Notes under the pieces: model-generated
Told to the model about the DNA's origin: nothing
Database searches by the model: none
Seen by the model: the letters and a program-made list of their open reading frames with translations, nothing else
Position numbers and translations under genes: made by a program
In this document: positions 1 to 64,000 of the stretch, one piece after another
Numbering within the stretch: the first letter of the stretch is position 1
How the letters are laid out: each line of letters opens with the position of its first letter
Source: Candidatus Omnitrophota bacterium
Lineage (GTDB): Bacteria > Omnitrophota > Gorgyraeia > Gygaellales > Profunditerraquicolaceae
Direction of reading: 5' to 3'
Assembly: GCA_041663665.1 (NCBI GenBank)
Contig: JBAYMG010000003.1
Location: 3,991-67,990 of the forward strand
DNA: 64,000 nucleotides

Positions 1-29
1 AATATTTAAAATACTCCGGGGTTAATTTC

Positions 30-533
30 TTGGTGCAAGGTCCGGCTAACTGGGTTGATTATGGAAGGCTTAACCTCGAAGGTAATAATATATTTTCTAT
101 TCCGATTAAACCAGACATCAGGGTTGATGAAGTACATTTTTTGCTGGGAGGCAATTATAGTAATAGTTATGAGCATGATTCGTTAATGCGCTTATATGGA
201 GACAAATATTTCTACGCAGTGCTAAAAGTTATTTTTGTTTATCAGGATGGTGTCTATAAAGAGCTTTCTGTGCCAGTTTTTTGGGATTGGTTTCGGATTA
301 ACCTTGGCGTATGGTCTAAAAACGGGGCAAGGATTGAATCTTTGGGGGAGAATCCGGTACGCAAAGATTGTAATATATTCCATGCCAGTTTTATTAATCC
401 CCGGCCGCTTGAGATGGTAAAAGATATTTTAGTTACGGATAGCTGGATAGATGATCGTCCGTTTTCAGATGTTTTTGCGGTTACGCTTAAGTCTTCTGAT
501 GTGTTCGAAGCAGCAGCAAAAGAAGGGAAATAG
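30..533 (+). CDS. hypothetical protein, possibly 5'-truncated by the window edge
   Basis: ORF track entry (TTG at 30). The frame stays open back to position 3, so the true start may lie upstream of the window. No recognisable catalytic motif. Stop is 1 nt before the purD start. Confidence 0.4.
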   Translation: MVQGPANWVDYGRLNLEGNNIFSIPIKPDIRVDEVHFLLGGNYSNSYEHDSLMRLYGDKYFYAVLKVIFVYQDGVYKELSVPVFWDWFRINLGVWSKNGARIESLGENPVRKDCNIFHASFINPRPLEMVKDILVTDSWIDDRPFSDVFAVTLKSSDVFEAAAKEGK

Positions 534-1805
534 ATGCGGATATTAGTTATTGGTTCCGGCGGCCGCGAGCATGCGCTAATTTGGAAGATTGCGCAATCAA
601 AGCTAACGGATAAGATTTTTTGCGCTCCCGGTAACGGCGGGATTGGACAGCTCGCTGAATGTATTGCTATAAAAGCAGATGATGTTTTTGGCTTACTTGA
701 ATTTGCCAGAAAAGAAAAAATTAACTTGACTGTGGTCGGCCCTGAAGTGCCTTTGGCTTTAGGTATTGTTGATGAGTTTGAGAAAGCCGGGTTAGAAGTT
801 TTTGGGCCGAATAAACAAGCTGCAAATTTAGAGGCAAGTAAAGTTTTTTCTAAAGAACTGATGGCAAAATATAAAGTACCTACTGCCGAGTTTAAAGTTT
901 TTGATAATCCTGACCAGGCAAAAAAGTATATTGAGAAAATCGGCTGTCCTTGTGTAGTTAAGGCTGATGGTTTAGCTGCCGGCAAAGGTGTAGTTGTGGC
1001 TAAAACTGTTGATCAGGCAATTGCGGCAGTAACTTCGATTATGCAGGATAAGGTCTTTGGCGATGCCGGTAAAAAGATAATTATTGAAGAGTGTTTGGTT
1101 GGACAGGAAGCATCAATTTTGGTTATTACCGATTCAAAAAAAGTAATAGCTTTAGCTTCGGCTCAGGACCATAAAAGAGTTTTTGATAATGATCAGGGAC
1201 CGAATACCGGAGGCATGGGTGTATATTCCCCGGCTGCGATAGTTACCGCGGATATTTTAAACGAAGTAATGGAGAAAATAATTTACCGCACCATTGATGG
1301 TTTGGCTAAAGAGGGAATAGCTTACCGGGGAGTTTTATATGCCGGGGTAATGTTAACTTGCGATGGCCCGAAAGCTTTAGAGTTTAATGTGCGTTTTGGC
1401 GATCCTGAAACAGAAGCAATCTTGCCAAGATTAAAATCCGATCTGGTGGAGGTAATGCTGGCAACCAGTCAGGGAAAACTTGTAAAAATAAAAAAATTAG
1501 AATGGGATAATCGTGCTTGTGTATGTGTTATTTGCGCAAGCCATGGTTATCCGGGTAATTACGCTTTAGATAAAGAGATTAGCGGCCTGGATGAAGCCGC
1601 TCAATTAAAAGATATAGTTATCTTTCATGCCGGTACTAAGAAAGTGGGAAATAAAATTTTAACTAGCGGCGGCAGGGTTTTAGGCGTAACCGGGCTAGGC
1701 GTGACAGTTAAGGATGCAATAAATAAGACTTATTCGGCGGTAAGTAAAATAAATTTTGAAGGCATGCATTATCGTAAGGATATCGGGCAAAAAGCTTTAA
1801 GGTAA
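534..1805 (+). CDS. purD: phosphoribosylamine--glycine ligase (GAR synthetase)
   Basis: N-terminus MRILVIGSGGREHALIWKIAQS, an ATP-grasp core, 423 aa; typical PurD. Confidence 0.95.
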   Translation: MRILVIGSGGREHALIWKIAQSKLTDKIFCAPGNGGIGQLAECIAIKADDVFGLLEFARKEKINLTVVGPEVPLALGIVDEFEKAGLEVFGPNKQAANLEASKVFSKELMAKYKVPTAEFKVFDNPDQAKKYIEKIGCPCVVKADGLAAGKGVVVAKTVDQAIAAVTSIMQDKVFGDAGKKIIIEECLVGQEASILVITDSKKVIALASAQDHKRVFDNDQGPNTGGMGVYSPAAIVTADILNEVMEKIIYRTIDGLAKEGIAYRGVLYAGVMLTCDGPKALEFNVRFGDPETEAILPRLKSDLVEVMLATSQGKLVKIKKLEWDNRACVCVICASHGYPGNYALDKEISGLDEAAQLKDIVIFHAGTKKVGNKILTSGGRVLGVTGLGVTVKDAINKTYSAVSKINFEGMHYRKDIGQKALR

Positions 1806-1816
1806 AGGGGGAAGAT

Positions 1817-2299
1817 ATGGCAAGAGTGAGTATACTTATGGGCAGCCAGTCAGATTTAGAAACGGTAAATGAAGCAATTAGTGTTTTAAAGGAATTTAAA
1901 GTAGATTTTGAGGCTAAAGTTTTATCGGCGCATAGAACACCTAAAGAGGTGGCGCAATATGTTCAGCAAGCGCCTAAAGCCGGAACAAAGGTTTTTATTG
2001 CTGCTGCCGGAATGTCTGCAGCGTTAGCCGGAGTGGTAGCTGCGCATACAACTTTGCCGGTCATTGGCATACCGATTGAAACAAAAAATTTAAAAGGCCT
2101 GGATTCGCTTTTGTCAACTGTGCAGATGCCCCCGGGGGTTCCGGTTGCTTGTATGGCGATTGGTAAGTCTGGTGCAAAGAATGCCGCACTTTTTGCGCTT
2201 GAAATTTTAGGTGTTACTGATCTTAAGATTAGTGCAAAATTAGCCGGTTATAAAAAGCAAATGCGCTTAAAGATAAAAAAGATTAAAATTAAATTATGA
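1817..2299 (+). CDS. purE: N5-carboxyaminoimidazole ribonucleotide mutase (PurE)
   Basis: MARVSILMGSQSDLETV...SAHRTP...AAGMSAALAGVVAA, 160 aa. GGGGGAAG Shine-Dalgarno 5 nt upstream. Confidence 0.93.
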   Translation: MARVSILMGSQSDLETVNEAISVLKEFKVDFEAKVLSAHRTPKEVAQYVQQAPKAGTKVFIAAAGMSAALAGVVAAHTTLPVIGIPIETKNLKGLDSLLSTVQMPPGVPVACMAIGKSGAKNAALFALEILGVTDLKISAKLAGYKKQMRLKIKKIKIKL

Positions 2300-3357
2300 G
2301 TTTGACCAGAATAGTTAAAGTTAATCCGCTTGATCCTGAAGAGGCAGGCATTAAGCAGGCAGCTAAAGTTATAGCCGGCGGCGGATTAGTAATTATTCCT
2401 ACTGAAACTGTTTATGGTGTTGCGGCGAATGCTTTGGACAAAAAGGCGCTCGACAGGCTTTATGAAATTAAAAAACGGCCTAAAGATAAACCTTTTGCCA
2501 TACTCATCGGACAGCTGGACAAGGTGGAGGAATTTGCTTGCGATATTCCGGCGGCTGCTTATAAATTGATCAATAAGTTTTGGCCGGGCCCTTTAACGAT
2601 TTTATTGAAAGCTAAAACTCAGGGCAAGGTTGGCTTGCGTATGCCGGATAATCAGGTTGCTTTAGATATTATTGCTCAAGCAGCAGTTCCGGTAGCTTGT
2701 CCTTCAGCTAATATCAGCGATAATTTAGCTCCGGCTGATTTTAAACAAGCAATTAAAGATTTGGATGGTTTGGTGGATTTGGCCATTGATGCCGGACAGG
2801 CAGCCTTAGGAATAGAATCCACTATTGTGGATTTAACAGTTATCCCGTTTAAAATAATTAGAAGCGGGGCGATAAAAGATGAAGATATAATTTCTACCGT
2901 TAAAAATAAGAAAGTACTTTTTGTCTGTACAGGTAATTCCTGCCGTTCGGTAATGGCTGAGGCGTATTTAAAGAAACTTTTAGCAAGAGACAGAAGATCT
3001 GATGTCCAGGTTAGTTCTGCCGGCATGATGGCGCTTGAGGGAATGGGTGCCAGTGGTGAGACGCGCCAGGTTTTGGAAGCAGAAGGTATAGATGCAGGAA
3101 CTCATCGTTCAGTAAGAGTGAGCAAAGAGTTAGTCGATCAGTCAGATATTATTTTGGTTATGGAAAAGATACATGAGGAGAGAATTCTGCAGCTTGCTCC
3201 GGAAGTAAAGAATAGGCTTTTTTTATTAAAAGAATTTGCTAAGATAAATGATAGTAATTTGAATATTTCCGATCCTATTGGAGGGTCTTTGGAATTTTAT
3301 CAAGAGGTGTTTTCGGTTATTAAAGATGCCGTAGAAAGGATAAGTAAGATTATATGA
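2296..3357 (+). CDS. fusion protein: L-threonylcarbamoyladenylate synthase domain (YrdC/TsaC, Sua5_yciO_yrdC) + C-terminal low-molecular-weight protein tyrosine/arginine phosphatase domain
   Basis: N-terminal ~190 aa IIPTETVYGVAANALD...WPGPLTILL (YrdC fold). C-terminal ~150 aa VLFVCTGNSCRSVMAEAY (CX5R P-loop) and ISDPIGG (DP motif) of LMW-PTP. Start overlaps the purE stop (ATGA). Confidence 0.85.
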   Translation: MSLTRIVKVNPLDPEEAGIKQAAKVIAGGGLVIIPTETVYGVAANALDKKALDRLYEIKKRPKDKPFAILIGQLDKVEEFACDIPAAAYKLINKFWPGPLTILLKAKTQGKVGLRMPDNQVALDIIAQAAVPVACPSANISDNLAPADFKQAIKDLDGLVDLAIDAGQAALGIESTIVDLTVIPFKIIRSGAIKDEDIISTVKNKKVLFVCTGNSCRSVMAEAYLKKLLARDRRSDVQVSSAGMMALEGMGASGETRQVLEAEGIDAGTHRSVRVSKELVDQSDIILVMEKIHEERILQLAPEVKNRLFLLKEFAKINDSNLNISDPIGGSLEFYQEVFSVIKDAVERISKII

Positions 3358-3854
3358 ACCCAATATTAATTGCTTCAGATCACGCCGGATTTGACTTAAA
3401 GGAAAAAATAATGACCTTTCTTATAAAAAAAGGAATTAGGGTCAAGGATTTGGGTACGTATTCTAAGGAGAGCTGTGATTATCCGGTTTATGCCTACGAA
3501 TTAGCTAAAAATATTTCTTCCGGTAAATATCAGCGCGGTATACTTATTTGTAAAAGCGGAATTGGAAATTCCATTGTTGCGAATAGATTGCGTGGTGTAC
3601 GCGCGGCACTTTGTCATTGTGTTAAAATAACTAAACTTAGCCGTGAGCATAATGATAGTAATGTTTTAGTAATGGGCTCAGGTTTTGTCAAAGCGGATCT
3701 GGCTAAAAGAATGGTTTTAGCCTGGATAAATACTAAATTTTTAGGGGGAAGGCATTTAAGAAGAGTGAAATTAATTGACAGCATTGATAAAAAAAATAAT
3801 AACTCGTGTCAGGTAGCGCAGTGTGCCCGTGTGGGCAAGGAGTGTGTAAAGTGA
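3354..3854 (+). CDS. rpiB: ribose-5-phosphate isomerase B
   Basis: [19 protein letters not shown]...[24 protein letters not shown]; RpiB/LacAB family. It has a ~20 aa Cys-containing C-terminal tail that overlaps the glyA start. Confidence 0.88.
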
Positions 3855-5098
3855 AAGATTTAAAACAAACAGATCCGGAAGTTTTTGCGGCAATTCAAAA
3901 AGAAGTTGTACGCCAGAATGATAATTTAGAGTTGATTGCTTCGGAGAATTTTACTTCGTTGGCGGTTTTAGAAGCACAAGGTTCAGTGTTAACTAATAAA
4001 TATGCTGAAGGCTATCCCGGTAAACGTTGGTATGGAGGATGCGAAAACGTCGATATTGTGGAGAGCCTGGCAATTGAACGGGCCAAAGCAATATTCGATG
4101 CTGAGCATGTCAATGTCCAGCCGCATTCCGGATCCCAGGCAAACATGGCGGTTTATTTTGCGGCGGTAAATCCCGGGGATACGGTATTGGCTATGGATTT
4201 GTCAGCCGGCGGACATCTTACACACGGCCATCCGCATAATTTTTCCGGAAGATTTTTTAAGATGGTTGGTTATGGCGTAGATAAAAAAACTGAAGCTTTG
4301 GATTATGACTCAATCCAGGAGTTAGCGAAGATACATAAGCCGAGAATGATTTTAGCCGGGGCTTCGGCATACCCAAGAATAATTGACTTTAAAAGATTCC
4401 GCCAGATTGCCGATAGTGTCGGGGCATATTTATTTGTCGATATGGCGCATATTGCCGGATTAGTTGCTGCAGGTTTGCATCCATCACCGGTGCCTTATGC
4501 CGAATTTGTTACTTCGACTACCCATAAAACTTTACGTGGCCCGCGCGGAGGGATTATTCTTTGTAAGAAAGAGTTTGCTAAAAAAATTGACAGCCAGATT
4601 TTTCCCGGAATTCAAGGCGGACCATTGATGCATGTAATTGCCGCAAAAGCTGTGGCATTCTGTGAAGTTTTAACTGATGAGTTTAAGCAATACCAGGTTC
4701 AGCTGACTAAAAATGCAGTGGAACTAGCTGTTTCTTTAGAGAAAAAGGGTTTTCGTATTGTTTCCGGAGGCACGGATACGCATTTAATGCTGGTGGATTT
4801 AAATTCGAAGAATATTACCGGCAGCGATGCTTCCAGGGTATTGGGGGAGGTTAATATAACCGTAAATAAAAACCTTATTCCTTTTGATCAAAAGAGCCCG
4901 TTAGTTACCAGCGGCATTCGCTTGGGAACTGCAGCGGTTAGTACACGTAAGATGAAAGAATCAGAAATGCAGAAAATTGCCAGCTTAATCAATGATGCGT
5001 TGGAAAATTATGACCGGCCTGAAAAATTAGCTCAGGTTAAAAAAGAGACTGTTGCTTTAACTAAAAAATTCCCAATATATTCGGAGTTATTAAAATAA
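3851..5098 (+). CDS. glyA: serine hydroxymethyltransferase
   Basis: Full-length SHMT ([14 protein letters not shown]-Lys region [12 protein letters not shown]). I prefer the GTG at 3851 (AAGGAG 10 nt upstream, N-terminus [12 protein letters not shown] matches SHMT length) over the track ATG at 3806. It overlaps the rpiB stop by 4 nt. Confidence 0.92.
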
Positions 5099-5099
5099 T

Positions 5100-5561
5100 A
5101 TGAAAAAAAAGATACTTGCACATAAACGGCCCAGTTGGGATGAATATTTTCTAGAGATGGCCTCTTTGGTGGCTAAACGGTCTACTTGTCTGCGCCGCAG
5201 GGTTGGAGCTGTTTTGGTAAGAGATAAAAGGATTTTAGCTACTGGTTATAATGGCGCACCCAGCGGTTTAAAACATTGTATTGAAATCGGCTGTTTGCGC
5301 CAGAAGTTGAAAGTTCCCTCTGGAGAGCGCCATGAATTATGCCGTGCACTGCACGCTGAACAGAACGCGTTGATTCAGGCATCTTTGCATGGTATAAGCG
5401 TCAAGGCAGCTATATTATATACTACCACCCAGCCTTGTGTTATTTGTGCCAAGATGCTGATTAATGCCGGGATAAAAGAGATTGTTATGACTCAAGGTTA
5501 TCCGGATAAAATGGCTATGGATTTTCTAAAGCAGGCAAAAATTAAAATAAGAAAAATATGA
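5100..5561 (+). CDS. dCMP deaminase (ComEB-type cytidine/deoxycytidylate deaminase)
   Basis: HAEQNAL zinc motif and PCVICAKML; 153 aa; dCMP deaminase family. Confidence 0.8.
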
Positions 5562-6028
5562 GATGTCCGTTTTGCGGGTATAAAGAAGATAAAGTCGTGG
5601 ATTCCCGTGCTACCGCTGAGGAGTCGGCAGTCCGGCGCAGAAGGGAATGTTTAAAATGCGGTAAGCGTTTTACTACTTATGAATATGTTGAAGAGAATTC
5701 ATTGCTGGTAATTAAGAAAGATGGCCGGCGCGAAGCATTTGACCGGAAGAAGATTCTGGCCGGTATAATCCGGGCTTGTGAAAAAAGGCCGGTGAGTGTT
5801 GAGAAGATGGATGATGTGGTTATTCAGGTTGAGCGTTTGATTGCTAAAAAAAGCGACCGTGAAGTTTCCTCGAGTAAAATAGGCGAGTTGGTTATGGAGA
5901 AGCTTAAGTCTATTGATGATGTTGCTTATGTGCGTTTTGCTTCGGTCTACCGGCAGTTTAAAGATGTCGGCCAATTTATGGTCGAATTAAAGGATATTTT
6001 GGGTAAGGATAAAAAGAAAAAGGGTTAA
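5558..6028 (+). CDS. nrdR: transcriptional repressor NrdR
   Basis: [22 protein letters not shown]...[20 protein letters not shown] zinc ribbon followed by an ATP-cone; start overlaps the upstream stop. Confidence 0.93.
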
Positions 6029-6029
6029 T

Positions 6030-6443
6030 ATGATTGAGATGGAGCTGAATAAAATTGTTATTGATGAGAAAAGGCATGACCAGCTGATTGTTTTAAAAGA
6101 AAAAGGGGGCAGCCGGGTTTTACCGATAGTTATCGGTTTAAATGAAGCCTCAGCGATTAAATTAAAAATCAGCGGTTTTAACCCGCCTCGGCCCTTGACT
6201 CACGATTTAATTTTTACCATGCTTAATAATCTTAATGCAACTATTGATAAGGTGCTCATTGATAAACTGGAAGAGAATACATTTCATGCTAAGATTATTA
6301 TTAAGGCCTCAGACGGCCAGTTTAAGACTGTTGACGCCCGGCCAAGCGATAGCATTGCTTTGGCAGTGAGGTTTCATGCACCAATATTTGTTGAAGAAGG
6401 AATTATTAATCAGTATGAGATTTTTAATAAAGATAAGCTTTAG
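6030..6443 (+). CDS. bifunctional nuclease (BFN/DUF151) domain protein
   Basis: LIVLKEKGGSRVLPIVIGLNEASAIKLKISGFNPPRPLTHDLIFTML, the typical BFN fold sequence; 137 aa. Confidence 0.7.
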   Translation: MIEMELNKIVIDEKRHDQLIVLKEKGGSRVLPIVIGLNEASAIKLKISGFNPPRPLTHDLIFTMLNNLNATIDKVLIDKLEENTFHAKIIIKASDGQFKTVDARPSDSIALAVRFHAPIFVEEGIINQYEIFNKDKL

Positions 6444-6469
6444 CTTAAATCCTTAGCCCTACACATTTA

Positions 6470-7960
6470 ATGCTTGTTCGTTGCACTCACAAATATTTCA
6501 CTAAATCAAAACTTATGATGCTTAAATTCAGCGAAAAAGAAAAAGATATTTTAAAGCCGGTTTATAACTTTGCTTTAGCTAAAAAAGTAAAGTTATTTCT
6601 TGTCGGGGGGGCTTTGCGTGATTTAATCCTTAAAAGAACGAAAGTAAATCCGGATTTTGATTTTTGTTTAAAAAAAGGAGCATTAACGTTTGGCCGCCGG
6701 CTCGCCCAGGAGATAAGAGCGGCTTTTGTAGTGTTGGATGAAGAGCATGCTGCTTGCCGCCTGGTTAAGAAAATTGACGGCCAAGTTTATACATTTGATC
6801 TATCGGATTTTCGTGCGGAAACTTTAGAAAGAGACCTGTTGCACCGGGATTTTACGATAAATTCTTTAGCTTTAGAGTTAAAGCATGTTTTTACAGGGCA
6901 AGACTTAGAGGAGTTAATTATTGACCCGAATTCCGGAAGAGGTGACATAAAGCGTAAAGTAATAAAAGTTACCAGCAAAGATTCTTTTAGCGAGGATCCT
7001 TTGAGAATCCTGCGGGCTTTCAGTTTAAGTTGTATTTTAAAATTTAATTTAGACAGAGAAACATTAGCTTTATCCAAAAAAGAAAGAAATAAGATTAGCG
7101 GTGTTTCAGCTGAACGTGTTCGCGAAGAGTTATTTAAAATCCTGGATAGCGGTTCAGCTTATGATTCTTTAGTAATTCTGGATAGACTTAAGATCCTGGA
7201 GATTATTTTTCCAGAAATTAAACCCATGCGCAAGATCGGGCAGGGGCCGCATCATCACCTGGATGTTTGGCAGCACACTTTGGAAACATTGAATCAGTTT
7301 GAGCTGATATTGAAATCGGTTAAGCGCGAAGAGATAAACAGTTATCTTAATGAAGAGGTTTCCGGGCTACGTAAAAGATCAAGCCTTTTAAAATTAGCTT
7401 GCATCTTGCACGATGTGGGGAAGCCTAAAGCATTACGCAGAGAAAAAGGGAAGATTATTTTTCACGGCCATGAGCGTGTGGGTTTGGGCTTAACCCGCGT
7501 TATTTGCCGCAGATTAAAATTATCCAATGAGGAATGCCGCTGTTTAGAGAGAATTGTGCTTTGGCATTTAAGGCCGGGATATTTGGCTTCAAGCAAGCGT
7601 CCTACCCAACGGGCGATCTTTCGTTATTTCCGGGACACAGGCAGCGATGCGTTAGCTGTGCTTTTGTTGTCTTTAGCTGATCAGCGTGCAACCAAAGGCC
7701 CTTTGGCTACGGCTCTTTCACGCGTCTGCCATGAGCGGACAGTTAAAGCGTTAATTAATAAATTATTAAAGAAAAACAGCGAAATTAAGCCAATGCGTTT
7801 TTTAAACGGCAATGATCTTATGAATAAATTTAAATTAGCAGCTTCGCCTTTGATTGGCAAGGTGCTTAGCCGATTAGAGGAGTCACAGGCTATCGGTATG
7901 ATTAAAAATAAAAAAGAAGCTTTAAGCCTGGCGGCAAAAATAATTAAACAACAGAAATGA
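6470..7960 (+). CDS. cca: CCA tRNA nucleotidyltransferase (PolyA_pol head + HD domain)
   Basis: LFLVGGALRDLILKR head domain and HD motif HHHLDVWQHTLE...LHDVGKP. The true start may be an internal ATG at 6515/6518, since there is no SD at 6470. Confidence 0.85.
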   Translation: MLVRCTHKYFTKSKLMMLKFSEKEKDILKPVYNFALAKKVKLFLVGGALRDLILKRTKVNPDFDFCLKKGALTFGRRLAQEIRAAFVVLDEEHAACRLVKKIDGQVYTFDLSDFRAETLERDLLHRDFTINSLALELKHVFTGQDLEELIIDPNSGRGDIKRKVIKVTSKDSFSEDPLRILRAFSLSCILKFNLDRETLALSKKERNKISGVSAERVREELFKILDSGSAYDSLVILDRLKILEIIFPEIKPMRKIGQGPHHHLDVWQHTLETLNQFELILKSVKREEINSYLNEEVSGLRKRSSLLKLACILHDVGKPKALRREKGKIIFHGHERVGLGLTRVICRRLKLSNEECRCLERIVLWHLRPGYLASSKRPTQRAIFRYFRDTGSDALAVLLLSLADQRATKGPLATALSRVCHERTVKALINKLLKKNSEIKPMRFLNGNDLMNKFKLAASPLIGKVLSRLEESQAIGMIKNKKEALSLAAKIIKQQK

Positions 7961-10389
7961 AAAAGTTTATTATAATCGGAATAATCCTATTTATAATTTC
8001 TTTAGGGGCTATTGCCTATTTAAATAAAGTAATCCTTCCTCAAAAAATCAAATCCCTGATTATATCTACGTTAAAAAAGCAGACCGGTAAAGATGTTACT
8101 ATAAAATCTCTGGAGTTTAGTTTATTCAAAGGTTTAGTCTTGCGTGATTTGGTTGTTACTGATAATCAAAATGTAATTTTAAGTACGCGTCAGGCGGACT
8201 GTAGCATCTTTATCTGGCCGATTTTTAAAAAACAGATTATTATTCCGAGTATTGCTCTGAGAAGCCCGTATATTTTCCTCGAGCGCAGGCAGGATCAAAG
8301 TTTTAACCTGCAGGACCTTTTTACCCCTGCTATTCCGGCTAAACCGGCGGATTTCAGTATTACTGTTTTTAAGGTAAGCGTAGTGAATGGTAATGTTGTT
8401 TTTCAGGATGATACGTTGGCAGTAAAATTTAAGAAAGAATTAAAAAATATTCAATTTAGTTTGCATTTGGGCCTACCGGTTAATATCAAATTTAATTTTA
8501 AAGGTGAAATTTCGAATAATCCTTCGGTTTTTATTGATGCTACCGGTGAATACAAAATCTTGAACCGGGAATTAGTTAGTAAAGTAACGGTTAAGAATTT
8601 ATCAATGGGAGAGTTTGCTGTTTATTACAATAATTTAAGCGGCTCAGTCTCAGGGTTGGTTAATTTAGATGCGCAGATTAATTTCAAGGGCCAAATGTTG
8701 CAGGCCTATGTTAATGCTAAAGCGGACAGCCTGGTTTTGGCAAAAGATAAATTAAAAGCTAAAATAAACTTAAATATTCAAACAAAAATTAATTATGACC
8801 TTGGAAGTAAAGTGTTTAGTTTTGATGGTTTATGCGATATTTTGCAGGCTGATATTTCGGGGATAGACTTTGTGGATGGTATTAAAAATTTGCGCGGCAA
8901 GTTTACTTTTAATCAGGATTCTTTAGTTGCGGAAAATTTAAAAGCAGAATTATTAGGTAAGCAGTTTGAAATTAAGCTAGGGGTCAAAGATTTTAATACC
9001 CCGGTGTTAAGCATCGATACAGATTTAGATTTAAATTATTTACCCAGTATCCTTAAGGATAGGTTTAAATTTACGATGATCGATTCAGCCAGCGGTAAGT
9101 CAACGCTATCAATCAAAGCATATCCGGGCAAGAATGGTGACTGGGCGCTCCGCGGGGATATGAATATTAAGGCAGCTAGTTTAAAGCTGGAGAAGCAAAA
9201 TGTCCCGGTAGAAAATATTTCGTTGAAATTAGCATTCAGCCAGGATGGCCTCAATTGGGAGAATGCTAAATTTAAATACCAGGGGATCGATTTTGAGAGT
9301 AGCGGTACTTTAGTTAATTTTGTTTCACCGGGCATTAAGTTAAAACTTTATTCCGCAGATTTATCCCTAGTTTCAGAGTTTGATTGTTCAGGTAAGAAGC
9401 TAAAACTTAGCCAGCTTAAAGGTAAATATCTTGATTCGCAATTTTTAATCAGCGGAGATATAGATAATACTAATCCTGAAAAACTACAGGTAGATTTAAA
9501 TGGTCAGGTTAATCTGGTGCTGGGAGATTTAAACCGGATATTGGCTAAACAGTATCCGGCAATAAAAACCATGAAGTTAGCCGGGCAGGTGGACATAAAA
9601 TTTAATTTGAATGGTGCTCCGGTTGATTTTAAAAACTGTTACCTGCGGGCGAAACTTACGAGCAATAATTTTTCTGGGTATGGCTTGCATGCGCAAAATT
9701 TGAATTTCGATTTTTTCCAGGATCAAAAAATAGTTAAGATTTCTGCCTTTCGTATTGGTTTTTATGATGGGTTAATTGAAGGTAGCGCTGAGTTAAATTT
9801 GGATGATCTTAATCCTGCGTATCAACTGGAGTTAAAGGCTGTGGGAATAAAAATTGAAAAATTAAAGCTGGATACCCCGTCAAAAGATAAAAATATTTCA
9901 GGTACGCTGCTTGGTGAATTAAAGCTCAATGGTTTTTTAAATGATTTAAATAAGTTAAACGGAGGGGGAAGTTTTTCGATCAGTGAAGGTAAACTTTGGG
10001 AGTTGAATTTACTTCAAGGAATAGGAAACATTTTGTTTACTAAGGATTTGGGGAGCATTACATTCTCCGATTGCAGCTCTGATTTTAAGATCAAAGATAA
10101 ATTTGTCTACATGGATAATCTAAAATTGAAAAGTGAAATCGCCAATATTTCCGGGTCTTTAAAAATTGGTTTTGATAGTTCTTTGGATGGGGCTCTAAAT
10201 GTTGAGATTATAAGTGCCATGATTCCGGTAACCGGAACCTTTAAGGATGTCAGTACCGCTATCCTGGGTAATGGCGGAGTATTCGGGGTTATTAAATTAG
10301 GCGGCACCCTTAGTCAGCCGAAGCATAGCTTTAAGCCGGCAGTAAGTAATATTATCCGGGGCTTGACGGATGTAATTTTTGGTAAATAA
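7957..10389 (+). CDS. AsmA-family outer-membrane biogenesis protein
   Basis: N-terminal TM anchor MKKFIIIGIILFIISLGAIAYL followed by ~780 aa of beta-rich repeats typical of the AsmA/TamB-like family; ATGA overlap with cca. Confidence 0.65.
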   Translation: MKKFIIIGIILFIISLGAIAYLNKVILPQKIKSLIISTLKKQTGKDVTIKSLEFSLFKGLVLRDLVVTDNQNVILSTRQADCSIFIWPIFKKQIIIPSIALRSPYIFLERRQDQSFNLQDLFTPAIPAKPADFSITVFKVSVVNGNVVFQDDTLAVKFKKELKNIQFSLHLGLPVNIKFNFKGEISNNPSVFIDATGEYKILNRELVSKVTVKNLSMGEFAVYYNNLSGSVSGLVNLDAQINFKGQMLQAYVNAKADSLVLAKDKLKAKINLNIQTKINYDLGSKVFSFDGLCDILQADISGIDFVDGIKNLRGKFTFNQDSLVAENLKAELLGKQFEIKLGVKDFNTPVLSIDTDLDLNYLPSILKDRFKFTMIDSASGKSTLSIKAYPGKNGDWALRGDMNIKAASLKLEKQNVPVENISLKLAFSQDGLNWENAKFKYQGIDFESSGTLVNFVSPGIKLKLYSADLSLVSEFDCSGKKLKLSQLKGKYLDSQFLISGDIDNTNPEKLQVDLNGQVNLVLGDLNRILAKQYPAIKTMKLAGQVDIKFNLNGAPVDFKNCYLRAKLTSNNFSGYGLHAQNLNFDFFQDQKIVKISAFRIGFYDGLIEGSAELNLDDLNPAYQLELKAVGIKIEKLKLDTPSKDKNISGTLLGELKLNGFLNDLNKLNGGGSFSISEGKLWELNLLQGIGNILFTKDLGSITFSDCSSDFKIKDKFVYMDNLKLKSEIANISGSLKIGFDSSLDGALNVEIISAMIPVTGTFKDVSTAILGNGGVFGVIKLGGTLSQPKHSFKPAVSNIIRGLTDVIFGK

Positions 10390-10416
10390 CACTTTGCTTT
10401 AATATATTGTGCTTTT

Positions 10417-11805
10417 ATGGCAAGGAGAGATATGTCGAATAATAAAATTTTTCTAGAAAAAAAAGATATCCCTAAACAATGGTATAACTTAGCTGCTGAT
10501 TTATCCGGGCCAAGGCATCCGCCTTTAGCTGCTGATGGTTCTACTCTTAAGGCTGGAATGCTAGAAAAGGTGTTTCCTGCTAATATTATTGAGCAGGAGG
10601 TTTCTACTGCCCGTTGGATTAATATCCCTGAAGAGATCCTGGAGATTCTAACTTTGTGGAGGCCTGCTCCGTTACGTAGGGCTTTAAGGTTAGAGAGATA
10701 TTTAAAAACTCCGGCGCGTATTTATTATAAAGATGAAAGCGTAAGCCCGGCAGGAAGCCATAAACCAAATACTGCTGTAGCTCAAGCCTGGTACAATAAG
10801 GAGTTCGGAATTAAGCGATTGACTACCGAAACCGGGGCAGGGCAGTGGGGTTCTGCTCTTGCTTTTGCTTGTAATTTAATTGGGCTTAAATGCAAGGTTT
10901 ATATGGTGCGCATTAGTTTTGATCAAAAGCCAATGCGTAAAACTATGATGCAGGTCTGGGGTGCAGAATGTGTTGCTAGTCCCAGTTCGACTACACGCTC
11001 TGGCAGAGAAATATTAAAGAAGATGCCGCATACACCTGGTAGCTTAGGTATGGCAATTAGTGAAGCAGTGGAGGATGCCCTTTCTGATAAGAGCGGTAAA
11101 TCCCGTTATTCTTTAGGCAGTGTTTTAAATCATGTTTTATTGCACCAGACAATTATTGGCTTAGAGGCAAAAAAACAGCTAAAAATAGCTGGTGAGAAAA
11201 AACCGGATATAGTTATTGGTTGTGTTGGCGGCGGGAGCAATTTTGCCGGTATTGCCTTTCCTTTTATTAGTGATAAAATTTGCGGCCAAAATATAGAAAT
11301 TATTCCTGTTGAGCCAACGGCTTGCCCGACTTTAACTAAGGGTCCATTTACTTATGATTTTGGCGATGTTGCCGGGCTTACTCCATTATTGGCTATGCAT
11401 ACATTGGGGCATAGATTTGTTCCAGAGCCGATTCATGCCGGAGGATTGCGCTACCACGGTATGGCGCCTTTAGTAAGCCAAGCAGCAGTCGAAGGTTTGA
11501 TTACACCGCGTGCTTATGATCAGATTAAATGTTATCAGGCAGCTTTCCTTTGGGCCAGAACTGAAGGAACAATTTGTGCCCCTGAAACAAGCCATGCGAT
11601 TGCTTGTGCTATTGATGAAGCCAGGAAAGCTAAAAAAGAAGGTAAACAAAAAGTGATTTTATTTTGCTATAGCGGGCATGGGCTGATGGATTTAGCCGGA
11701 TATGATAAATTTTTATCCGGTAAGTTAACCAGGTATGCGCTTCCAAGAAATAAATTACACAACTCTTTGAAGTCGATCAGAGGTTTGCCTAAAATAGAAT
11801 GTTAA
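10417..11805 (+). CDS. TrpB-like PLP-dependent enzyme (tryptophan synthase beta chain 2 family, TrpB2)
   Basis: 462 aa; conserved TrpB2-family regions (e.g. [40 protein letters not shown]), the TrpB2 N-terminal extension, and no trpA nearby. Confidence 0.85.
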
Positions 11806-12551
11806 GAATCGATTTAAATAACAATTTTTTTCGAAAATTGATTTATTTTAAAAAATATCTGTTTATTTTATCAGCTTTACCTTTGTTAATTTTATTTAAT
11901 CTTTTGCTCTGGGCGAATGCCGACGTCCTTCATTTAAAAAATGGCCGTAGCATTGAAGGGCTGATTAAGAAAGAGACCGCGGATAATGTTGAGTTAGAGA
12001 TAAGTTTTGGTTCTATGAAATTTTCTAAAGATCAGATAGAGAACATTGAAAGATCTTCACCTGTCCAGGTGGAATTGATCCGGCAGGAATGGAGTGAAGA
12101 AAAAGCCAAAGTGCAGGAAAGGGCTAAAGCGGTAGAAGAAGAAAGGGAGCATGCGCCAAAACAGGTAAGCGTGGATAAGAAAAGCGGGCATGTGATTGTG
12201 GTAACTACGTTAAATAAGGAAGTAAAAGCCAATCTTGTTTTAGATACCGGTGCTTCTTTGATGATGTTGTCAAATAAAGTAGCGGTTAGTTTGGGCTCAA
12301 GTATTAACTCTAGCAGCGGGAAGGTTATTGATTTAATAATGGCCGACGGCCGCAGAGTAGAAGCTAAAATGGTAATTTTAGATAGTGTAAGCGTGCAGGA
12401 TTCTGAGGTGCAAAATGTCGAGGCTGCGGTTTTGTCAGCAGAAGACAGTGATGCTGTTGTCGGTGACGGCCTGCTGGGTATGTCTTTTTTGAAACACTTT
12501 AATTTTAAAATTGACCAGAAGTATGGTAAGTTAATTTTGGAGAAGCTGTAA
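11799..12551 (+). CDS. membrane-anchored retropepsin-like (clan AA) aspartic protease
   Basis: N-terminal TM helix, a coiled-coil linker, and the retroviral-type protease signature [20 protein letters not shown]; overlaps the TrpB2 stop by 7 nt. Confidence 0.7.
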
Positions 12552-12968
12552 ATGAAATCTCACACCGAATATCTCTATTTTAATACCACTCAAAGGCAGG
12601 AGTTTGTTAATATAACTAGCCAGGTGGAGAAGGCTCTGGCTAAAAGCGCAATCCAAGAGGGTTTGTGTTTAGTTAATCCTATGCATATTACCGCCAGCGT
12701 TTTTATCAATGATGATGAAACTGGTTTGCATCAGGATTTCTCTCTTTGGCTTGAAAAACTAGCTCCGTTTAGTAAAGATAGATATCAGCATAATTCTACC
12801 GGCGAAGATAACGCGGACGCGCATTTGAAGCGTACGATCATGGGTAGGGAAGTAGTAGTGGCAGTAACCGGAGGAAAGTTAGATTTCGGCCCATGGGAGC
12901 AGATTTTTTACGCTGAGTTTGATGGCCAACGCAAGAAACGGGTGCTGATTAAAATAATCGGGGAATAA
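12552..12968 (+). CDS. YjbQ/UPF0047 family protein (secondary thiamine-phosphate synthase-like)
   Basis: 138 aa; typical YjbQ length and fold sequence ([21 protein letters not shown]). Confidence 0.8.
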
Positions 12969-12970
12969 TT

Positions 12971-13906
12971 ATGAAAATAAAAAATACCGAAATTAAAGTG
13001 ATGCTGGGTGATATTACTGAGCAAGAAGTAGATGCTGTTGTTAATGCGGCTAATAATAAATTATTGATGGGTGGAGGTGTAGCTGGGGCGATTAAGAAAA
13101 AAGGCGGCCAGATTATTGAAGATGAAGCAATAAAAGATGGGCCTATTGAAATTGGGCAAGCGATTGCAACTGGTGCAGGTAAACTCAAAGCAAAATATGT
13201 GATCCATGCTGCAACTATGGGTATGGATTTTAAGACTGATGAAATTAAAATTCGTAATGCTTGCCGGAGCTCGTTGGATTTAGCCGGGAAATTAAAAATT
13301 AGTTCAATTATCTTTCCGGCTTTAGGTTGCGGTACCGGAGGATTTCCTTTGTTAGCTTCAGCTAAGATTATGGCTCAAGAGCTTTTAAAAGACTTGCGTC
13401 AGGAAAAGTCAGGGTTAAAAGAGGTAACCTTCTGTTTGAATAATCAGGAAGCAGTTGCTGTTTTTAACAAAGGTGTATTAGGCTATTTAGAGTATGTAAC
13501 CACAAAATTATCCGGCGGTCCGTATGTTACAGTGGATGCAATTATTGAATTATCGGAAGGAATCGTGATTATCGAGCGTAGTAATCCGCCTTTTGGCTGG
13601 GCACTGCCTGGAGGATTTGTAGATTATGGAGAAAGCTTGGAGGAAGCAGTAATTAGAGAGACAAAAGAAGAAACTAATTTGGATTTAACTGAAATTAAAC
13701 AGTTTCATACTTATTCTAACCCGCAGCGTGACTTGCGATTTCACACAATCGGAACTGTATTTATTGCCAAAGCTAAGGGTATTCCTAAGGCTGGTGATGA
13801 TGCAAAGGGCCTAAAAATTGTTAAATTAAGTGAGATAGAGAAGCTGCAACTTGCCTTTGATCATAAGAAAATTCTTCAGGATTACCTTCAGGCAAAACAG
13901 GCTTAA
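12971..13906 (+). CDS. Macro domain (ADP-ribose/O-acetyl-ADP-ribose binding) fused to a NUDIX hydrolase (ADP-ribose pyrophosphatase-like)
   Basis: N-terminus [29 protein letters not shown]...HAAT (macro domain). C-terminus Nudix box [24 protein letters not shown]. Confidence 0.8.
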
Positions 13907-15807
13907 CCTTCGCGTAATTGTTTTTCGGCGTCAACAATATCGCGGTTAATTACGCGGATGGTTTCTTTGATTTTATCTTTAAGTAAATAGGAAGCAACCG
14001 GGGCACCGGAGATTTCCCTTAAAACTTGCACGCTCATCCGAAAATACCGGACTACTTCACCTTCATCGCAATCCGTCAGTAATAATGTTTTATCAAAACT
14101 TGTCCCGCGTAGCCAGGCTTCCATAGCAGAACAGAGATGAAAATAGGGAAGCTTGCTAAAAGGATAAATTTTATAGCGTCTTTCCTTATCTTTTATCTGG
14201 TCATAGGTTTCTTCGCATGTTTTTTTAAGCCAGCGGCTGGATTTGGATATGCTTGATGGCATGCGTTGATTTTTGCGGGGGTCGAAGACAACAGAGGCCG
14301 CTACTACGCCTAATCCGAATTCATCTTGTTGTTCAAGGATGTTCTGTTCGTATAATTCCGAGAGGACTAATTCATAGCCATAAACAGTTTTAGCAAATTT
14401 TCCTTTGTTGGTAAGTTTTCCGTCAGAGATATAGTTTAAGTCTTTGAGTAGTTTAAGTTTTGCATCCAAGAGATTTAATGCATGTTTCTGTTCGTTTTTA
14501 CGTGATTGGTAATAATGTAAAGAAAGAGGATAAATTTTAAATAAATCCTCCTGATATTTTTCATAAAGATTAAGAATAGTGGCATAAGAAGTATTTAATT
14601 GGCTTTTTACTTCCTCAGGCTTGCCATAAATTATTCTGCGTACATCATCAAAGGTCATTCTTTGTGAGTTAACTCGCGTATAGACAAACCCTTCTTTGTC
14701 AATACCGCGCCTTCCGGCCCTGCCGGCCATTTGGAAAAAATCGCGGGTTTTTAAATTACGGACATAGGTACCGTAAAATTTACGCAGGCCGTCAAACATA
14801 ACCGAGCGGCTGGGCATATTGATCCCCAGGGCAAATGTTTCGGTGGTAAAAATTACTTTAAGCAAGCGGCTGGTAAAAAGCCGTTCGATTACTTCTTTTA
14901 ATGTGGGCAGCATCCCGGCGTGGTGATAGGCAATACCGCGTTGAATGAGGGGGTAAAGCATTTGGGCTGATTGTTCATTTTTTAAGTTAAATCTTTCCAG
15001 CAGATCTTCATACATCTGGGTAATTGCCCGGCTTTCTTTAGCGTCTAAGAATCTAAATCCATATAATTCCTGAGCAAGCTCTTCAGCGCGTTTACGGCTA
15101 AAAACAAAATAAATTGCTGGAAGCCCGTCATTATTACGCAAATAATCAATTAGCGAGCTTAATCTGTTAGGTTTATTTGAGCGGATGCGTTTAAGGTGCT
15201 CGATTTTATCGACGATTTCATTTTGGCACTGGAAAAGGAAATGCAAGGGGACCGGGCGGTTGTCTTCAATAACTACTTGGACGCTCTTATTATGGATTGA
15301 TTCGATCCAGGCGGCAAACTGCTTGATATTCGGGATCGTCGCTGACAGTCCAAGCAGCTTCATGTGTTTAGGGAGGAAAATCAGTGATTCTTCCCAGACT
15401 GTCCCGCGTTCAGGATTATCAATGTAATGAATTTCGTCAAAAATAACCCAGGTGTATTTATCCAGGCTTTGCGGTTCATCCAATATTTTATTACGTAGAA
15501 TTTCGGTAGTCATGATTAAAACCGGGGCTTGTGGGTTAATTGAAACATCACCGGTTAGGATGCCGATATTATCTTGAAATTGTCCTTGGAAGTCGCGGAA
15601 TTTTTGATTGGAGAGGGCTTTGATCGGTGCAGTATAGATAACTCCTAAATTATTAATAATCGCGTTGCTAATAATATATTCGGCAATAGCGGTTTTTCCA
15701 GCTCCGGTTGGCGCTGAAACAATTACTGAGTGCCCATTGTTTATATGGTCAATGGCTTCCTGCTGGAATCGATCGTAAATCATGAATCCATTATAATCTA
15801 AAATCAT
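13903..15807 (-). CDS. Ski2/HelY-like DEAD/DEAH-box superfamily-2 RNA helicase with a DSHCT-like C-terminal domain
   Basis: Q-motif FQQEAI, motif [10 protein letters not shown], motif II FDEIHY, SAT motif GLSAT. This is the only minus-strand CDS in the window. Start is uncertain (ATG at 15807, 15786 or 15843; track TTG at 15993 would overlap the divergent gene by 150 nt). Confidence 0.8.
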
Positions 15808-15841
15808 TGATTTATCTATGTAAAAATAATATAATGCATCC

Positions 15842-16393
15842 ATGGGGTATGAGGTTGCGCTTAATAAAGCTTGGGATAATTTGGCTAACCAGAAGGCGCC
15901 CAATAATTTATCAGTAAAATTTATGGGCGATGAGTATAGTATAGACATTGTTCTAAAGCGTATCCTTTCTCTATCTTGTAACACTCCGGTCAAGGATTTT
16001 CCGGCTATCTTAATTTTGCATTATTTGCTGCAGAAATTAAAGGGGATGCCTGCAATAACTGGCCTCTGGCTTACTTTCAGGGAGTTTTCCGGGATTGAAG
16101 GTTATTATGACGCTTATCATAAGCGTTCAATTGAGCCGTTAATCCGTAAATATGGCAAGCATCCGGATGCCATTAAAGATGTTTTAAACCGGTTACCGGG
16201 CAGGCTTGCCAGCGGCGGAGATGTAGGTATTATTATTGAGGTTTTTGAGGATATTCCGGTATTGATCAAACTTTGGGAGCAGGATACGGAATTTGGCCCG
16301 GATGCCAATATGTATTTTGACGCAAGCATAAAAGACATTTTTTGTATTGAGGATATTATAGTTTTAGCTCAACTGGTTAGCAGTCAGCTTTAG
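15842..16393 (+). CDS. hypothetical protein, DUF3786-like
   Basis: 183 aa, no catalytic motif recognised. N-terminus YEVALNKAWDNL and the SLSCNTPVKDFPAILILHYL segment resemble the DUF3786 family as I recall it. An internal start at 15923 is possible. Confidence 0.45.
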   Translation: MGYEVALNKAWDNLANQKAPNNLSVKFMGDEYSIDIVLKRILSLSCNTPVKDFPAILILHYLLQKLKGMPAITGLWLTFREFSGIEGYYDAYHKRSIEPLIRKYGKHPDAIKDVLNRLPGRLASGGDVGIIIEVFEDIPVLIKLWEQDTEFGPDANMYFDASIKDIFCIEDIIVLAQLVSSQL

Positions 16394-16424
16394 TGTTTTT
16401 TAGTATTTATGCAGGGAGAGAAAA

Positions 16425-16985
16425 ATGAATAAAGTTATTATATTGTTGTTTATCGGGTTATTGGGCTTGACCGGCTATCTGTTTTGTGATGACCTTGATT
16501 CTCGGTTTCATTCTCAAGAAGAAGTTAAGCTCCAGATACCCTTTGGCAGAAATATCGATTACAATAATATTCTAGTATCCAGGGCTGTTGACGGAGATAC
16601 TCTGGTTTTAGAGAATAATGAACGGGTGCGTTTAATTGGTATTGATACTCCGGAAATGCATGAATCGAATAAGCTTAATCGCGACGCACAGCGTTCCGGG
16701 CAAGATGTTGAAGCAATAAAACAGATGGGCAGGCAAGCTTATGAGTTCACTAAAAAACTTGTCGAGGGCAAACGGGTACGTTTAGAGTTTGATGTTGACA
16801 GGCATGATAAGTATAAAAGAACTTTAGCTTATGTCTATCTGGAGGATGGGACTTTTTTAAATGCTAAAATTGTGGAAGAAGGTTATGCTTCGCTGATGAC
16901 CTATCCGCCAAATGTAAAATATGCAGATTTATTTTTAAAATTATATCAACAGGCTCGTCAAAATCAGCGCGGGCTTTGGAAATAA
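16425..16985 (+). CDS. secreted thermonuclease (staphylococcal nuclease, SNase-like)
   Basis: Signal peptide MNKVIILLFIGLLGLTGYLF, then the SNase core AVDGDTLVL...RVRLIGIDTPE...RTLAYVYLEDGTFLNAKIVEEGYA. Confidence 0.85.
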   Translation: MNKVIILLFIGLLGLTGYLFCDDLDSRFHSQEEVKLQIPFGRNIDYNNILVSRAVDGDTLVLENNERVRLIGIDTPEMHESNKLNRDAQRSGQDVEAIKQMGRQAYEFTKKLVEGKRVRLEFDVDRHDKYKRTLAYVYLEDGTFLNAKIVEEGYASLMTYPPNVKYADLFLKLYQQARQNQRGLWK

Positions 16986-17040
16986 TATTGGAGAGGTTAT
17001 GTTTTGTTCTGCTCCTTGGGATTTTTCTAAATAAAACATT

Positions 17041-18093
17041 ATGGAGGATATTATGTTAAGGTGTTTAACTGCAGGTGAATCGCACGGTAAAGGATTATTT
17101 GCTATTTTAGAAGGGTTTCCGGCCGGGCTTAAAGTTAATGCGGCAGATATTAATCAAGAATTAAAACGCAGGCAATCCGGGTTTGGCCGGGGCAAGCGCA
17201 TGCAGATAGAGCATGACCAGGTTGAGATTGTCTCCGGTTTAAAAAATAATCAAACTTTGGGCAGCCCGGTTACTTTGCTAATTAAAAATAAAGATGCCAG
17301 CATCGAGAAATTACATAAGGTTTTAGCTGCCCGCCCGGGCCATGCCGATTTAGCTGGGTTATTAAAATATGGTTTTACGGATATCCGGGAAGTTTTAGAA
17401 CGTGCTTCAGCGCGCAGCACAGCGGCTACTGTAGCAGTCGGTGCTTTATGCAAAATCTTCTTAAAAGAATTTGGGATTATTGTGGCCAGTAAAGTTTTGT
17501 CGGTTGGCGGTGAATCTGAAGAAGCGGCAATCGAGGAGAAAATAACCGAAGCAATTAACAATAAGGATACGGTGGGTGGGGTCTTTGAGGTAGCTATCAA
17601 GAATGTCCCGGTAGGTTTGGGTAGTTATGTTCAACCAGACCGCAGGCTAGATAGCCGCTTAGCTCAAGCAATTATTGCTATTCCGGGAATTAAATCTTTT
17701 GAGGTCGGTTTGGGCTTAGGCTATGCAGTTAGTTTTGGTTCTGAGGTGCACGATGCGATTTATCATGATAATAAAAAAGGATATTTTCGCCGGAGTAACA
17801 ATTCCGGAGGTATTGAAGGGGGTATTTCTAACGGCGAGGTTATTGTTTTGCGTGCTTGTATGAAGCCGATTGCTACTTTGATGAACCCGCTGGATTCAGT
17901 AAATATTAATACCAAAAAAATTGCTAAGGCTGCGGTTGAACGTTCGGATATTTGTGTTGTTGAATCGGCCGGGGTTGTAGCTGAATCAGCGGCGGCTTTT
18001 GTTTTAACGGAAGCTTTCCTTGAAAAATTCGGCGCTGACTGTTTAAGCGATATAAAAGAAAGTTATAAGAATTATTTAAAAAGAATTAGTTAG
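17041..18093 (+). CDS. aroC: chorismate synthase
   Basis: MLRCLTAGESHGKGLFAILEGFPAGL...RPGHAD; 350 aa. Confidence 0.95.
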   Translation: MEDIMLRCLTAGESHGKGLFAILEGFPAGLKVNAADINQELKRRQSGFGRGKRMQIEHDQVEIVSGLKNNQTLGSPVTLLIKNKDASIEKLHKVLAARPGHADLAGLLKYGFTDIREVLERASARSTAATVAVGALCKIFLKEFGIIVASKVLSVGGESEEAAIEEKITEAINNKDTVGGVFEVAIKNVPVGLGSYVQPDRRLDSRLAQAIIAIPGIKSFEVGLGLGYAVSFGSEVHDAIYHDNKKGYFRRSNNSGGIEGGISNGEVIVLRACMKPIATLMNPLDSVNINTKKIAKAAVERSDICVVESAGVVAESAAAFVLTEAFLEKFGADCLSDIKESYKNYLKRIS

Positions 18094-18142
18094 ATTCTAT
18101 CGCCTCGTTCGTCTATTGTCGGTAAGAAGGAGGTGATAGGAT

Positions 18143-18400
18143 ATGAAAGAAAACGAAATTAGTGTCAGCCGTATCTATAAGTTAGAGACTGATTCTAAAC
18201 TTAAGGCTTTTGCGGATGTTGCATTTTCGGGGATTGTAATCAAAGGCTTTAGTGTGGTTAACGGCGAAAAAGGATTGTTTGTGAGCATGCCTCGCCATCA
18301 AGGTAAAGACGGTAAGTGGTATGATACAGTTTACCCGGAAACCAAGGAGTTAAAGCAGCAATTAAGCGCAATTGTTCTGGAAGCGTATCAGGCTAGTTAA
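18143..18400 (+). CDS. spoVG: septation protein SpoVG
   Basis: 85 aa: KAFADVAFSGIVIKGFSVVNGEKGLFVSMPRHQGKDGKWYDTVYPETKELKQQLSAIVLEAY matches SpoVG along its full length. Strong SD AAGGAGGTGA. Confidence 0.9.
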   Translation: MKENEISVSRIYKLETDSKLKAFADVAFSGIVIKGFSVVNGEKGLFVSMPRHQGKDGKWYDTVYPETKELKQQLSAIVLEAYQAS

Positions 18401-18406
18401 AAAATC

Positions 18407-18460
18407 GGGGACGCTCCTATTTATTTTTTCTGTTTCTTAAGAATAAATAGGAGCGTCCCC
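18407..18460 (+). terminator. 19-bp perfect inverted repeat (GGGGACGCTCCTATTTATT / AATAAATAGGAGCGTCCCC) with a 16-nt T-rich loop; possible terminator, attenuator or RNA-stability hairpin after spoVG
   Basis: Read directly from the sequence. No canonical U-tract follows on the + strand, so the terminator call is tentative. Confidence 0.4.
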
Positions 18461-18485
18461 AGATTAAATGAAGGATTGATATAAA

Positions 18486-18989
18486 ATGAATATTTATTTA
18501 GTTGGATTTATGGGCACTGGAAAAACTTCAGTTGGCCGTTTATTGGCTAGTAAAAAAGGTTGGAATTTTGTCGATTTGGATGAATTGATTGAATTAAAAG
18601 AACAGCGCAGGATTGTGGATATTTTCGCTCAGGATGGCGAGCCGTATTTTCGTAAAATCGAAAAAAAGTTTTTAAAACAGGTTTCTACACAAGAGAGATT
18701 TGTGGTTGCTTGCGGGGGAGGGGTTGTTTTAGATAAAGACAATATTAAGGTGATGAAAAAAACCGGAACCTTAATTTGTTTAAGTGCCGAAAGTAAGGTA
18801 ATTTTAAAAAGAGTTTTAATCAGTTCTCATCGGCCGCTTTTAAATGTCGCTAAGCCTAAGGAGCGCATTGAGCTTTTGCTTAAATTGCGCCAGCCTTACT
18901 ATTTGCAAGCTGACAGTATAATTGATACTTCGTGTTTGTCAATCAAGCAGGTGGTAGGAAAGATCCTAAAAATAGCTAAAACTAGATGA
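18486..18989 (+). CDS. aroK: shikimate kinase
   Basis: MNIYLVGFMGTGKTSVGRLLA (P-loop); 167 aa. Confidence 0.9.
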   Translation: MNIYLVGFMGTGKTSVGRLLASKKGWNFVDLDELIELKEQRRIVDIFAQDGEPYFRKIEKKFLKQVSTQERFVVACGGGVVLDKDNIKVMKKTGTLICLSAESKVILKRVLISSHRPLLNVAKPKERIELLLKLRQPYYLQADSIIDTSCLSIKQVVGKILKIAKTR

Positions 18990-20071
18990 ATACGCTGGAA
19001 GCATTAGTGAGCTTAAATCTTATTCCGCAGATTGGCAGCGTACGCCTTGAGAATTTACTTAAATATTTTCTGAAGCCGGAAGCTGTGTTTACCGCTAGTC
19101 GAAAGGATTTATCTTCAGTAGTCGGTGAGCAAATAGGGGAAAGTATTGCTACTTTTGATGTAAAGCGGTTAGAAAGGGATTTAGCACTAGCTAAAAAATT
19201 AGGGCTAAAAATTATCACTCTTTTTGACCAAGAGTATCCGCAAGTCCTTAAAGAGATACCCGGTCCTCCGATTGTGCTTTATGTTTTAGGTAATATAGCT
19301 TGTGAAGATAATCTGGCGATTGGTATTGTGGGCTCTCGGCGCGCTTCACTCTATGGCTTAAGTTGTGCTGAGAAGTTTGCTGCTGAGTTAGGTGCTCAGG
19401 GAGTTACCATAGTTTCAGGGATGGCTCGGGGTGTGGATACTTATGCTCACCGGGGTGCTCTAAAAGTAAAAGGCCGTACGATTGCGGTAATCGGAAGCGG
19501 CTTCAATCATATTTATCCTCCGGAAAATGAAAGTTTAGCTAAAGAGATTTCTTCCTCCGGTGCGGTTATTTCGGAATTTCCTATGGAAACAGTGCCTTTA
19601 CCGATGAATTTCCCCCGTCGCAATCGTTTAATCAGCGGATTAAGTTTAGGTGTTTTAATTACGGAAGCAGCTAGGAATAGCGGGGCATTGATTACTGCTG
19701 ATTTTGCTTTAGAGCAAGGCCGGGAAGTTTTTGCTTTGCCGGGAAGGATTGATTTCAACGGCTCAACCGGAACCAATGCTTTGCTTAAGCAAGGCGCAAA
19801 GATGGTTACTTGTTGCAATGATATTCTCGAGGAATTAAATTTAGCTACGACTCAAGCAAAAGAGCCTGTGGATACAATCAAGAAGCAGGAGATTGCTTGC
19901 GGTAAAGATGAGGGCCTGCTTTATGAACATATAAGTAATCAGGCAGTGAGTATTGATGCTCTGGTTGAGAAAACAGCTTTGCCGAGCAGCCAAATATTGA
20001 ATTTGATTTTAAAGCTGCGCTTTAAAAAATTAATTAAAGAATTACCGGGTAAACAATTCATGAGGAATTAA
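18986..20071 (+). CDS. dprA: DNA-processing protein DprA (Smf)
   Basis: IVGSRRASLYG...GMARGVDTYAHRGAL Rossmann-like DprA core; dprA-topA synteny. Confidence 0.9.
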   Translation: MNTLEALVSLNLIPQIGSVRLENLLKYFLKPEAVFTASRKDLSSVVGEQIGESIATFDVKRLERDLALAKKLGLKIITLFDQEYPQVLKEIPGPPIVLYVLGNIACEDNLAIGIVGSRRASLYGLSCAEKFAAELGAQGVTIVSGMARGVDTYAHRGALKVKGRTIAVIGSGFNHIYPPENESLAKEISSSGAVISEFPMETVPLPMNFPRRNRLISGLSLGVLITEAARNSGALITADFALEQGREVFALPGRIDFNGSTGTNALLKQGAKMVTCCNDILEELNLATTQAKEPVDTIKKQEIACGKDEGLLYEHISNQAVSIDALVEKTALPSSQILNLILKLRFKKLIKELPGKQFMRN

Positions 20072-22066
20072 ATGGCCAAAAATCTAGTGATTGTTGAGTC
20101 TCCGACTAAAGCTAAAACTATCGGTAAAATTTTAGGGCCAGATTTTACCGTGGTTTCATCAATGGGGCATATTATTGATTTGCCGGCGAAAAAACTTGGC
20201 GTAGATATTGAAAATAAATTTGAGCCGGAATATGTGGTTATTCCGATTAAGAAAAAACTATTAACTCAGTTAAGAAAAGAAGCTAAGATCAGTGAAAATA
20301 TATATATGGCTACTGACCCTGATCGGGAGGGAGAGGCTATCGGTTGGCAGATAAAAGAGAAAGTTTTCAAAGGTAAAGATGTTTTGCGCGTGAGTTTTCA
20401 TGAAATTACCCCGCAGGCAGTCAGCCAGGCTTTTAAGAGTGGCCGTGAGTTTAATATTAGAATGATTGAAGCGCAGATTGGGCGCAGGGTGTTGGACCGG
20501 ATCGTGGGTTATTTTTTAAGCCCTTTACTTTGGAAAAAGATTGCCCGGGGTCTTAGTGCCGGGCGTGTGCAATCCGTGGGTTTAAGGTTAATTGTTGAGC
20601 GGGAGAGGCTAATTCAAAAATTTGTGGCCAGTGAATATTGGGAGGTGGCTGCGGAATTGTTCAAGCCTAAAATTTCCGGAGAAAGCAGTTTTAGCGCAAA
20701 ACTGGATAAGGTTGATGGTAAAAAATTAGAGGTAAATTGCCAGAAGGATGCACAGGATATTTGTGATCAATTAAAGGATCAAGAATTCAAAGTCCTTGAG
20801 ATTAAAAAAACAGAAAAGAAACGTAATCCCGCGCCGCCGTTTATTACCAGTACTATGCAGCAGGAGGCATTCAATAAGCTCAGGTTTAATGCTTCAAAAA
20901 CCATGTTAATTGCGCAGCAACTTTATGAAGGCATAAATATCGGTGCGGATAACCCGGTAGGTTTAATTACTTATATGCGTACGGATTCTCCGCAAGTAGC
21001 GTCGGAAGCAATTAACGAGGTGCGTGAATATATCGGTCGGAGTTTTGGTAAGGATTTTCTTCCTGAAAAGCCAAATGTTTATAAGGCTAAGAAATCAGCT
21101 CAGGAAGCGCATGAAGCAATCCGGCCAAGTTATGTCGGCCGGGCGCCTGAGAGCTTAAAAGATTTTCTCAATCATGATCAGATACGGCTTTATGAACTTA
21201 TTTATAATCGTTTTCTAGCCAGTCAAATGAAGCCGGCGGAATATTTGGCTACTGCGGTGAATATCGCAGCGGGTAAATATTTGTTTGTTGCTAATGGCAG
21301 CCATTTACTTTTTGAAGGATTTTTAGCGGCATATAATAAAACCGAAAGTGAGGAGAAAGAAGAAGAGGATGATGAAAAAGAAAAAAATAAAAATGTGATT
21401 CCTCCGCTTGAAATAGGAGAGATTTTGGGCTTAGATAAGCTTACTCCTTCGCAGCATTTCACCAAGCCGCCGCCAAGGTATTCGGACAGTTCTTTAATTA
21501 AGGCGTTAGAAGAGGAGGGTATCGGCCGTCCGTCGACTTATGCTCCGATTATTTATACGATTATTTTACGTGATTATGTGCGTCGGATCAAAGGTTACCT
21601 TAATCCTACGGAGTTAGGTTTTAAAGTTAACGATATGCTGGTTGAATATTTTCCTAAGATTCTTGATCCAAAGTTTACTGCGCTCATGGAAGAGGCGCTG
21701 GATGGAATTGAAGAGGGTAATTTTACCCGGCAAAAAGTTTTAGAGGATTTTTACGCGCCTTTTAAAGTTAGTTTAGATTTTGCCCAGGCAAATATTGTTA
21801 GAGAAGTTATAACCAGTGATCAGATTTGTGATAAGTGCGGCAAGCCGATGATTATTAAGTGGGGCAGGAGGGGTAAGTTTTTAAGCTGTTCAGATTTTCC
21901 GGCCTGTAAAAATTCAAAATCAATTACCTCAGGGGTCAAATGCCCTAATCTTGGTTGTACAGGAGAGTTGATTGAACGGCATTCTCGGCGTGGAGTATTT
22001 TTTGGCTGTTCAAGTTTTCCTAAGTGTACATTCACTTCGCGTACTTTGCCCGAGGATAAAGAATAA
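20072..22066 (+). CDS. topA: DNA topoisomerase I with C-terminal zinc-ribbon repeats
   Basis: MAKNLVIVESPTKAKTIGKILG Toprim, catalytic domains, three C-terminal C4 zinc fingers; 664 aa. Contains an acidic low-complexity insert EEKEEEDDEKEKNKN. Confidence 0.95.
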   Translation: MAKNLVIVESPTKAKTIGKILGPDFTVVSSMGHIIDLPAKKLGVDIENKFEPEYVVIPIKKKLLTQLRKEAKISENIYMATDPDREGEAIGWQIKEKVFKGKDVLRVSFHEITPQAVSQAFKSGREFNIRMIEAQIGRRVLDRIVGYFLSPLLWKKIARGLSAGRVQSVGLRLIVERERLIQKFVASEYWEVAAELFKPKISGESSFSAKLDKVDGKKLEVNCQKDAQDICDQLKDQEFKVLEIKKTEKKRNPAPPFITSTMQQEAFNKLRFNASKTMLIAQQLYEGINIGADNPVGLITYMRTDSPQVASEAINEVREYIGRSFGKDFLPEKPNVYKAKKSAQEAHEAIRPSYVGRAPESLKDFLNHDQIRLYELIYNRFLASQMKPAEYLATAVNIAAGKYLFVANGSHLLFEGFLAAYNKTESEEKEEEDDEKEKNKNVIPPLEIGEILGLDKLTPSQHFTKPPPRYSDSSLIKALEEEGIGRPSTYAPIIYTIILRDYVRRIKGYLNPTELGFKVNDMLVEYFPKILDPKFTALMEEALDGIEEGNFTRQKVLEDFYAPFKVSLDFAQANIVREVITSDQICDKCGKPMIIKWGRRGKFLSCSDFPACKNSKSITSGVKCPNLGCTGELIERHSRRGVFFGCSSFPKCTFTSRTLPEDKE

Positions 22067-22068
22067 TC

Positions 22069-22938
22069 ATGGAGAAGTATATAGAAAAATTTGTGCGCTA
22101 TTTGGAAATCGAGAAGAATTATTCCCCGAATACTATTGTAAATTATAAAGTTGACCTTGAGGGATTTAATAAATTTATTTCCTCTTCTGAGCTTGAGAAA
22201 ATTGATTATTTGATGCTCAGGAAATATTTAGCGGTGCTCAAAGAGAAAGGGCTGGGCAATCGCAGCGTTGGGCGCAAGCTTTCGACATTGCGCAGCTTTT
22301 TTAGATTTCTCACTCGTGAGGGGTACATAAAGAGTAATCCTATGCTTATGCTTTCCAGCCCCAAGCTTGAAAAGCATCTGCCTTCTTTTATGACCGAGGA
22401 TGAGGTTTATAAACTTATTGAATCAGCTTTTGCTAAAAATGAAAAAGATCTTTTAGGCTTGCGTGACCGGGCAATTCTTGAAGCATTTTATTCAAGCGGT
22501 TTGCGTATCTCGGAGTTAGTGGGTTTAAATCTCGGTGACATTGATTTTATCAGTGGTATTTTAAAGATAAAAGGCAAGGGTAAAAAAGAGAGGATTGTCC
22601 CGATGGGGGAAACTGCCCTTCTGGCAATTCGCAATTATCTGAGTAAAAGAAAGAAGCAGACAGATGCCACGTTTTTAAATAACAATAGCCGGCGGATTAC
22701 AGCGCGCGGAGTACGTTTTGTTTTAAAAAAATATTTAGTTGCTGCCGGAATTAAGCCGGGAGTTTCGGCGCATACTTTTCGCCATTCATTTGCAACGCAT
22801 CTATTAAACCGGGGAGCAGATTTGCGCACAGTCCAGGAGCTTTTGGGACATGCAAATTTATCGACGACTCAAATTTATACGCATTTAACTACTGAAAAAT
22901 TAAAAAGTGTTTACGATAAAGCGCATCCGCACGCCTAA
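22069..22938 (+). CDS. tyrosine recombinase XerC/XerD family
   Basis: N-terminal SAM-like domain plus the catalytic R..HxxR..Y region (HTFRHSFATHLL...TQIYTH); 289 aa. I cannot tell XerC from XerD. Confidence 0.88.
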   Translation: MEKYIEKFVRYLEIEKNYSPNTIVNYKVDLEGFNKFISSSELEKIDYLMLRKYLAVLKEKGLGNRSVGRKLSTLRSFFRFLTREGYIKSNPMLMLSSPKLEKHLPSFMTEDEVYKLIESAFAKNEKDLLGLRDRAILEAFYSSGLRISELVGLNLGDIDFISGILKIKGKGKKERIVPMGETALLAIRNYLSKRKKQTDATFLNNNSRRITARGVRFVLKKYLVAAGIKPGVSAHTFRHSFATHLLNRGADLRTVQELLGHANLSTTQIYTHLTTEKLKSVYDKAHPHA

Positions 22939-22946
22939 AACAAAAA

Positions 22947-24218
22947 ATGTTTATAATTTATAATTTAATATTTTTTATTTTTATGTTGGGGTATCTACCC
23001 ATTTATTTATTACGCGGTAAATTCCACCGTGGATTTGCCCGGCGTTTGGGGTTTCTACCTGATAACCTGAAATTGGATAATCCGATTTGGATTCATGCCG
23101 TAAGCGTTGGTGAGGCTATTGCGGTTAAAGGATTAGTTGCTGAATTAAGAAAAGCTTATCCGCAGAAAAGGCTGGTTATTTCTACTGTAACTGCTACGGG
23201 GAATAAACTTGCGGAAAGTTTAATAGCTGAGGGTGATTTTTTGACTTATTTGCCTTTAGATTTTAGTTTTCTCGTTAAACATGTTCTTAAACAGGTTAAT
23301 CCTTGCATGTTTATTATCGCTGAGACTGAAATTTGGCCTAATTTGATTACCTGCCTTTATAAGCAAAAAATACCAGTAATTACGGTTAACGGCAGGATTT
23401 CGGATAGTTCTTATTCCGGGTACCGGGCAATTAAATTTTTTATCCGGCCGATTCTAAATAAAATTACAAAATTTTGCGTACAATCAGGTACTGATGCGCA
23501 GCGTTTGCAAAATTTAGGGGTGGATAAAAATAAAATTCAGGTTACCGGGAATGTAAAGTTTGATATTAATTTAGAGGTAGTTTCGCAAATAGATGCATTA
23601 AGTTACCGCCAGAAACTTATGTTTGGTCAGGGAGATAAATTATTAATTTGTGGCAGTACGCATCCGAAAGAAGAAGAAATAATTTTTGAAGCTTACAAAC
23701 AGCTTTTAATAATTTTTCCTCAGATGAAACTTCTTATTGCCCCTCGTCATCCGGAGCGCAGTAAGGGTATTGCCAAGTTGGCGGTGGATAATGGTTTTAC
23801 GCCGGTTCTTATTTCAGATATACTTAACTTAAGCTTAGCCTCTATTAGCCGGCCAGTATTTATTTTAAATATAATCGGTGAGCTATTTAATTATTATTCT
23901 GCTGCAGATATTGTTTTTATTGGGGGTAGTTTTGTTAAAACCGGAGGGCATAATATTCTTGAACCGGCTAGTTTGAATAAGCCGGTCATTTTTGGTCCGC
24001 ATATGTATAATTTTCGGGACATCAGTGAATTATTTTTAAAAAATAAAGCTGCTTTCATGGTTTTTGATGCTGATGAATTGGCGGCAAAGATAAAAGAAAT
24101 TATTGAAAGCGATTCTTTAGTTCAAGGAATAGTTGCTCGGGCTAGGGAGTTAATTATTAAGAACCGGGGGGCAAACAAAAGGAACATTCAGGTTATCTGG
24201 GATCTAAATTTAATTTAA
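22947..24218 (+). CDS. waaA: 3-deoxy-D-manno-octulosonic acid (Kdo) transferase
   Basis: IWIHAVSVGEAIAVKGLVAELRKAYP matches the WaaA/KdtA N-terminal signature; 423 aa. Confidence 0.9.
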   Translation: MFIIYNLIFFIFMLGYLPIYLLRGKFHRGFARRLGFLPDNLKLDNPIWIHAVSVGEAIAVKGLVAELRKAYPQKRLVISTVTATGNKLAESLIAEGDFLTYLPLDFSFLVKHVLKQVNPCMFIIAETEIWPNLITCLYKQKIPVITVNGRISDSSYSGYRAIKFFIRPILNKITKFCVQSGTDAQRLQNLGVDKNKIQVTGNVKFDINLEVVSQIDALSYRQKLMFGQGDKLLICGSTHPKEEEIIFEAYKQLLIIFPQMKLLIAPRHPERSKGIAKLAVDNGFTPVLISDILNLSLASISRPVFILNIIGELFNYYSAADIVFIGGSFVKTGGHNILEPASLNKPVIFGPHMYNFRDISELFLKNKAAFMVFDADELAAKIKEIIESDSLVQGIVARARELIIKNRGANKRNIQVIWDLNLI

Positions 24219-24223
24219 GGAGC

Positions 24224-24700
24224 GTGAATATGGCGGGTGAAATTTATCTGACACAGGAAGGTTATGAAAAGCTGGTTAATGAATTAGAGTATTTAAAAAC
24301 CGTTAAGCGCCACCAACTTTCAAGAGCCGTAGGCGAGGCGCGGGCACACGGGGACATTAGTGAAAATGCTGAATATGATGCAGCTAAAGATGCCCAGGGT
24401 CATAATGAGAAACAAATTGTGGAGTTAGAAGATAAATTGGCGCAGGTGCGCATTCTTGATAAGAATATCTCCAGCGATGAAGTTTTAATCGGGGCGACAG
24501 TAAAGCTAAGGGATATGGATACTGATGAAGAGTTGGAATATACTTTAGTTTCGGAGCTGGAGGCAGATTATAACCGGGGTAAGATTTCTGTGAATTCTCC
24601 GGTGGGAGGTGGTTTGTTGGGTTATAAGGAAAATGAAATAGCGGAAATAAAAATTCCTGCGGGGATTTTAAAATATAAAATAGTTAAGATATCGCGTTAA
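24224..24700 (+). CDS. greA: transcription elongation factor GreA
   Basis: LTQEGYEKLVNELEYLKTVKR...AHGDISENAEYDAAKD; 158 aa. Confidence 0.95.
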   Translation: MNMAGEIYLTQEGYEKLVNELEYLKTVKRHQLSRAVGEARAHGDISENAEYDAAKDAQGHNEKQIVELEDKLAQVRILDKNISSDEVLIGATVKLRDMDTDEELEYTLVSELEADYNRGKISVNSPVGGGLLGYKENEIAEIKIPAGILKYKIVKISR

Positions 24701-24709
24701 GCTTAAAAA

Positions 24710-24877
24710 ATGCAAGAGAAGATCGGACATTTGAAAGTAAATATTTTTAAGATTAAGAATCGGGCAGGGTTTGCGGCTATTTGCTTTGAGCATCTTACTG
24801 AAGGTAAGACTCCTCAGGAAGCCTACGAGCGTATGGTTAAGGCTATACGCAGAAGCAATCACAAGCAGATAGGTTAA
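24710..24877 (+). CDS. small hypothetical ORF (55 aa), not in the ORF track
   Basis: ATG 24710 to TAA 24875-24877, in the only long (>200 nt) gap of this region. Peptide MQEKIGHLKVNIFKIKNRAGFAAICFEHLTEGKTPQEAYERMVKAIRRSNHKQIG. No SD seen; coding status unproven. Confidence 0.25.
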   Translation: MQEKIGHLKVNIFKIKNRAGFAAICFEHLTEGKTPQEAYERMVKAIRRSNHKQIG

Positions 24878-24911
24878 ACAGGTTGGTTGTTCTATTAATC
24901 GATAAAGCCAG

Positions 24912-25292
24912 ATGAAAAAAACTATTTTTAGTTTGTTGATTATTTTTCTAATTTGTATAGTTTCCATTGTTTTTGCCGGTCAGGATTTTTCACGAAAATT
25001 TAAGGTCATACGCGTTCCTTTGGGAAAGGTTATCGCTATACCTTTGGACTCAAATCCCTCTACGGGATTTAGCTGGCAGTTAGTAAAAATATCGGATAAG
25101 ATGATTCTAGAGTTTGTAAAAAAAGAATATATCGCTAATTCAGGAAACACAGTGGGTTCTGGGGGGATAGAGAGCTGGAGTTTTAAAACTCTTAAACACG
25201 GTACGGCAATTATTGTCTTAGAGTATGTTCGAGCTTGGGAAAAAGATTTAGCTACAGCAAAAAAAGAAGAGTTTACTGTTTTTGTTGAATGA
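24912..25292 (+). CDS. secreted chagasin-family (I42) peptidase inhibitor-like protein
   Basis: Signal peptide MKKTIFSLLIIFLICIVSIVFA. The NPSTGFSWQL motif matches the chagasin NPTTGY(S/T)W signature. 126 aa. Confidence 0.55.
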   Translation: MKKTIFSLLIIFLICIVSIVFAGQDFSRKFKVIRVPLGKVIAIPLDSNPSTGFSWQLVKISDKMILEFVKKEYIANSGNTVGSGGIESWSFKTLKHGTAIIVLEYVRAWEKDLATAKKEEFTVFVE

Positions 25293-25765
25293 AAAAACTA
25301 GATATAAAATTTATGCAGTTGGCAATGGCTAAGGCTAGAGCGGGGGTAGAAAGCGGCCAGACTCCTTTTGGTGCCTGTATTGTGAAAAATGGCAAAGTTA
25401 TTGCCTGCAGCCATAATATTGTCTGGCAGGATACGGATATTACTGCTCATGCTGAAATAACTGCAATTCGCCTTGCCTGCAAGTCATTAAGAACAATAGA
25501 CCTGTCTGGCTGTACTATTTATTCTACCTGTGAGCCATGTCCGATGTGTTTTTCTGCTTGTCATTGGTCGAGGATCTCAAGGATTGTTTTTGGTGCCGGG
25601 ATCCAGGATGCCCGGAGATTCGGTTTTAATGAATTGGCGATTTCTAACTTAAGGCTTAAGCAATTAACTAAAAGTAAGATTGAAATTATCTCAGGCTTAT
25701 TGGTTAAAGAGAATATCGGGCTTTTTGAGTTTTGGCAAAGACAGCCGAAAGCGAAAACTTATTAA
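25289..25765 (+). CDS. CDA-fold nucleoside/nucleotide deaminase (TadA / guanine deaminase-like)
   Basis: HAEITAI ... CEPCPMC zinc-binding motifs; 158 aa; ATGA overlap with the upstream gene. Confidence 0.8.
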   Translation: MKKLDIKFMQLAMAKARAGVESGQTPFGACIVKNGKVIACSHNIVWQDTDITAHAEITAIRLACKSLRTIDLSGCTIYSTCEPCPMCFSACHWSRISRIVFGAGIQDARRFGFNELAISNLRLKQLTKSKIEIISGLLVKENIGLFEFWQRQPKAKTY

Positions 25766-25769
25766 CAAG

Positions 25770-25783
25770 TAATTTGCAAATTA
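25770..25783. promoter_or_regulatory. 14-bp perfect palindrome TAATTTGCAAATTA 9 nt upstream of the STAS-PilZ start codon
   Basis: Read directly; sits where an SD or operator would be expected. Confidence 0.3.
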
Positions 25784-25792
25784 GATCCTAAT

Positions 25793-26515
25793 ATGTTAGA
25801 GATAAAAATAAGGCAGCTGGGGAATATTGTTATTTTAGATTTAAGCGGACGCATAGACGTAGATTCGGCTAATTTAGTGGAAGTAGCCGGCCAATGTGTG
25901 TCTAATGGTTACATAGATATTCTTTGTAATTTTGAAGATATTCAGACTATCGATTATATGGGTATTTCGGTAGTGGTTATTGCTTATAAAGAGGTGGTTA
26001 ACCATCTGGGTAGAATGAAATTTATCAATATTCCGGCACACCTTAAGAGTGCTTTAGTAGTTTCCGGCATAGACAAGGTTATTGAAACTTATGCTTCCGA
26101 AGATATAGCCTTAAATAGTTTTAAGGAAGATAAAATTATTGAGAAAATTAAGAAAATGCAGCTGCGCCGCAGGTTTAAGCGCTTGCCCATTGACCTAAAG
26201 GTAGAATTAAAATCTAAACAAGATAATTCTTTATCCTGTCCGGAACTTGACATGCTTAACTTAAGCGCTATCGGCGCTTATATATTCGGGTGTAATAAGT
26301 TTAAACTGGGGGATGAAGTATTGCTTAAGATGAAGCTTGCTCCGCAACAGGACCAGCTCTGTTTAGAGGCAATCGTAGTTTGGATACCGGATAGGGCTGT
26401 TCAACCGCATCAGTATCCGGGAATCGGGGTAGAGTTTGTTAATCTATCTATAGTCAACCAGCAGAAATTGATCGCATTTATTGAACGTAATCTTTCTTTT
26501 ATGTCTTCGGATTAA
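25793..26515 (+). CDS. STAS (anti-sigma-factor antagonist-like) domain fused to a C-terminal PilZ c-di-GMP-binding domain
   Basis: N-terminus IVILDLSGRIDVDSANLVE...KFINIPAHLKSALVVSGIDKV (STAS fold). C-terminus has RRRFKR (RxxxR) and NLSAIG (D/NxSxxG) PilZ motifs. Confidence 0.65.
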   Translation: MLEIKIRQLGNIVILDLSGRIDVDSANLVEVAGQCVSNGYIDILCNFEDIQTIDYMGISVVVIAYKEVVNHLGRMKFINIPAHLKSALVVSGIDKVIETYASEDIALNSFKEDKIIEKIKKMQLRRRFKRLPIDLKVELKSKQDNSLSCPELDMLNLSAIGAYIFGCNKFKLGDEVLLKMKLAPQQDQLCLEAIVVWIPDRAVQPHQYPGIGVEFVNLSIVNQQKLIAFIERNLSFMSSD

Positions 26516-26562
26516 AATTTCATATCTTGTTGTAACTCTTCAGTTTTTATTCTTTAAAACAG

Positions 26563-26591
26563 TTGCCCCGGCACTCCTTGTGTGATAAAAT
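26563..26591 (+). promoter_or_regulatory. sigma70-like promoter candidate for lpxK and the LPS operon
   Basis: -35 TTGCCC at 26563-26568, a 17-nt spacer, and -10 TAAAAT at 26586-26591. Confidence 0.3.
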
Positions 26592-26594
26592 ATT

Positions 26595-27689
26595 ATGTTT
26601 TGGTATACTTATTTTAAAGGGGGAATTCCGGTGGTTTCGCTAAAAGAGCACTTATGTAATTTGGTTACCGGCAAAACAAAAGGTTTGGTGGCTGGGCTTT
26701 TGAGGGGTTTTTTATTTGTGCTTTCTTTAATTTATGGTTTGATTGTAGTTATTTTGGCAGGGTTCTATAGGGCCAGGCCGGTTAAATTTAAAGCTAAAGT
26801 TATCAGTGTAGGTAATATTACCTTGGGGGGTACAGGTAAAACGACTTTTGTTGAGTATTTGGCTGGTAAATTAAATTTAGAAGGAAGGAAGATTGCAGTA
26901 TTAAGCCGCGGTTATAAAAGTAAAAAGCATGACGGCTTGCAAGCCAGGGGTGATGAGCCGGCTATGTTAGAAAAGAAATTGCCATTTGCTCTAGTGTTAG
27001 TTGATAAGAATAGGGTCAGGTCGGCTCTTAAGGCGACTAAAGATTATGCGGTAGATACCTTAATTCTTGATGACGGTTTGCAGCAGTGGCGGATATTTAA
27101 AGATTTAGAGATAGTGGCTATTGATGTCGGCAATGCTTTTGGAAATTCCCGTATACTTCCGGCTGGTTTCTTGAGGGAGCCGCTAAGTGCTTTAAAGCGT
27201 GCAGATGTCTTTCTGTTGACTCAAGGCTTTCTTGGGCAAGATGTAAATGAATTGACGGCTAAATTAAAACGCATAAATTCTCAAGCCCTAATTATTGAAT
27301 CCGTACATCAACCTGTGGGGTTTAGCCCCCTGGATAACCCGGATGAGCTGTTAAGTTTAGATTTCTTTAGAGGCAAAAGTGTAATGATATTTTCTGGTAT
27401 TGGCAATCCCCTGGGGTTTGAAAATAGCATTAGTTCATTGGGAGCCAATATTGCTAAAGCAATTAGATTTAGCGACCATCATGATTATACTATTGAGGAT
27501 GTCGATAAGCTTATTGTTGAAGCACAACGAAAGAAATTAGAAGCAGTTATCACAACCGAAAAGGATGCTGTTAAAATCAGGCAGTTAGGGATAAAGGATT
27601 CCGGCATATCGGTCTTAGGCATAGAGTTAAAGGTAATTAAAAATGAAGCCGAACTCGATCGTAGATTATTCAGCTTGTATTCTTTTTAG
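26595..27689 (+). CDS. lpxK: tetraacyldisaccharide 4'-kinase
   Basis: P-loop VGNITLGGTGKT; 364 aa. The in-frame GTG at 26631, with SD AAGGGGGAA 7 nt upstream, is a better start if the promoter at 26563-26591 is real. Confidence 0.88.
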   Translation: MFWYTYFKGGIPVVSLKEHLCNLVTGKTKGLVAGLLRGFLFVLSLIYGLIVVILAGFYRARPVKFKAKVISVGNITLGGTGKTTFVEYLAGKLNLEGRKIAVLSRGYKSKKHDGLQARGDEPAMLEKKLPFALVLVDKNRVRSALKATKDYAVDTLILDDGLQQWRIFKDLEIVAIDVGNAFGNSRILPAGFLREPLSALKRADVFLLTQGFLGQDVNELTAKLKRINSQALIIESVHQPVGFSPLDNPDELLSLDFFRGKSVMIFSGIGNPLGFENSISSLGANIAKAIRFSDHHDYTIEDVDKLIVEAQRKKLEAVITTEKDAVKIRQLGIKDSGISVLGIELKVIKNEAELDRRLFSLYSF

Positions 27690-29568
27690 GTTAGTAAGCT
27701 TTTTCACAGCTTACTTACCTTTAAATTTCAGTCTTTTTTTTGGCAGGAGGCTGGGTGATCTTATTTATCTATTTGATAGGAAACATCGCTTGATTGCCTA
27801 TACGAATATCCGGCACGCTTTAGCTGATAAAATTAATTGGCAGAGATGCAAAAAGATTACTCGTTCTGCTTACCAGTCTTTTGGCCAGAATCTTATGGAA
27901 ATTTCTTTCATCGGGCGTATAGATAAACAGTATCTTGAAAAATATATCCAAATTGAGAATAAAGATAACATCGATGCTGCTTTTAAGAGAGGTAAGGGGG
28001 TAATTTTCCTGGCGGTTCATGAAGGAGATTGGGAGCTTTCTAATATTATTTGTGCCAATTTAGGTTTTCCTTTTACTTTGTTTGTGCGCGACCAGGGGCT
28101 TCCCCGGCTTAATGATTTACTTAATTCATATCGGCTTAAACGGGGGGCAAAGATTATTCATAAAAAAGCCGGAGTACGCCAATTAATTGAAGTGCTTAAA
28201 AATAACCAGGCGATCGGGATGACTACCGACCAGGGCGGCAAGAATGGACAACTGGTTAGATTTTTTGGGCAAGATGCTTCAATGGCTGTGGGTGCTGTAA
28301 AGTTGGCATTAAAGTATGATTGTTCAATAATTCCGGTTTTTTATACGCGGATTAAAGGTCCTTATACTAAAGTATTTTTGGATCAAGTTTATACGGTTAC
28401 CAGAAGCGAAAACCCTGAGAATGATTTAAAGGATAATTTGCAGAGAATAATTAGTGTCTATGAAAATTATATCCGGAAATATCCTTATGAATATCTCTGG
28501 ACTTACAAGGTATGGAAGTACGGCAAGGATAAGGAAATCTTAATTCTTTCTGATGGAAAAACCGGCCATTTGCGTCAATCAGAAGGATTAGCTAAATTAA
28601 TTAACCAACAGTTGTCCAGCCGGGGCATAAAAACTAATTTGTTTATTAAAGAAGTAAAATTCGGCCGCGAGGCCTTAGTTTGGCTTCAAATAGCCAAAGC
28701 CATCGGCCGCATTGATTGTTTGCGCCATGCTTTAACTGATGAAAGCTGGCAAAGTTTAATGAGTTCTAAACCGGATTATATTATTTCTGCCGGAGGCTTG
28801 ATGAGTGTTCTAAATTATCTTTTAGCCCGGGAAAACCAGGCAAAATCAATTTGCTTAATGAAGCCGTCGAATATCAGCTTAAAAAAATTTAATTTAGTAA
28901 TTGTTCCGGAACACGACGGGAATTTTAAAAGAAAGAACGTCGTAATTACTGAAGGGGCGCTTAATTTAATTGACGCTGATTATTTAAATCAGAAACTAGA
29001 GAGAATAAGGCGCTCTGGCCTTATCAAAGCAGGTTTACTTAATCCTTGTATTGGGGTATTAATTGGAGGAGATAGTAAGAATTTTTCTCTCGATCAAAAG
29101 ATAATAACTAAGCTTGCTGTTCAAATTAAGAAATCTGCTGAAGAGTTAAATGCCAGCCTTTTGATTTCTACTTCACGTCGTACTTCTCCGGAAGTCCAGG
29201 AGCAGGTAAAAAATGAATTTGCCAATTATCCACGCTGCAAGTTGTTGGTTATTGCCAATGAGAATAACAATCCGGATGTTGTTGGAGGAATAATCGGATT
29301 AAGTAATATAATAATCAATTCTCCGGAAAGTATTTCCATGATTTCTGAAGCCGCGGCAGGAGAGAAATACGTTGTCGTATTTAAGGCTAGAGGCCTGAGT
29401 AGAAAGCATGAACGTTTTTTAAAAAAATTTCAAACCAAGAAGTATATCTATTTTAAACAGATTGAAGAATTAGCTGATTGTCTTAACTGGATATGGCAAA
29501 ATAAACCTCAAGTTAATTCTCCCCGGGATGATTTAAAAGTAATTGAGGGTTTAAATAAAATAATATGA
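27643..29568 (+). CDS. fusion: lipid A biosynthesis late acyltransferase (LpxL/HtrB family) + C-terminal ELM1-like (DUF1022) domain
   Basis: N-terminal ~300 aa: TM anchor, then LAVHEGDWELSN (H(X)4D/E-type acyltransferase motif) and the MTTDQGG region typical of Kdo2-lipid IVA acyltransferases. C-terminal ~340 aa starts ILILSDGKTGHLRQSEGLAKL, resembling the SDGkxGHenQ opening of the Mito_fiss_Elm1 family. 47-nt overlap with lpxK. Confidence 0.65.
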   Translation: MKPNSIVDYSACILFRLVSFFTAYLPLNFSLFFGRRLGDLIYLFDRKHRLIAYTNIRHALADKINWQRCKKITRSAYQSFGQNLMEISFIGRIDKQYLEKYIQIENKDNIDAAFKRGKGVIFLAVHEGDWELSNIICANLGFPFTLFVRDQGLPRLNDLLNSYRLKRGAKIIHKKAGVRQLIEVLKNNQAIGMTTDQGGKNGQLVRFFGQDASMAVGAVKLALKYDCSIIPVFYTRIKGPYTKVFLDQVYTVTRSENPENDLKDNLQRIISVYENYIRKYPYEYLWTYKVWKYGKDKEILILSDGKTGHLRQSEGLAKLINQQLSSRGIKTNLFIKEVKFGREALVWLQIAKAIGRIDCLRHALTDESWQSLMSSKPDYIISAGGLMSVLNYLLARENQAKSICLMKPSNISLKKFNLVIVPEHDGNFKRKNVVITEGALNLIDADYLNQKLERIRRSGLIKAGLLNPCIGVLIGGDSKNFSLDQKIITKLAVQIKKSAEELNASLLISTSRRTSPEVQEQVKNEFANYPRCKLLVIANENNNPDVVGGIIGLSNIIINSPESISMISEAAAGEKYVVVFKARGLSRKHERFLKKFQTKKYIYFKQIEELADCLNWIWQNKPQVNSPRDDLKVIEGLNKII

Positions 29569-31658
29569 AAATATTGCAGATATTGCCTGAACTTAATGTC
29601 GGAGGAGTTGAAACCGGGACTTTGGATTTATCCAAATATCTGGTTCGGCTGGGACATAAATCAGTAGTTGTTTCTGCCGGCGGGAGTTTGGTTAAAGAAT
29701 TAGAATCCGGAGGCGCTAAACATTATACCTTAGCAGTAAACAAGAAATCGATTGTTTCTATGTTCAAGTTGGTTCCGGAATTAGTTAAGATAATTAAAAA
29801 AGAAGAGATTGATATTGTGCATGCTCGTTCAAGGGTGCCGGCTTGGATCGCTTATTTTGCCTGTCGGCGGACCAAAGCAGTATTGATTACTACTTGCCAC
29901 GGTTATTATAAAAAACACTTTTTTGGTTTAGTCATGGGCTGGGCAAAAAGAGTAATTGCTATAAGCAATGTGATTGCCAGGCATATGATCGATGATTTTT
30001 CTGTTCCGCATGATCGTATTAAGCTTGTGCCGCGCAGCGTAGATTTAGAGAAATTTAAGTACCTTGACCCTAAAGAAAAAAGAAAGGAAGTTTTTAATGT
30101 CGGCATTATCGGCAGGATTACTCCACTCAAGGGACACTTGCATTTTATTAAGGCTATGGCGCATCTTTCCCGGGTTATTCCGCGCTTAAAGATTTGGATT
30201 GTCGGGGATGCTCCTGCTTCGAAGGAAGCGTATAAAGAAGAAGTCCAGGTTTTAGTCCGCAGGCTCGGGCTTTGGCATTGCACGCAGTTTTTGGGTACGC
30301 AGCGGGATATTCCTGGAATACTGGCGAATTTGGATTTAGTAGTTTTGTCGACTACAACCCATGAAGCATTCGGCCGGGTGGTGGTTGAGGCCCAGGCTGC
30401 TGGAGTACCGGTGGTAGCTACCAAGGTCGGAGGCGTAATTGATATTATTGAGGATGGTAAAAATGGGCTTCTTGTGCCTCCGGCAGATCACAAGAGTATG
30501 GCTGAAGCTGTGCTGCGGATATACAAGGATGTGCAATTAGCAAGAGAATTAGCTGAGAATGCTTATGCTAAGGTTAAAGAAAAGTATAATGTGGAATTAA
30601 TGGTTAAAAATACCCTGGATGTTTACCGGGATGCTTTAAGTAATTTTAAAATTCTAATCATTAAGCTTAGTTCTTTAGGGGATGTAATTCTAACTACCGC
30701 GGCGTTAAGGGCTATCCGGGAAAAATTTCCCCGGCCGAATTTTAAAATAAGCTTTTTAATTGGTGAAGAATCTAAGGATATACTTTTGAGGAGCCCTTAC
30801 ATTGATGAACTGTTAGTTTGTGACCTAAAGAATAAAGATAAAGGTTTATCCGGCTTATGGAACGTTGGGAATATTTTACGCAAGAAATATTTTGACATGG
30901 TCATCGACCTGCAGAATAGCCGGGCAAGCCATGTATTATCTTATTTAAGCGGTTCGATTAACCGGTATGGCTATGACAACAATAAATTTTCTTTTTTACT
31001 TAATCATACTATTAGAGATGACAAGTCGTTGATTGATCCGGTAACTCATCAATTTAGAATTTTAAAAATGCTCGGAATTGATCTTTTGAATAGCCGTCTT
31101 GAGCTTTGGCCGTCTATGGAAGATAGTAAAGCTATGGATGAGCTTTTGAACGCCCAGTGGGTAAGCCAGGCGCAAAAGATTGTTGGGATTAATATTAGTG
31201 CTTCTAAAAGGTGGAATACTAAAATTTGGCCGCTGGAATATCTAGTCTGTTTGTGCGAAGAATTAGGATTAAAAGATATACGTGTGGTAGTCACCGGTAC
31301 AGCTAGCGATATTTCTTTTGCTAACCGGTTGATTGGTTCAATAAAAAATACGAAGATTATCAATGTTTGTGGTAAAACCAGCATAAACGAGTTAGCGGCT
31401 TTAATTAGTAAATGTAACGTATTTATTTCTGCGGATTCTTCTCCGCTGCACGTTGCTTCTGCTGTTGGCACTGCTTTTGTTGCGTTGTTTGGCCCGACTG
31501 ATTACCGCCGGCATTTACCTCCCGGTAAAAATTGTGTTGTAATTAGCAAGAACCTGAATTGTAGCCCTTGTTATAAAACTAGCTGCCGGTCTAAGCGCTG
31601 TATGGCTGAGATTAAACCCAATGAAGTATTTGAAGCTGTGGTAAAATTGCTTAAATGA
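29565..31658 (+). CDS. bifunctional glycosyltransferase: N-terminal GT4 (GT-B, retaining) + C-terminal GT9 (heptosyltransferase-like) domains
   Basis: N-terminus MKILQILPELNVGGVETGTLDL...E(X)7E-type region VVEAQAAGVPVVATKVGG. C-terminus ILIIKLSSLGDVILTTAALRAIREKFP and ADSSPLHVASAVG (GT9 signatures). 697 aa. Confidence 0.8.
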   Translation: MKILQILPELNVGGVETGTLDLSKYLVRLGHKSVVVSAGGSLVKELESGGAKHYTLAVNKKSIVSMFKLVPELVKIIKKEEIDIVHARSRVPAWIAYFACRRTKAVLITTCHGYYKKHFFGLVMGWAKRVIAISNVIARHMIDDFSVPHDRIKLVPRSVDLEKFKYLDPKEKRKEVFNVGIIGRITPLKGHLHFIKAMAHLSRVIPRLKIWIVGDAPASKEAYKEEVQVLVRRLGLWHCTQFLGTQRDIPGILANLDLVVLSTTTHEAFGRVVVEAQAAGVPVVATKVGGVIDIIEDGKNGLLVPPADHKSMAEAVLRIYKDVQLARELAENAYAKVKEKYNVELMVKNTLDVYRDALSNFKILIIKLSSLGDVILTTAALRAIREKFPRPNFKISFLIGEESKDILLRSPYIDELLVCDLKNKDKGLSGLWNVGNILRKKYFDMVIDLQNSRASHVLSYLSGSINRYGYDNNKFSFLLNHTIRDDKSLIDPVTHQFRILKMLGIDLLNSRLELWPSMEDSKAMDELLNAQWVSQAQKIVGINISASKRWNTKIWPLEYLVCLCEELGLKDIRVVVTGTASDISFANRLIGSIKNTKIINVCGKTSINELAALISKCNVFISADSSPLHVASAVGTAFVALFGPTDYRRHLPPGKNCVVISKNLNCSPCYKTSCRSKRCMAEIKPNEVFEAVVKLLK

Positions 31659-31727
31659 ACCACGTATATTCTGTAATTTTAACTATGGAATGGGGTTTAA
31701 TGAAATGAATAAGGAAGAGGGTGTAAG

Positions 31728-32822
31728 GTGAATGTGCTTTTTATTGCTAATCATCTTAACGTTGGTGGAATATCCAGTTATCTGTTTACTTTATCTACCG
31801 GTTTAAAAGAAAATGGGCATAATGTTTATTTGGCTTCCAGCGGCGGAGAATTAGTTGAAAAGTTTGTTTTGTCGGGAATAAAACATATCCAGGTCCCCCT
31901 AAAGACAAAGAGCGAAATCAGCCCGAAAATTATTCTTAGTTTTTTAAAATTAAAAAAACTGATGCGGGTAAATAATATTGACCTGGTTCATTCCAATAGC
32001 CGGACTACTCAGGTGTTGGGTAATTTATTGAGCCGATCCAGGGGTGTTGTGCATATTTTCACTTGTCACGGTTTTTTTAAGCCGAAACTTTCACGCAGGC
32101 TTTTCCCATGTTGGGGAGAAGCTGTTATTGCTATCAGCCAAGAGGTAAAAGAGCATTTAATTTTCGATCTTAAATTACCTGAGTGTAAGATAAGTGTAAT
32201 AAATAATGGTATTGATGTTAAAAATTTCGGAGATTTTTCGCAAAGGGATAATTTACGTAAAAAATTAGGAGTTAATGACCAGTTTTTAGTCGGTATTATC
32301 GCCCGTTTATCTGATGTAAAAGGCCATATTTATCTTATTCGGGCAATGCCTGAAATTTTGAAAAGCTTTGCTCTGGTTAAATTATTAATTATCGGAGAGG
32401 GTAAGATGAAAACAACGCTAGTTAAGGAAGTTGATCGCTTAGGTATTAAGGATAGCGTTTTATTTATTGATCAGGCCAGCGAAACTAGGGACATGCTTTC
32501 AGCGATGGATATTTTTATTATGCCTTCATTGCAGGAGGGGTTGGGGCTTGCGCTTATGGAAGCAATGGCTCAAGGTTTGGCTGTTGTTGGTTCTCGTGTC
32601 GGAGGAATAAAGACCTTAATTCAGGATAAGGTTAATGGCTTATTAGTTAATCCGCAGGATTCCGCAATGCTGGCTGAAGCAATCATAACTTTACTTAAAG
32701 ACAGCCGGATGCGCCGTGATTTAGGATTGAATGCGCGTAAATTTATTATGGGTAATTTCTCTAACGAAAAAATGGTTGAAGGTACAGAACTAATTTATAA
32801 ACATTGTTTAAAAGATGGATAA
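31728..32822 (+). CDS. glycosyltransferase family 4
   Basis: MNVLFIANHLNVGGISSYLFTL...LMEAMAQGLAVVGSRVGG; 364 aa. Confidence 0.85.
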   Translation: MNVLFIANHLNVGGISSYLFTLSTGLKENGHNVYLASSGGELVEKFVLSGIKHIQVPLKTKSEISPKIILSFLKLKKLMRVNNIDLVHSNSRTTQVLGNLLSRSRGVVHIFTCHGFFKPKLSRRLFPCWGEAVIAISQEVKEHLIFDLKLPECKISVINNGIDVKNFGDFSQRDNLRKKLGVNDQFLVGIIARLSDVKGHIYLIRAMPEILKSFALVKLLIIGEGKMKTTLVKEVDRLGIKDSVLFIDQASETRDMLSAMDIFIMPSLQEGLGLALMEAMAQGLAVVGSRVGGIKTLIQDKVNGLLVNPQDSAMLAEAIITLLKDSRMRRDLGLNARKFIMGNFSNEKMVEGTELIYKHCLKDG

Positions 32823-33852
32823 AAGGCACAGTTATAAACGTATTTTAATATTTAACGTTAATTGGCTGGGGGATGTTTTATTTTCTACCGCAACCATAAG
32901 GAATATTCGCATGAACTATCCTGATAGTTATCTTGCCTGCATAATTCCTAGCCGTTGTTCTGCGATATTAAAAGGCAATCCCTATCTGGATGAAGTGATT
33001 CTCTTTGATGAGAAAGATAAACATCGGGGAGTGTTCGCCAAGCTTAATTTTGTCAATCTTCTTAAAAACAAAGAATTTGATGCTGTTTTTCTGTTACACC
33101 GCTCGTTTAGCCGGGCACTCATCTGTCGCTTGGCCGGTATTGTTAACCGCATCGGGCATATTACTAAGAAGCGCGCATTTCTTTTGACTAAGCGGATTGT
33201 TCCTCCGAAAGTTGATTCTCTGCATCGTATAGATTATTATCTGGATATAATCAAGAAGGATGGGCTGCGTGTTGTAGACCGGCACCTGGATTTCTTTTTT
33301 GCCGTTGAAGATGAAGAAGCTGTTGATAAGTTTTTAATTAAAAATTCAGTTTTCAAGGATAATTTTGTAATCGCGCTTAATCCCGGAGGAAATTGGCTGC
33401 CTAAACGCTGGCCTCGGGAATATTGGGCAGAATTGGCGGATAAATTAATTAGTCAGTTAAAAGCGAAAGTAATTGTTACCGGTAGTTCAGCTGATTTATT
33501 ATTGGTTAATCAGATTAAAGAGAATATGCGGGAGTTACCGTTAGTTGCTTGCGGGGTTTTTAATATAAAGCAACTGGGGGCATTAGCAAAAAAGGTTGAC
33601 CTTTTTATTACTGCCGATACCGGCCCATTACATATTGCTAATGCTGTGGGCGCTAAAAAAATAATTGCGATATTTGGGCCGACTGCCAAAGAGATTACCG
33701 GTCCGTATCCGCCTACGAATGTGATTATTTTACAAAAAAATACAGGGTGTTTGATACCCTGCTATAAGGTTGATTGTCAGGATAACCGTTGTATGAAGGC
33801 AGTTACTCCTGATGATGTTTTTGCTGAAGCCAGAAAAGTAATAAAAAAATGA
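32815..33852 (+). CDS. glycosyltransferase family 9 (LPS heptosyltransferase-like)
   Basis: ILIFNVNWLGDVLFSTATIRNIRMNYP, ADTGPLHIANAVG; 345 aa. Confidence 0.85.
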   Translation: MDKRHSYKRILIFNVNWLGDVLFSTATIRNIRMNYPDSYLACIIPSRCSAILKGNPYLDEVILFDEKDKHRGVFAKLNFVNLLKNKEFDAVFLLHRSFSRALICRLAGIVNRIGHITKKRAFLLTKRIVPPKVDSLHRIDYYLDIIKKDGLRVVDRHLDFFFAVEDEEAVDKFLIKNSVFKDNFVIALNPGGNWLPKRWPREYWAELADKLISQLKAKVIVTGSSADLLLVNQIKENMRELPLVACGVFNIKQLGALAKKVDLFITADTGPLHIANAVGAKKIIAIFGPTAKEITGPYPPTNVIILQKNTGCLIPCYKVDCQDNRCMKAVTPDDVFAEARKVIKK

Positions 33853-35855
33853 AGATTCTTTTTGTAACCTTAAGCAATATTGGGGATTGTATTTTGACTC
33901 TTCCGGTTTTAGATGTTTTGCGGGAAAAATACCCGCAGGCAAAAATTACCTGTCTTGTGCCGCCCCGGCCTAGCGAGATTTTTGTTAATAATCCGGTAGT
34001 TGATAGAGTGGTTGTATTTGATAAGCATGTTAAGTTAAAAGAAAAGATTAATTTATTCCTTTCATTAAATAAGGAAAAATTCGATTTAGTTGTCGATTTG
34101 CGGAACAGTTTTTTCGGTGCTTTCCTTGCGGCTAAAAAAAGAACTTCTCCTCTGCGCAGGATTCCTAAAAAGTTCAGGCATATGAAAGACCGGCATTTAT
34201 TTTGGGCTGAATTTTGTGATTATGTTTTGAAGAATAAATTAAATCGGTCTTTAGTGATTACTTCTGGCGATAGGGATTATATTGCGGGTATGCTTAAGGA
34301 GAATAATTTAGCTGATTGTGATAAATTGATCGTGGTTGCTCCTGGTTCACGGAGCCAGTCTAAGTGTTGGGACAAGCAAAATTTTAGCCAGCTCTGCCGT
34401 CGGCTAGTTAAGGAAGGTTTTGATTTGGTTTTAGTCGGTGATAAGGCCGATCAGTTTGCTTGTTCGTATGTGCAGAAATCCTGTCCGGAAGCTGTTAACC
34501 TTTGCGCTAGAACATCTATAAGCCAGTTGGCTGCTTTATTGAAAAAAGCAAAATTATTATTGACCAATGACAGCGCGGTGATGCACTTAGCAAGCTATTT
34601 GGATGTACCGGTTGCAGCAATATTCGGGCCAACCGATGAAGCCAAATACGGTCCATGGTCGAAAAAAAGCGTGGTGATTAAAAAAGATATTTTTTGTCGG
34701 CCTTGTCAGAAAGCGCAATGCCGTTTTCAAACTTTAGCTTGTTTGGCGGCAATCAAACCCGATGATGTGTTCTTGCAGATAAAGCCCTTACTTGAGGATA
34801 ACGGCCAAATAATCCTTGGAAATAATAAGCAGTACCGCAGAATTCTTATCAGCCGTACAGATCGCATGGGGGATGTTCTTTTATCAACTCCGGTTATTCA
34901 GGCCCTAAGGGAAAGTTTTCCCCAGGCTTATATTGCGATGATGGTTACTCCTTATGCTCGAGATATCGTCGAAGGTAACCCTTATTTGGATGAAGTTATC
35001 CTCTACGATAAAGACGGCAAACATAAAAGCTGGGTAGGGAGCCTTAAATTTGCCGGCAGATTAAAGAAGAAAAAATTTGACTTGGCGATTGTTTTGTATC
35101 CTAATAACCGCGTACATTTGATAACTTTTTTAGCCGGGATTAATCAACGTTTGGGTTATGATCGTAATTTTAAATTTTTACTTACAGATCAAATTAAGCA
35201 CACTAAACAATATGGGGAAAAGCATGAATCCGAGTATGCTTTAGACCTGGTTAGGTATTTAGGGGTTAAGCCTAAAGAAGTTTCGTTGTTTATGCCGATA
35301 AAGCAGGAGTCCGAGGAATGGGCTAATGCCTTGTTCAGAGAAGAAGGTATTAAGGGTACGGATAGATTATTAGTTATTCATCCGACTGCAAGCTGTGATT
35401 CAAGGATTTGGCCGGCTGAAAGGTATGCGCAAGTTGCTGAAAAGCTTATTCAGAAATATGGTTTTAAAGTTTGTATTGTTTCCGGCGGTAAGGATATTCA
35501 AAAAGCCAAAGCGGTGGTTAAAAACATGCGCAGTAAGGTGGTGGACCTAATTGGCAAGACTTCAATTAGCCAGGTGGCTAGCCTGTTAAAGAGATCACAA
35601 TTGTTTATTTCTACGGATTCCGGGCCCATGCACGTGGCAGTGGCTTTCGGTGTGCCGGTGGTTACGATTTTTGGCCGCAAACAACCAGGGCTTAGCCCGA
35701 AGCGCTGGGGGCCGCTGGGTAAACAAAGTAAATATCTTCATAAAGATGTGGGCTGCATTCAGTGCTTGGCGCATAATTGCAAAAAAGAGTTTGCCTGCCT
35801 TAAAGCAATCAGCGTTGATGATGTCGTTTTAGCCGTAGAATCAATTTTAAAGTAA
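33849..35855 (+). CDS. tandem double GT9 (two heptosyltransferase-like domains in one 668-aa polypeptide)
   Basis: Domain 1 ILFVTLSNIGDCILTLPVLDVLREKYP...NDSAVMHLAS. Domain 2 ILISRTDRMGDVLLSTPVIQALRESFP...TDSGPMHVAVAFG. Confidence 0.8.
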   Translation: MKILFVTLSNIGDCILTLPVLDVLREKYPQAKITCLVPPRPSEIFVNNPVVDRVVVFDKHVKLKEKINLFLSLNKEKFDLVVDLRNSFFGAFLAAKKRTSPLRRIPKKFRHMKDRHLFWAEFCDYVLKNKLNRSLVITSGDRDYIAGMLKENNLADCDKLIVVAPGSRSQSKCWDKQNFSQLCRRLVKEGFDLVLVGDKADQFACSYVQKSCPEAVNLCARTSISQLAALLKKAKLLLTNDSAVMHLASYLDVPVAAIFGPTDEAKYGPWSKKSVVIKKDIFCRPCQKAQCRFQTLACLAAIKPDDVFLQIKPLLEDNGQIILGNNKQYRRILISRTDRMGDVLLSTPVIQALRESFPQAYIAMMVTPYARDIVEGNPYLDEVILYDKDGKHKSWVGSLKFAGRLKKKKFDLAIVLYPNNRVHLITFLAGINQRLGYDRNFKFLLTDQIKHTKQYGEKHESEYALDLVRYLGVKPKEVSLFMPIKQESEEWANALFREEGIKGTDRLLVIHPTASCDSRIWPAERYAQVAEKLIQKYGFKVCIVSGGKDIQKAKAVVKNMRSKVVDLIGKTSISQVASLLKRSQLFISTDSGPMHVAVAFGVPVVTIFGRKQPGLSPKRWGPLGKQSKYLHKDVGCIQCLAHNCKKEFACLKAISVDDVVLAVESILK

Positions 35856-35960
35856 CTTAAATTTATCTGTTTTGCCTTATTTTTCCGCGTACCGTTTTAC
35901 TTAAAAACCTGAATAAATCTGCACCTTAAAACAAGCTAATCCGGTTAAGAAAATCAACCG

Positions 35961-36020
35961 TTGTACGCTGAGTCAGTATTGTTAAAATCTATTTGCTTTA
36001 GTGCTAGATTATGCTAAAAT
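35961..36020 (+). promoter_or_regulatory. two tandem sigma70-like promoter candidates upstream of the DHS-like gene
   Basis: TTGTAC-16nt-TAAAAT at 35961-35988 and TTGCTT-16nt-TAAAAT at 35993-36020. The second leaves only ~5 nt of leader before the ATG at 36033. Confidence 0.3.
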
Positions 36021-36032
36021 TATACCTTCAAG

Positions 36033-36962
36033 ATGATAAATATTAAGAAGATTAAGACCTATTCAATAAATACTCGTTTAAGCAAGGTAAGTAAGGGTGA
36101 TTTTGCTCTTAAACCTGTTAAAGGCAAGAGTTTTAGTGCCTTTTTGGATTCTTTGCCCAATATTTTAAAAGCCAAAGATTTGGACGCGGTTTCTTCAGAT
36201 ATAGTTTCGGCGGCTAAGAAAAAGAAGGGCGTAATTTTTATGGCCGGAGCCCATGTTATTAAATGCGGGCTTAATCCGGTATTAATTGAATTAATCCAAA
36301 AGAAAATAATTACCTGTATTTGTTTGAATGGCGCAGGTATTATTCATGATTTTGAGATAGCTTTCCAGGGTAAAACTTCCGAAGATGTTGCTGAGAACTT
36401 AAAGACCGGAAAATTTGGCATGGGCAGAGAGACTGCTGATTTTTTAAATGTTGCTTCGACGAACGGAGTTAAAAAAGGTTTTGGTTTAGGCTATGCTGTA
36501 GCTAATGCGATAGCTGCGGAAAATTTACCAAATAAAGATTTAAGCCTGCTTTATAATGCTTATAAACACAAGGTGCCGGTTTGTGTTTTTGTGGGTATTG
36601 GAACTGATATAATTCACCAGCATCAATCATTTGATGCCGCCTCTACAGCGTTAGGTTCTTTGCGCGATTTTCATATTCTCGTTGACAATATCCGTTCGAT
36701 AAATCAAGGCGGGGTAGTTTTAAATTTTGGTTCGGCAGTATTATTGCCGGAAGTATTTTTAAAGGCGCTTAATCTTGCACGTAATTTGGGGAATAAAGTT
36801 AAAGATTTTACTACTGCAAATTTTGATATGATTTATCAATACCGGCCAAGCCAGAATGTGGTCAATCGCCCGGTTTTGTCAGGGGGTAAAGGCTATTATA
36901 TTATTGGCCATCATGAATTAATGCTTCCGCTTTTAGCCCAAAGTGTAATGGAAAAGATCTAA
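36033..36962 (+). CDS. deoxyhypusine synthase (DHS)-like family protein
   Basis: KKKGVIFMAGAHVIKCGLNPVLIELIQKKIITCICLNGAGIIHDFEIAF aligns by eye with archaeal/eukaryotic DHS ([46 protein letters not shown]). Later VPVCVFVGIGTDIIHQH aligns with IPIFSPAITDGSLG. 309 aa. Confidence 0.6.
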   Translation: MINIKKIKTYSINTRLSKVSKGDFALKPVKGKSFSAFLDSLPNILKAKDLDAVSSDIVSAAKKKKGVIFMAGAHVIKCGLNPVLIELIQKKIITCICLNGAGIIHDFEIAFQGKTSEDVAENLKTGKFGMGRETADFLNVASTNGVKKGFGLGYAVANAIAAENLPNKDLSLLYNAYKHKVPVCVFVGIGTDIIHQHQSFDAASTALGSLRDFHILVDNIRSINQGGVVLNFGSAVLLPEVFLKALNLARNLGNKVKDFTTANFDMIYQYRPSQNVVNRPVLSGGKGYYIIGHHELMLPLLAQSVMEKI

Positions 36963-37015
36963 AGGCCTGTAGAAAATAATATTTTAATCGGGTAAGAATA
37001 AGAGGATTTTAATCG

Positions 37016-38029
37016 GTGAAAAATTTAAAAAATATTATTAATAAATTTAATCGAGCTAAGATTTTAGTTGTCGGCGACCTGATTCTTGATGAATATATTC
37101 GTGGTACAGTTGAGCGGATTTCTCCTGAAGCTCCGGTTCCCGTGCTTTGGGCCAGCAAGCGTACTTTTGTCCCCGGCGGTACAGCTAATGTTGCCAACAA
37201 TATCAATTCGTTGGGCGGAAAAGTTACCTTGTTGGGGGTAGCCGGCAATGACGCTAACGCAAAAATTTTATTTAGTGAGTTGGAAAAAAGAAAAATCAGC
37301 ACCCAGGGTATTTTTATTGAAAAAAACAGGCACACAACTGTAAAAACAAGGATTCTTGCCGGGCATCAGCAGGTGGTTAGGGTTGATTGGGAACATACAC
37401 ATGATTTAACCGGAGAGCTCAACACGAAAATTTTGAAATTTATTGAAAAGAATATTGATTCTTTTGATGCGATTATTATTGAAGATTACGGTAAAGGAGT
37501 AATTAATATTGCGTTACTTGAGAAATTAATTTTGCTAGCGCAGCTTTATCATAAAATTATTACTGTTGATCCTAAAGAAGAAAATTTCCGGTATTATCGT
37601 GGAGTAACTTCGATTACTCCCAATCGTAAAGAATTAGAGAATGCGGTTAGAAATCTTAAGGTCCAGGATACGGCCAATCGTTTTAAAATGAATACGGATA
37701 AATTGTTTACCGATAAAGATGTGGATTTAGCCGCGCGCGAAATTTTAGAGTATCTTAACCTGGATTCTATTCTGTTTACTTTGGGTGAGCAGGGAATGAA
37801 GTTGCTGGAAAACAACGGCCATCTGACACACATCCCGACGCAAGCTCAAGAAGTTTTCGATGTATCCGGTGCCGGGGATACTGTCATTAGCACTTTTACT
37901 CTGGCTCTTTGTTCGGGGGCCTCAAAATTAGAAGCAGCTTATATTGCGAATTTTGCCGCAGGTATTGTCGTCGGCAAGTCCGGAACGGCAGTTACGGATA
38001 CTCAGGAACTTTTAGAGAGGATAAAATAA
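37016..38029 (+). CDS. hldA: D-glycero-beta-D-manno-heptose 7-phosphate kinase (RfaE domain I, PfkB family), monofunctional
   Basis: ILVVGDLILDEYIRGTVERISPEAPVPVL and DVSGAGDTVIS (ribokinase-like anion hole). There is no fused adenylyltransferase domain. GTG start with SD AAGAGGA. Confidence 0.8.
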   Translation: MKNLKNIINKFNRAKILVVGDLILDEYIRGTVERISPEAPVPVLWASKRTFVPGGTANVANNINSLGGKVTLLGVAGNDANAKILFSELEKRKISTQGIFIEKNRHTTVKTRILAGHQQVVRVDWEHTHDLTGELNTKILKFIEKNIDSFDAIIIEDYGKGVINIALLEKLILLAQLYHKIITVDPKEENFRYYRGVTSITPNRKELENAVRNLKVQDTANRFKMNTDKLFTDKDVDLAAREILEYLNLDSILFTLGEQGMKLLENNGHLTHIPTQAQEVFDVSGAGDTVISTFTLALCSGASKLEAAYIANFAAGIVVGKSGTAVTDTQELLERIK

Positions 38030-38770
38030 ATGGATGTAATCGGAGTTATCCCTGCAAGGTATTCATCGACTAGGTTTGCGGGTAAGGTACTTGCGGATAT
38101 TATGGGTAAGCCAATGTTGCAGCATGTTTGGGAACGCGCCAGGCAATCACGCATGTTGGATGATTTGATTATCGCCTGTGATGACGAAGCTATCCTTAAA
38201 GCGGCAAAAAAATTCGGCGCTCATGCCGTGATGACATCTAAGGAGCATACTTGCGGAACAGACAGGATTAGTGAAGTGGTTAATCCTTTGGATGTTAAAG
38301 TTATTATTAATATCCAGGGTGATGAGCCATTAGTTCACCCGATGATGATTAATAGCGTTGCCCGGGCATTATTAGAAGATCCTTCTTTGAATATGGCTAC
38401 ACTGATGAGAAAAATTGAAGATTCAATGCAGGTATTTGATCCGAATGTTGTAAAAGTAGTGGTAGATAAAAATAATTTTGCTTTATATTTTTCGCGTGCC
38501 CCTATTCCGTTTCTTGCTCCGAATGCCGATATTGAACAGGTAACTTATTATAAGCATATCGGTCTTTACGGTTATACCAAGGATTTTCTTTTTACTTATA
38601 AAAATCTTCCTGCGTCGAATCTTGAGAAAACGGAAAAATTAGAACAGCTGCGCGTTTTATCTGAAGGTTTTAAAATAAAAGTAATTGAAACAACTTTTGA
38701 TACTGTCGGCGTGGATACGGTGCAGGATTTAGAAAAAGTTAAAGCACAATTGCAGAAGGGGATAAACTGA
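38030..38770 (+). CDS. kdsB: 3-deoxy-manno-octulosonate cytidylyltransferase (CMP-Kdo synthetase)
   Basis: MDVIGVIPARYSSTRFAGKVLADIMGKPMLQHV; 246 aa. Confidence 0.93.
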   Translation: MDVIGVIPARYSSTRFAGKVLADIMGKPMLQHVWERARQSRMLDDLIIACDDEAILKAAKKFGAHAVMTSKEHTCGTDRISEVVNPLDVKVIINIQGDEPLVHPMMINSVARALLEDPSLNMATLMRKIEDSMQVFDPNVVKVVVDKNNFALYFSRAPIPFLAPNADIEQVTYYKHIGLYGYTKDFLFTYKNLPASNLEKTEKLEQLRVLSEGFKIKVIETTFDTVGVDTVQDLEKVKAQLQKGIN

Positions 38771-39582
38771 TGCAGCAGGTTAATGTTAAGAATATAAAAT
38801 TTGGGGATAAATATCCGCTGGTACTTATTGCCGGGCCTTGTGCAATTGAAAGCCAGAGTTCTTGTTTAGCAGCAGCTAAACAGATTAAGGATATCGCCGC
38901 CGGCCAAAACGTGCCGTTTATATTTAAGTCTAGTTTTGATAAAGCTAACCGGCTTTCTCATGGTTCTTATCGCGGGCCGGGATTAAAAAAAGGATTAGCA
39001 ATCTTAAAAAAAGTAAAAAACCAGCTTAAAGTGCCTATTTTAAGTGATGTGCATTGTGCAAAAGATATGTCTGCAGCTGCGCAAGTTTTGGATATTATCC
39101 AGATACCGGCTTTTCTCTGCCGCCAGACCGATATTGTGCTCGCGGCTGCTTCAACCGGTAAGGTTGTAAATATTAAAAAAGGGCAATTTCTTGCGCCTTG
39201 GGATATTTTGCCGATAATTAAAAAAGTCGAATCTGCAGGCAATAAGCAAATTTTGATTACCGAGAGAGGGGCAAGTTTCGGTTATAATAATCTAGTTACT
39301 GATTTTCGTAGTCTAAAAATTATGCGCGATTTTGGTTATCCGGTAATTTATGATGCTACGCATAGCGTGCAACTTCCCGGAGGCAAGGGCAGTTGTTCCG
39401 GAGGACAGAGTGAATTCGTTGCCGGACTTTCCCGCGCGGCTGTGGCTTTTGGTTGTGATGGATTATTTTTAGAGGTGCATAATGACCCAAAGAATGCGCC
39501 TTGTGATGGAGCTAACATGATTAATTTTAAAGAATTAGAGGATCTGCTCAAGCAGATAAAAAAGATCAGGGCGGCGTTATGA
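38770..39582 (+). CDS. kdsA: 2-dehydro-3-deoxyphosphooctonate aldolase (Kdo-8-P synthase)
   Basis: LVLIAGPCAIES...KSSFDKANR; 270 aa. Confidence 0.95.
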   Translation: MQQVNVKNIKFGDKYPLVLIAGPCAIESQSSCLAAAKQIKDIAAGQNVPFIFKSSFDKANRLSHGSYRGPGLKKGLAILKKVKNQLKVPILSDVHCAKDMSAAAQVLDIIQIPAFLCRQTDIVLAAASTGKVVNIKKGQFLAPWDILPIIKKVESAGNKQILITERGASFGYNNLVTDFRSLKIMRDFGYPVIYDATHSVQLPGGKGSCSGGQSEFVAGLSRAAVAFGCDGLFLEVHNDPKNAPCDGANMINFKELEDLLKQIKKIRAAL

Positions 39583-40547
39583 AAATAAATGTGGCTAAAC
39601 GGGCAAAAGAAGTTTTTGATATTGAAGCTGATGCTATAATCCAGCTTAAAAGCCGGATAGGGAAAAATTTTATTCAGGCGATAGAATTAGTTCTTAAATG
39701 TAAAGGCAGGGTGGTAGTCAGCGGTATGGGTAAGACTGGAATTATCGCTCAGAAATTTTCTGCAACTTTAGCTTCTACCGGTACGCCTAGTTTATTTCTG
39801 CATACGGCTGAAGCTATCCATGGAGATTTAGGCAAGGTTACCGTTGACGATATCGTAATTATTCTTTCCAATAGTGGCTCAACCGCAGAGATGAAGCAGC
39901 TTTTGCCGATACTTAAAAAAATCGGTTCGCCAATAATCTCGCTTACCGGAAATATAAAATCAATTCTTGCTAAGTATAGCGATGTTGTGCTGGATGTTTC
40001 AGTAAAAAAAGAAGCTTGCCCGCTAGGTTTGGCTCCTACGGCTTCAACTACTGCTTCGCTGGCTATGGCTGATGCTTTAGCGGTATGCTTGTTGGAATGC
40101 AAAGGTTTTAAAGAAAAGGATTTTGCTTTTTTTCATCCGGGAGGAGCTTTGGGCCGCCGGTTGCTTTTGAGTGTTGAGGATATTATGCGCCGAGGGCAGG
40201 CCAATGCAATCGTTAGTGAAGATAAAAAAGTTTCGCAAGTTTTATGTGCGATTACCCGGGCTCGCGCCGGATCAGCGATAGTTGTGGATAAAAAAGGAAA
40301 AGTGAAAGGGATTTTTACTGACGGGGATTTGCGCAGGCATTTAGAAAGCGATGAAAATTTGCCGAGCCGCCGGATAACCGAAGTAATGACTAAAAATCCT
40401 ACGGTAGTTAAAAAAGATATGTTGGCTGCTGAGGCAATGCATATTATGCAGTCTAAAAAAATCGATGAAATTCCGGTAGTTGATAATAATTTTCACCCGC
40501 TGGGTTTATTGGATGTACAGGATTTACTTAAAGCAGGATTGGTGTAA
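39579..40547 (+). CDS. kdsD: arabinose-5-phosphate isomerase (SIS + tandem CBS)
   Basis: VVVSGMGKTGIIAQKFSATLASTGTPS (SIS) plus C-terminal CBS pair; 322 aa. Confidence 0.88.
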   Translation: MKINVAKRAKEVFDIEADAIIQLKSRIGKNFIQAIELVLKCKGRVVVSGMGKTGIIAQKFSATLASTGTPSLFLHTAEAIHGDLGKVTVDDIVIILSNSGSTAEMKQLLPILKKIGSPIISLTGNIKSILAKYSDVVLDVSVKKEACPLGLAPTASTTASLAMADALAVCLLECKGFKEKDFAFFHPGGALGRRLLLSVEDIMRRGQANAIVSEDKKVSQVLCAITRARAGSAIVVDKKGKVKGIFTDGDLRRHLESDENLPSRRITEVMTKNPTVVKKDMLAAEAMHIMQSKKIDEIPVVDNNFHPLGLLDVQDLLKAGLV

Positions 40548-40549
40548 AA

Positions 40550-41092
40550 ATGGATAAGCTAGCTATTGGCGAAGAATTGTGTGTGCGTTTTAAGAAAATT
40601 AAACTTCTCCTCTTGGATGTTGACGGAGTTCTAACCGATGGGAGGATAATTTATGATTCGCAGGGCAGAGATTCAAAATTTTTTGATGTGCATGATGGTT
40701 TGGGCGTTTTTGTTTTACATAAATCCGGAATTAAGACGATTTTGATTACAGCTAAAAGTTCAAAAACCATAAAGCCGCGTGCTCGCGATATGCATGTTGC
40801 TCAGGTCTTCGCCGATATTTTTCCAAAAACTGTTGTTTTGGGCAAAATTTTGATGAAATACAAAGTTTCATCGGATGAGGTTTGTTTTATTGGCGACGAT
40901 TTAGTGGACTTAGCGCTGATGCGAAAAATCGGTTTACCGATTGCAGTCGCTAATGCTTCCGCGCCGATTAAAGAAGCAGCTGTTTATGTTACTAGCCATT
41001 CCGGCGGACGCGGGGCAGTTAGGGAAGTTGCCGAGTTAATTCTTAAGTCACAGGACAAATGGAAAGATATCTTGCATTTTTATGAAGCATAA
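40550..41092 (+). CDS. kdsC: Kdo-8-phosphate phosphatase (HAD superfamily, subfamily IIIA)
   Basis: LLLLDVDGVLTDGRIIYDSQG...FIGDDLVDL; 180 aa. Confidence 0.85.
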   Translation: MDKLAIGEELCVRFKKIKLLLLDVDGVLTDGRIIYDSQGRDSKFFDVHDGLGVFVLHKSGIKTILITAKSSKTIKPRARDMHVAQVFADIFPKTVVLGKILMKYKVSSDEVCFIGDDLVDLALMRKIGLPIAVANASAPIKEAAVYVTSHSGGRGAVREVAELILKSQDKWKDILHFYEA

Positions 41093-41966
41093 AAAAATAG
41101 TTTTAGTTTTTACGTTTCTATTCCTTTTATCTTCCATTCTTTTAGCTGAAGAAAACAAAGAAGCAAAAGAGTCTACTCAACAGATTGGAGATTTTTCCCT
41201 TTCCGGGTTTGGAGATAAAGGGAAGAAGTCCTGGGATTTAGCCGGAAAATCTGCAGATATTTATAATGATGTAGTCAAGCTTAAAGAAGTAAAAGGCAAT
41301 CATTATGCACCGAAAGATAGTATTAATTTAACTGCCGATAATGGAGATTTTAACAAAAAAAGCGGCATGGTGCATTTACAGGATAATGTGGTGATTACTA
41401 CTTCAAGCGGCGCAAAGCTGACTACGGATTCTCTGGATTGGGATCGTAAGCAGCAAATCGTCAGTACTTTAGAAAAAGTTAATTTAAACCGGGCAGATAT
41501 GAATCTTTCCGGAGTTGGGGCAAAGGGGCAGACTGCCTTAAAACAAGTGGTATTAGAAAAAGATGTCCGATTGGATGTTGCGCCTTTTGATAAACAAAAA
41601 AATAAAAAAGAGAAGATTACTATTACCTGTGACGGACCGCTAGATGTGAATTATGAAAAAAATATTGCCATATTTAATAATAATGTTAAAGTAGAAAAAT
41701 CAGATTTAACTATTTATAGTGATAAGATGCAGGTCTATTTTTCTCCCAAGCAGGAAGAAGGTAAAGTCGTTAAGGAAGATGGCGTTACTTCAAGCTCGAT
41801 TAATAAAATTGTAGCTTTAGGGAATGTGCGTATCTTGCGTGGTGAGAACACAACTTATAGCCAGGAAGCAATCTATAATGCATTAGATAGAAGAATAACT
41901 TTAACCGGTAAGCCACAGATAGTTATTTACCAGACGGAGAATCTGAATGCGACTTTTGGAAACTAA
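41082..41966 (+). CDS. LptC/LptA-like (OstA-like beta-jellyroll) LPS transport protein, apparently an LptC-LptA fusion
   Basis: N-terminal TM anchor, then an LptC-like segment ([40 protein letters not shown]) and an LptA/OstA_N-like segment ([20 protein letters not shown]...[22 protein letters not shown]). It sits between kdsC and lptB as in the E. coli kdsD-kdsC-lptC-lptA-lptB order. Confidence 0.6.
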
Positions 41967-42669
41967 AGGGTTAGCTAAGTCTTACGATGGCCGAGCTGTG
42001 GTTAAGGGGGTCGATATAACGGTTAAGCGTGGGGAGATTGTCGGGCTCCTTGGGCCTAACGGTGCAGGCAAAACTACGACTTTTTACATGATTGTCGGTA
42101 TTGTTCCGCCGAATAACGGAACAATTGTTTTTGATAATCACGACATTACTAATTTGCCGATTCATGAGCGTGCGCGTTTTGGCATAGGCTATCTTGCGCA
42201 GGAAGCTTCAATCTTTCGTAAACTTACGGTTGAAGACAATATTACTGCCATTTTAGAGACTTTGCCTTTTTCCCGTGCGGAAAGAAAACGCAGGCTTGCT
42301 TCTTTGCTTGAAGAGTTAAACATTGCGCATCTGGCTAAAAATAAGGCTTACACTTTAAGCGGAGGAGAAAGAAGGCGGCTTGAGATTACTCGGGCCTTGG
42401 TAACTAATCCTTCTTTTATACTTTTAGATGAACCTTTTAGCGGTATTGATCCGATAGTGGTTAATGAGGCGCAGGAAATTATTAAAGAGTTAAAAGCAAA
42501 AGGGCTGGGTATCTTATTGACTGACCACAATGTACGTGAAACTTTAGCTATAACCGACCGGGCGTATTTGATTTCCGGTGGGGAAATTCTTATAGCCGGT
42601 ACGGCGCATGAACTGATTAACCACCCGCAGGCGCGCCAGGTTTATTTGGGTGAGAAATTTAAAATGTGA
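41947..42669 (+). CDS. lptB: LPS export ABC transporter ATP-binding protein
   Basis: Walker [10 protein letters not shown], signature [11 protein letters not shown], Walker [12 protein letters not shown]; 240 aa. Confidence 0.93.
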
Positions 42670-42792
42670 GTGAAGCTATAACTAAAAGTAAGCACTTGGC
42701 TTCTTAAGATGTTTGGCTGAACTTATCCTTAAGTTCTATAGGTTTTAAATCTTTAAACTTGAGGATTCGGAATAACATTAGAAAGGATAGTA

Positions 42793-43668
42793 ATGAAAAC
42801 TGAAGTTAAGAAATTGGATAGTTCTAAATGTGAAATTAGTGTGGCGGTAAGCGGGGAGTTGGTTAAAAATAAGTTTGAAACTGTTTTTTCTCAAGTGGCC
42901 AAAGATGCTAAAGTTCCCGGTTTCCGCCCGGGTAAAGCGCCAAGAGATGTTTTAGAGAAACATTATGCTTCTCTTGTCCATGAGCAAGTTTTAAAAGAAT
43001 TGGTTCCGGATGTTTATAATCAGGCAATTGAAGCTGAAAAACTTGATGTAATTGAATTGCCTCAGATAACCGACGTGAAACTTGATCGCAGCAATCTTTC
43101 TTTTAAGGCTGTTGTCGAAGTAACCCCTGAGATTGCGGTTAAGAATTATAAGAATCAAAAAATTAACTTTAAAAAAATCGAGGTAACCAGCGAAGAGATA
43201 AAAAAACAGATTGATTCGGTTAAGGAATCGCGGAAGGCTGAAACTGTTAATGAGAAATTTTGCCGTTCTCTGGGGTATCCGGATTTAGCGGAGTTTGAGA
43301 AAGCAATCGAGAGGCAGATTTTTATCAGCAAAGAGAATCAGGAGCGTCAGCGAATTGAGAATGAGTTGATTGAAAATGTGATGCAGGGTCTAGAGTTTAA
43401 GCTGCCTCAAGGCTTGGTTGCCCGGCAGACTCAGGATATGCTTAAGTCAACTAAAATTGATTTAGCCATGAAAGGTATCCCCAGAGATAAAATCGATGAG
43501 CAGGATAAATTGCTTTTAGAAAGTATTGAGCCCGAAGCTAAAAAACAAGTTAGGGTGTATTTAGTTTTATCTCAAATTGCTAAAAAAGAGAATATTGCAA
43601 TTGATGATCATATGCCGCGTAAAGTAATGGAATTTTTATTAAGCGAAGCGGAATGGCAGATAATTTAA
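42793..43668 (+). CDS. tig: trigger factor, short form lacking the central PPIase (FKBP) domain
   Basis: N-terminal ribosome-binding domain with GFRPGKAP signature, then directly the C-terminal chaperone arm; 291 aa rather than ~430 aa. tig-clpP synteny. Confidence 0.78.
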
Positions 43669-43682
43669 TAAGGAGGAAAAAT

Positions 43683-44294
43683 ATGCCGACGAAAATGCAA
43701 ACATTTGTTCCTATGGTAATTGAACAGACTCCCCGTGGTTTTGAACGGGCTTACGATATTTATTCCCGGCTCTTAAAAGACCGTATTTTATTTATCGGCA
43801 CTGCGATTGATGATTATGTAGCAAATTTAATTATTGCCCAGCTGCTTTTTCTGCAGATGGAAGATAAAGACAAAGATATCAATGTTTATGTTAATTCACC
43901 AGGTGGTTCAGTGACTGCGGGATTGGCTATATATGATACGATGCAGTTTATTAAGTGTGATATCGCCACTTATTGCGTTGGGCAGGCTGCCAGTATGGGT
44001 GCGCTTTTGCTTGCTGCCGGTACAAAAGGGAAGCGGTTTGTGCTCCCTAATTCCCGGGTTATGATTCATCAGCCGTGGGGCGGAGCGCAGGGGCCGGCCT
44101 CGGACATATCCATTCAGGCCAAAGAAATTTTAAAACTGCGTGACCGGCTTAATGAAATATTGGCGCATCATACGGGTCAGAATTTAGAGAAAATACAGAA
44201 GGATACCGACAGAGATTATTTTATGTCGGCTGAAGAATCTAAAGATTATGGTTTAGTTGATGAGGTAATTTTACCGGAAAATAAAAAGAAATAA
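43683..44294 (+). CDS. clpP: ATP-dependent Clp protease proteolytic subunit
   Basis: Catalytic triad context [24 protein letters not shown] prefer ATG 43683 (AGGAGG 7 nt upstream) over the track start at 43653. Confidence 0.93.
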
Positions 44295-44323
44295 AATAAT
44301 TATATTAATTTAGGGAGAAGAAA

Positions 44324-45460
44324 ATGAGAAAAGAATATTTATTAACACCAGGCCCCACTCCTTTACCGCCTCAGATAAGTTTGGCTATGGCCAGGCCGAT
44401 TATTCATCATCGTACGCCGCAATTTCAGGCGATTTTAAAAGAAGCCAGTGTTGGATTAAAATGGGTATTTCAAACAGCTAATGATGTCTTCATTATTTCA
44501 TCTTCAGGGACCGGGGCAATGGAAGCTGCGATAATTAATTTACTTAGTGCTGGTGATACTGCTTTAGTGGTACATGGGGGTAAGTTTGGCGAGAGGTGGT
44601 CGGAGATTGCTAAGGCTTACAGCATTAAAGTAGAGATTATTGATGTTGAATGGGGCAAAGCGGTTAGCCCTGAAGAAATAAGGAAAAGATTAAAAGCTAA
44701 TCCGGAAATAAAAGCGGTGTTTACTACTTTATGCGAAACTTCAACGGGCGTAGATAATGACCTTGCCTCAATTGCCTCAATTGTCAAAGAAACTTCTGCA
44801 GTTCTAGTGGTTGATGCTATTAGTGGGCTGGGAGCAGTGGATATTAAGACTGATGTTTGGGGTATTGATGTAGTGATTGCCGGATCGCAAAAAGGATTAA
44901 TGCTGCCTCCGGGGTTAGGTTTTATTTCGCTTAGCCCTAAGGCTTGGAAATTAGTTGAGGCCTCAAAATCTCCACGCTACTATCTGGATTTGAGAAAAGC
45001 CAAGAAGGCCTTGGACAAAAACGATACGCCGTTTACTTCCTCGATTACTTTGATTATTGCTTTAAACGAAGCTTTGAAAATAATGCAAAGCGATGGATTG
45101 GAGAATATATTAAAACGCCATAAGACTATGGCTAATGCTACCCGCACGGCAATGAAAGCGCTGGGTTTAGAGTTATTTGCACCAACTGCTGCCTCTGACG
45201 GAGTAACGGCGGTTAAAGTGCCGGCAGGGCTTGATGGTGAAAAATTAGTTAAAACTATGCGTGATACTTACGGAGTGACAATCGCCGGAGGGCAGGATGA
45301 GTTAAAGGGTAAAGTTTTCCGTATTGCACATATGGGTTTTATTGCCGAGTCTGATATTATTACCGGTTTAGCCTGTTTGGAAAAAGTATTGACTCAACTC
45401 GGGTATAAATTTAATTTAGGTTCTGGAGTAAAAGCAGCTGAAGAGGTATTTTTATTATAG
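44324..45460 (+). CDS. class V aminotransferase (phosphoserine/serine-pyruvate aminotransferase type; probable SerC given the serA neighbour)
   Basis: 378 aa; aminotransferase class V fold with PLP-Lys region GSQKGLMLPPGLGF; immediately upstream of serA. Confidence 0.7.
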   Translation: MRKEYLLTPGPTPLPPQISLAMARPIIHHRTPQFQAILKEASVGLKWVFQTANDVFIISSSGTGAMEAAIINLLSAGDTALVVHGGKFGERWSEIAKAYSIKVEIIDVEWGKAVSPEEIRKRLKANPEIKAVFTTLCETSTGVDNDLASIASIVKETSAVLVVDAISGLGAVDIKTDVWGIDVVIAGSQKGLMLPPGLGFISLSPKAWKLVEASKSPRYYLDLRKAKKALDKNDTPFTSSITLIIALNEALKIMQSDGLENILKRHKTMANATRTAMKALGLELFAPTAASDGVTAVKVPAGLDGEKLVKTMRDTYGVTIAGGQDELKGKVFRIAHMGFIAESDIITGLACLEKVLTQLGYKFNLGSGVKAAEEVFLL

Positions 45461-45556
45461 CCACATTTCGTGTTGTTAATATTCGACGCTTTAAGTATTG
45501 CGCCGGTGCGTGTTGATTAGGCAGCGTAAAATAACTATGCGGGTAAGGAGAGTGAA

Positions 45557-47143
45557 ATGATTAAGGTTTTAGTTAGCGATGCGTTAAGCGAGGAAGGTCT
45601 AAAAATATTTAAAGATTGCAAGGAACTTTCCTTTGATGTAAAAACAGATTTGAAGCCTGAGGCTTTAAAAGAAATAATTAAAAATTATGATGCTTTGGTT
45701 GTGCGCAGTGCAACTAAAGTTACCAAGGATGTAATTGCTTCTGCTACGAAACTAAAAGTTATCGGCCGAGCTGGCGTGGGTTTGGATAATGTTGACTTGG
45801 AAGCTGCCACGCAAAAAGGGATTATTGTCATGAATACTCCGGCCGGAAATACTATTTCTACCGCCGAGCATACTTTTAGTATGATTCTGGCTTTATCCCG
45901 GAATATCGCTCAGGCAAATTCTTCGATGAAAAAAGGGGAGTGGAAGCGTTCTAAGTTTATGGGTGTTGAGTCATACAACAAAGTTTTAGGTATTGTCGGA
46001 TTCGGCCGGATTGGTTCAGAGGTGGCAAAACGCGCATTATCTTTTGGTATGCGGGTTTTAGCTTTTGATCCATTCTTATCCAAGCAGGTAGCTGAGGGAA
46101 TTGGGGTGGAAATTGCGGAGTTAAAAAAAGTTTTGCAAGAGGCTGACTATATTACAGTGCATACGCCTTTAACTGATGAGACTAGGCATATGATCTCAGA
46201 TAAAGAGTTTGGAATAATGAAAAAAGGCGTGCGGATTATCAATTGCGCCCGGGGTGGGATTATTGACGAATTGGCTTTAGTCAAAGCGCTTAAAGATGGC
46301 AAGGTGGCCGGTGCGGCTATGGACGTTTTTGAAAAAGAACCGCTGGCAGCCGATAGTGAACTTTTAAAGTTTGATAATGTAATTACAACTCCGCATTTAG
46401 GTGCTTCTACTGAAGAGGCGCAGGTTAATGTAGCAATTGAGGTTGCTGAGATTGTGCGTGATGCGCTCTTGGGGCGCGGAATTCGCAATGCTGCTAATTA
46501 TCCATGCTTAGATGCAGAAGTCTGCAAAATTCTTAATCCTTATATTAATTTAGGAGAGAAAATCGGAATGTTTGCCGGGCAGTTAGTCGAAGGCAGGTTT
46601 GCTGAGGTAACCATAAGCTATAGTGGGCAAATTACTAAATATAATTTAAGCCCGGTAACTATGGCTTTAGTTAAAGGCCTGCTTACTCCGATATTAAAAG
46701 AAACTGTTAATTTTGTTAATGGCGTTTCGCTGCTTAAGGAAAGAGGAATAAAACTTTTAGAATCAAAGTTTGCGCAGGAAGGCGAATTTGTTAACCTTAT
46801 TCAGTTAGATATTAAGACAGATAAGGAGACTAAATCGATTTTTGGCACGCTCTCTAGCAATAAACAGCCGCGAATTGTTAAGATTGATGATTATTATTTG
46901 GAATTGCATCCGGTTGGGCAAATGATTTTTATCCGTAATCTTGATAAGCCGGGGTTAATCGGTAATTTAGGAACCTTGATGGGTAAAAGCGGTATGAATA
47001 TTGCCGCTATGGCTTTAGGCCGTAATAAACCAGGTGATAAAGCCATTAGTGTCTGGAGTATCGATAATCAGGTAGGTCCGGAAATTCAGGAAAAAATAAG
47101 AAAATTGGATAATGTTTTGACGGTAAAAGTAATCAAAATATGA
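45557..47143 (+). CDS. serA: D-3-phosphoglycerate dehydrogenase (with ASB and ACT domains)
   Basis: NAD motif GIVGFGRIGSEVA, catalytic region, C-terminal ACT domain; 528 aa. Confidence 0.93.
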   Translation: MIKVLVSDALSEEGLKIFKDCKELSFDVKTDLKPEALKEIIKNYDALVVRSATKVTKDVIASATKLKVIGRAGVGLDNVDLEAATQKGIIVMNTPAGNTISTAEHTFSMILALSRNIAQANSSMKKGEWKRSKFMGVESYNKVLGIVGFGRIGSEVAKRALSFGMRVLAFDPFLSKQVAEGIGVEIAELKKVLQEADYITVHTPLTDETRHMISDKEFGIMKKGVRIINCARGGIIDELALVKALKDGKVAGAAMDVFEKEPLAADSELLKFDNVITTPHLGASTEEAQVNVAIEVAEIVRDALLGRGIRNAANYPCLDAEVCKILNPYINLGEKIGMFAGQLVEGRFAEVTISYSGQITKYNLSPVTMALVKGLLTPILKETVNFVNGVSLLKERGIKLLESKFAQEGEFVNLIQLDIKTDKETKSIFGTLSSNKQPRIVKIDDYYLELHPVGQMIFIRNLDKPGLIGNLGTLMGKSGMNIAAMALGRNKPGDKAISVWSIDNQVGPEIQEKIRKLDNVLTVKVIKI

Positions 47144-48867
47144 AAAATATTAGAAGCATATTGCTTGTTTTAGTTTTTTTATTTTTAATGAGTAATTTTT
47201 TGTACGCTAAAGATATCACTATTGTCTATAGCGGGCAGACCCACGCTATGCTTTATACTTGCAGCTGCCCTATTGAGCGGGACGGCGGGATTGCTCGTCG
47301 AGCTTCCTTGATAAAGGAATTAAGAAAAAGCGATCCAAATCTTTTACTTTTAGATTGCGGTAGCTTTTCTGCCGGTGGTTTACTGGATGAATATACTCAA
47401 AGTGCCAAGCTGGATATGCAGCGGACACTGGTTAATTTCAAGGCACTGGAGCTTATGCGTTATGATGCCGTAGGCATTAGCTCTGATGAGTTTAATTTCG
47501 GCAAAGAATTTTTTTTAAAAATTTCCCGGACCGCTAATCCTGCTTTCTTAAGCGCTAATCTAGAATCAAGGCAGGTTATTCCCTATGTAATTAAGGATCT
47601 AAAAGGTATCAAGGTTGGGTTAGTCGGTTTGACTGGTCTGGCTGTCAGCCAAAAATCAGAAGGCATAAAGATAAGCGAACCTAAAAAAATCTCGGAATTA
47701 ATCAGCCGTTTAAAACAAGAAGGGGCTCAAGTAATTGTTCTTTTGAGTACGCTGGGTGAGAAAGAAGACTTAAAGTTAATTTCTGAAGTTAAAGGTATTG
47801 ATATACTTTTTGTCGGGCAAAATCCCTTAAAAGATGAGCCACTGACTAAGGTGGATTCTACTTTTATCTTGCGTCCGTTATGGCAAGGGCGTAAAATTGG
47901 TAAATTAACTTTAAAAATTAAAGATGGCCAGCTTACCGATTGTAAAACTGAAGAAATAAAAGTCTCGGAGAGATTTACTGATGACCCTCAGATATTATCA
48001 ATTCTTCCGCGTTGTTATTCTGATGCTAATTGTAAGAAAGAAGGTTTTGCCGGTAATTGTGCAAATCCCGGTGATTTAAGTGCGCAGTGCGTATTTACCC
48101 GGCCAAACGAAATCAGCTTGCGTGTAATTACTGTAAAAGATTGCATTGTTTGTAATGAAGAGCCGGTAATTAATTTATTGAAAAAGAAATTTCCCGGGAT
48201 AGTTGTGAAATATCTTTATTACCCGGATCTTGCTGTACAGGAATTAATTAAGGGCCTGCCGGTAGAAAGCTTGCCCGTTTATTTATTGGGTCAAGAAATT
48301 GAGAAAGAAGATAATTTTTATAGTATAAAGGATGATTTTATATTGGTTAAAGACAGCTATTTGCTTAAGCCTCAACTAAGCGGTTTAGCTTATTTTTTCA
48401 AACGGAATAAAAATGAAGGAAGTCTGGATTTATTTTTTAGTATATTTGAAAAAGATGCGGATAAACTCTTAAGCGCTACCGAGGACCTTAAGCCTAATTT
48501 GCATTTTTTAATAGTTGAAGATGCGCAAGGTTTTACTGCTAAGCATGGTGCTTTAGAAGTGGAAGAGTGTCTGCGCGGGGCGTGTGTGCAGAAATACTAT
48601 CCCAAGGTATTCTGGAATTATTTAACCTGCCGATCTAAAAAAATCGATAGTTCTTATTGGGATGATTGCCTTAATGCAGCGCAATTGCCTGAGATTAGAA
48701 CTTGTGCTAGGGGGCCTGAGGGCATAAAATTGCTTAAAGAAAATATCAGTTTAAGTAAAGAGCTGCAAATTATGTTTGGCCCAACTTATCTTTTGAATAA
48801 TCAGGAGATTTTTTCTCTTCGGGATGTCCCGAAAAAAGAGGAACTTAAGAAAATAATTAAGAGGTGA
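47140..48867 (+). CDS. secreted multidomain protein: degenerate calcineurin-like/5'-nucleotidase-like domain + two thioredoxin-fold (DsbA-like) domains, one with a CIVC motif
   Basis: Signal peptide. The N-terminal half follows the metallophosphoesterase motif order but the metal ligands are substituted (GQTHAM, LLLDCGS, GISSDEFNFG, FVGQNP). The C-terminal half has KDCIVCNEEP (CxxC) and two cis-Pro-loop-like segments (SLPVYLLGQE, GPTYLLNNQE), and is Cys-rich. Confidence 0.45.
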   Translation: MKNIRSILLVLVFLFLMSNFLYAKDITIVYSGQTHAMLYTCSCPIERDGGIARRASLIKELRKSDPNLLLLDCGSFSAGGLLDEYTQSAKLDMQRTLVNFKALELMRYDAVGISSDEFNFGKEFFLKISRTANPAFLSANLESRQVIPYVIKDLKGIKVGLVGLTGLAVSQKSEGIKISEPKKISELISRLKQEGAQVIVLLSTLGEKEDLKLISEVKGIDILFVGQNPLKDEPLTKVDSTFILRPLWQGRKIGKLTLKIKDGQLTDCKTEEIKVSERFTDDPQILSILPRCYSDANCKKEGFAGNCANPGDLSAQCVFTRPNEISLRVITVKDCIVCNEEPVINLLKKKFPGIVVKYLYYPDLAVQELIKGLPVESLPVYLLGQEIEKEDNFYSIKDDFILVKDSYLLKPQLSGLAYFFKRNKNEGSLDLFFSIFEKDADKLLSATEDLKPNLHFLIVEDAQGFTAKHGALEVEECLRGACVQKYYPKVFWNYLTCRSKKIDSSYWDDCLNAAQLPEIRTCARGPEGIKLLKENISLSKELQIMFGPTYLLNNQEIFSLRDVPKKEELKKIIKR

Positions 48868-50108
48868 ATATGGATAAGAAACCAATAATTTATTTGCTGG
48901 ATGTAACCAATCGGGACGGAGTTCAGACTTCACGGATCTGTCTATCTAAATTACAGAAAACCATGCTTAACTGGTATCTTGATCAGATGGGGGTTTCTCA
49001 GTCAGAATTTGGTTTTCCGCTTACCCGCCATGAAACAAATTATTTAAATGCTAATCTGGAACTGGTTAAATTAGGCGGATTTTCCAGAATCAGGCTCAGC
49101 GGTTGGCTGCGTGCGACCAAAGATGATGTCAGAACTGCTTTTAAATTGATCCCGGATTTAAAGTATTTAAATCTTTCTATTTCAACCAGTGATCAGATGA
49201 TTGTGCATAAATTTAAAGGTAAGCTTGATCATCAGTCGATAATTCAGGAAATGCAGGAGGCGGTGCATGTGGCTTTAAAGTTAGGCGCAGAGTCAATTGG
49301 GGTAAATGCTGAGGATGCTTCGCGTACCAATCTGGATTATCTGATTGAATTTTCGCTTAAAGCAAAAGAAGCCGGTGCAAATAGGATTCGTTATTGTGAT
49401 ACCTTAGGGTGTGATACCCCTTTTAGTATTTATGAAAGAATTAAATTAGTGGCTGAAGCAGTGGGGTTGCCTATTGAAGTGCATTGTCATAATGATTTAG
49501 GCCTGGTAATAGCGAATTCAATTGCCGGAGCAAGAGCGGCAACTGACGCCGGAGTAGATTCGTATATTAATACTTGTGTTAACGGTATGGGGGAGCGGGC
49601 AGGAAACGCGGATTTGGTATCAGTTATTCTGGCGCTTAAATACGGTAAAGGAATGTCGGGATATTGCTTGGATGAAAAAGTAAATTTAAAGTTGGCCTGG
49701 AAAATTTGTAAATATGCATCTTATGCTTTCGGAGTGCCTATCCCGATTAATCAGCCGGGAGTTGGAGCAAATGCTTTTGCTCATGAATCCGGGATTCATG
49801 CTGATGGAGCGCTCAAGGATCGGCGTAATTATGAGCTTTATGATTATGAAGAGCTTGGCCGAGGCGAGCCGGAAATAATTGAGACGGGGAGAAAAATTAC
49901 TGCCGGAGAATATTCCGGAATCAAAGGTTTCCGCAATGTTTATGAAAAATTAGAAGTAGTTTTTAAAGATGATGCCCAGGCTACGCGCATATTAGAATTA
50001 GTCAGGTATGCCAATGTCCACAATCAAAAACCTTTAGTTGACGATGAGTTAAATTTTATTGCCAAATATCCGGATATTGCCCATAAGATATTTACCATGA
50101 CACCATAA
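48864..50108 (+). CDS. HMGL-like (DRE-TIM) family synthase: homocitrate / citramalate / 2-isopropylmalate synthase-like, short form
   Basis: LLDVTNRDGVQTS (a variant of the TLRDGEQ motif) and EVHCHNDLGLVIANSIAGARA (HxH metal site); 414 aa with no LeuA regulatory domain. Confidence 0.7.
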   Translation: MNMDKKPIIYLLDVTNRDGVQTSRICLSKLQKTMLNWYLDQMGVSQSEFGFPLTRHETNYLNANLELVKLGGFSRIRLSGWLRATKDDVRTAFKLIPDLKYLNLSISTSDQMIVHKFKGKLDHQSIIQEMQEAVHVALKLGAESIGVNAEDASRTNLDYLIEFSLKAKEAGANRIRYCDTLGCDTPFSIYERIKLVAEAVGLPIEVHCHNDLGLVIANSIAGARAATDAGVDSYINTCVNGMGERAGNADLVSVILALKYGKGMSGYCLDEKVNLKLAWKICKYASYAFGVPIPINQPGVGANAFAHESGIHADGALKDRRNYELYDYEELGRGEPEIIETGRKITAGEYSGIKGFRNVYEKLEVVFKDDAQATRILELVRYANVHNQKPLVDDELNFIAKYPDIAHKIFTMTP

Positions 50109-51390
<1,282 letters not shown>

Positions 51391-51392
<2 letters not shown>

Positions 51393-51440
51393 GTACTTGA
51401 AGACAAAGTACTTGACTATAAATATCAGGTGTGTTATATT
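51391..51440 (+). promoter_or_regulatory. sigma70-like promoter (TTGACT-17nt-TATATT) overlapped by a 10-nt direct repeat AAGTACTTGA x2
   Basis: -35 at 51412-51417 and -10 at 51435-51440. Repeats at 51391-51400 and 51406-51415, each containing the palindromic AGTACT. Lies upstream of the OmpA-like lipoprotein gene. Confidence 0.4.
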
Positions 51441-51480
51441 TAATTTTAATAATTTAGCAAAAGTCAAAAGGAGAGGTAAG

Positions 51481-52152
51481 ATGAAGAATAAGTTTTTTAA
51501 AATCGCTTTAGCCTTGTTTATTTCTTTTAGTTTAGCCGGATGCACCTTTATTTTCCAAAAAGGCAGGCGTTCGGATCTTCAGAAGATAGATGAATTGAAT
51601 GCACAGTTGGATGAACTTTCCCGTTCAAAGGGATTATTGGAACAGAAGCTGGGACAGGAGATAAATGACAAACAAATAAAACTTCAGATGATGGAAAAAG
51701 GTTTAGTCATTACCGTCGTCGGAGATCTCTTATTTGATTCCGGGAAAACTAAAATTAAGTCTGAGGCTTATCCTTTATTAGACAAAGTTTCCGCTGTGTT
51801 AAAAGATAATATGGCACAGTTTAATATCGGTATCGAAGGGCATACTGATAATATTCCGATTAAGGTTTCCGGTTGGAAATCAAATTGGGAACTTTCCACT
51901 AGCCGTGCTTTAAGCGTATTACATTATTTAGCCAATGACCAGGGGATTTCTCCTGAGAGGTTATCTGCGATTGGTTACGGTGAATATCGTCCGGTTGCTT
52001 CCAATGAAACTAAATCTGGGCGTAAACAGAATCGCAGGGTAGAGATAGTCATACTGCCTAATGTTACTAAAATTAAAGGCGATGCTTCTGAGCCATCGGA
52101 ATCAAAAGAACTTCAGCCTGAATTAAAAGAACCTCAGGAAAATCTTAAATAA
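51481..52152 (+). CDS. OmpA/MotB-family peptidoglycan-binding lipoprotein
   Basis: Lipobox LAGC after a signal peptide. OmpA_C domain NIGIEGHTDNIPI...WELSTSRALSVLHYL...RRVEIVIL. ATG 51481 with SD AAGGAGAGG; the track start at 51397 would read through the promoter. Confidence 0.85.
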   Translation: MKNKFFKIALALFISFSLAGCTFIFQKGRRSDLQKIDELNAQLDELSRSKGLLEQKLGQEINDKQIKLQMMEKGLVITVVGDLLFDSGKTKIKSEAYPLLDKVSAVLKDNMAQFNIGIEGHTDNIPIKVSGWKSNWELSTSRALSVLHYLANDQGISPERLSAIGYGEYRPVASNETKSGRKQNRRVEIVILPNVTKIKGDASEPSESKELQPELKEPQENLK

Positions 52153-52164
52153 GAAAAGGCTTAA

Positions 52165-52545
52165 ATGTTTGAAAATTTAAAAAGTCGCGTTGTAATAGTC
52201 TTAGGGATATTGTTAGTATTATTTTTCTTTTCGACGCTTAGTTCATGTAATAGCGCTATGCGTCAGAAAACGGCTCGTGATAAAGAGATGGCTGCGCGCC
52301 TTGTTTTGGAAGAAAAAGTTAATAAGTTTTCCCAGGACCGGGCAGTTCTAGAAGAAAAAGCTAAAGCTAAAGAAAAAGAGGTATCGGAATTAAAAATTAC
52401 GCTTGAAAATGTAAATAAATCTTTGATCCAGGAGCAGATGGTTAATCAAAGTTTAAAAGATGAGCTGCAAAAGGTAGCTAAGCTTAAAGAAACCTTAGAA
52501 AATGATTCGAAGTCCAAGGACGATGGGAAAAAATTTAAAAAATGA
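52165..52545 (+). CDS. coiled-coil lipoprotein (hypothetical)
   Basis: Signal peptide ending in lipobox LSSC, then ~90 aa of a K/E-rich heptad-like coiled coil. Confidence 0.5.
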   Translation: MFENLKSRVVIVLGILLVLFFFSTLSSCNSAMRQKTARDKEMAARLVLEEKVNKFSQDRAVLEEKAKAKEKEVSELKITLENVNKSLIQEQMVNQSLKDELQKVAKLKETLENDSKSKDDGKKFKK

Positions 52546-52586
52546 AATAAGGAGGGGCAGAAAGTCGCAGGAGAACGTTTTTAGTT

Positions 52587-52609
52587 AAGGGGAGAGAATC
52601 CCCTTTTTT
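52587..52609 (+). terminator. rho-independent terminator
   Basis: AAGGGGA-gagaa-TCCCCTT stem-loop followed by TTTTTA, 40 nt after the 52165..52545 stop. Confidence 0.6.
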
Positions 52610-52625
52610 ATTGGAGGGAGGTAAG

Positions 52626-53606
52626 GTGAAAAAAATACTAAAGAATCTGAAGGGGAATCTCAAAAAAATTATTTCTAAGGTAGGTTCTAAAGCTAAAGCC
52701 AAGATTAAGAAGGTTGGTACCTCTAGGAAAAAAGTAAATGACCAAATTCAGAATGAAATTCCGAGTTTTCACGAAACCGCTATCGCCAATACAAAATTTT
52801 CTCATTCGGAAAATGCTGGTATTAAGCGTGCTATGCCGCAGGAGCTTCCATCTTTTTATGATCAAGATAAAATTGTCCTATTGGTCCGTGATCCTCACTG
52901 GCTGCATACCTACTGGGAGTTAAGAACTCAAACCTTTGAAACTGTAAAGAATAAATTGGGTAATGATTTCAATCATTCTAAAAAAGTTTTAAGAGTTTAT
53001 GACGTTAGCAATATCATGTTTAATGGTTCTAATGCTAACAGCTTTTTTGATATTGTAGTTAACGATTTTGCTAATAGCTGGTATATTGAGACAGCAGGCT
53101 CAGGCAGGTCCTGGTGTGTAGATTTAGGTTTAATGCTGTCTGATGGCAGGTTTATTACGATAATTCGCTCGAATGTCGTAACTACCCCTTTAGACGGGCC
53201 TTCTTGGGTGACAGATGAGGAATGGATGATTCCTGACGAAATGTTTGCCAGGCTTTATGGAATGGGTTTTGGCCTAGGTAAAACTTCTCCGGTTGGCGGT
53301 GCTTGGCAGGAACGCATAAAGCAAGGATTATTCAGTTCAGGATTATCTTCAAGCCCGGTGAAAAAAGAAGTTAAGGAAAGAAGTTTTTGGTTAAAAGTCG
53401 ACTGCGAGTTAATTGTTTATGGGGCAACCGAGCCGGATGCAAAAGTAACAGTACAAGGCGCACCGATTAAGTTAAGACCGGATGGTACTTTTACCTTACG
53501 TTATTATTTGCCTGACGGAAAACAAATAATTCCAGTCAAGGCAGTTTCAGCGGATAATGTCGAAGAACGTACTATTACTCCAATTGTAGTTCGAGAAACC
53601 AAATAA
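52626..53606 (+). CDS. DUF4912 domain protein with a Lys-rich N-terminus (GH57-associated)
   Basis: Family membership is inferred from the conserved adjacency with the GH57 gene; I did not verify it from a sequence motif. GTG 52626 after GGAGGGAGG. Confidence 0.55.
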   Translation: MKKILKNLKGNLKKIISKVGSKAKAKIKKVGTSRKKVNDQIQNEIPSFHETAIANTKFSHSENAGIKRAMPQELPSFYDQDKIVLLVRDPHWLHTYWELRTQTFETVKNKLGNDFNHSKKVLRVYDVSNIMFNGSNANSFFDIVVNDFANSWYIETAGSGRSWCVDLGLMLSDGRFITIIRSNVVTTPLDGPSWVTDEEWMIPDEMFARLYGMGFGLGKTSPVGGAWQERIKQGLFSSGLSSSPVKKEVKERSFWLKVDCELIVYGATEPDAKVTVQGAPIKLRPDGTFTLRYYLPDGKQIIPVKAVSADNVEERTITPIVVRETK

Positions 53607-53611
53607 AAACT

Positions 53612-55192
53612 ATGCTTAAAGGATACCTCTGTTTAGTTTTACATGGTCATTTGCCGTTTGTGCGCCATCCGGAACATGAAAATTTTCTGGAAGAAGATTG
53701 GCTTTATGAAGCAATTACCGAAACCTATGTTCCCTTAATTTCTGTCTACGAAGGGCTTGTTCGTGATGGAATAGATTTCCGCATCACTATGACTTTAAGC
53801 CCTACGCTCATTTCCATGCTCGCTGATCCCTTGTTAGAAGAGCGTTACTTAAAGCATATAAATAAACTTATTGAATTATCTCAAAAAGAGATCGAGAGAA
53901 CCAAGTGGCAGCCGGATTTTAAGAATTTGGCGATAATGTACTTCAATAAATTTGTGCATGCGCGGGATACTTTCTTAAAATATAATTGTAACCTGAGCCT
54001 GGCATTTAAGAGATTTCAGGATTTAGGAAAACTGGAGATAATTACCTGTGGTGCTACGCATGGATTTTTTCCGTTGATGGATGTTTGCCGGGATTCGGTG
54101 CGTGCACAGGTTAATGTGGCAGCTAATCATTATTATGATACTTTTGGCAGGAGGCCACAGGGTATTTGGCTACCGGAATGCGGGTATTGCCCGGGCCATG
54201 ATGAGATTCTAAAAAATGCAGGTATTCGTTATTTTTTAACTGATTCTCATGGGCTCCTCCATGGTACACCCCGCCCTAAATACGGAGTATTTGCTCCGGT
54301 TTATTGTAAGGGTACCGGGGTGGCTGCGTTTGGGCGTGATTTAGAATCTTCAAAACAGGTTTGGTCTTCTATTGAGGGCTATCCTGGTGATTATAACTAT
54401 CGGGAATTTTACCGTGATATTGGTTTTGATTTGGAATTTGATTATATTAAGCCCTATATTCATCCTGATGGGGTGCGTATTAATACCGGGATGAAATATT
54501 ACCGTATTACCGGTACAGACAATCATAAAGAGCCTTATATTCAAGAGCGGGCAAGAGAACGTTCAGCAGAGCATGCCGGTAATTTCATGTTTAACCGTCA
54601 GAAACAGGCGCATTATCTTAATGATTTGATGGGTAAGCCTCCGATTATTGTTTCTCCTTATGATGCTGAGCTTTTTGGTCATTGGTGGTATGAGGGCCCG
54701 ATGTGGCTTGATTTTTTATTTCGTAAAATAGCCTGTGACCAGGATGAAATCCGTATGATTACTCCTTCTGAATATTTAAACCAGAATCCGCGTAATCAGG
54801 TCATTACTCCATCGTTATCTAGCTGGGGGTATAAAGGTTATTCGGAGATGTGGCTGCAGGGTACAAATGATTGGATCTATCGTCATTTGCATGTAGCTTC
54901 AGAACGGATGAGCGAATTGGCCAAGAATTTCCCGGGAGCTCAGGGGTTATCCCTCCGGGCTTTAAATCAGGCTTTGCGCGAATTATTATTGGCACAGAGT
55001 TCGGATTGGGGATTTATCTTGGGTACCGGTACACATACTAGCTATGCGATACGCCGCACTAAAGACCATCTCTTAAGATTTAACAAGATTTACGAAGATG
55101 TTAAGTCTAATAATATTGACGAGAGCTGGTTAGCTGATATTGAACATAAAGACAACCTCTTCCCGAATATAGATTACCATCTACATCGGTAA
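53612..55192 (+). CDS. glycoside hydrolase family 57 (1,4-alpha-glucan branching enzyme type)
   Basis: N-terminal LCLVLHGHLPFVRHPEHE signature of GH57; 526 aa. Confidence 0.88.
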   Translation: MLKGYLCLVLHGHLPFVRHPEHENFLEEDWLYEAITETYVPLISVYEGLVRDGIDFRITMTLSPTLISMLADPLLEERYLKHINKLIELSQKEIERTKWQPDFKNLAIMYFNKFVHARDTFLKYNCNLSLAFKRFQDLGKLEIITCGATHGFFPLMDVCRDSVRAQVNVAANHYYDTFGRRPQGIWLPECGYCPGHDEILKNAGIRYFLTDSHGLLHGTPRPKYGVFAPVYCKGTGVAAFGRDLESSKQVWSSIEGYPGDYNYREFYRDIGFDLEFDYIKPYIHPDGVRINTGMKYYRITGTDNHKEPYIQERARERSAEHAGNFMFNRQKQAHYLNDLMGKPPIIVSPYDAELFGHWWYEGPMWLDFLFRKIACDQDEIRMITPSEYLNQNPRNQVITPSLSSWGYKGYSEMWLQGTNDWIYRHLHVASERMSELAKNFPGAQGLSLRALNQALRELLLAQSSDWGFILGTGTHTSYAIRRTKDHLLRFNKIYEDVKSNNIDESWLADIEHKDNLFPNIDYHLHR

Positions 55193-55193
55193 T

Positions 55194-55913
55194 ATGCAGA
55201 ATAATTCCAATATCCCCAAGCATGTGGCTTTCATTCTGGATGGTAACGGCCGTTGGGCAAAAGCCAGAGGCCTGAATCGTACTGCCGGGCATCGTAAGGG
55301 TGCGGATCGGGTAAAAGAAATTATTCGTGGTGCAGGTTCATTGGGTATTGAAATAGTAACGTTTTTTGCTTTCTCAACCGAGAATTGGTCTCGGCCAAAA
55401 ACCGAAGTAAATGTTTTGATGCGTTATTTAGATAGTTTCTTGAGCAAAGAAATTAAACACCTGCAAGAAAATAATGTGCGTTTTTTGTCAATTGGCCGTA
55501 CTTATCCGGTACCTAAGTATCTCCAAGCCAGGATAAAAAAAACAGAAGAGGAGACGGCAAGCAATACCGGTTTGCTGGTTGTTTTAGCTTTGAATTATGG
55601 GGGCCGGCAGGAGATCGTGGATGCGGCAAAGAAATTTGGTAAAGATGTGTTAGCGGGAAAAATCAATCCGGAAAATCTGGATGAGGAAAAATTCCGGGGT
55701 TATTTTTATGCTGCTAGTATTCCCGATCCGGATTTACTAATTCGCACCAGCAATCAAATGCGCATTAGTAACTTTTTGCTTTGGCAGCTTTCTTATTCCG
55801 AGTTTTATTTTTCGCATAAATATTGGCCGGATTTTGGTATGGATGAGTTAAAAGATGCTATTAAAGAATATCAGAGAAGGGAAAGAAGATTTGGAGGCAT
55901 AAATGTTAATTAA
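55194..55913 (+). CDS. uppS: isoprenyl transferase (undecaprenyl diphosphate synthase)
   Basis: HVAFILDGNGRWA...FSTENWSRP...RTSNQMRISNFLLWQLSYSE; 239 aa. Confidence 0.93.
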   Translation: MQNNSNIPKHVAFILDGNGRWAKARGLNRTAGHRKGADRVKEIIRGAGSLGIEIVTFFAFSTENWSRPKTEVNVLMRYLDSFLSKEIKHLQENNVRFLSIGRTYPVPKYLQARIKKTEEETASNTGLLVVLALNYGGRQEIVDAAKKFGKDVLAGKINPENLDEEKFRGYFYAASIPDPDLLIRTSNQMRISNFLLWQLSYSEFYFSHKYWPDFGMDELKDAIKEYQRRERRFGGINVN

Positions 55914-56691
55914 GAGGATAATCAGTTCTTTCATGCTTATTAGCATTATCTGCAGTGTAATCTTTTTTGATTGGTTATGCGGTTTAGTAGTTACTATTTT
56001 TATTATTGGAGGCTTGTATGAATACTTTCTGATGCTTGAAAAGAAAGGGATCAAAATTTATAAATATTTTGGTATTGGCATGGGGGCGGTCATTCCCTTA
56101 TCGATTATGCTTAGGTTCGAACCGACCAAAAATTGGGAGTTACTTTTTATTGTTTTGGCTTTATTTTTTCTTATCCTTATGCAATTTAAACGCAGGGATA
56201 ATTCCGGGGTAATTGTCGATATTTCAACTACTCTTTTTGGCATTCTTTATGTTTCCTGGTTTTTTAGTTTTCTTATAAAAATAAGGTATTTGCACGGTGG
56301 GCTAGGGTTTTTGGCCAGTTTGTTATTAATTACAAAATTGGGGGATATCGGTGCATTTTTAGTGGGTAGCCGATGGGGCAAGCATCTATTAATATCGCGA
56401 ATCAGCCCGAATAAAACAGTGGAAGGGGCCTTAGGAAGTTTAGTTTTTAGTATTTTCGGAGCGTTGGCCTGTAAATCGTTTTTGCCATTCAATAATGCCC
56501 AACTATTATTAATTGCAATTTGTTTGAATATTTTAGGCCAATTAGGAGATCTTTCAGAGTCTTTACTTAAGAGGGATTGTCAGGTTAAGGATTCAGGGAG
56601 GATATTTCCAGGTATGGGCGGAGTATTGGATGAAATTGACAGCTTATTGTTTACCGCCCCGGTATTTTATTTTATCTTAGCTCGATTATAA
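55903..56691 (+). CDS. cdsA: phosphatidate cytidylyltransferase
   Basis: Polytopic membrane protein with the CTP_transf_1 C-terminal signature SRISPNKTVEGALGS...GGVLDEIDSLLF. Confidence 0.85.
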   Translation: MLIKRIISSFMLISIICSVIFFDWLCGLVVTIFIIGGLYEYFLMLEKKGIKIYKYFGIGMGAVIPLSIMLRFEPTKNWELLFIVLALFFLILMQFKRRDNSGVIVDISTTLFGILYVSWFFSFLIKIRYLHGGLGFLASLLLITKLGDIGAFLVGSRWGKHLLISRISPNKTVEGALGSLVFSIFGALACKSFLPFNNAQLLLIAICLNILGQLGDLSESLLKRDCQVKDSGRIFPGMGGVLDEIDSLLFTAPVFYFILARL

Positions 56692-56693
56692 TT

Positions 56694-57839
56694 ATGAAGA
56701 AAATTGCGGTTTTAGGTTCAAGCGGTTCTATTGGCCAGAATACTCTGGCGGTTGTCAAGAGCTTAGCTGGAAAATTTAAGGTTGAGGCTTTAAGCGTTAA
56801 TTCCGATATTGTTAAATTAAAACAACAAATAGACGAATTCCATCCGCGTTTAGTATGCGTAAGAGATAAGCAGAGCGCTTATAAGTTAAAATCTGCCGTT
56901 GGTTCAAAAGTAAAAATTTTCTGTGGCGATGAAGGCTTGGCTGAGTTGGTTAAAGATAAGCAGATAGAACAAGTGATGCTTGCTATCTCCGGATCTGCTG
57001 CCCTTACGCCGTTGATTAGCGCAATTAAGGCAAGTAAAGACATCGCTTTAGCTAATAAAGAGGCAATAGTTATGGCTGGGCCGATAATTATGCGCTTAGC
57101 CGAAAAATATAAGGTTAAGATATTACCGGTTGACAGCGAGCAATCAGCTATCTGGCAGTGCTTAGGCGGATCCAGCCAAGATAATGTCAGGCGGGTATAT
57201 TTGACTGCTTCCGGAGGCTCGTTGAGAGACTTGCCGAGAAACAAGTTTAAGCAGGTAACTATAGAAAAAGTATTGCAACATCCACGCTGGAAGATGGGCA
57301 GGAAGATTACGGTAGATTCAGCGACTTTAATGAACAAGGGGCTTGAACTGCTCGAGGCAATGTTTTTATTTAATTTGAGAGTAGAGAAAATAAGCGTATT
57401 GATTCATCCGGAGGCTTTTATTCATTCGATGGTTGAATTTAATGATGGGGTGATTATGGCCCAGCTTTCAATTACAGATATGCGTATACCTATTCAGTAT
57501 GCCTTATCATATCCGGAACGTCTGTCTAGTCCGCTTTCCGGGATTGATTTTTATCGTTTGAGTAAGCTGCATTTTGCCAAACCGGACTTAAAAAAATTTC
57601 CTTGTTTAGGGCTTGCTTATCAGGCGGCTAGAGATTTAGGAACCATGCCGGCGGTATTAAATGCAGCTAATGAAGAAAGCGTTAATCATTTTTTAAATAA
57701 GCGAATTAATTTTTTAACCATACCAAAAATAGTGGATAAGGTAATGCGGCGCCATATAAAAAGTGCTAATCCTAGCTTTAAAGATATACTTTCTGCTGAT
57801 GCTTGGGCCAGAGAGGAAGTTGCGCGCTTTGCGTATTAA
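56694..57839 (+). CDS. dxr: 1-deoxy-D-xylulose 5-phosphate reductoisomerase
   Basis: MKKIAVLGSSGSIGQNTLAVV NADPH motif; full-length Dxr, 381 aa. Confidence 0.95.
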   Translation: MKKIAVLGSSGSIGQNTLAVVKSLAGKFKVEALSVNSDIVKLKQQIDEFHPRLVCVRDKQSAYKLKSAVGSKVKIFCGDEGLAELVKDKQIEQVMLAISGSAALTPLISAIKASKDIALANKEAIVMAGPIIMRLAEKYKVKILPVDSEQSAIWQCLGGSSQDNVRRVYLTASGGSLRDLPRNKFKQVTIEKVLQHPRWKMGRKITVDSATLMNKGLELLEAMFLFNLRVEKISVLIHPEAFIHSMVEFNDGVIMAQLSITDMRIPIQYALSYPERLSSPLSGIDFYRLSKLHFAKPDLKKFPCLGLAYQAARDLGTMPAVLNAANEESVNHFLNKRINFLTIPKIVDKVMRRHIKSANPSFKDILSADAWAREEVARFAY

Positions 57840-57851
57840 CCTTAATTAAAG

Positions 57852-58934
57852 ATGATCCCGATAATTATTTTCATTTTAATTTTAAGCTTACTTATTATCG
57901 TACACGAATTTGGCCATTTTATTGCTGCGCGTAAAAATGGCGTACGGGTAGAGCAATTTTCATTAGGTTTTGGGCCGCAGATTTTTAAGAAAAAATTTGG
58001 TGATACTGAATTTAGTATAAGCCTTATTCCTTTAGGCGGCTATGTTAAGATGTCCGGGGACAGTCAATCAGATTATAAAGGATTAGATTATGAGTATTTT
58101 TCAAAATCACCCGGGAAAAGATTCCAGATTATTTTTTTGGGCCCGTTTTTAAATTATCTTCTGGGGTTTTTATTTTTCTGGTTTATTCTTTTTATCGGTT
58201 ATCCCAGCCTGACCACCAAAGTCGGAGGATTAATTGATGGCTATGGCGCTCAAGAAGCCGGCCTTAAGGTTGGCGATAAGATTATCTCAGTTGGCGGTAA
58301 GCAAGTTTATTTCTGGGATGATCTCCAGAGCAGGATACAGGAAAGTAAATCTAATCCCAGCGTAGGAGTCAGTGTTTTGCGCAATAATCAAGAATTAAAA
58401 TTTAATGTCTTGCTTAAAAATAAAGTTTTTGATGATCAGTCGGGTAAAAAACGTGCTTTAGGAATTATTGGGATTTCTCCTTTTGACGAAATAGTTGAAG
58501 TAAAACATGGTTTTTTTGAATCGGCGTATTTGGGCATGCAAAAAACTATTAATTTAACTGTTATAACTTATCAGGGTTTATGGGGTTTGATCAGCGGAAA
58601 GATGTCAATGCGTGAATCTATGACCGGGCCGTTAGGGATATTCTTTATTACATCTAAGGCGGCAAAATTAGGATTAATCGCAGTAATGCACTTGATTGCA
58701 GTATTAAGCGTAAGTTTAGCAATTTTTAATCTTTTGCCGTTTCCGATTTTAGATGGCGGGCATTTATTTTTATTGGGGCTAGAGAAATTAAGAAAAAAAG
58801 CGTTGGGGGTTAAAACGGAAGAGGTAATTGGTAACATTGGTTTTACGCTTTTAATTAGCCTGACAATATTTGTTACTTATAATGATATCTTGCGGCTTTA
58901 TGGAGATAAGATCAGTAAATTAATTACTAAATAA
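57852..58934 (+). CDS. rseP: RIP metalloprotease RseP (site-2 protease, M50)
   Basis: HEFGHFIAAR (HExxH), PDZ segment, NLLPFPILDGGH (LDG motif); 360 aa. Confidence 0.9.
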   Translation: MIPIIIFILILSLLIIVHEFGHFIAARKNGVRVEQFSLGFGPQIFKKKFGDTEFSISLIPLGGYVKMSGDSQSDYKGLDYEYFSKSPGKRFQIIFLGPFLNYLLGFLFFWFILFIGYPSLTTKVGGLIDGYGAQEAGLKVGDKIISVGGKQVYFWDDLQSRIQESKSNPSVGVSVLRNNQELKFNVLLKNKVFDDQSGKKRALGIIGISPFDEIVEVKHGFFESAYLGMQKTINLTVITYQGLWGLISGKMSMRESMTGPLGIFFITSKAAKLGLIAVMHLIAVLSVSLAIFNLLPFPILDGGHLFLLGLEKLRKKALGVKTEEVIGNIGFTLLISLTIFVTYNDILRLYGDKISKLITK

Positions 58935-58935
58935 T

Positions 58936-60009
58936 ATGGAAATCAAGCGAAGAAAATCCCGGGTAGTTAAAATTGGCAAGGTTTTAATCGGTGCAGGAAA
59001 TCCGGTTGCTGTTCAATCGATGGCCAAAACAAAGACTTCCGATATTGATGGTACGGTCGAGCAAATTAAACGTTTGGAATTAGCCGGTTGCCAAATAATT
59101 CGCTTGGCGATTAAGGATCAGTCGGATGCTGAAGCCTTAAAACAGATTAAGCCTCAAGTGGCAATTCCTTTGGTTGCGGATATTCATTTCTCTTACCGTT
59201 TAGCAATTACTGCGATTGAAAATGGGGTTGATAAAATTAGGTTAAATCCGGGTAATATTGATAATCTTAAGCAGATTGAGATGGTTGTCTGTGCGTTAAA
59301 GGCCGCTAAGATTCCTTTGCGTATCGGCCTTAACAGTGGTTCGGTCAAAGATACCGGTCCGAGGAAATCATTAATGACTGATAAGCTAGTCTCTGCCTGC
59401 CTGGGTTATGTTAAAATGATTGAGAAATTGAAGTTTAATAATTTGGTAATTTCGCTTAAGGCCAACAATGTTTTGGATACAATCGAAAGTTACCGCAAGA
59501 TAGCCAGGCTTTGTGATTATCCTTTGCATTTAGGAGTTACTGCTACAGGTGCTCCTTACGGCGGCATCATTAAGTCTAGTGTCGCAATCGGTGCTTTACT
59601 ACTAGAGGGTATTGGTGATACAATAAGGGTATCGCTTACGGATGATCCGGTTGAAGAGGTAAAAGCAGCCAAATGTATTTTGGAATCTTTGGGCCTGCGG
59701 AATCGGGGCATTCAGATAATCAGTTGCCCTACTTGCGGCCGTTGTGAAGTAAACTTGATTAATATAGTTAAAGAGTTAGAAGATAAAATAGCCGTACAAG
59801 AACATAAAAGGACAGCGTATCCTTTAAAAGTAGCAGTTATGGGTTGTGTAGTTAATGGCCCGGGGGAAGCCAAAGAAGCAGATTTGGGAATTGCTTTTGG
59901 TAGAGACCAGGGGATATTATTTTCAAAAGGAAAGATAGTTAGAAAAGTATTGGCTAAAGATTGTGTGCGTGTTTTATTGCGGGAGCTTAAATTAAACACC
60001 TCGCGTTGA
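58936..60009 (+). CDS. ispG: 4-hydroxy-3-methylbut-2-enyl diphosphate synthase (GcpE)
   Basis: Full-length IspG with C-terminal 4Fe-4S Cys ligands (CPTCGRC ... GCVVNGPGE); 357 aa. Confidence 0.95.
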   Translation: MEIKRRKSRVVKIGKVLIGAGNPVAVQSMAKTKTSDIDGTVEQIKRLELAGCQIIRLAIKDQSDAEALKQIKPQVAIPLVADIHFSYRLAITAIENGVDKIRLNPGNIDNLKQIEMVVCALKAAKIPLRIGLNSGSVKDTGPRKSLMTDKLVSACLGYVKMIEKLKFNNLVISLKANNVLDTIESYRKIARLCDYPLHLGVTATGAPYGGIIKSSVAIGALLLEGIGDTIRVSLTDDPVEEVKAAKCILESLGLRNRGIQIISCPTCGRCEVNLINIVKELEDKIAVQEHKRTAYPLKVAVMGCVVNGPGEAKEADLGIAFGRDQGILFSKGKIVRKVLAKDCVRVLLRELKLNTSR

Positions 60010-60066
60010 TATCTAACCGTAGTTAATAAGTGTTTTTCGGTGTGCCTTTATAGGCAAGGAGGCAGG

Positions 60067-61326
60067 ATGCAGCATACATTAAAAAATAGGGTGCGTGAAG
60101 ATTTTATTGCGAAATACAGTTATATTTTGCAAAAAAGTTCCGGAGACAAAGTCGAGGTGGCAACGGTAGTTAGAAATATCCTGGAGGGGATTTTAAGCCA
60201 GCCGCGAGGCTCGCTCAAAGATCAGGATCGGACAAATATTATTAACGAACTGGTTGATGAATTCTCAGGGTTTGGGCCGATTGAGAGATTAATGATGGAC
60301 CCGGATATTACTGAAATTATGATTAATGGTACACAGAATGTATATATAGAAAAACAAGGGAAGAAGCAGCTAACGGATATTAAGTTTGATAGTGATCAGC
60401 AATTGATGTATATCATTCAAAAAATTTTAGCGCCAACCAGAAGGAGGGTTGATGAAGTAGTTCCCTATACGGATGTTTGCCTTCCGGATGGTTCGCGTGT
60501 GAATATTATTATCCCTCCCTTAGCTTTAGACGGGCCGACAATAACTATTCGCAAATTCCTTAAAAAAATTGTCAAAGCTGAACATCTTATTGAATTAGGG
60601 ACTCTGGATAGAAGAATGGCGGATTTTTTGATAGCCTGTATTAAGGGCAAGATTAATATTATATTCGCTGGTGCTACGGGAAGCGGAAAAACTACTACTG
60701 TTGGAGTATTCTCCAGCTATATTGATAATGACGAACGTACCATTACTATCGAAGATACAGCTGAGCTGCATTTAGCTCAAGATCATGTTGTCAGGCTCGA
60801 GACAAAGCCTTCTAATATTGAAGGAAAGGGCGAGATTACTATCCGGGATATTTTTCGTAATACCTTGCGTATGCGCCCGCAGAGAATTATTTTAGGTGAA
60901 ATTAGAAGTGCTGAAGCTTTGGATATGCTTCAGGCAATGTGCTCAGGGCATAATGGGGCTCTTTCAGTTATTCATGCTAACACTCCTCAAGAAGTTTTGT
61001 ACCGTTTGGAGACAATGATTCTTATGTCCGGGGTACCGATAACTTTGGAGGCAATACATCGTCAGATTGCTGAAAGCTTGCATTTAATTATTCAGCAAGA
61101 TCAACTTGCTGACGGGACGCGTAAAATTACACGTATTACCCAGGTTCATGGATTAAAAAACGGCTGGGTGAATTTGGAAGATATTTTTTTCTACGAGATT
61201 AGCAATGTTGTTGAGGGCGGGAAGGTTTATGGCCGTTTCAAAGCTACAGGAATAGAGCCGGCATTTTATCCTCTTTTTGTTAAACGAGGAGTAAACTTGC
61301 CCAAAGAAATTTTTAAAAAGGATTAG
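60067..61326 (+). CDS. CpaF/TadA-like secretion ATPase (T2SSE family), paralog 1
   Basis: Walker A GATGSGKTT, Asp box ITIEDTAEL, His box, Walker B RIILGEIR. ATG 60067 with AAGGAGG 5 nt upstream (track start GTG 60040). Confidence 0.85.
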   Translation: MQHTLKNRVREDFIAKYSYILQKSSGDKVEVATVVRNILEGILSQPRGSLKDQDRTNIINELVDEFSGFGPIERLMMDPDITEIMINGTQNVYIEKQGKKQLTDIKFDSDQQLMYIIQKILAPTRRRVDEVVPYTDVCLPDGSRVNIIIPPLALDGPTITIRKFLKKIVKAEHLIELGTLDRRMADFLIACIKGKINIIFAGATGSGKTTTVGVFSSYIDNDERTITIEDTAELHLAQDHVVRLETKPSNIEGKGEITIRDIFRNTLRMRPQRIILGEIRSAEALDMLQAMCSGHNGALSVIHANTPQEVLYRLETMILMSGVPITLEAIHRQIAESLHLIIQQDQLADGTRKITRITQVHGLKNGWVNLEDIFFYEISNVVEGGKVYGRFKATGIEPAFYPLFVKRGVNLPKEIFKKD

Positions 61327-61327
61327 T

Positions 61328-62572
61328 ATGTTTTGGTCAAAAGTTTTTATTCCGACGTTAAAAGAAACACCTAAAGAGGCAGAGTCAATAAGCCATCAAT
61401 TGTTGCTGCGTGCAGGTTTTGTGCGGATGCTGATGGCTGGAGCTTATACTTATCTTCCTTTAGGTTTGCGAGTTTTAGAAAAAATTCAGGAAATAATCCG
61501 CCAGGAGATGAATGCTTGCGGGGCCAGTGAATTGCTGCTGCCGGCTTTACATCCGCTTGAGCTTTGGCAGAAAACGGGCCGGGATAATGATTTAGGCGAA
61601 GTAATGTTGAAACTTAAAGATCGTCGCGGGAGATCTATCTGCCTGGGTCCGACGCATGAAGAAGTAATTACGGATTTAGTAAAAAATAATATTTCTAGTT
61701 ACCGGCAGTTGCCTCTGGTTTTATACCAAATCCAGACAAAATTCCGCGATGAGATGCGGCCGCGTTTTGGATTAATCCGTGCGTGCGAATTTATTATGAA
61801 GGACGCTTACAGTTTTGACCAGGATGAGGTAGGTTTAGATAAAAATTATCAGTTAATGTTTGAGGCCTATAAGCGGATATTTGCCAGGTGTGGTTTAGAG
61901 GTTTTAATTACTGAAGCAGATTCTGGTGTTATGGGGGGAAAAGTTTCCCATGAGTTTATGGCCGCAGCTGCACTTGGTGAAGATATAGTTTTGCGTTGTC
62001 CGAAATGTAAGTCGGCCAAGGCTTTTAAAGAGAATAATAATTCTTGCCCTAAATGCCAGGCAGAGATGGAGAAAGTTAATACTATTGAAGTCGGGCATAT
62101 ATTTAAACTCGGTTTAAAATATAGCCAGGCAATGCAGGCAAATTTTTCTGATATTTCAGGCCAGCTTAAGCCGGTAGTTATGGGTTGTTATGGAATCGGC
62201 GTATCGCGCTTGATTTCTACAATTATTGAACAAAATAATGACGCTAATGGAATTATTTGGCCGAAAGAAGTTGCTCCTTTTCAAATTATGATTTTACCTT
62301 TGGATGTGACTAATTCCAGGGTGATGGAGGAGTCAATGTATCTTTACCGGCAGATCAATAATGCTGGTTTTTCAGTGCTTTTGGATGATCGCGATGAGCG
62401 GGCTGGCGTAAAATTCAAGGATGCTGAGCTCATTGGCATACCTTTGAGTATTGTTGTTGGTAAAAAAAATATTGAAGAAAATAATATAGAATTGAGAATC
62501 CGCAAGGATAAAGTAACTAAGCTTGTACCCAAAGAAGAATTAATCGAATTTGTTACCAAATTTAGTTCATAA
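61328..62572 (+). CDS. proS: prolyl-tRNA synthetase, bacterial-type catalytic core without an INS editing domain, with a Cys4 ribbon insert
   Basis: N-terminus FIPTLKETPKEAESISHQLLLRAGF, class II motifs, C-terminal anticodon-binding domain. 414 aa. Insert LRCPKCKSAKAF...CPKCQAEM sits where INS normally is. Confidence 0.82.
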   Translation: MFWSKVFIPTLKETPKEAESISHQLLLRAGFVRMLMAGAYTYLPLGLRVLEKIQEIIRQEMNACGASELLLPALHPLELWQKTGRDNDLGEVMLKLKDRRGRSICLGPTHEEVITDLVKNNISSYRQLPLVLYQIQTKFRDEMRPRFGLIRACEFIMKDAYSFDQDEVGLDKNYQLMFEAYKRIFARCGLEVLITEADSGVMGGKVSHEFMAAAALGEDIVLRCPKCKSAKAFKENNNSCPKCQAEMEKVNTIEVGHIFKLGLKYSQAMQANFSDISGQLKPVVMGCYGIGVSRLISTIIEQNNDANGIIWPKEVAPFQIMILPLDVTNSRVMEESMYLYRQINNAGFSVLLDDRDERAGVKFKDAELIGIPLSIVVGKKNIEENNIELRIRKDKVTKLVPKEELIEFVTKFSS

Positions 62573-62585
62573 ATATTGAAAATAA

Positions 62586-63821
62586 ATGGCTATGGATAAT
62601 CATTTACAAACTGCTAAAGATGACATTATAAGGAAGCTTGCTTTGCGCGAAGATGAGTTTAAGTCCAGCCTCGCTCAAGGCGATCGTCTTGGTTTTCAGC
62701 GCATGATCGAAGCTGCTTTTAGGTCTGTGGTTAGAGAAAACAGGATTTCTTTTAATCGGGAAGAGCAGGATGAAGTTTTAAGTGAAGTCATAACTTATTT
62801 TATAGGATTTGGCCCAATTGAGATTTTACTTAAAGATCCGGATGTTACTGAAATCATGATCAACGGGCCAAGCCAAGTGTACGTTGAGCGTAAAGGGAAT
62901 TTAGAATTAACGGATATCACTTTTGAAAATGAAGCTCAGGTTGCGCATATTATTGAAAAGATAATTTCGCCTATGGGTAGAAGGATTTCTGAGTTTGAGC
63001 CTTTTGTTGATGCTAGGCTTAAGGATGGTTCGCGGGTTAATATTGTCAGGTCTCCGGTCTCCAGGATTGGCCCGGTTCTGACTATTAGAAAATTTTCTTA
63101 CCGTGTTTTACGTGCCGAGGATCTTATTAAGCTTGGAAGCCTTACTTCTTTAGCTGCGCAATTTCTCAAAGCTTGTGTAATAGCTAGGATAAATATAATA
63201 ATAGCCGGAGGTGCCGGAACAGGCAAGACTACTCTTTTGAATGCTTTGATCGATTTTATTCCGGAGAATGAAAGGCTGATTACTATTGAAGATACCCGGG
63301 AGTTAATTGTTTCAAGGAAACATGTCGTTCCAATGGAGACCAGGCCTTTTAATATCGAAGGCAAGGGTGAGATTAGTATAAGAGATTTATTTAAGAATGC
63401 TTTACATATGCGTCCGGATAGAGTCATTGCCGGTGAAGTCAGGGGGGATGAAGTATTAGATATGATCCAGGCGATGAATTCCGGCCATGAAGGTTCAATG
63501 ACTACTTTGCATGCCAGTTCGCCGGTAGAGGCTCTAGATCGCCTTGAGATTTTAACTTTAATGGGCAGCAGTAATAATATATCAAGTGAAGTAGCCCGGA
63601 GGCAGATTGTTGGTGCAGTGGATATGGTTGTTTACTTAACTAGATTTCCGGACGGTTCAAGAAGAGTTACTCAAATTAGTGAAGTGGCGAAATCCAAAGA
63701 ATATTCTGTGCAGGATATTTTTGTTTATGATGATAATTCTAAAGCCCTTAAAGCTACAAATATTAAGCCTCACTTTGCTAATAAGCTAAAGAAGTCAGCT
63801 AATTATGTAATGCAAGATTAG
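62586..63821 (+). CDS. CpaF/TadA-like secretion ATPase (T2SSE family), paralog 2
   Basis: Walker A GGAGTGKTT, ITIEDTREL, RVIAGEVRG. Clearly paralogous to 60067..61326 (e.g. FGPIE(R/I)L..DPD(I/V)TEIMING...DGSRVNI...TIRKF). Confidence 0.85.
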   Translation: MAMDNHLQTAKDDIIRKLALREDEFKSSLAQGDRLGFQRMIEAAFRSVVRENRISFNREEQDEVLSEVITYFIGFGPIEILLKDPDVTEIMINGPSQVYVERKGNLELTDITFENEAQVAHIIEKIISPMGRRISEFEPFVDARLKDGSRVNIVRSPVSRIGPVLTIRKFSYRVLRAEDLIKLGSLTSLAAQFLKACVIARINIIIAGGAGTGKTTLLNALIDFIPENERLITIEDTRELIVSRKHVVPMETRPFNIEGKGEISIRDLFKNALHMRPDRVIAGEVRGDEVLDMIQAMNSGHEGSMTTLHASSPVEALDRLEILTLMGSSNNISSEVARRQIVGAVDMVVYLTRFPDGSRRVTQISEVAKSKEYSVQDIFVYDDNSKALKATNIKPHFANKLKKSANYVMQD

Positions 63822-63836
63822 AACAGAGGAACGGTT

Positions 63837-64000
63837 TTGGATAAAGAAGAGTTAGTGTTTAAGCTAAATGAGTTGATCAATGCCTGCCTTATTGATAATG
63901 GTAGTGAGTTGATTGATTTAATTTGCAGGTTTGAAGGTAAAAATTTAATTATTAAGATTTTTGCGGATAAGCTGGAAGGCAAGATAACTTTAGGAGAATG
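63837..64000 (+). CDS. rimP: ribosome maturation factor RimP, 5' end (truncated by the window)
   Basis: TTG 63837 with AGAGGA 6 nt upstream. (M)DKEELVFKLNELINACLIDNGSELIDLICRFEGKNLIIKIFADK matches the RimP N-domain pattern (xxLVDVEF.REGG...LRIFIDK). Confidence 0.55.
   Translation, partial: MDKEELVFKLNELINACLIDNGSELIDLICRFEGKNLIIKIFADKLEGKITLGE

Follow-up and report, generated by a model that had tools for sequence, protein, structure and literature searches.

The lpxL::ELM1 gene and its operon

The window, meaning the whole 64-kb stretch of Omnitrophota DNA that was analysed, carried a cluster of lipid A, inner-core, kds, and lpt genes (Table 1). Within this cluster, a single gene encoded a protein in which an LpxL/HtrB-type late acyltransferase was joined to an ELM1/GtrOC1 domain. 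The gene had been described as lying just after lpxK and before the core glycosyltransferase genes, and this position was confirmed: lpxK was located directly upstream, with a 47-nt overlap, and the start codon of the next gene downstream, which encodes a GT4::GT9 fusion, overlapped the stop codon of the lpxL::ELM1 gene (ATGA). The waaA gene of the window was canonical, and its product matched the NCBIfam lipid IV(A) Kdo transferase models with an E value of 6e-108, under their equivalog cut-offs. Because of the presence of this waaA gene, the ELM1 domain was ruled out as a replacement for WaaA.

The GT4 half of the GT4::GT9 protein was compared with proteins in a plasmid collection that included mis-filed Acinetobacter baumannii chromosomes, the source of the KdoT and LpsB comparisons. 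Its best match in the collection was A. baumannii LpsB (35% identity; 99% coverage; E 3e-53), and in the reverse search A. baumannii LpsB likewise matched this half best (E 9e-64, versus 2e-23 for the other GT4). The A. baumannii gene lpsB itself follows directly on lpxL, and its product, LpsB/GnaT, acts directly after the ELM1-like transferase KdoT.

Table 1. Features of the lpxL::ELM1 locus, with positions in the window
Feature	Position	Strand	Evidence or remarks
waaA (canonical GT30 Kdo transferase)	22947..24218	+	PF04413, E 8.8e-61
lpxK (tetraacyldisaccharide 4'-kinase)	26595..27689	+	PF02606, E 1.5e-75; TIGR00682, 193 bits versus cut-off of 92
lpxL::ELM1 fusion gene	27643..29568	+	641 aa, ATG start; PF03279 and PF06258
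N-terminal LpxL/HtrB-type late acyltransferase domain	27643..28533	+	aa 1-297; hydrophobic N-terminal helix at aa ~9-33
HX4E catalytic dyad, H126...E131 (HEGDWE)	28018..28035	+	no variation in 38 homologues
C-terminal ELM1/GtrOC1 (KdoT-like) GT-B glycosyltransferase domain	28534..29568	+	aa 298-641
SDGKTGH loop, aa 303-309	28549..28569	+	D304 and H309 equivalent to KdoT D8 and H13 (alignment)
PEHD motif, aa 422-425	28906..28917	+	H424 and D425 equivalent to KdoT H109 and D110
SRRT motif, aa 511-514	29173..29184	+	R513 equivalent to KdoT R180; S511-T514 aligned with KdoT S178-T181
GT4::GT9 fusion	29565..31658	+	Pfam; GT4 half (29565-30644) LpsB/GnaT-like
GT4 glycosyltransferase	31728..32822	+	Pfam
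GT9 (heptosyltransferase family)	32815..33852	+	TIGR02195, 140.7 bits versus cut-off of 134.6
GT9::GT9 double heptosyltransferase-family protein	33849..35855	+	Pfam/NCBIfam profile matches
rfaE domain I, D-glycero-beta-D-manno-heptose-7-phosphate kinase	37016..38029	+	TIGR02198, 366.7 bits versus cut-off of 345
kdsB, kdsA, kdsD, kdsC (CMP-Kdo supply)	38030..41092	+	Pfam CTP_transf_3, DAHP_synth_1, SIS+CBS, HAD
lptC::lptA fusion and lptB	41082..42669	+	profile matches

The two halves of the fusion protein

The preliminary description of a 641-aa, two-domain protein with a complete LpxL-type N-terminal half held good, and both profiles that it had named as a check matched far over their gathering scores. 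PF03279 (Lip_A_acyltrans) covered aa 17 to 292 and nearly the full profile (positions 21 to 294 of 295; E 8.5e-42; 143.8 bits versus a cut-off of 22.3). The C-terminal half did score against PF06258 (Mito_fiss_Elm1), which covered aa 308 to 602 from profile position 2 (E 3.5e-46; 158 to 160 bits versus a gathering cut-off of 27), and the string originally quoted from this half, ILSDGKTGHLRQSEGLAKL, corresponded to aa 301 to 319. The fusion is genuine and not an artefact: an Omnitrophota MAG protein at NCBI, which is named "ELM1/GtrOC1 family putative glycosyltransferase," matched the 641-aa sequence at 100% identity, M1 and the N-terminus showed no variation in 38 homologues, and the two domains occurred together in more than 120 clusters at the 90% identity level.

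The acyltransferase half had an LpxM/PatA-like fold with a membrane-anchoring helix at the N-terminus. Its HEGDWE motif aligned with HFGTWE of A. baumannii LpxM, of which the catalytic-residue mutant E127A is structure entry 5knk. This half scored under all NCBIfam equivalog cut-offs (top match, NF006270; 139 bits versus a cut-off of 248) and consequently was not assignable to LpxL, LpxM, or LpxP specifically.

For the ELM1 half, a two-lobed GT-B fold was predicted in full, with pLDDT values of 85 to 95 in the C-lobe, and the predicted structure and a fold comparison bore out the GT-B fold that had been proposed for it. D304, G308, H309, and the run T510-S511-R512-R513 were unchanging in the alignment of 38 homologues, and the SRRT, SDGxxGH, HD, and S..M..EA motifs were unvaried among homologues that were only 32 to 75% identical. 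This conservation, together with the complete fold and the demonstrated enzymatic activity of KdoT, makes it very improbable that the domain is a catalytically inert scaffold or adaptor that holds LpxL or LpxK close to other LPS enzymes, an explanation that would suit its several different fusion partners and the adaptor role of plant ELM1.

The preliminary description had called the bacterial function of the ELM1 family unknown, a statement outdated by work on A. baumannii KdoT (GtrOC1, A1S_2903), an ELM1-like protein of the PF06258 family (VanOtterloo et al., mBio 2024, JBC 2025; PMC10936431, PMC12856342). With CMP-Kdo as donor, KdoT adds a Kdo residue to either Kdo2-lipid IVA or Kdo2-lipid A (PMC12856342). 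Lipid IVA is not an acceptor in vitro, and an A. baumannii kdoT deletion is complemented by homologues from Rickettsia rickettsii and other Acinetobacter (PMC10936431, PMC12856342). The ELM1 half was compared with a KdoT sequence taken from an A. baumannii chromosome, in which the residue numbering agreed with that of the paper. The two were 27% identical over 276 aa (E 6e-19) and had in common the motifs SDGKxGH, MKPS, PEHDG, GALN, GGxSK, TSRRT, and SxSMxxEA. With KdoT as a characterised bacterial member and these motifs common to both, the suggested action of the ELM1 domain on lipid A or Kdo holds up. The SRRT motif is unvarying in the ELM1 family, and R180 of KdoT, the residue that positions the donor, was indicated by mutagenesis to matter for activity and to require a positive charge (PMC12856342). 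Single changes of D8, H13, H109, or D110 to Ala did not abolish KdoT function (PMC12856342); therefore, conservation of these four residues is weak evidence for the same chemistry.

Distribution of the fusion and the lpxB question

The full-length fusion was found in 64 Omnitrophota species genomes, always within the same LPS operon, by a genome scan whose patterns were built on LpxL-half sequences of this clade and hence were biased towards it. Gene order was consistent over the 64 species loci, namely, waaA...lpxK-lpxL::ELM1-GT4::GT9-GT4-GT9-GT9::GT9. Among the best 150 relatives of the C-terminal domain (50%-identity representatives), most were 630 to 660 aa long, with ELM1 at about aa 295 to 650, and the few named entries in the fusion clusters were all Omnitrophota or "bacterium Unc6." In sister lineages, the ELM1 domain was fused behind LpxK or GT9, both of which are lipid A/inner-core enzymes; clusters of the LpxK::ELM1 lineages were without LpxL, so the pairing of ELM1 with LpxL is not obligatory. 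One carrier of lpxK::ELM1 is the closed 1.55-Mb genome CP070837.1 (GCA_020341815.1). Because related lineages fused the same domain to LpxK or GT9, the fusion probably arose by the joining of adjacent, co-transcribed genes in a small genome. Such an origin would make the fusion an indication of co-function in one pathway and not a proof of substrate channelling. A literature search found no work on Omnitrophota LPS or on an LpxL-ELM1 fusion; ELM1 and LpxL appeared together only in the KdoT paper, and LPS is not discussed in the main text of Seymour et al. (2023).

The reported absence of lpxB from the window was borne out by profile and similarity searches. No Pfam-scanned ORF in the window matched PF02684, and no lpxB was detected there by tblastn, phmmer, or hmmsearch with E. 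coli LpxB, a second LpxB, and a two-sequence HMM. The second LpxB came from locus L079, which was kept out of the Omnitrophota evidence; this locus carried waaA::lpxK, lpxI-lpxB-msbA, and a stand-alone lpxL. The gene was likewise not found in the 10-kb flanks, the 64 fusion-bearing loci, or three lpxI neighbourhoods, which amounted to ~1.25 Mb and only two or three neighbourhoods per genome. In three Omnitrophota contigs, the order was bamA-skp-lpxD-lpxC::fabZ-lpxA-lpxI, with no lpxB after lpxI.

These absences would fit a reading, raised in the preliminary description, in which LpxB has been replaced by the non-orthologous ELM1 domain. The genes waaA-lpxK-lpxL::ELM1 would then hold all of the membrane steps of the Raetz pathway, and the LpxK::ELM1 fusions would join consecutive steps; moreover, LpxB and ELM1 alike are inverting GT-B enzymes with lipid substrates. 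However, several lines of evidence make such a replacement extremely improbable. The ELM1 half had no match to PF02684 even at an E value of ≤10, the LpxB HMM and phmmer matched no ELM1 domain in the 1.25 Mb of loci, and LpxB was not among the closest folds to the ELM1 half in a structure comparison. KdoT does not use lipid IVA as an acceptor, and both Acinetobacter and Rickettsia have LpxB alongside ELM1 homologues. In addition, K00748 (lpxB) was present in the KO lists of all three Omnitrophota genomes examined, of which one belonged to the same class as the source of the window and one was a 92.7%-complete Velamenicoccia MAG (Seymour et al. 2023). Little can be read from a window of 64 kb that lacks lpxB, and failure to find the gene in so small a sample of each genome is similarly weak evidence.

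Proposed role and comparison with known enzymes

The fusion gene most likely encodes a bifunctional LpxL/KdoT-like enzyme, an unreported joining of two known families, and its role is probably LpxL-type acylation coupled with a KdoT-like extension of the inner core of Kdo2-lipid A. In the following scheme, three points are our inferences: which sugar is donated, where on the acceptor it is attached, and whether acylation precedes or follows glycosylation. The enzyme would work at the cytoplasmic face of the inner membrane on Kdo2-lipid IVA or Kdo2-lipid A. The N-terminal domain, anchored by its helix, would serve as a secondary acyltransferase of the LpxL/LpxM type, whose HX4E dyad would catalyse acyl transfer, with acyl-ACP as the presumed donor. 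The ELM1 domain would transfer a nucleotide-activated acidic sugar onto the Kdo2 region, itself the product of the separate WaaA, with the SRRT arginines positioning the donor; by homology to KdoT at 27% identity, CMP-Kdo is the best guess for that donor. The LpsB/GnaT-like GT4 encoded by the translationally coupled next gene could then add the following sugar, and the GT9 heptosyltransferase-family domains could extend the core.

Donor and acceptor specificity is not readable from sequence at this level of identity and in a domain ~45 aa longer than KdoT, and the ELM1 domain could be an active GT-B enzyme that adds another sugar (e.g., a hexuronic acid, a hexosamine, or heptose) to Kdo2-lipid A or the inner core or that adds Kdo elsewhere. 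The low identity to KdoT would allow this, the positive charge at R180 could serve any anionic donor, and the heptose-pathway and GT9 genes of the cluster have no counterpart in A. baumannii. In A. baumannii, KdoIII is attached to O5 of KdoI, which is the usual site of heptose I; given the four GT9 domains and the heptose-7-phosphate kinase encoded here, the core architecture must differ from that of A. baumannii. Nevertheless, a different sugar or position is rather unlikely: KdoT, the sole member of the family with defined biochemistry, uses CMP-Kdo, its loss can be made good by a distant homologue from Rickettsia, SRRT and the pairing of a KdoT-like with a GnaT-like gene are conserved, and kdsA, kdsB, kdsC, and kdsD are located in the same cluster.

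The KdoT-like assignment gains independent support from the constant location of the ELM1 domain in a lipid A/core operon, its fusion to lipid A enzymes, and the GnaT-like transferase encoded next to it. The function of bacterial ELM1-like proteins was not known until 2024-2025, when it emerged from the A. baumannii work and homologue complementation, and the KdoT-GnaT module has so far been shown only in Acinetobacter, plus the complementing Rickettsia homologue (PMC10936431, PMC12856342). The present loci show the ELM1 family in Omnitrophota, a deep-branching phylum whose members are uncultured and very small. It is tentatively proposed that a KdoT-GnaT "split Kdo" module may be ancestral and phylum-wide in Omnitrophota, where it would have become physically joined to lipid A assembly in the forms LpxL::KdoT, LpxK::KdoT, GT9::KdoT, and GnaT-like::GT9. 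If so, one polypeptide would carry out both secondary acylation and addition of the third Kdo, and the fusions would provide natural Rosetta-stone evidence for the role of bacterial ELM1 proteins. From the loci described here, extension of the Kdo region independently of WaaA would seem to be an old and widespread trait. The predicted two-activity enzyme would also be a compact candidate for in vitro reconstitution of the LPS inner core.

Knowledge of the Raetz pathway is not overturned by the fusion, which can be set beside several known enzymes. From LpxL and LpxM (HtrB/MsbB; A. baumannii LpxM structure 5KN7), it differs by the added C-terminal glycosyltransferase domain. WaaA (GT30) and WaaZ (GT73) are Kdo transferases of other families than the ELM1 domain. 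LpxB, the GT19 lipid A disaccharide synthase, is comparable as an inverting GT-B enzyme that acts on a lipid A precursor at the membrane and whose gene lies beside lpxK, but it has no detectable sequence similarity to the ELM1 half and uses UDP-diacylglucosamine and lipid X, whereas KdoT uses CMP-Kdo and Kdo2-lipid A. Plant ELM1 belongs to the same Pfam family but is a eukaryotic mitochondrial fission adaptor that recruits a dynamin-related protein (cited in PMC10936431) and has no known glycosyltransferase role; its function has no bearing on the Omnitrophota fusion. KdoT resembles the ELM1 half in Pfam family, in GT-B fold, and in the equivalent positions of SDGKxGH, PEHDG, and TSRRT, and in both systems a separate WaaA is present, the partner is an LpsB/GnaT-like GT4, and the locus is one for core oligosaccharide. 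The differences are that KdoT, from Proteobacteria, is 296 aa long and stands alone, whereas the domain of ~344 aa described here lies behind LpxL in a protein from a candidate phylum, within a cluster that contains the heptosyltransferase-family genes lacking in Acinetobacter.

Architecture and distribution of the LpxL-ELM1 protein

The 641-amino-acid product of lpxL::ELM1 matched two Pfam families, PF03279 (Lip_A_acyltrans) at residues 17 to 292 (E = 8.5e-42), with nearly the entire profile covered, and PF06258 (Mito_fiss_Elm1) at residues 308 to 602 (E = 3.5e-46), beginning from profile position 2. These matches confirmed the two-domain architecture proposed in a preliminary description, in which the quoted ELM1-start string (located at residues 301 to 319) and the account of the fusion and its neighbors, with lpxK before and a glycosyltransferase (GT) gene after, were correct in every detail. 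Its statement that PF06258 is of unknown bacterial function has been superseded by the characterization of KdoT (A1S_2903) of Acinetobacter baumannii (PMC10936431, PMC12856342). The start codon was supported by M1 and the N terminus, which were invariant in 38 homologues. Both domain families are known, and NCBI and JGI annotation already carries a name for the protein, an NCBI protein of a Candidatus Omnitrophota MAG with 100% identity being called "ELM1/GtrOC1 family putative glycosyltransferase"; the fusion architecture, unmentioned in the literature searched, is new.

Both domains were present in more than 120 clusters (90% identity clustering) that were 61 to 75% identical to the window protein. 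Scanning a single genome for each species yielded 64 loci with the full-length fusion (41 to 75% identity), and all 64 were from Omnitrophota, including a few TPA assemblies labeled "uncultured Planctomycetales." Loci with the TPA title "uncultured Planctomycetales bacterium" (L002, L004, L006, L032, L037, L044, L046, and L047) carried an Omnitrophota-type cluster at 48 to 72% identity, and the label of those assemblies is probably wrong. Three of the fusion-bearing genomes, UBA6253, UBA1562, and RBG_13_41_10, belong to the class Velamenicoccia, order Gygaellales (in GTDB, the lineage Koll11; GIF10; UBA6249), and are small, about 1.3 to 1.9 Mb (Seymour et al. 2023). A phmmer search with the C-terminal domain alone against 1.84 billion representatives gave 2,305 matches at E <= 1e-3; the best 150 were 32 to 46% identical, and most of them were 630 to 660 amino acids long with ELM1 at about residues 295 to 650, so that the fusion is the dominant architecture among the nearest relatives.

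The LPS cluster and alternative ELM1 fusions

The window carries a large LPS cluster with the order waaA, greA, chagasin-like inhibitor, deaminase, STAS-PilZ protein, lpxK, lpxL::ELM1, GT4::GT9, GT4, GT9, GT9::GT9, GSU2086-family protein, rfaE domain I kinase, kdsB, kdsA, kdsD, kdsC, lptC::lptA, and lptB. An ATGA start/stop overlap joins lpxL::ELM1 to GT4::GT9, and the order waaA...lpxK-lpxL::ELM1-GT4::GT9-GT4-GT9-GT9::GT9-...-kdsB-kdsA was consistent across the 64 loci. The deaminase gene was duplicated in several relatives. The STAS-PilZ gene was kept at the same position in many of the 64 loci, and its retention beside LPS genes hints at c-di-GMP-linked regulation.

Features of the window and of compared contigs (L-numbers); P-numbers are representatives of homologous protein clusters
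Feature	Location	Length (aa)	Remarks
Sua5/YrdC::low-molecular-weight phosphotyrosine phosphatase	2296-3357	353	fusion
Macro::NUDIX	12971-13906	311	fusion
waaA	starts 22947		separate Kdo transferase gene
Chagasin-family peptidase inhibitor (I42), cytidine/dCMP-type deaminase, STAS-PilZ protein	24912-26515		between waaA/greA and lpxK
lpxK	26595-27689		immediately upstream of lpxL::ELM1; 47-nt overlap
lpxL::ELM1	27643-29568 (+)	641	fusion gene
GT4::GT9	29565-31658	697	conserved in 64 Omnitrophota loci; GT4 half, 29565-30644
GT9::GT9	33849-35855	668	conserved in 64 Omnitrophota loci; separate genes in CP070837.1
GSU2086-family protein	36033-36962		NF052581, 399 bits; weak deoxyhypusine-synthase-like similarity; conserved between GT9::GT9 and heptose kinase
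lptC::lptA	41082-41966	294	single protein; lptB follows
ORF without Pfam match	47140-48867	575	sub-threshold NCBIfam match to UshA-like (seleno)protein and SoxB-type metallophosphoesterases
lpxK::ELM1	L075 10001-12136; L076 3438-5543		examples P0293, P0261, P0418
waaA::lpxK	L078 10001-12418	about 750-830	in Omnitrophota
CCA-adding/poly(A) polymerase::LpxK		879-895	in Omnitrophota; P0435, P0437
lpxC::fabZ	L066 7875-9191; L068 7876-9192	438	in bamA-skp-lpxD-lpxC::fabZ-lpxA-lpxI cluster
RtcB RNA ligase	L068 12678-15371		split by intein with LAGLIDADG domain; archease adjoins

In other Omnitrophota, an ELM1 domain 39 to 43% identical to that of the window was joined to LpxK in at least 29 clusters, and one representative, P0354, was a GT9::ELM1 fusion. 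The closed 1.55-Mb genome CP070837.1 had the order waaA-CBS-Na/H exchanger-lpxK::ELM1-GT4::GT9-GT4-deacetylase-GT9x3-rfaE kinase-kdsB-kdsA-kdsD, with no lpxL in this LPS cluster; a second LpxK::ELM1 locus was similar. One further genome had waaA::lpxK followed by lpxL::ELM1. The ELM1 slot is fixed, with lpxK on one side and a GnaT-like gene on the other, and ELM1 joins whichever gene lies upstream. These fusions indicate co-function within the lipid A/inner-core assembly line. They are probably a product of genome streamlining, in which genes became joined, rather than a sign of an obligatory LpxL-KdoT complex.

Relationship of the ELM1 domain to LpxB

The preliminary description had also suggested that the ELM1 domain might substitute for LpxB, having correctly noted the absence of lpxB from the window. 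The gene was likewise not found in the 10-kb flanks, in the 64 fusion loci, or after lpxI in three Omnitrophota contigs (bamA-skp-lpxD-lpxC::fabZ-lpxA-lpxI), and if ELM1 resembled LpxB, LpxK::ELM1 would unite successive steps; however, the sample was about 1.25 Mb, only two or three neighborhoods per genome. In L066 and L068, the genes after lpxI encode a small CBM48 protein and a radical SAM protein rather than LpxB. Moreover, the KO annotations published by Seymour et al. 2023, covered here for three Omnitrophota genomes, list K00748 (lpxB) in all of them, one being a 92.7%-complete Velamenicoccia MAG, together with lpxA, lpxK, waaA, and lpxL in all three and lpxI in two. The C-terminal domain matched PF06258 only, with no other Pfam family even at E <= 10, the LpxB HMM retrieved no ELM1 domain, and LpxB, with which a fold comparison had been proposed, was not among the closest folds. 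Replacement of LpxB by the ELM1 domain is thus very improbable. A complete cluster with canonical lpxB is exemplified by L079 (JGI 3300012949, a 160-kb contig), which contained lpxC, fabZ, lpxI, lpxB, msbA, waaA::lpxK, kdsBADC, a stand-alone lpxL, and lptC/A/B/FG, and no ELM1 domain.

Comparison with the KdoT-GnaT module of A. baumannii

In A. baumannii, the "ELM1-like" A1S_2903 is needed for core synthesis beyond Kdo2 (PMC10936431). The protein was later purified and named KdoT; it uses CMP-Kdo as the donor and adds Kdo to Kdo2-lipid IVA or Kdo2-lipid A, lipid IVA not being an acceptor, which also argues against an LpxB role, and GlcNAcA is then added by GnaT (LpsB, GT4) (PMC12856342). Homologues from other Acinetobacter species and Rickettsia rickettsii complemented a kdoT deletion, and the SRRT motif is invariant in the family, with R180 needed for full activity (PMC12856342).

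The KdoT sequence was taken from A. baumannii chromosomes misfiled in a plasmid collection, and its D8, H13, H109, D110, and S178-R179-R180-T181 agreed with the published numbering (PMC12856342). In BLASTP it was 27% identical to the window C-terminal domain over 276 amino acids (E = 6e-19), the two sharing SDGKxGH, MKPS, PEHDG, GALN, GGxSK, TSRRT, and SxSMxxEA. The window equivalents of the KdoT residues were D304, H309, H424, D425, and S511-R512-R513-T514, all but T514 being invariant in the 38-sequence alignment. Because single alanine substitutions at KdoT D8, H13, H109, or D110 did not abolish function (PMC12856342), the conservation of D304, H309, H424, and D425 is weak mechanistic evidence, and at 27% identity we infer only a putative donor and acceptor position. 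Many homologues (compared in P0242, P0266, P0311, P0384, P0336, and P0353) had a Cys-rich insert in the ELM1 N-lobe (C-Q/D/N-G-C-x2-C, e.g., CQGCLWCL) that KdoT lacks and that might bind a metal or form a loop in contact with the membrane. In the window protein this region (residues ~345 to 360, about 28675-28720) was degenerate (GRIDCLRHA).

The top match of the GT4 half of GT4::GT9 in the entire 7.3-Gb plasmid collection was A. baumannii LpsB/GnaT (35% identity, 99% coverage, E = 3e-53), compared with 2e-42 for the second-best match and 1e-29 or weaker for most others; in the reverse search, LpsB matched this half at E = 9e-64, versus 2e-23 for the other GT4 of the window. In A. baumannii, lpxL lies immediately upstream of lpsB. 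Since the fusion gene directly precedes GT4::GT9, the LpxL, KdoT-like, and GnaT-like domains are consecutive in the window, and among the arguments from gene context this arrangement is the strongest for a KdoT-like action of the ELM1 domain. Furthermore, CMP-Kdo supply genes and the separate waaA lie in the same cluster. In A. baumannii, KdoIII is placed on O5 of KdoI. Four GT9 domains and a heptose-7-phosphate kinase are also encoded in the window cluster, so core assembly must follow a different scheme, and the ELM1 domain may transfer Kdo, or a different sugar, to a site other than KdoI O5. With the fusion locus, the range of the KdoT-GnaT module, defined only recently, comes to include a candidate phylum.

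Follow-up and report, generated by a model that had tools for sequence, protein, structure and literature searches.

Results

Organization of the glycosyltransferase block

The 64-kb window, which is the whole stretch of DNA analysed, derives from a metagenome-assembled genome (MAG) of an uncultured Omnitrophota bacterium and carries six GT-B modules, two of family GT4 and four of family GT9, in four adjacent ORFs, far beyond chance (Table 1). This block is flanked by lpxK and an LpxL~Elm1 gene (tildes denote fusions) on one side and by the hldE-kinase, kdsBADC and lptCAB genes on the other, the gene order being waaA ... lpxK - LpxL~Elm1 - GT block - GSU2086 - hldE kinase - kdsB, kdsA, kdsD, kdsC - lptC~A - lptB. 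The stretch from lpxK to kdsA, GT block included, is syntenic in ~60 Omnitrophota genomes, and GSU2086 - hldE kinase - kdsB - kdsA in ~40 loci. The original prediction had placed four such ORFs in an LPS inner-core context and in close succession to lpxK and the LpxL fusion. Indeed, its coordinates and lengths, including fusions of 697 and 668 aa, proved exact, Pfam and NCBIfam returned the domain order GT4~GT9, GT4, GT9 and GT9~GT9 that it had given, and both context and packing were borne out.

Table 1 Features of the GT block and its neighbours
Feature	Position	Strand	Evidence or remark
waaA (Kdo transferase, GT30), apart from the GT block	22947..24218	+	PF04413, 8.8e-61
lpxK (tetraacyldisaccharide 4'-kinase), starts the tightly packed run	26595..27689	+	PF02606, 1.5e-75
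LpxL-type late acyltransferase (aa 17-292) fused to ELM1-like domain (PF06258, aa 308-602)	27643..29568	+	Pfam
ORF1, 697 aa, GT4a~GT9a fusion	29565..31658	+	Pfam, NCBIfam, AF2, Foldseek
GT4a (ORF1 aa 1-360)	29565-30644	+	
GT9a (ORF1 aa 361-697)	30645-31658	+	
ORF1-ORF2 intergenic spacer, 69 nt	31659..31727	+	Sequence read; sole non-overlapping junction of the block
ORF2, 364 aa, stand-alone GT4b, retaining GT-B glycosyltransferase	31728..32822	+	PF13439 and PF00534 (2.9e-40)
ORF3, 345 aa, stand-alone GT9b heptosyltransferase-like module	32815..33852	+	PF01075, 7.2e-33
ORF4, 668 aa, GT9c~GT9d tandem fusion	33849..35855	+	PF01075 in two stretches (5.1e-77)
GT9c (ORF4 aa 1-317)		+	NCBIfam match aa 2-315, separate from GT9d match
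GT9c-GT9d linker (ORF4 aa 318-326)		+	Low confidence, AF2 pLDDT < 50
GT9d (ORF4 aa 327-668)	34827-35855	+	NCBIfam heptosyltransferase II model, aa 331-667
GSU2086-family protein, hldE kinase domain, kdsB, kdsA, kdsD, kdsC-like HAD, LptC~LptA fusion, lptB (precursor supply and transport, downstream)	36033..42669	+	

Upstream, lpxK overlaps the LpxL~Elm1 ORF by 47 nt, an overlap conserved in 40/46 loci, and the LpxL~Elm1 fusion itself occurs in 47 related loci. Since PF06258 belongs to the GT-B clan CL0113 (PMC10327509), the ELM1-like domain brings the GT-B-clan domains of the block to seven. The kinase is the sole step of ADP-heptose synthesis found within the 64-kb window, where searches for GmhA, GmhB, the adenylyltransferase and HldD returned nothing.

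All ORFs had been proposed to be coupled by overlap. This holds at three junctions, namely LpxL~Elm1/ORF1 (29565/29568, 4 nt), ORF2/ORF3 (32815/32822, 8 nt) and ORF3/ORF4 (33849/33852, 4 nt), but not between the ORF1 stop at 31658 and the ORF2 start, a GTG at 31728 preceded in the spacer by a purine-rich, Shine-Dalgarno-like stretch AAGGAAGAGGG. ORF2 has no earlier in-frame start, as ORFs were called from the first start codon downstream of the previous stop. Among related genomes, ORF1 and ORF2 overlap by 4 nt in 22/54 cases; an overlap of this length is the commonest state of three junctions of the block across the phylum, and a gap follows ORF4 in 37/38 loci. Promoter and terminator scans performed no better than shuffles, so we infer co-transcription of the block from spacing alone.

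Domain architecture and catalytic residues

ORF1 matches PF13439 (aa 12-163, 5e-30), PF00534 (aa 170-335, 1.1e-36) and PF01075/GT9 (aa 434-677, 1e-36), and the NCBIfam heptosyltransferase II model covers aa 362-696. Its AF2 model (pLDDT 90.9, pTM 0.85) shows the two domains joined without a linker, the helix at the end of GT4 (aa 343-359) directly abutting GT9 strand beta-1 (aa 361-367), and Foldseek aligned it with a Rickettsia GT4 (7MI0, TMt 0.85) and a GT9 protein (3TOV, TMt 0.88). GT4b shares 31% identity with GT4a. ORF3 is covered by the heptosyltransferase II model over aa 9-342 and scored 140.7 bits against TIGR02195 (cutoff 134.6). ORF4 was modelled at pLDDT 85.8 and pTM 0.78 and matched 3TOV, 1PSW and WaaC in Foldseek. 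Thus the C-terminal halves of both fusions, the point on which the proposed architecture had been open to challenge, are GT9 by Pfam/NCBIfam and Foldseek. A fixed geometry between the modules may be read from pTM alone. Sequence matches in the PDB (3TOV, 9e-40; WaaF, 1PSW; WaaC; 7MI0, 3e-55) and Foldseek TMt values of 0.82-0.88 to GT9 and GT4 structures agree on the fold.

Using WaaC numbering (D13, K192, D261, H266), alignment with E. coli WaaC, WaaF, WaaQ and WaaU revealed invariant G12, D13, D261 and H266. Across 57-68 orthologues of each GT9 module, positions equivalent to D13, D261 and H266 are fully or almost fully conserved and K192 is K or R throughout. The exceptions are one GT9a sequence, out of 58, gapped at the D13 column and three of the 64 GT9c sequences with Q for H266 (H in 61/64, D in 64/64, K or R in 64/64). 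GT9b keeps D20, K197, D268 and H273 in all 59 sequences, and the catalytic residues of ORF4 are kept or nearly so in 64 GT9c and 68 GT9d sequences. GT9b, GT9c and GT9d agree with the signature published for heptosyltransferases, D(T/S)(G/A)xxH (PMC3559599), and GT9a has D-S-(S/A)-x-x-H, a variant reported for the D,D-heptosyltransferase WahD (PMC3559599). All four GT9 modules also contain a Cys4 knuckle. Both GT4 modules keep EX7E: E267 of GT4a is present in 51/53 sequences (D in two) and E275 in 53/53, and E270 and E278 of GT4b are invariant in 57 sequences. Such conservation predicts activity for all six modules.

The GT9 modules fall into four old, distinct orthogroups (NJ bootstrap 96, 92, 93 and 52), and none is a 1:1 orthologue of WaaC, WaaF or WaaQ in the NJ tree (bootstrap <= 15). 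None of the four reached the cutoff of the HepI (WaaC) model, the best scoring 100.6 bits against 185.3; three narrowly exceeded the HepII cutoff, and they cannot all be HepII. GT9c fell below every NCBIfam heptosyltransferase cutoff. By these cutoffs and the tree, none of the modules was assignable to WaaC, WaaF or WaaQ.

Distribution and history of the fusions

GT4~GT9 and GT9~GT9 proteins are each found at full length in >120 protein clusters, the latter in ~60 Omnitrophota species genomes with the synteny of the window, and the 697-aa and ~670-aa proteins come from NCBI, JGI, ENA and Logan assemblies. GT4a~GT9a is fused in 54/54 loci showing the gene and GT9c~GT9d in 62 loci. A single indel could fuse genes that overlap by 4 nt, and some single-cluster fusions elsewhere may have arisen so (L068 GSU2086~HldE, P0330, P0274), but the recurrence of identical architectures in these 54 and 62 independent loci reduces an assembly or frameshift artefact, the other objection raised against the fusions at the outset, to a negligible probability. 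These data confirm that GT4~GT9 and GT9~GT9 are real, phylum-wide gene fusions. Described at first as unusual, the two architectures are the norm across sampled Omnitrophota: the best 149 representatives at 50% identity include 56 GT4~GT9 and 8 GT9~GT9 proteins together with many GT4~GT4 and triple-GT4 proteins.

The module order 4a-9a-4b-9b-9c-9d is conserved and the break points vary by lineage. In the most divergent loci GT9c and GT9d are encoded by two neighbouring ORFs, with a 14-nt overlap in L064 and L067 and none in L065. L088 has 4b~9b followed by separate 9c and 9d, and L087 has 4a~9a, a triple 4b~9b~9c and a separate 9d. Only 4a~9a is fused wherever it is seen.

Discussion

Comparison with known systems

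E. coli WaaC, WaaF, WaaQ and WaaU (CAZy GT9) share with the modules the GT-B fold (Foldseek TMt 0.78-0.82), D13, K192, D261 and H266, and the LPS-core gene context. In contrast, they are four separate monofunctional proteins with 18-27% identity to the modules, and lack the Cys4 knuckle. The GT9 domains had been called heptosyl/Kdo-transferase-like and taken to imply an atypical, heptose- or Kdo-rich core. However, GT9 is the heptosyltransferase family, with the Kdo transferase WaaA encoded separately, and the GT9 modules number four, as many as E. coli K-12 has GT9 genes (waaC, waaF, waaQ, waaU); a heptose-rich core therefore does not follow.

The closest solved structures, Veillonella parvula 3TOV to GT9d (E 9e-40, TMt 0.87-0.88) and Rickettsia africae 7MI0 to GT4a (E 3e-55, TMt 0.85), are single-module proteins whose entry titles name no specific function, and no PDB chain spans two modules (maximum TMq 0.47). 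Several GT modules per polypeptide, each with its own linkage, are also found in WbdA (tandem GT4) and in capsule multienzymes (PDB 8QOY, a weak Foldseek match). The principle is the same, but those systems build O-antigen or capsule polymers from repeating units, whereas here the modules are GT9 and their product is presumably a core without repeats. In Acinetobacter baumannii, loss of the ELM1-like protein (2903) or of the GT4 enzyme LpsB halts the inner core at Kdo2 (PMC10936431). At the gene level the loci are alike: an ELM1-like PF06258 domain lies directly upstream of a GT4-containing protein, and the deacetylase of the A. baumannii locus has a counterpart in a CE4 deacetylase within the block of 31 related genomes. 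Unlike in A. baumannii, whose core lacks heptose, the ELM1-like domain is here fused to LpxL.

A second, uncharacterised class of GT4~GT9 and LpxB~GT4~GT9 proteins (P0354, P0414, P0422, P0398, P0401) matches ORF1 in domain order. Its GT4 half belongs to the GT4a family (31-38% identity, ~200 bits), with alphaproteobacterial proteins as the nearest named stand-alone GT4s, but its GT9 half forms its own clade (bootstrap 100) rather than joining GT9a, its linker is longer and it adjoins thrS-infC; the LpxB~GT4~GT9 type sits in a lipid A operon, lpxA-lpxI-LpxB~GT4~GT9. Clade, linker and genomic context thus indicate an independent fusion.

Sugar, activity and product

That at least one GT9 module transfers a non-heptose sugar, leaving a core with fewer than four heptoses, is unlikely; GT9c is the prime candidate. 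CAZy GT9 includes a listed non-heptose activity, and besides missing the NCBIfam cutoffs GT9c evolves fastest (mean identity to the window copy 0.55 vs 0.63-0.66 in the other three), lacks 12 residues of the acceptor lobe in the alignment and is absent from L062 and L063. However, GT9c retains the four catalytic equivalents and D-S-A-x-x-H, and in WaaC such residues contact heptose. Multi-domain glycosyltransferases are known to include pseudo-enzyme modules, and in the AF2 model the N-lobe of GT9c is trimmed and has fewer strands, as might be expected if one module per fusion were a silent scaffold positioning or stabilising its active partner. We consider this quite improbable, as all six modules have a (near-)invariant catalytic set, Asp, Lys/Arg, Asp and His or EX7E, over 53-68 orthologues and the modules also occur as free-standing ORFs in some lineages.

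A product other than the LPS core, such as a heptose-containing capsule, an S-layer glycan or protein O-heptosylation as by TibC/Aah, is very improbable. GT9-like enzymes do heptosylate autotransporters (PMC4358343), and the Cys4 knuckles recall the TibC iron finger, but the TIGR04414 match of GT9d is weak (30.7 bits vs a cutoff of 200), modules of 326-345 aa are too short for the TibC N-terminal beta-barrel (residues 1-97), and each aligns with WaaC from the first strand on. Moreover, the block lies between lpxK/lpxL and hldE/kds/lpt genes in ~60 genomes.

Proposed function of the block

The four ORFs thus probably encode the inner-core glycosyltransferases of LPS/LOS synthesis; we infer the LPS core as substrate, heptose as sugar, the order of action and any inter-module channelling. 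Acting on the cytoplasmic side of the inner membrane, LpxK, WaaA and the LpxL domain would first yield acylated Kdo-lipid A, which six independent GT-B catalytic modules would then extend, the four inverting GT9 modules most likely adding heptose from ADP-heptose and the two retaining GT4 modules a hexose-type sugar from an NDP-sugar. The two-module proteins probably arose by fusion of adjacent overlapping genes, GT4a~GT9a as an ancient, rigid, zero-linker enzyme and GT9c~GT9d later, inside the phylum, with its halves on a flexible linker of ~9 residues. The hard-wired, stoichiometric assembly line originally envisaged is possible, yet the variable break points fit opportunistic fusion of overlapping neighbours at least as well. 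Conservation of module order but not of fusion points suggests that the modules act next to one another, probably in successive reactions, and fusion would then simply fix equal expression and proximity. The block is a variant of ordinary LPS-core genetics in Omnitrophota rather than a new kind of system.

Architecture of the glycosyltransferase block

Pfam matched the four ORFs to GT4~GT9, GT4, GT9 and GT9~GT9 (~ denotes fusion in one polypeptide), and NCBIfam heptosyltransferase models spanned the full length of all four GT9 units, showing that the original prediction had read the domains correctly; it had also placed the four ORFs correctly. We refer to the six modules as GT4a~GT9a (ORF1), GT4b (ORF2), GT9b (ORF3) and GT9c~GT9d (ORF4). 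Overlapping junctions had been claimed throughout, and overlaps of 4, 8 and 4 nt are indeed found between the upstream ORF and ORF1, ORF2 and ORF3, and ORF3 and ORF4, but ORF1 and ORF2 are separated by a 69-nt spacer; a purine-rich ribosome-binding stretch precedes the GTG start of ORF2. Across the phylum, a 4-nt overlap is the most frequent state at three junctions, and a gap lies 3' of ORF4 in 37 of 38 related loci; in the window this spacer measures 177 nt. A scan of the window for promoters and terminators gave counts at or below shuffle expectation, and neither tRNA genes nor Rfam families were matched in the 64 kb. All 2-kb bins of the window have a strongly positive GC skew (0.08-0.29), and the family-supported genes all lie on the + strand, except a DEAD/DSHCT helicase gene.

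Coordinates of the features discussed; L-numbers denote related loci from other genomes, with positions in the locus concerned
Feature	Sequence	Position	Strand	Description
DEAD/DSHCT helicase	window	13903-15993	-	
waaA	window	22947-24218	+	Kdo transferase, GT30; then a few unrelated genes before lpxK
STAS-PilZ protein	window	25793-26515	+	two domains; immediately 5' of lpxK
lpxK	window	starts 26595	+	upstream of the LpxL~ELM1-like ORF
lpxK/LpxL~ELM1-like overlap	window	27643-27689		47 nt
LpxL~ELM1-like	window	27643-29568	+	LpxL-type late acyltransferase fused to PF06258; directly upstream of ORF1
ORF1	window	29565-31658	+	697 aa; complete GT4 (PF13439 + PF00534), then GT9 (PF01075)
Cys4 motif, GT9a	window	30560-30601		
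ORF2	window	31728-32822	+	364 aa, GTG start; GT4
ORF3	window	32815-33852	+	345 aa; GT9
Cys4 motif, GT9b	window	33748-33792		
ORF4	window	33849-35855	+	668 aa; two GT9 stretches
Cys4 motif, GT9c	window	34695-34742		
Cys4 motif, GT9d	window	35754-35798		
GSU2086-family protein	window	36033-36962	+	between the block and the hldE kinase
hldE kinase domain	window	37016-38029	+	337 aa; TIGR02198, 366.7 bits
LptC~LptA	window	41082-41966	+	294 aa; LptC and LptA/OstA-type domains
CE4 deacetylase	L011	8185-8982		265 aa
GT9b, then ~400-aa GT9d ORF	L062, L063	about 10000-12200		two Omnitrophota genomes
GSU2086~HldE kinase	L068	724-2697		657 aa; apparent fusion
LpxL~GT9	L075	5551-7533		660 aa; Chthoniobacterales MAG
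LpxB~GT4~GT9	L085	6736-10035		1,099 aa; in lpxA-lpxI operon

The fusions are genuine and typical of the phylum

At 90% identity, full-length GT4~GT9 and GT9~GT9 proteins each make up over 120 clusters, and those with a named source are nearly all from Omnitrophota. A scan of one genome per species recovered 80 loci, about 67 of them from Omnitrophota, with 37-69% identity to ORF4. Module-by-module BLAST of the locus ORFs revealed a conserved order, lpxK - LpxL~Elm1 - GT4a~GT9a - GT4b - GT9b - GT9c~GT9d - GSU2086 - hldE kinase - kdsB - kdsA, in which GT4a and GT9a share one ORF in each of the 54 loci showing this gene, and GT9c and GT9d do so in 62. This recurrence across clusters and loci excludes sequencing error as the origin of the fusions.

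In the three most divergent loci, GT9c and GT9d are encoded by two ORFs, which overlap by 14 nt in L064 and in L067 but not in L065; therefore, ORF4 is most simply regarded as a fusion that arose inside the phylum. Two other arrangements, GT4b~GT9b followed by separate GT9c and GT9d in L088, and GT4a~GT9a followed by GT4b~GT9b~GT9c and a separate GT9d in L087, are each known from a single cluster and may be frameshift artefacts. Two features are invariant: the modules follow the order 4a-9a-4b-9b-9c-9d, and GT4a is fused to GT9a.

As to how the fusions arose, the simplest reading is that very tightly packed neighbouring genes would fuse readily, and that the modules already act side by side, so that such fusions would be tolerated. 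The assembly line envisaged in the original prediction is compatible with modules acting side by side, but a designed stoichiometric machine is not proved by it. GT4a/GT4b and GT9a/GT9b are reciprocal best BLAST paralogues. That the block arose when a GT4-GT9 unit was duplicated was rejected for the GT9 halves (bootstrap 3 for a GT9a+GT9b clade), and a recent tandem duplication giving rise to GT9c~GT9d was dismissed, its halves being 30% identical and their clade having a bootstrap of 0.

All six modules are probably competent glycosyltransferases

The PF01075 scores of ORF1 (127 bits), ORF3 (114.4 bits) and ORF4 (259 bits over two stretches) all exceed the curated cutoff of 22 bits. When the four GT9 modules were aligned with E. 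coli WaaC, WaaF, WaaQ and WaaU, G12, D13, D261 and H266 (WaaC numbering) were invariant, and the K192 position was occupied by K in the window, except for R in GT9d. Among 57-68 orthologues per module, the equivalents of D13 and D261 are invariant bar one gapped GT9a sequence at D13, that of K192 is K or R throughout, and that of H266 is H except for Q in 3 of 64 GT9c sequences. D13, K192, D261 and H266, together with a D(T/S)(G/A)xxH signature, have been described for characterised heptosyltransferases, and the D-S-(S/A)-x-x-H signature found in GT9a is a variant reported for the D,D-heptosyltransferase WahD (PMC3559599). Both GT4 modules match PF13439 at the N-terminus and PF00534 at the C-terminus and keep the EX7E motif (53 + 57 sequences), the only change being Asp for the first Glu in 2 of 53 GT4a sequences.

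AlphaFold2 modelled ORF1 without a linker between its modules (pLDDT 90.9, pTM 0.85), and ORF4 with disorder limited to residues 318-326 (pLDDT 85.8, pTM 0.78). In Foldseek searches, the GT9 halves showed the two-Rossmann-lobe GT-B fold, with TMt of 0.87-0.88 to 3TOV, 0.81-0.82 to 1PSW (WaaF) and 0.78 to WaaC, and the GT4 modules also adopted a GT-B fold, closest to 7MI0, HepE and BshA (TMt 0.84-0.86). No solved chain spanning two modules was among the Foldseek matches for ORF1 and ORF4. Together, the retained catalytic residues and EX7E motifs, the models and the structural matches indicate that all six modules are probably active. The description of the GT9 modules as "Kdo-transferase-like" does not hold, as GT9 is a heptosyltransferase family and not a Kdo-transferase family; the gene order around the block indicates that the Kdo transferase is encoded by a separate GT30 gene, waaA.

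A four-cysteine knuckle lies just before the last helix in all four GT9 modules, beginning with CxxxC rather than CxxC in GT9b. It shows essentially no variation among 58-68 orthologues, and E. coli WaaC, WaaF and WaaQ lack it; AlphaFold2 confidence is low at this site. Since the knuckle sits at the position of the iron finger of TibC, it probably binds a metal by analogy. However, the block modules differ from the autotransporter heptosyltransferases TibC/Aah in cysteine spacing (compact CxxC-x4-C-x4-6-C versus CxxC-x15-C-x11-C) and in having no N-terminal extension, aligning with WaaC from its first strand, whereas TibC/Aah carry an N-terminal beta-barrel. The TibC/Aah equivalog model TIGR04414 (cutoff 200 bits) matched GT9d only, below cutoff at 30.7 bits.

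Assignment of modules to core steps

BLAST, NCBIfam cutoffs and the neighbour-joining (NJ) tree single out none of the modules as WaaC, WaaF or WaaQ. No module reached the cutoff of the heptosyltransferase I (WaaC) equivalog TIGR02193 (185.3 bits; GT9a 100.6, GT9b 66.6, GT9c 88.1 and GT9d 93.6 bits), and none grouped with WaaC in the tree (bootstrap ≤5). The heptosyltransferase II (WaaF) equivalog TIGR02195 (cutoff 134.6 bits) was narrowly exceeded by GT9a (148 bits), GT9b (140.7 bits) and GT9d (148.2 bits), whereas GT9c fell below it (127.9 bits); these three paralogues cannot all be HepII. The four GT9 modules share 28-33% identity with one another and 18-27% with the E. coli enzymes. The tree divides them into four old orthogroups (bootstrap 96, 92, 93 and 52), which are already distinct in the most divergent genomes, and the comparison with references pairs no orthogroup with any E. 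coli paralogue (WaaC/WaaF/WaaQ/WaaU).

GT9c, the most divergent GT9 module, has lost 12 residues from its acceptor lobe, and L062 and L063 have no such module; on these sequence features it may add a dispensable or variable residue. In L062 and L063, GT9b is directly followed by the GT9d ORF, which implies that some lineages can do without the GT9c step. The block had also been taken to imply a heptose-rich core; E. coli K-12 likewise has four GT9 genes (waaC, waaF, waaQ and waaU), so an unusually heptose-rich core does not follow from the count.

The LpxL~ELM1-like neighbour and sugar supply

The ELM1-like domain (PF06258) belongs to the Pfam GT-B clan (PMC10327509), so the tightly packed block comprises seven GT-B-clan domains in five ORFs; hhalign of this domain against the GT9 and GT4 profiles was not significant (E 0.015-0.05). 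The LpxL~ELM1-like fusion is present in 47 related Omnitrophota loci, with one apparent LpxL|Elm1 split (L047). In A. baumannii, an ELM1-like protein and the GT4 enzyme LpsB are required for the first step beyond Kdo2, a study that left open whether bacterial ELM1-like proteins act on Kdo-lipid A (PMC10936431). The fusion is therefore a functional clue, adding circumstantial, guilt-by-fusion evidence that they do. Further upstream, lpxK and the LpxL~ELM1-like ORF overlap by 47 nt, as they do in 40 of 46 related loci; such length and conservation are unusual for a stop/start overlap, so translation may in fact begin further downstream. The STAS-PilZ protein encoded next to lpxK is possibly a c-di-GMP-responsive anti-sigma-antagonist-like regulator.

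The + strand genes examined around the block serve LPS synthesis or housekeeping. After the hldE kinase come kdsB, kdsA, kdsD, a gene for a KdsC-like HAD phosphatase, the LptC~LptA fusion and lptB; the LptC~LptA ORF is a further LPS-pathway fusion in the region. The hldE kinase domain is the sole ADP-heptose gene within the 64 kb, where GmhA, GmhB, the adenylyltransferase (the other HldE half) and HldD were not found. The GSU2086-family gene, whose product is weakly similar to deoxyhypusine synthase, always lies between the block and the hldE kinase, commonly with a 4-nt overlap with hldE, and its product may contribute, in a way not yet recognised, to the supply of heptose or core sugars. The apparent fusion of the two in L068 is possibly a single-indel artefact.

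In about half of the related genomes (L011 and 30 other loci), a gene for a lipoprotein-like CE4 polysaccharide deacetylase (PgaB/IcaB-type) lies between GT4b and GT9b, which implies that an N-acetylated sugar of the core undergoes deacetylation in some lineages. The deacetylase is absent from the window (no tblastn match in 64 kb), where ORF2 and ORF3 overlap instead.

Multi-module GT-B proteins in environmental sequences

Multi-module GT-B proteins are common in environmental sequence space, yet the literature searched does not describe them. When 1.84 billion proteins were searched, the best 149 representatives (50% identity) included 56 GT4~GT9, 19 GT4~GT4, 12 triple GT4 and 8 GT9~GT9 proteins, and one each of GT4~GT9~GT9 and GT9~GT4. 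The protein clusters P0276 and P0281, considered as reverse-order GT9~GT4 candidates, proved to be GT4~GT4 by Pfam content and module BLAST. There is a second GT4~GT9 class, which includes LpxB~GT4~GT9 proteins (~1,100 aa) encoded within an lpxA-lpxI operon. The GT4 half of this class resembles GT4a and its GT9 half forms a separate clade (bootstrap 100), indicating an independent fusion; the nearest named stand-alone GT4 relatives are alphaproteobacterial. LpxB~GT4~GT9 in L085 and LpxL~GT9 in L075 are LPS-enzyme fusions outside Omnitrophota.

Implications for core assembly in Omnitrophota

We read the block as the set of glycosyltransferases that probably builds the LPS inner core of an Omnitrophota bacterium, with gene fusions typical of its lineage. 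The original finding is thus real and its domain reading right, but its functional extrapolations are only partly justified. What is new is the architectural variant: the enzyme families are well known, and the proteins are already in public databases under uninformative names. Fusion proteins are annotated there as "heptosyltransferase II" or "PelF", and the 100% identical copies of ORF1 and ORF4 in an NCBI "Candidatus Omnitrophota bacterium" MAG only as "lipopolysaccharide heptosyltransferase II"; such names hide their nature as two-enzyme fusions, which gives the present assignment annotation value. The literature searched described neither these fusions nor the LPS of Omnitrophota.

A bolder reading, which we consider improbable, is that the pattern of fusions serves as a Rosetta stone from which the assembly of the inner core can be read. 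Both the LpxL~ELM1-like protein and GT4a~GT9a, which is rigid and has no linker, are fused in every sampled locus showing them, bar the split in L047, and fusion of a GT4a-type enzyme with GT9 has happened independently on at least two occasions, one of them also involving LpxB. If this reading were true, late acylation, the bacterial ELM1-like step directly after Kdo2, GT4a-type transfer and heptosyl transfer would be physically coupled on one membrane-anchored acceptor that is not released, forming a multi-active-site assembly line for a non-repeating oligosaccharide, and the colinear gene order 4a-9a-4b-9b-9c-9d would mirror the order of action.

The general picture of LPS-core synthesis is unchanged by the fusions. 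Our results map six core-glycosyltransferase modules in colinear order across the phylum Omnitrophota, and because the same enzymes occur naturally in fused and in split form, they offer a means of testing whether core glycosyltransferases act as a complex.

What the first reader, a model, noticed from the sequence alone, without database searches (positions are those of the whole stretch)
35961..36962. Deoxyhypusine-synthase-like gene with its own promoter(s) embedded in the middle of the LPS locus
The protein aligns by eye along its length with archaeal/eukaryotic DHS (NAD-dependent aminobutyl transferase), yet sits between the heptosyltransferase block and hldA-kdsBADC. It is preceded by the only sizeable (177 nt) intergenic region of the locus, which has two tandem TTGnnn-16-TAAAAT promoter-like elements and a near-leaderless start (no SD). 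Bacterial DHS-like proteins are mostly uncharacterised, and one inside an LPS operon hints at polyamine or aminobutyl modification of an envelope component, or of a protein.
Basis: partly seen in the sequence, partly recalled or inferred. Interest (0 to 1): 0.5.

Follow-up and report, generated by a model that had tools for sequence, protein, structure and literature searches.

The report
DHS-fold enzyme of ADP-heptose pathway
The gene is not a deoxyhypusine synthase but a member of a widespread, uncharacterised enzyme family with the same fold, tied by gene fusions and neighbours to synthesis of the heptose sugar of lipopolysaccharide, where it may carry out the final epimerisation step.

Summary

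The protein is a full-length member of NCBIfam NF052581, "GSU2086 family protein", which has no assigned function and occurs in at least 587 species of many phyla. Family members are fused to GmhA, HldA, GmhB or HldC. 46 of 75 loci have one of these genes within three genes. In Geobacter the order is gmhB-hldE-GSU2086-gmhA. No credible HldD epimerase was found fused or adjacent.

Best reading: a dinucleotide-cofactor enzyme of the ADP-heptose pathway, possibly a non-orthologous ADP-heptose 6-epimerase. The pathway link is strong; the step is inferred. The polyamine/aminobutyl idea is not supported.

The parts
36033..36962 (+). Gene for a 309-aa GSU2086-family protein ('X'). It has a DHS-like NAD/FAD-binding fold and is predicted to be an ADP-heptose pathway enzyme.
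   Evidence: ORF. NF052581 scores 398.7 bits against a 250 cut-off, with residues 2-303 matching model positions 2-300 of 301. AF2 pLDDT 97.6. Fold matches. Conserved residues are retained.
35993..36020 (+). Proximal promoter-like element: -35 TTGCTT (35993-35998), TG (36012-36013), -10 TAAAAT (36015-36020). It lies 12 nt before the ATG, which implies a leader of about 0-6 nt.
   Evidence: Pattern match. TTGaTT-N13/14-TGnTAAAAT is conserved 8-12 nt before the ATG in 11 of the 12 closest Omnitrophota loci, while the rest of the spacer diverges. No TSS data.
35961..35988 (+). Distal TTGTAC-N16-TAAAAT site. It is probably a chance match or lineage-specific.
   Evidence: Present but not conserved in L001, L002 or other relatives.
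37016..38029 (+). hldA: D-glycero-beta-D-manno-heptose-7-phosphate kinase (kinase domain only). It is the first gene after X.
   Evidence: TIGR02198 scores 366.7 bits against a 345 cut-off. It is adjacent to X in 24-26 related loci. In L002 the X stop overlaps its start.
38030..42669 (+). kdsB, kdsA, kdsD, kdsC, lptC/lptA fusion and lptB. This is the rest of the probable operon headed by X.
   Evidence: NCBIfam and Pfam hits. Tight spacing. The same order is found in L001 and L002.
29565..35855 (+). Upstream block: GT4+GT9 fusion, GT4, GT9, and a double GT9. It holds four heptosyltransferase domains, the consumers of ADP-heptose.
   Evidence: TIGR02195 heptosyltransferase hits. The block is conserved in L001.

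Best explanation
The gene encodes a cytoplasmic enzyme of the 'GSU2086 family'. This is a distinct branch of the DHS-like NAD/FAD-binding fold superfamily, as close to the AgrE/TIGR00300 ornithine-cyclodeaminase clade as to deoxyhypusine synthase. It works in the ADP-heptose branch of LPS core synthesis, not in polyamine chemistry.

Most likely mechanism (inferred). It holds a tightly bound nicotinamide-type dinucleotide in the pocket that binds NAD in DHS. It uses transient oxidation and reduction to epimerise C6'' of ADP-D-glycero-beta-D-manno-heptose. That would make it a non-orthologous substitute for the SDR epimerase HldD/RfaD, supplying ADP-L-glycero-D-manno-heptose to the four heptosyltransferase domains encoded just upstream.

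In this Omnitrophota lineage it is the first gene of an X-hldA-kdsBADC-lptCAB unit, driven by a conserved extended -10 promoter that gives a leaderless or nearly leaderless mRNA.

Shown: family membership, fold, the pathway association, the promoter conservation and the apparent lack of the DHS catalytic residues (from a tentative alignment). Inferred: the cofactor, the substrate and the epimerase step.

My confidence is about 0.85 that it is an ADP-heptose pathway protein and about 0.4 that the step is the 6-epimerisation. The score given is for the full statement.
For: 1. Family. NF052581 full-length match, 398.7 bits. 2379 clusters at 50% identity. At least 587 species in many phyla.

3. 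Rosetta-stone fusions. The fusion partners match the E. coli enzymes specifically:
- HldE adenylyltransferase domain in 7 proteins
- HldE kinase domain in 2
- GmhA in 2
- GmhB in 1 (81 bits)
. The fusions recur on many independent contigs.

4. Neighbourhood. Of 75 loci, GmhA is adjacent in 22, HldA/HldE in 25-26, HldC in 6 and GmhB in 2. 46 of 75 have at least one of these within three genes. The Pfam census of 150 neighbours is topped by SIS_2 and PfkB.

5. Complete clusters that lack only an epimerase:
- L027: X-(HldC+GmhB)-GmhA-HldA-GT
- Geobacter: GSU2084 gmhB, GSU2085 hldE, GSU2086, GSU2087 gmhA
- L086: HldE-[DUF89 phosphatase+HldC+X]-transketolase-transaldolase-GT9

6. HldD. There is no credible E. 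coli HldD-like hit near X. The best hits are 45.8 bits, six genes away on the opposite strand, and 27.9 bits on a truncated ORF. Pfam Epimerase is not among the 25 most frequent neighbour families.

7. Genetics. Tn-seq log ratios are similar for GSU2085 (-3.1), GSU2086 (-3.2) and GSU2087 (-3.7).

8. Chemistry, from established knowledge. DHS and the related cyclodeaminases act by transient hydride transfer to a bound nicotinamide-type cofactor, as HldD does with NADP.

9. Conserved residues. The invariant residues lie in the loops that align with the NAD-contacting loops of DHS: G72/H74/K77, N99-A101, H105/D106, D265, H294. Y270 and K244 are also invariant.
Against: - No biochemical data exist for any family member.
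- I could not test whether genomes with X lack HldD. Only 10-kb flanks were available, and hldD is often unlinked from the other heptose genes, as in E. coli. Its absence from neighbourhoods is therefore weak evidence.
- The tightest partner of X is GmhA, the first pathway step, often as an isolated gmhA-X pair. A last-step enzyme would not obviously be expected there.
- The Tn-seq phenotype could be a polar effect within the operon.
- NAD binding is inferred from the fold. The residue mapping to DHS rests on a low-identity MAFFT profile merge, and hhalign supports only 47 columns.
- This Omnitrophota subclade has lost the otherwise 92%-conserved H186, replaced by F.
Confidence: 0.4

Rival explanations
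1. X is a heptose-pathway enzyme, but it catalyses a different, so far undescribed step. It might act on sedoheptulose-7-P or heptose-7-P next to GmhA, or carry out another redox tailoring of the (nucleotide-)heptose that yields a non-canonical heptose isomer.
For: The gmhA-X pairing is the most frequent arrangement: 22 of 75 loci, often without other heptose genes nearby. GmhA-X fusions exist. In L086 the cluster has transketolase/transaldolase, HldE, phosphatase+HldC+X and GT9 but no GmhA in view. There are many invariant His, Asp and Glu residues.
Against: No such step is known to be needed for ADP-heptose. The only canonical step without a partner in these clusters is the epimerase. Fusions to HldC are the commonest, 7 of 18 multidomain members.
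Confidence: 0.3
2. X is a non-catalytic nucleotide- or ADP-heptose-binding subunit, such as a scaffold, regulator or sensor of the heptose enzymes.
Against: About 19 invariant, mostly polar residues across 76 species from many phyla is the pattern of an active site plus a cofactor site. The protein usually stands alone and has a conserved length.
Confidence: 0.1
3. X is a bacterial deoxyhypusine-synthase-type aminobutyl transferase that modifies a protein or an envelope component with a polyamine-derived group.
For: DHS fold. The Pfam DS hit is just above its gathering score (31.4 against 27). Some sources label relatives 'deoxyhypusine synthase (family protein)'.
Against: DHS equivalog models fail by an order of magnitude. 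In the tentative alignment, Lys329 and His288 of DHS map to P280 (next to R279) and A245; R279 and P280 are invariant. Similarity to DHS is confined to about 60 residues at sequence level. No polyamine, EF-P or eIF5A genes appear among the conserved neighbours.
Confidence: 0.03
4. X is a non-orthologous replacement for one of the four ADP-D,D-heptose enzymes: GmhA, HldA, GmhB or HldC.
For: X shows pathway co-localisation. In the window itself gmhA, gmhB and hldC are not seen.
Against: X is found fused to, or encoded next to, each of the four. All four occur together with X in Geobacter and in L027.
Confidence: 0.03

Closest known systems
NCBIfam NF052581 'GSU2086 family protein' (type member Geobacter sulfurreducens GSU2086)
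   Same: Full-length membership (398.7 bits against a 250 cut-off). It shows the same association with hldE/gmhA/gmhB as in Geobacter.
   Different: Nothing essential. This subclade has F instead of the family's H at position 186. Here X heads an hldA-kds-lpt operon instead of sitting between hldE and gmhA. The family has no assigned function.
Deoxyhypusine synthase (Pfam PF01916, TIGR00321; PDB 1dhs, 7cmc, 8put)
   Different: 12-16% identity. Equivalog scores are far below their cut-offs. No counterpart of catalytic Lys329 or His288. The genomic context is heptose, not translation factor or polyamine.
AgrE/ArgZ C-terminal domain and the TIGR00300 'LOR/SDH' proteins (PDB 6lrf, 6juy, 3c2q). TIGR00300 is named in NCBIfam as a nickel-pincer-nucleotide-dependent ornithine cyclodeaminase. 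An ornithine cyclodeaminase using a nickel-pincer adenine dinucleotide was reported by Desguin 2025, as cited in PMC13524815.
   Different: The sequence match covers only about 64 residues. TIGR00300 scores 12 bits against a 411 cut-off. The substrates there are amino acids. No LarB/C/E families are among the 25 most frequent neighbour families of X.
HldD/RfaD, ADP-L-glycero-D-manno-heptose 6-epimerase (SDR family, TIGR02197)
   Same: The proposed function: the one canonical ADP-heptose step that has no partner fused or adjacent to X. X's place in the Geobacter heptose cluster resembles that of rfaD in the Helicobacter gmhA-hldE-rfaD-gmhB cluster, as I recall it from the literature. Both enzyme types would use a transiently reduced, bound nicotinamide cofactor.
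   Different: A different fold and no sequence homology. The activity of X is untested.

Membership tests
GSU2086 family (NCBIfam NF052581) | Whole-protein HMM score above the curated cut-off, with a full-length match | tested here: met
   398.7 bits against 250. Residues 2-303 match model positions 2-300 of 301.
GSU2086 family (NCBIfam NF052581) | Family-invariant residues present | tested here: met
   E108, T115, D212, G233, K244, E295 and P299 (invariant in the 64-sequence alignment), and K77, H105, D106, S116, E117, N231, S234, E240, N251, D265, Y270, R271, R279 and H294 (invariant in 76 species-level sequences), are all present. The exceptions are H186 to F, T184 to C and P198 to Q, which are specific to this subclade.
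Deoxyhypusine synthase (PF01916 / TIGR00321 and other DHS equivalogs) | HMM score above the trusted cut-off over most of the model | tested here: not met
   Pfam DS scores 31.4 against 27, but only on model positions 20-83 of 288. TIGR00321 scores 24 against 304. NF002294 scores 17.6 against 350. NF002006 scores 16.9 against 434.
Deoxyhypusine synthase (PF01916 / TIGR00321 and other DHS equivalogs) | Catalytic Lys that forms the enzyme-imine intermediate (human Lys329), and His288 | tested here: not met
   A MAFFT profile merge places Lys329 on P280 (neighbour R279) and His288 on A245. R279 and P280 are invariant in 76 sequences and never Lys. The alignment is tentative at 12-16% identity. The residue roles are from the literature as I recall it.
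Deoxyhypusine synthase (PF01916 / TIGR00321 and other DHS equivalogs) | NAD-binding site | tested here: inconclusive
   The fold and the loop positions are retained, and DHS D313 aligns with the invariant D265. Other contact residues differ: T104/S105/N106 align with G72/A73/H74, and E137 with H105. No coordinates or ligand docking were available.
DHS-like NAD/FAD-binding fold superfamily | Structural similarity to DHS, to Sir2, to the middle domain of TPP enzymes and to transhydrogenase dIII | tested here: met
Nickel-pincer-dependent ornithine cyclodeaminase (TIGR00300) | HMM score above the cut-off | tested here: not met
   12.2 bits against 410.8. Only the HDxE-containing segment of about 64 residues aligns.
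Nickel-pincer-dependent ornithine cyclodeaminase (TIGR00300) | Genomic association with the cofactor biosynthesis genes larB, larC and larE | tested here: inconclusive
   They are not among the 25 most frequent Pfam families in 150 neighbours. The AIRC protein at window 1817-2299 looks like PurE from its length and its full match to the model. Whole genomes could not be examined.
HldD/RfaD ADP-heptose 6-epimerase (SDR) | SDR fold and sequence homology | tested here: not met
   The fold is DHS-like, not SDR. Any relation is functional analogy only.
HldD/RfaD ADP-heptose 6-epimerase (SDR) | Interconversion of ADP-D,D-heptose and ADP-L,D-heptose | not testable with these tools
   This needs an enzyme assay or genetic complementation.

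The most novel reading that the evidence does not exclude
X would be the missing fifth enzyme of ADP-L,D-heptose synthesis in a large part of the bacterial tree and in some DPANN archaea, built on a DHS-like fold. Like its nearest characterised structural relatives, the TIGR00300/AgrE-type ornithine cyclodeaminases, it might use a nickel-pincer adenine dinucleotide rather than NAD(P). LPS core synthesis in these lineages would then depend on nickel. X shares the HDxE motif with that clade and has invariant His and Lys residues (H74, K77, H105, K244, H294) in the cofactor loops.
Probability: 0.06. Interest if true: 0.9.

Novelty: new variant of a known kind. Interest (0 to 1): 0.6.

Why it matters
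ADP-heptose is the donor for the LPS inner core. It is also a potent innate-immune agonist, and its pathway is treated as fully known: GmhA, HldA/E, GmhB, HldC and HldD.

A fifth, unrelated enzyme family is embedded in that pathway in at least 587 species from many phyla, among them Desulfobacterota including Geobacter, Nitrospirota, Bacteroidota, Gemmatimonadota, Verrucomicrobiota, Omnitrophota and Poribacteria. It also occurs in a Woesearchaeota-type glycosylation cluster. So either the epimerase step has been replaced non-orthologously on a large scale, or there is an unrecognised heptose modification.

Either result would correct the many 'deoxyhypusine synthase' annotations in bacterial MAGs. 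It would add a new chemistry to the DHS-like fold. It would also give a directly testable target, by complementing an E. coli hldD mutant or analysing the LPS of a Geobacter GSU2086 deletion.

The conserved leaderless promoter is a small additional point about gene expression in Omnitrophota.

Tried and rejected
- phmmer of the single protein against PDB sequences gave no meaningful hit.
- hhalign against a vertebrate-only DHS profile aligned only 47 columns. That DHS profile was shallow because the homologue search returned only close relatives of the human sequence. I used a MAFFT profile merge instead and treat it as tentative.
- GmhB-analogue hypothesis: rejected. GmhB is encoded next to X (L078, Geobacter GSU2084) and is fused to X (P0228).
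- GmhA, HldA and HldC analogues: rejected for the same reason.
- Cluster c10/c12 next to X in Desulfobacterota looked like a possible HldD from its length (about 310 aa). The sequences show HemC and CobA/HemD motifs by eye, and Pfam found Porphobil_deam in 6 neighbours. It is an unrelated neighbour.
- A riboswitch or ncRNA in the 177-nt spacer: nothing in Rfam. No terminator-like site in the spacer.
- Literature: no paper links deoxyhypusine synthase with heptose or LPS. GSU2086 appears only in one Tn-seq table. The Geobacter supplement is cut before GSU2085, so the presence of an hldD gene in that genome could not be read. The Akkermansia LOS papers do not give the heptose configuration in the text searched. 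The Desguin 2025 paper on the nickel-pincer cyclodeaminase is not held.
- The afdb50 fold library was unavailable.
- One literature search (Omnitrophota + LPS) was uninformative.

Full report
**1. What is in the sequence**

The window carries a 309-aa ORF at 36033..36962 on the + strand. The upstream genes are a GT4+GT9 fusion, a GT4, a GT9 and a double GT9 heptosyltransferase, ending at 35855. Downstream are hldA (kinase domain only, TIGR02198 366.7 bits), kdsB, kdsA, kdsD, kdsC, an lptC/lptA fusion and lptB. Further upstream lie waaA, lpxK and an LpxL-like/ELM1-like fusion.

An identical protein is on record from a Candidatus Omnitrophota MAG.

The spacer before the ORF is 177 nt (35856-36032). 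It is the largest between lpxK and lptB.

**2. Promoter and start**

The pattern itself is not enriched in the window (6 found, 3.6 expected). The generic sigma-70 scan reported neither site.

Comparison with relatives settles the matter. In 11 of the 12 closest Omnitrophota loci (61-87% protein identity) a TTGaTT-N13/14-TGnTAAAAT element, an extended -10 promoter, lies 8-12 nt before the ATG. The rest of the spacer is not alignable. The distal site is not conserved.

No SD-like sequence precedes the ATG, whereas hldA has AAGAGGA before its GTG. With a -10 element ending 8-12 nt before the start codon, the transcript should be leaderless or carry only a few nucleotides of leader. This is inferred; there are no TSS data.

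Rfam finds nothing in the spacer, and there is no terminator-like site there. Read-through from the heptosyltransferase genes therefore remains possible. In L002 the stop of X overlaps the start of hldA, which fits one operon X-hldA-kdsBADC-lptCAB.

**3. Is it a deoxyhypusine synthase?**

At fold level the answer is yes.
- With a 64-sequence alignment the AlphaFold model is very confident (pLDDT 97.6, pTM 0.92).
- Foldseek aligns it over its full length with archaeal and eukaryotic DHS (TM 0.61-0.67, 12-16% identity).
- The protein therefore belongs to the DHS-like NAD/FAD-binding superfamily.

At sequence level it is not a DHS.
- Pfam DS scores 31.4 bits (cut-off 27) on residues 55-116 only.
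- The DHS equivalog models score 13-24 bits against cut-offs of 300-500.
- phmmer against PDB finds no DHS.
- A family profile finds ArgZ, AgrE and 3c2q (2e-5 to 1.5e-4) ahead of archaeal DHS (9e-3). All these matches cover the same segment of about 64 residues, which contains an A-x-H-D-x-E motif that DHS lacks.
- hhalign against a DHS profile aligns 47 columns at 1.8% probability.

In a MAFFT profile merge, which is tentative at this identity, the catalytic Lys329 of human DHS falls on P280, next to R279, and His288 falls on A245. R279 and P280 are invariant in 76 species-level sequences and never Lys. K286, which looks superficially like the DHS 'WGK' lysine, is variable.

**4. What family it is**

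NCBIfam NF052581, 'GSU2086 family protein', matches end to end at 398.7 bits against a 250 cut-off.

The family is large. It has 2379 clusters at 50% identity with E<=1e-3. It occurs in at least 587 species-level genomes of Omnitrophota, Desulfobacterota, Nitrospirota, Bacteroidota, Ignavibacteria, Gemmatimonadota, Poribacteria, Verrucomicrobiota, Zixibacteria, KSB1, Aminicenantes, Methylomirabilota and others.

It is not a pseudo-enzyme. Nineteen mostly polar positions are invariant across 76 species: K77, H105, D106, E108, S116, E117, D212, N231, S234, E240, K244, N251, D265, Y270, R271, R279, P280, H294 and E295. The window protein has all of them. The one notable deviation is F186 where 92% of the family has His. 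It is shared by the window's subclade: F in L001-L008 and Y in L009.

I found no paper that assigns a function.

**5. Evidence for the pathway**

(a) *Fusions.* 18 of the 150 best cluster representatives are multidomain. Pfam, and phmmer with the E. coli enzymes as queries, show the X domain fused to:
- the HldE adenylyltransferase domain, in 7 proteins
- the HldE kinase domain, in 2 proteins, one of them a complete X+HldE
- GmhA, in 2 proteins
- a GmhB-type HAD phosphatase (P0228, 81 bits to E. coli GmhB; P0266 carries a HAD domain)
- a DUF89 phosphatase plus HldC

. These fusions recur on many independent contigs.

(b) *Neighbours.* In 75 loci from different species, GmhA is adjacent in 22 (usually directly upstream), an HldA/HldE kinase in 25-26 (usually directly downstream), HldC in 6 and GmhB in 2. 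46 of 75 have at least one of these within three genes. A Pfam census of 150 neighbours is headed by SIS_2 (16) and PfkB (11). KdsB, GT9, Wzy_C and CTP_transf_like also appear.

(c) *Complete clusters.*
- L027 reads X-(HldC+GmhB)-GmhA-HldA-GT.
- Geobacter sulfurreducens has GSU2084 gmhB, GSU2085 hldE, GSU2086 and GSU2087 gmhA.
- L086 reads HldE-[DUF89+HldC+X]-transketolase-transketolase/transaldolase-GT9-STT3. Members of the same protein cluster are labelled Woesearchaeota.

(d) *Genetics.* In Geobacter Tn-seq, insertions in GSU2085, GSU2086 and GSU2087 give the same electrode-growth defect: -3.1, -3.2 and -3.7. Polarity cannot be excluded.

**6. Which step?**

X occurs together with, and fused to, each of GmhA, HldA, GmhB and HldC. 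It therefore does not replace any of them.

The only canonical step never seen fused or adjacent is the SDR epimerase HldD. E. coli HldD finds only a 45.8-bit SDR six genes away on the other strand in one locus, and a 27.9-bit truncated ORF in another. Pfam Epimerase is not among the frequent neighbour families.

The characterised members of this fold branch all work by transient hydride transfer to a tightly bound nicotinamide-type cofactor. DHS does this with NAD. An ornithine cyclodeaminase does it with a nickel-pincer adenine dinucleotide, according to PMC13524815 citing Desguin 2025, and NCBIfam names TIGR00300 a nickel-pincer-nucleotide-dependent ornithine cyclodeaminase. This is also the chemistry HldD uses to invert C6'' of ADP-heptose (established knowledge).

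The invariant residues of X lie in the loops that align with the NAD-contacting loops of DHS. An invariant Tyr/Lys pair (Y270, K244) is available as acid/base. This last point is inference.

I therefore propose that X is a non-orthologous ADP-D-glycero-D-manno-heptose 6-epimerase.

The weak points are these:
- hldD is often unlinked from the other heptose genes, as in E. coli, so its absence from 10-kb flanks proves little.
- The tightest partner of X is GmhA, the first step.
- I could not inspect whole genomes.
- No biochemistry exists.

The main rival is an undescribed heptose step. A non-catalytic ligand-binding role is less likely, given the conservation pattern.

**7. Comparison with the known**

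The protein is a member of NF052581 (tested, met). It is a member of the DHS-like fold superfamily (met). It is not a member of the DHS family proper (HMM cut-offs and catalytic Lys not met) nor of TIGR00300 (not met). It is not homologous to HldD; any relation is functional analogy.

The family is catalogued but has no function. [quoted passage not shown]

**8. Verdict**

The DHS label is right for the fold and wrong for the function. The polyamine/aminobutyl idea has no support.

The finding is a good lead. It points to a widespread, uncharacterised fifth enzyme of the ADP-heptose pathway on a DHS-like scaffold, and its most probable role, 6-epimerisation, can be tested by simple complementation.

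My confidence is about 0.85 for the pathway assignment and about 0.4 for the epimerase step. I put the nickel-pincer-cofactor variant at about 0.06.

Noticed in passing
L086:327-8419 (JGI 3300025311 contig Ga0209343_10001525): A cluster reads HldE - [DUF89/ARMT1-like phosphatase + HldC + X, 826 aa] - transketolase N - transketolase C + transaldolase - GT9 heptosyltransferase - two STT3/AglB oligosaccharyltransferases. Cluster members are labelled Woesearchaeota. This suggests heptose-containing N-glycans in a DPANN archaeon, with sedoheptulose-7-P supply genes in the same operon and no GmhA in view.
   Followed up: partly
window 36588 (codon for F186 of X); L001-L009: The window's Omnitrophota subclade has Phe (Tyr in L009) where 92% of the family has His in the 'T-V-H-V-A-I-G-T-D' strand. 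C184 replaces T and Q198 replaces P. This may reflect a clade-specific change of a ligand or metal contact.
   Followed up: partly
P0124 (679 aa), P0220 (582 aa): Tandem duplications of the X domain occur within one polypeptide. DHS acts as a tetramer with active sites at subunit interfaces, so these may be covalent dimers.
   Followed up: no
window 27643-29568: A 641-aa fusion joins a lipid A acyltransferase (Lip_A_acyltrans) to a 'mitochondrial fission ELM1'-like domain. It lies directly after lpxK and overlaps it, and it is conserved in L001 (667 aa).
   Followed up: no
window 29565-31658 and 33849-35855: There are unusual glycosyltransferase fusions: GT4+GT9 (697 aa) and a double GT9 (668 aa). 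With 32815-33852 this makes four heptosyltransferase domains in a row, which points to a heptose-rich core.
   Followed up: no
window 41082-41966: A single 294-aa protein matches LptC (residues 8-163) and LptA (171-280), so it is an LptC-LptA fusion. It is conserved in L001 and L002.
   Followed up: no
window 47140-48867: A 575-aa ORF between serA (PGDH) and an HMGL-like/homocitrate-synthase-like gene has no Pfam hit at 1e-5.
   Followed up: no
window 2296-3357 and 12971-13906: Two domain fusions were seen: Sua5/YciO/YrdC + low-molecular-weight phosphotyrosine phosphatase (353 aa), and Macro + NUDIX (311 aa).
   Followed up: no
window 13903-15993 (-): A 696-aa ORF on the minus strand is the only long minus-strand ORF in the window that does not lie inside a plus-strand ORF. 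The other large ORFs are all on the plus strand. It was not annotated.
   Followed up: no
window 60040-63821: Two T2SSE-type secretion ATPase genes (428 and 411 aa) flank a class II tRNA-synthetase-like gene (tRNA-synt_2b + HGTP_anticodon).
   Followed up: no
L017, L018, L036, L061, L066, L071, L079: In Zixibacteria, KSB1, Bacteroidota, Ignavibacteria and Calditrichia, X is directly preceded by a protein of the DUF3108 cluster (representative about 298 aa). In the Bacteroidota and Ignavibacteria loci a GT9-like glycosyltransferase precedes that. This conserved partner was not otherwise explained.
   Followed up: no

Follow-up and report, generated by a model that had tools for sequence, protein, structure and literature searches.

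The 'COG0737 UshA-like' family of GOS selenoproteins was described in 2008 (Zhang and Gladyshev, 2008; PMC2398784). Since then UshA-like selenoproteins have appeared in selenoproteome surveys without a function having been proposed in the literature. They are extracytoplasmic proteins with signal or lipoprotein leaders and an N-terminal domain of the 5'-nucleotidase fold. In the GOS members the phosphoesterase motifs I, III, IV and V are degenerate, the GD of motif II is kept and the N-domain is followed by a short helical tail. The profile NF041198 (CxU) ends in a tetrahaem cytochrome c; that it represents the GOS family rests on the shared name and motif (PCGU / CxU). A second profile, NF049981, has CxxU. 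Genuine 5'-nucleotidases, UshA, CpdB and also SoxB (PF00149 plus PF02872), possess a dimetal site, a His-Asp dyad and a C-terminal substrate-binding domain. Here we describe a protein of a Candidatus Omnitrophota bacterium in which a UshA-like domain is joined to two thioredoxin-fold domains.

The gene, its junctions and its predicted export signal

The gene is a complete ORF at 47140–48867 on the forward strand of the window, i.e. the whole 64,000-nucleotide stretch of DNA that was analysed. From an ATG start it encodes 575 aa plus a stop codon, and the product has 100% identity to the protein WCY09_02750 of a Candidatus Omnitrophota MAG. The initial annotation had placed the ORF exactly, strand and start included. 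It had also proposed translational coupling through ATGA overlaps on both sides. Upstream this was borne out: the gene start and the stop of serA (45557–47143) overlap in an ATGA at 47140–47143 (+), read directly in the sequence. The downstream junction with an HMGL-like gene is not an ATGA. There, at 48858–48872 (+), direct reading gave an AAGAGG Shine-Dalgarno sequence inside the 3' end of the gene (48858–48863), the stop TGA (48865–48867) and an ATG. The HMGL-like gene has two candidate starts, GTG 48864 (a GTGA overlap) and ATG 48870; the true one is probably ATG 48870, six bases past the AAGAGG. At homologous loci 20–50 nt separate the gene from its downstream neighbour, and beside distant orthologs the HMGL gene is absent. 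The adjacency of serA and HMGL-like genes is a phylum-wide housekeeping gene order, not an evident functional coupling. At least 147 Omnitrophota species-representative genomes hold a relative, and more than 120 full-length homologs share 58–71% identity with the protein. At all 84 loci examined the gene was single-copy and situated in this fixed housekeeping block. An adjoining gene for a DsbB, VKOR or DsbD/CcdA partner was found neither in these 84 loci nor among 20 further ORFs of the window that were scanned.

The N-terminus (aa 1–23; 47140–47208, +) has the appearance of a Sec-type signal peptide, composed of MKNIR, a hydrophobic core and LYA/KD, the slash marking a cleavage site assigned by inspection. 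Strongly hydrophobic 15-mers are confined to aa 3–21, directly ahead of LYA/KD, and the YA[KQE][DE] junction is conserved in alignment A1. A lipobox Cys was not present at the signal peptide. LPS and Lpt genes encoded within the window show that the organism has a periplasm. The sole hydrophobic segment speaks for the earlier claim of a secreted protein, and export by the Sec signal is predicted. Behind the signal peptide four parts follow, which we call U (UshA-like), K (four-Cys hairpin), T (thioredoxin) and G (GILT/DsbA-like). An AF2 model of the protein had a pLDDT of 81.4 and a pTM of 0.60; at this pTM the arrangement of the domains is not fixed by the model. The initial annotation did not recognise the architecture. 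For the exact domain order this stands, as it reaches the cutoff of no Pfam or NCBIfam model; the closest family of the N-domain, however, is recognisable as NF041198 (E 3e-36, below cutoff).

A 5'-nucleotidase fold with a Cys-x-Cys loop

The U domain (aa 24–285; 47209–47994, +) has the calcineurin-like alpha/beta sandwich of the N-terminal, metallophosphoesterase-type domain of 5'-nucleotidases, with a degenerate dimetal site. A HMMER alignment to a venom 5'-nucleotidase together with column counts located the substitutions. DxH reads Q33-T-H35 with only the His retained. The bridging Asp of GD is S/N75, in GNHE the Asn is S/P115 and the catalytic His D116, and the Asp of the catalytic dyad is N119. 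The His of the GH motif is T204, and GHxH/N is represented by Q227 and P229. Six of the seven dimetal ligands and the His-Asp dyad are missing, H35 alone being kept in the close clade. Across 43 divergent members conservation is lacking in every ligand column (the H35 column holds H 20, Y 11 and F 6 times). The substitutions listed by the initial annotation are real and, judged by close and divergent homologs alike, the loss is conserved and not sporadic.

The profile searches agreed with this. The 575-aa protein matched neither Pfam Metallophos nor 5_nucleotid_C, and no Pfam threshold was reached. The equivalog models of UshA (34.9 bits, cutoff 600) and CpdB (46.3 bits, cutoff 486) overall scored 35–52 bits against cutoffs of 486–600. 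The SoxB thiosulfohydrolase model TIGR04486 gave 63.4 bits (cutoff 550), and the metal ligands for a dimanganese site are absent. Because dimetal site, dyad and C-terminal domain are all absent, hydrolysis of phosphoesters or thiosulfonates is not expected. Nucleotide sensing, suggested earlier as a possible role, found no support since both the nucleotide-binding C-terminal domain and the phosphate/metal site are missing. Family-wide, conservation in the U domain is restricted to Gly, Arg, Tyr, Asp and Ser positions; of these, at least the GG.ARR motif also occurs in ordinary 5'-nucleotidases. Structural neighbours include GAP50 of Plasmodium (3tgh), a degenerate metallophosphoesterase fold. 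GAP50 and the lasso-peptide epimerase MslH (8gq9) belong to other subfamilies without a Cys/Sec redox loop or thioredoxin-fold fusion.

The initial annotation passed over C41-S-C43, the most informative motif of the protein. It is part of the loop T40-C41-S42-C43-P44 (47257–47271, +), which follows motif I and corresponds by homology to the P-C-G-U of UshA-like selenoproteins; its two Cys are a candidate vicinal dithiol with redox activity. C41-x-C43 was invariant in 40/40 close homologs and at 84/84 loci, and at the latter position 43 was always Cys, never Sec. In 37 of the 43 divergent members the loop is CxC or CxxC; the other six have lost the Cys pair. One Omnitrophota clade has CxC, another clade of the same family CxxC, a split which mirrors CxU in NF041198 and CxxU in NF049981. 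In a MAFFT alignment C43 is in register with U of the GOS selenoproteins, and the P-C-x-[C/U] loop, T/P40-C41-x-C43 in the Omnitrophota proteins, has identical spacing to GG.xRR in both groups. Identity to the GOS members was 25–26%, with E values down to 4e-20; the GD of motif II, kept there, is lost here. Against NF041198 the protein scored 124.9 bits (curated cutoff 275) over profile positions 8–279 of 519, and divergent family members 84–146 bits. The CxxU profile NF049981 gave 61.2 bits (cutoff 140), the protein having CxC spacing. Neither a CxxCH nor a match to positions of about 394–517 of NF041198 was found in the 575-aa protein: the hairpin, thioredoxin and GILT-like domains take the place of the tetrahaem cytochrome c of NF041198 and of the short helical tail found in GOS proteins.

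From these alignments we regard the CxC of the U domain as homologous to the CxU of UshA-like selenoproteins. In bacterial proteins, Sec nearly always serves as a catalytic redox residue. The architectures of relatives are relevant in this context. All of those found have an electron-transfer module fused to the U domain, be it haem c, thioredoxin or GILT. Among the best 150 clusters (50% identity), 55 share the U-KT-G order of the present protein and 10 are U-G-KT-G; in two, haems occur along with U and G-KT-G. Positions 394–517 of NF041198 matched the four-CxxCH segment of the relative P0220, and about the same positions matched those parts of P0233 and P0254 that carry haems. In P0254, which combines a U-G-KT-G unit with a U(ACGCP)-tetrahaem unit, the NF041198 score was 376 bits, above the cutoff of 275. 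The initial annotation had taken the U domain for a pseudo-phosphatase serving as a mere binding module. In view of the invariant C-x-C matching C-x-U and of the repeated fusions to electron-transfer modules, it is probably a redox domain instead.

Cysteines of the hairpin, thioredoxin and GILT-like domains

The protein has 15 Cys residues, 13 of which are invariant in 40 close homologs, far above chance. Four form the K element (aa 290–319; 48007–48096, +), a PxC-x5-C-x8-C-x9-C hairpin with C292, C298, C307 and C317. Of all Cys sets, only this one is invariant throughout the divergent members (43/43), and the motif recurs in the relatives P0220 and P0162. In structure models K is a beta-hairpin. 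Presumably it holds two structural disulfides, with a deduced pairing.

The T domain (aa 322–420; 48103–48399, +) is a small thioredoxin/glutaredoxin-like fold with the beta-alpha-beta-alpha-beta-beta order of the superfamily, a CxxC at the N-terminus of helix 1 and a cis-Pro loop (L378-P379) before strand 3. The CxxC, C335-I-V-C338 (48142–48153, +), was assigned as the active-site motif from its invariance and from the alignment with thioredoxin h: profile A2 matched 1wmj (E 5e-4) with the CxxC facing WCGPC and the cis-Pro aligned. It is invariant in 40/40 close homologs and at 84/84 loci and is kept in 36 of the 43 divergent members. The dipeptide is I-V, A-V, V-T or R-T. The redox direction cannot be read from the CxxC because none of these fits a well-characterised class of oxidases or reductases.

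The G domain (aa 425–575; 48412–48864, +) has a GILT/DsbA fold, i.e. a thioredoxin fold with an inserted helical domain, lacking an active site. Compared by eye with relatives which carry QCPYG or GCPYC, F436-E437-K438-D439 replaces the C-P-Y-C/G motif, and a CxxC (or CxxS/G) at the start of helix 1 is absent. In 43 divergent members the six commonest residues of column 437 are D, E, S, G, Y and A, with no Cys. The helical insert contains four Cys (C482, C497, C510 and C522), and the cis-Pro loop of GILT (PF03227) and DsbA (PF01323) is retained at G547-P548. Relatives of the C-terminal module pass the Pfam GILT/DSBA thresholds. With the Pfam-positive GILT-type domain of P0162, G shares 40% identity including the four insert cysteines. 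JGI names some relatives of the module DsbA-family isomerases. The profile matches confirmed two thioredoxin-fold domains, as annotated initially, one of the CxxC type and a second, DsbA-like one without CxxC.

A proposed periplasmic redox role and its alternatives

A redox role in the periplasm, mentioned as one possibility in the initial annotation, is the reading which folds, motifs, their conservation, the CxC/CxU homology and the fusion patterns support best. Specifically, we lean towards a thiol-disulfide oxidoreductase, soluble in the periplasm and equipped with at least two redox centres, and not a phosphatase. The Sec pathway would export the protein and the 23-residue signal peptide would be removed. 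Structural disulfides would form within the four-Cys hairpin and among the four insert cysteines of the GILT-like domain. Chemistry would occur at two centres, the CxxC of the T domain (C335/C338 with cis-Pro P379) and the vicinal C41-x-C43 pair on the loop just past the former DxH motif. Devoid of dimetal site and dyad, the old active-site cleft of the U domain would have become a thiol redox site, a selenol site in relatives. G, in which Glu takes the place of the nucleophilic Cys, may be a non-catalytic substrate-binding or scaffold domain like b' of PDI. Electrons would pass between the CxC site and the neighbouring thioredoxin-fold centre, to or from client molecules. Among the 43 divergent members 31 have both the N-loop Cys and the Trx CxxC, six only the former, five only the latter and one neither. 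The losses are statistically independent (Fisher p = 1.0), which argues against an obligatory relay between the two. Since every locus examined has the gene as a single copy in a fixed housekeeping block, the most likely clients would be envelope proteins, whose disulfides the protein would form, reduce or isomerise. PDI (a-b-b'-a') likewise has a catalytic thioredoxin-fold domain beside a redox-inactive one, and in QSOX a thioredoxin module is joined to another redox module unrelated to it; the comparison is one of function and not of whole-protein homology. PDI, DsbC/DsbG/ScsC and QSOX are extracytoplasmic, as predicted here. Where those proteins have an Erv/FAD or dimerisation domain, the Omnitrophota protein has a metal-less phosphoesterase fold with CxC as its second module, and no cofactor is evident.

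Relatives have thiol or sulfur redox genes as neighbours, in favour of the oxidoreductase reading: Redoxin/AhpC-TSA and OsmC genes, a DsbD_TM fusion with a thioredoxin-like gene and, in a single case, a rhodanese gene. The last begins 3 nt downstream of the gene for a U-G-KT-G relative, with two cytochrome c3 genes nearby. This would also suit a small-molecule redox enzyme, in which the U domain is catalytic and the former phosphate cleft binds sulfur, selenium or arsenic species, e.g. thiosulfate, polysulfide or persulfide, selenite or arsenate. C41/C43 would reduce or transfer the ligand and the fused thioredoxin domain would recycle them. Thioredoxin-coupled ArsC, a phosphatase fold turned oxyanion reductase, is a parallel. 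Sec at the C43 position in relatives is in line with such chemistry, and so is the tetrahaem fusion of NF041198, typical of respiratory or detoxifying periplasmic enzymes and not of folding catalysts. We nevertheless consider it rather unlikely: the Omnitrophota housekeeping block has no sulfur, selenium or arsenic genes, oxyanion-binding residues were not identified among the family-wide conserved U-domain positions, and the Cys pair is lost in the six divergent members mentioned above.

CxC and CxxC are also common Cu(I) ligands, and the Cys site would sit in a former metal pocket. They might serve, as in Cox11, Sco and ScsC-type copper-tolerance systems, to bind or handle a periplasmic metal such as Cu(I). 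The gene of P0162 directly follows genes for an HMA chaperone, an HMA-DsbD_TM-cupredoxin fusion and a Cu-type P-type ATPase; this G-KT-G relative, however, has no U domain. HMA or Cu genes were not found near the gene in the 84 Omnitrophota loci, the matches to ScsC reflect the generic DsbA fold, and there is no conserved His or Met beside the Cys pair (H35 is not conserved family-wide). A role in metal handling therefore appears improbable.

The C41/C43 loop is the least confident part of the AF2 model (pLDDT <50 at residues 36–49). In CD73-type 5'-nucleotidases the disulfide of the equivalent loop is purely structural (HMMER alignment), so C41/C43 may conceivably have a structural role. Extended to all cysteines this would make the protein a non-catalytic pseudoenzyme for extracytoplasmic binding or scaffolding, a reading close to the binding module of the initial annotation. 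The degenerate phosphoesterase site, the catalytically dead G domain and GAP50 among the structural neighbours would fit. This is doubtful because the T domain retains the full thioredoxin signature at 84/84 loci, a structural role would hardly account for selenocysteine at the C43 position of relatives, and U domains are fused to haem domains. A genuine 5'-nucleotidase or UDP-sugar hydrolase, the JGI/NCBI name of some homologs ('5'-nucleotidase' or 'bifunctional UDP-sugar hydrolase/5'-nucleotidase'), is hardly credible in view of the lost ligands and dyad, the missing domain matches and the low UshA/CpdB scores; such names are almost certainly wrong.

Returning to the thiol-disulfide oxidoreductase, a wider view can be put forward tentatively. 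The UshA-like CxC/CxU domain might be an unrecognised class of redox enzymes in which the dimetal centre of a metallophosphoesterase scaffold was exchanged for a vicinal thiol/selenol centre, fed or drained by fused electron carriers. The carriers would be the tetrahaem cytochrome c (NF041198-type), thioredoxin/GILT (Omnitrophota, Firestonebacteria) or both (e.g. P0254), and the Omnitrophota protein would be a self-contained periplasmic redox machine belonging to the phylum's core gene set. Such a machine could stand in for an absent DsbA/DsbB-type system; alternatively it might act on sulfur or selenium species in an undescribed envelope reaction. The phosphoesterase site is dead in both the selenoproteins and the Omnitrophota group, and an electron-transfer fusion is common to every architecture found here. 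The function of UshA-like selenoproteins thereby becomes testable with an Omnitrophota-wide, Cys-only counterpart of CxU which can be expressed without selenocysteine machinery. Proteins filed as 'hypothetical protein' or mis-assigned as '5'-nucleotidase' obtain a concrete hypothesis, a phosphatase fold converted to thiol/selenol redox chemistry. In the Omnitrophota, a poorly understood phylum most knowledge of which comes from metagenome-assembled genomes, the findings point to an envelope redox factor specific to the phylum.

Gene boundaries and domain composition

The open reading frame reported in the initial annotation (47140..48867, + strand, ATG start, 575 aa), here termed X, was located exactly as described, and its start overlaps the serA stop codon in an ATGA. 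An equivalent overlap had been claimed at the downstream end; it was not found there. The TGA stop of X is at 48865-48867, and the following gene begins at GTG 48864 or ATG 48870. GTG 48864 is the start in a mechanical ORF call; ATG 48870, which sits six bases past AAGAGG (48858-48863), is more likely the true one. The product of this HMGL-like gene resembles homocitrate/citramalate synthases (domains HMGL and HCS_D2). The gap between X and HMGL is 20-50 nt in other Omnitrophota.

A hypothetical protein of one Candidatus Omnitrophota MAG matches the X protein at 100% identity. More than 120 further full-length homologs share 58-71% identity, and every one with a named organism bears the label Omnitrophota/Omnitrophica. 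Their database names run from 'hypothetical protein' to '5'-nucleotidase', the latter almost certainly wrong.

Residues 1-23 are a predicted Sec signal peptide; the sole hydrophobic segment is followed by LYA|KD, without a lipobox. Searched with the whole protein, Pfam returned only a sub-threshold match to AroM. The proposed architecture, a degenerate metallophosphoesterase domain followed by two thioredoxin folds, was correct. The replacement of metal ligands in the first domain (U, residues 24-285, UshA-like/5'-nucleotidase fold) was borne out by HMMER alignment to venom 5'-nucleotidase and by column counts. In the DxH motif D is replaced by Q33 and H35 is retained; the bridging D is S/N75, the metal-ligand N is S/P115, the catalytic H is D116 and the dyad D is N119. 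Two further ligand histidines are T204 and Q227, and the N/Q ligand is P229. Conservation is lost at all of these columns, H35 included, across 43 divergent members of the family (27-46% identity). X has the fold of the 5'-nucleotidases but differs from them in ligands, dyad, C-domain and scores.

Next comes a hairpin, PxC-x5-C-x8-C-x9-C (K, residues 290-319), whose four Cys, alone among the cysteines, are kept in 43/43 divergent members. Its identity with the NCBIfam 'acidic double-disulfide repeat' NF033662, which matched the relative P0162, was rejected: the match is on another Cys element, residues 491-522, and the hairpin is at 360. Residues 322-420 form a small thioredoxin fold (T). A profile of the C-terminal half matched thioredoxin h (1wmj, E 5e-4), with C335xxC338 falling on CGPC and L378-P379 on its cis-Pro loop; T has the catalytic signature of a thioredoxin domain. 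The last domain (G) shares the fold of active DsbA/GILT proteins, yet lacks the active site.

A CxC loop aligned with the CxU of UshA-like selenoproteins

The initial annotation passed over a loop, Y-[PT]-C41-x-C43-P, between the old DxH motif and the GG.ARR helix. C41-x-C43 shows no variation among 40/40 close homologs or across 84/84 genomic loci. Of the divergent members 37/43 keep the loop, as CxC (PC-NCP) in some and as CxxC (PCGHCP) in others. Two selenoprotein families, both uncharacterised, appear in selenoproteome surveys: an 'UshA-like' one with CxU (NF041198) and another with CxxU (NF049981); the GOS supplement prints sequences, e.g. ...TTNVRGQLDPCGUKANPLGGLPRR... (Zhang and Gladyshev, 2008; PMC2398784). 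X is 25-26% identical to these GOS selenoproteins (E 1e-12 to 4e-20; MAFFT, BLASTP), C41 aligns with the Cys and C43 with the Sec, and the spacing to GG.xRR is an equal five residues. Motifs I, III, IV and V have lost their ligands in the GOS proteins too. Thus, loss of the metal site and gain of a Cys/Sec pair are a shared trait of this 5'-nucleotidase-fold clade. X has the fold of NF041198 and NF049981, but falls short of their score cutoffs and lacks the haem domain. Sec (TGA) variants of X were sought within the Omnitrophota family and none was found in 84 loci.

To examine the domain partners, 1.84 billion cluster representatives were searched with a profile built on the last 293 residues. 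The search yielded 1,893 clusters at E <= 1e-3, 363 of them at E <= 1e-30, and the best 150 were sorted by HMMs of the three parts. The architecture of X, U-KT-G, accounted for 55 of these 150 clusters, G-KT-G for 46, KT-G (fragments in part) for 29 and U-G-KT-G for 10; three joined a multihaem segment to G-KT-G, and two combined haems, U and G-KT-G. The U-G-KT-G proteins have ~790 aa and PCDCP in U. Most have lost the T-domain CxxC, according to an active-site table used for U and T states only, the HMM envelopes of the first G being truncated; at least several members retain an active-site Cys in the extra G domain, as CPYC or CPYG. In another relative, P0153, a DUF1573 domain is fused straight to the KT-G module.

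In the relative P0220 a segment with four CxxCH matches positions 394-517 of the 519 in the NF041198 profile (E 2.5e-32); therefore, a tetrahaem cytochrome c domain forms the end of NF041198. P0254 (1207 aa; locus L090, 215-3838), which reads U(PCECP)-G-KT-G-U(ACGCP)-tetrahaem, exceeds the NF041198 cutoff with 376 bits. P0233 (L088, 7001-10078) is U-haem4-G-KT-G. U, haem c and thioredoxin/GILT modules are found in each of the three possible pairings, and some proteins carry all three in one chain. We take these pairings as the strongest evidence available that U is a redox domain serviced by electron carriers. X can best be placed among the UshA-like (seleno)proteins, as a variant of Cys type fused to thioredoxin/GILT domains.

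Distribution and gene neighbourhood

One genome per GTDB species was scanned with an alignment of close homologs, and 147 relatives were obtained. The best 80 of the 147 come from Omnitrophota MAGs; submitters had labelled a few of these 'uncultured Planctomycetales' or 'Patescibacteria group'. The named divergent members are from Omnitrophota too. One U-G-KT-G protein is from Candidatus Firestonebacteria, and GOS-type selenoproteins consisting of U only are found in Marinimicrobia and Poribacteria.

The order Tig-ClpP-aminotransferase-SerA-X-HMGL-PurA-OmpA-(orf126)-DUF4912-GH57 was present in 84/84 loci. In this 11-gene block (42793-55192 in the window; L001-L084), which includes a class-V aminotransferase, the HMGL-like gene, an OmpA-like gene, a 126-aa ORF and a GH57 branching-enzyme-like gene, order and strand were constant down to an X identity of ~46%. 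Such rigidity is unusual at phylum-level comparison. The 126-aa ORF (52165-52545), between the OmpA-like gene and DUF4912, has no Pfam match; tblastn picked it up in most of the 84 loci, and the other Omnitrophota loci read have an unannotated ORF of 107-131 aa at this position. In distant orthologs (28-39% identity) SerA-X persists; HMGL can be missing or a DUF1573 gene inserted, as in one distant Omnitrophota lineage where a DUF1573 (Ig-like) gene separates serA from the X ortholog (L085, 5834-6997). The serA-X-HMGL adjacency was rejected as functional evidence because the whole Tig-to-GH57 block is conserved in 84/84 loci and HMGL is variable in distant orthologs. Therefore, it represents a frozen backbone and not a functional operon. 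DsbB-, VKOR- or DsbD-type partners were found neither near X nor in 20 further window ORFs scanned.

The window is a housekeeping run, nearly all on the + strand, including purD, SHMT, aroC, dprA, topA, xerC, kdtA, lpxK, lpxL, heptosyltransferases and Lpt genes. The LPS and Lpt genes mark the organism as diderm, with LPS and a periplasm. All 2-kb windows show positive GC skew (+0.08 to +0.29) and almost all genes are on the + strand; the entire 64 kb seems to belong to a single replichore whose genes are strongly biased to one strand. Several fusions were observed: Sua5/YciO/YrdC (t6A synthesis) with a low-molecular-weight phosphotyrosine phosphatase (LMWPc) in one ORF at 2296-3357; a Macro domain with a NUDIX hydrolase in a 311-aa ORF at 12971-13906, suggesting ADP-ribose processing; STAS-PilZ at 25793-26515; and, in the LPS cluster, a lipid A acyltransferase (Lip_A_acyltrans) with an ELM1-like domain (27643-29568) and a GT4 glycosyltransferase with a GT9 heptosyltransferase (29565-31658). 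A retropepsin-like aspartyl protease domain protein (gag-asp_proteas / Asp_protease_2) is encoded at 11799-12551. The only large minus-strand gene in the scanned part (13903-15993) is a DEAD/Helicase_C helicase with a C-terminal DSHCT domain, a name that refers to eukaryotic Ski2/Mtr4-type helicases.

Possible function and alternatives

The best-supported reading, at slightly better than even odds, is that X acts in the periplasm as a thiol-disulfide oxidoreductase and has more than one redox centre. The centres would be T (C335/C338) and the U loop (C41/C43); the cysteines of K and of the G insert would be structural. G may be a non-catalytic binding or scaffold domain, with PDI b' as analogue, and the phosphoesterase activity of U would be lost. 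Envelope proteins are the most likely clients because X is single-copy in a fixed housekeeping block in every locus examined. Losses of CxC and of the T-domain CxxC are uncorrelated (Fisher p = 1.0; 43 divergent members), which speaks against an obligatory relay.

The contexts of relatives are more suggestive than that of X itself. Redoxin/AhpC-TSA and OsmC genes are close to X relatives. In L089 the gene for P0199, a U-G-KT-G relative, is followed after 3 nt by a rhodanese gene (8019-8441), and 3-4 kb beyond are two cytochrome c3 genes. Though a single case, this locus is the sole context hinting at a sulfur substrate. That U is the catalytic domain of a small-molecule sulfur, selenium or arsenic redox enzyme is a minority possibility. 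A role in metal or copper handling is improbable; one G-KT-G protein has as neighbours a copper P-type ATPase, an HMA-DsbD_TM fusion and a thioredoxin-like gene. We consider a purely structural pseudoenzyme similarly improbable. CD73 has a structural disulfide in the loop equivalent to the CxC loop, a weak point for the redox reading, and this loop is the least confident part of the structure model of X. Selenocysteine is known to be essentially always a catalytic redox residue, which makes it unlikely, going by the alignment, that the equivalent C43 is solely structural. A true nucleotidase, as some database names have it, is hardly credible with ligands and dyad replaced.

The individual folds of X are ordinary; a description of this architecture was not found in the literature, Omnitrophota included. 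As a thiol-disulfide oxidoreductase X would exemplify a phosphatase scaffold turned to thiol/selenol chemistry, with haem or thioredoxin modules serving alternately, and fixed phylum-wide. It offers a concrete, testable handle on a selenoprotein family without a function since 2008.
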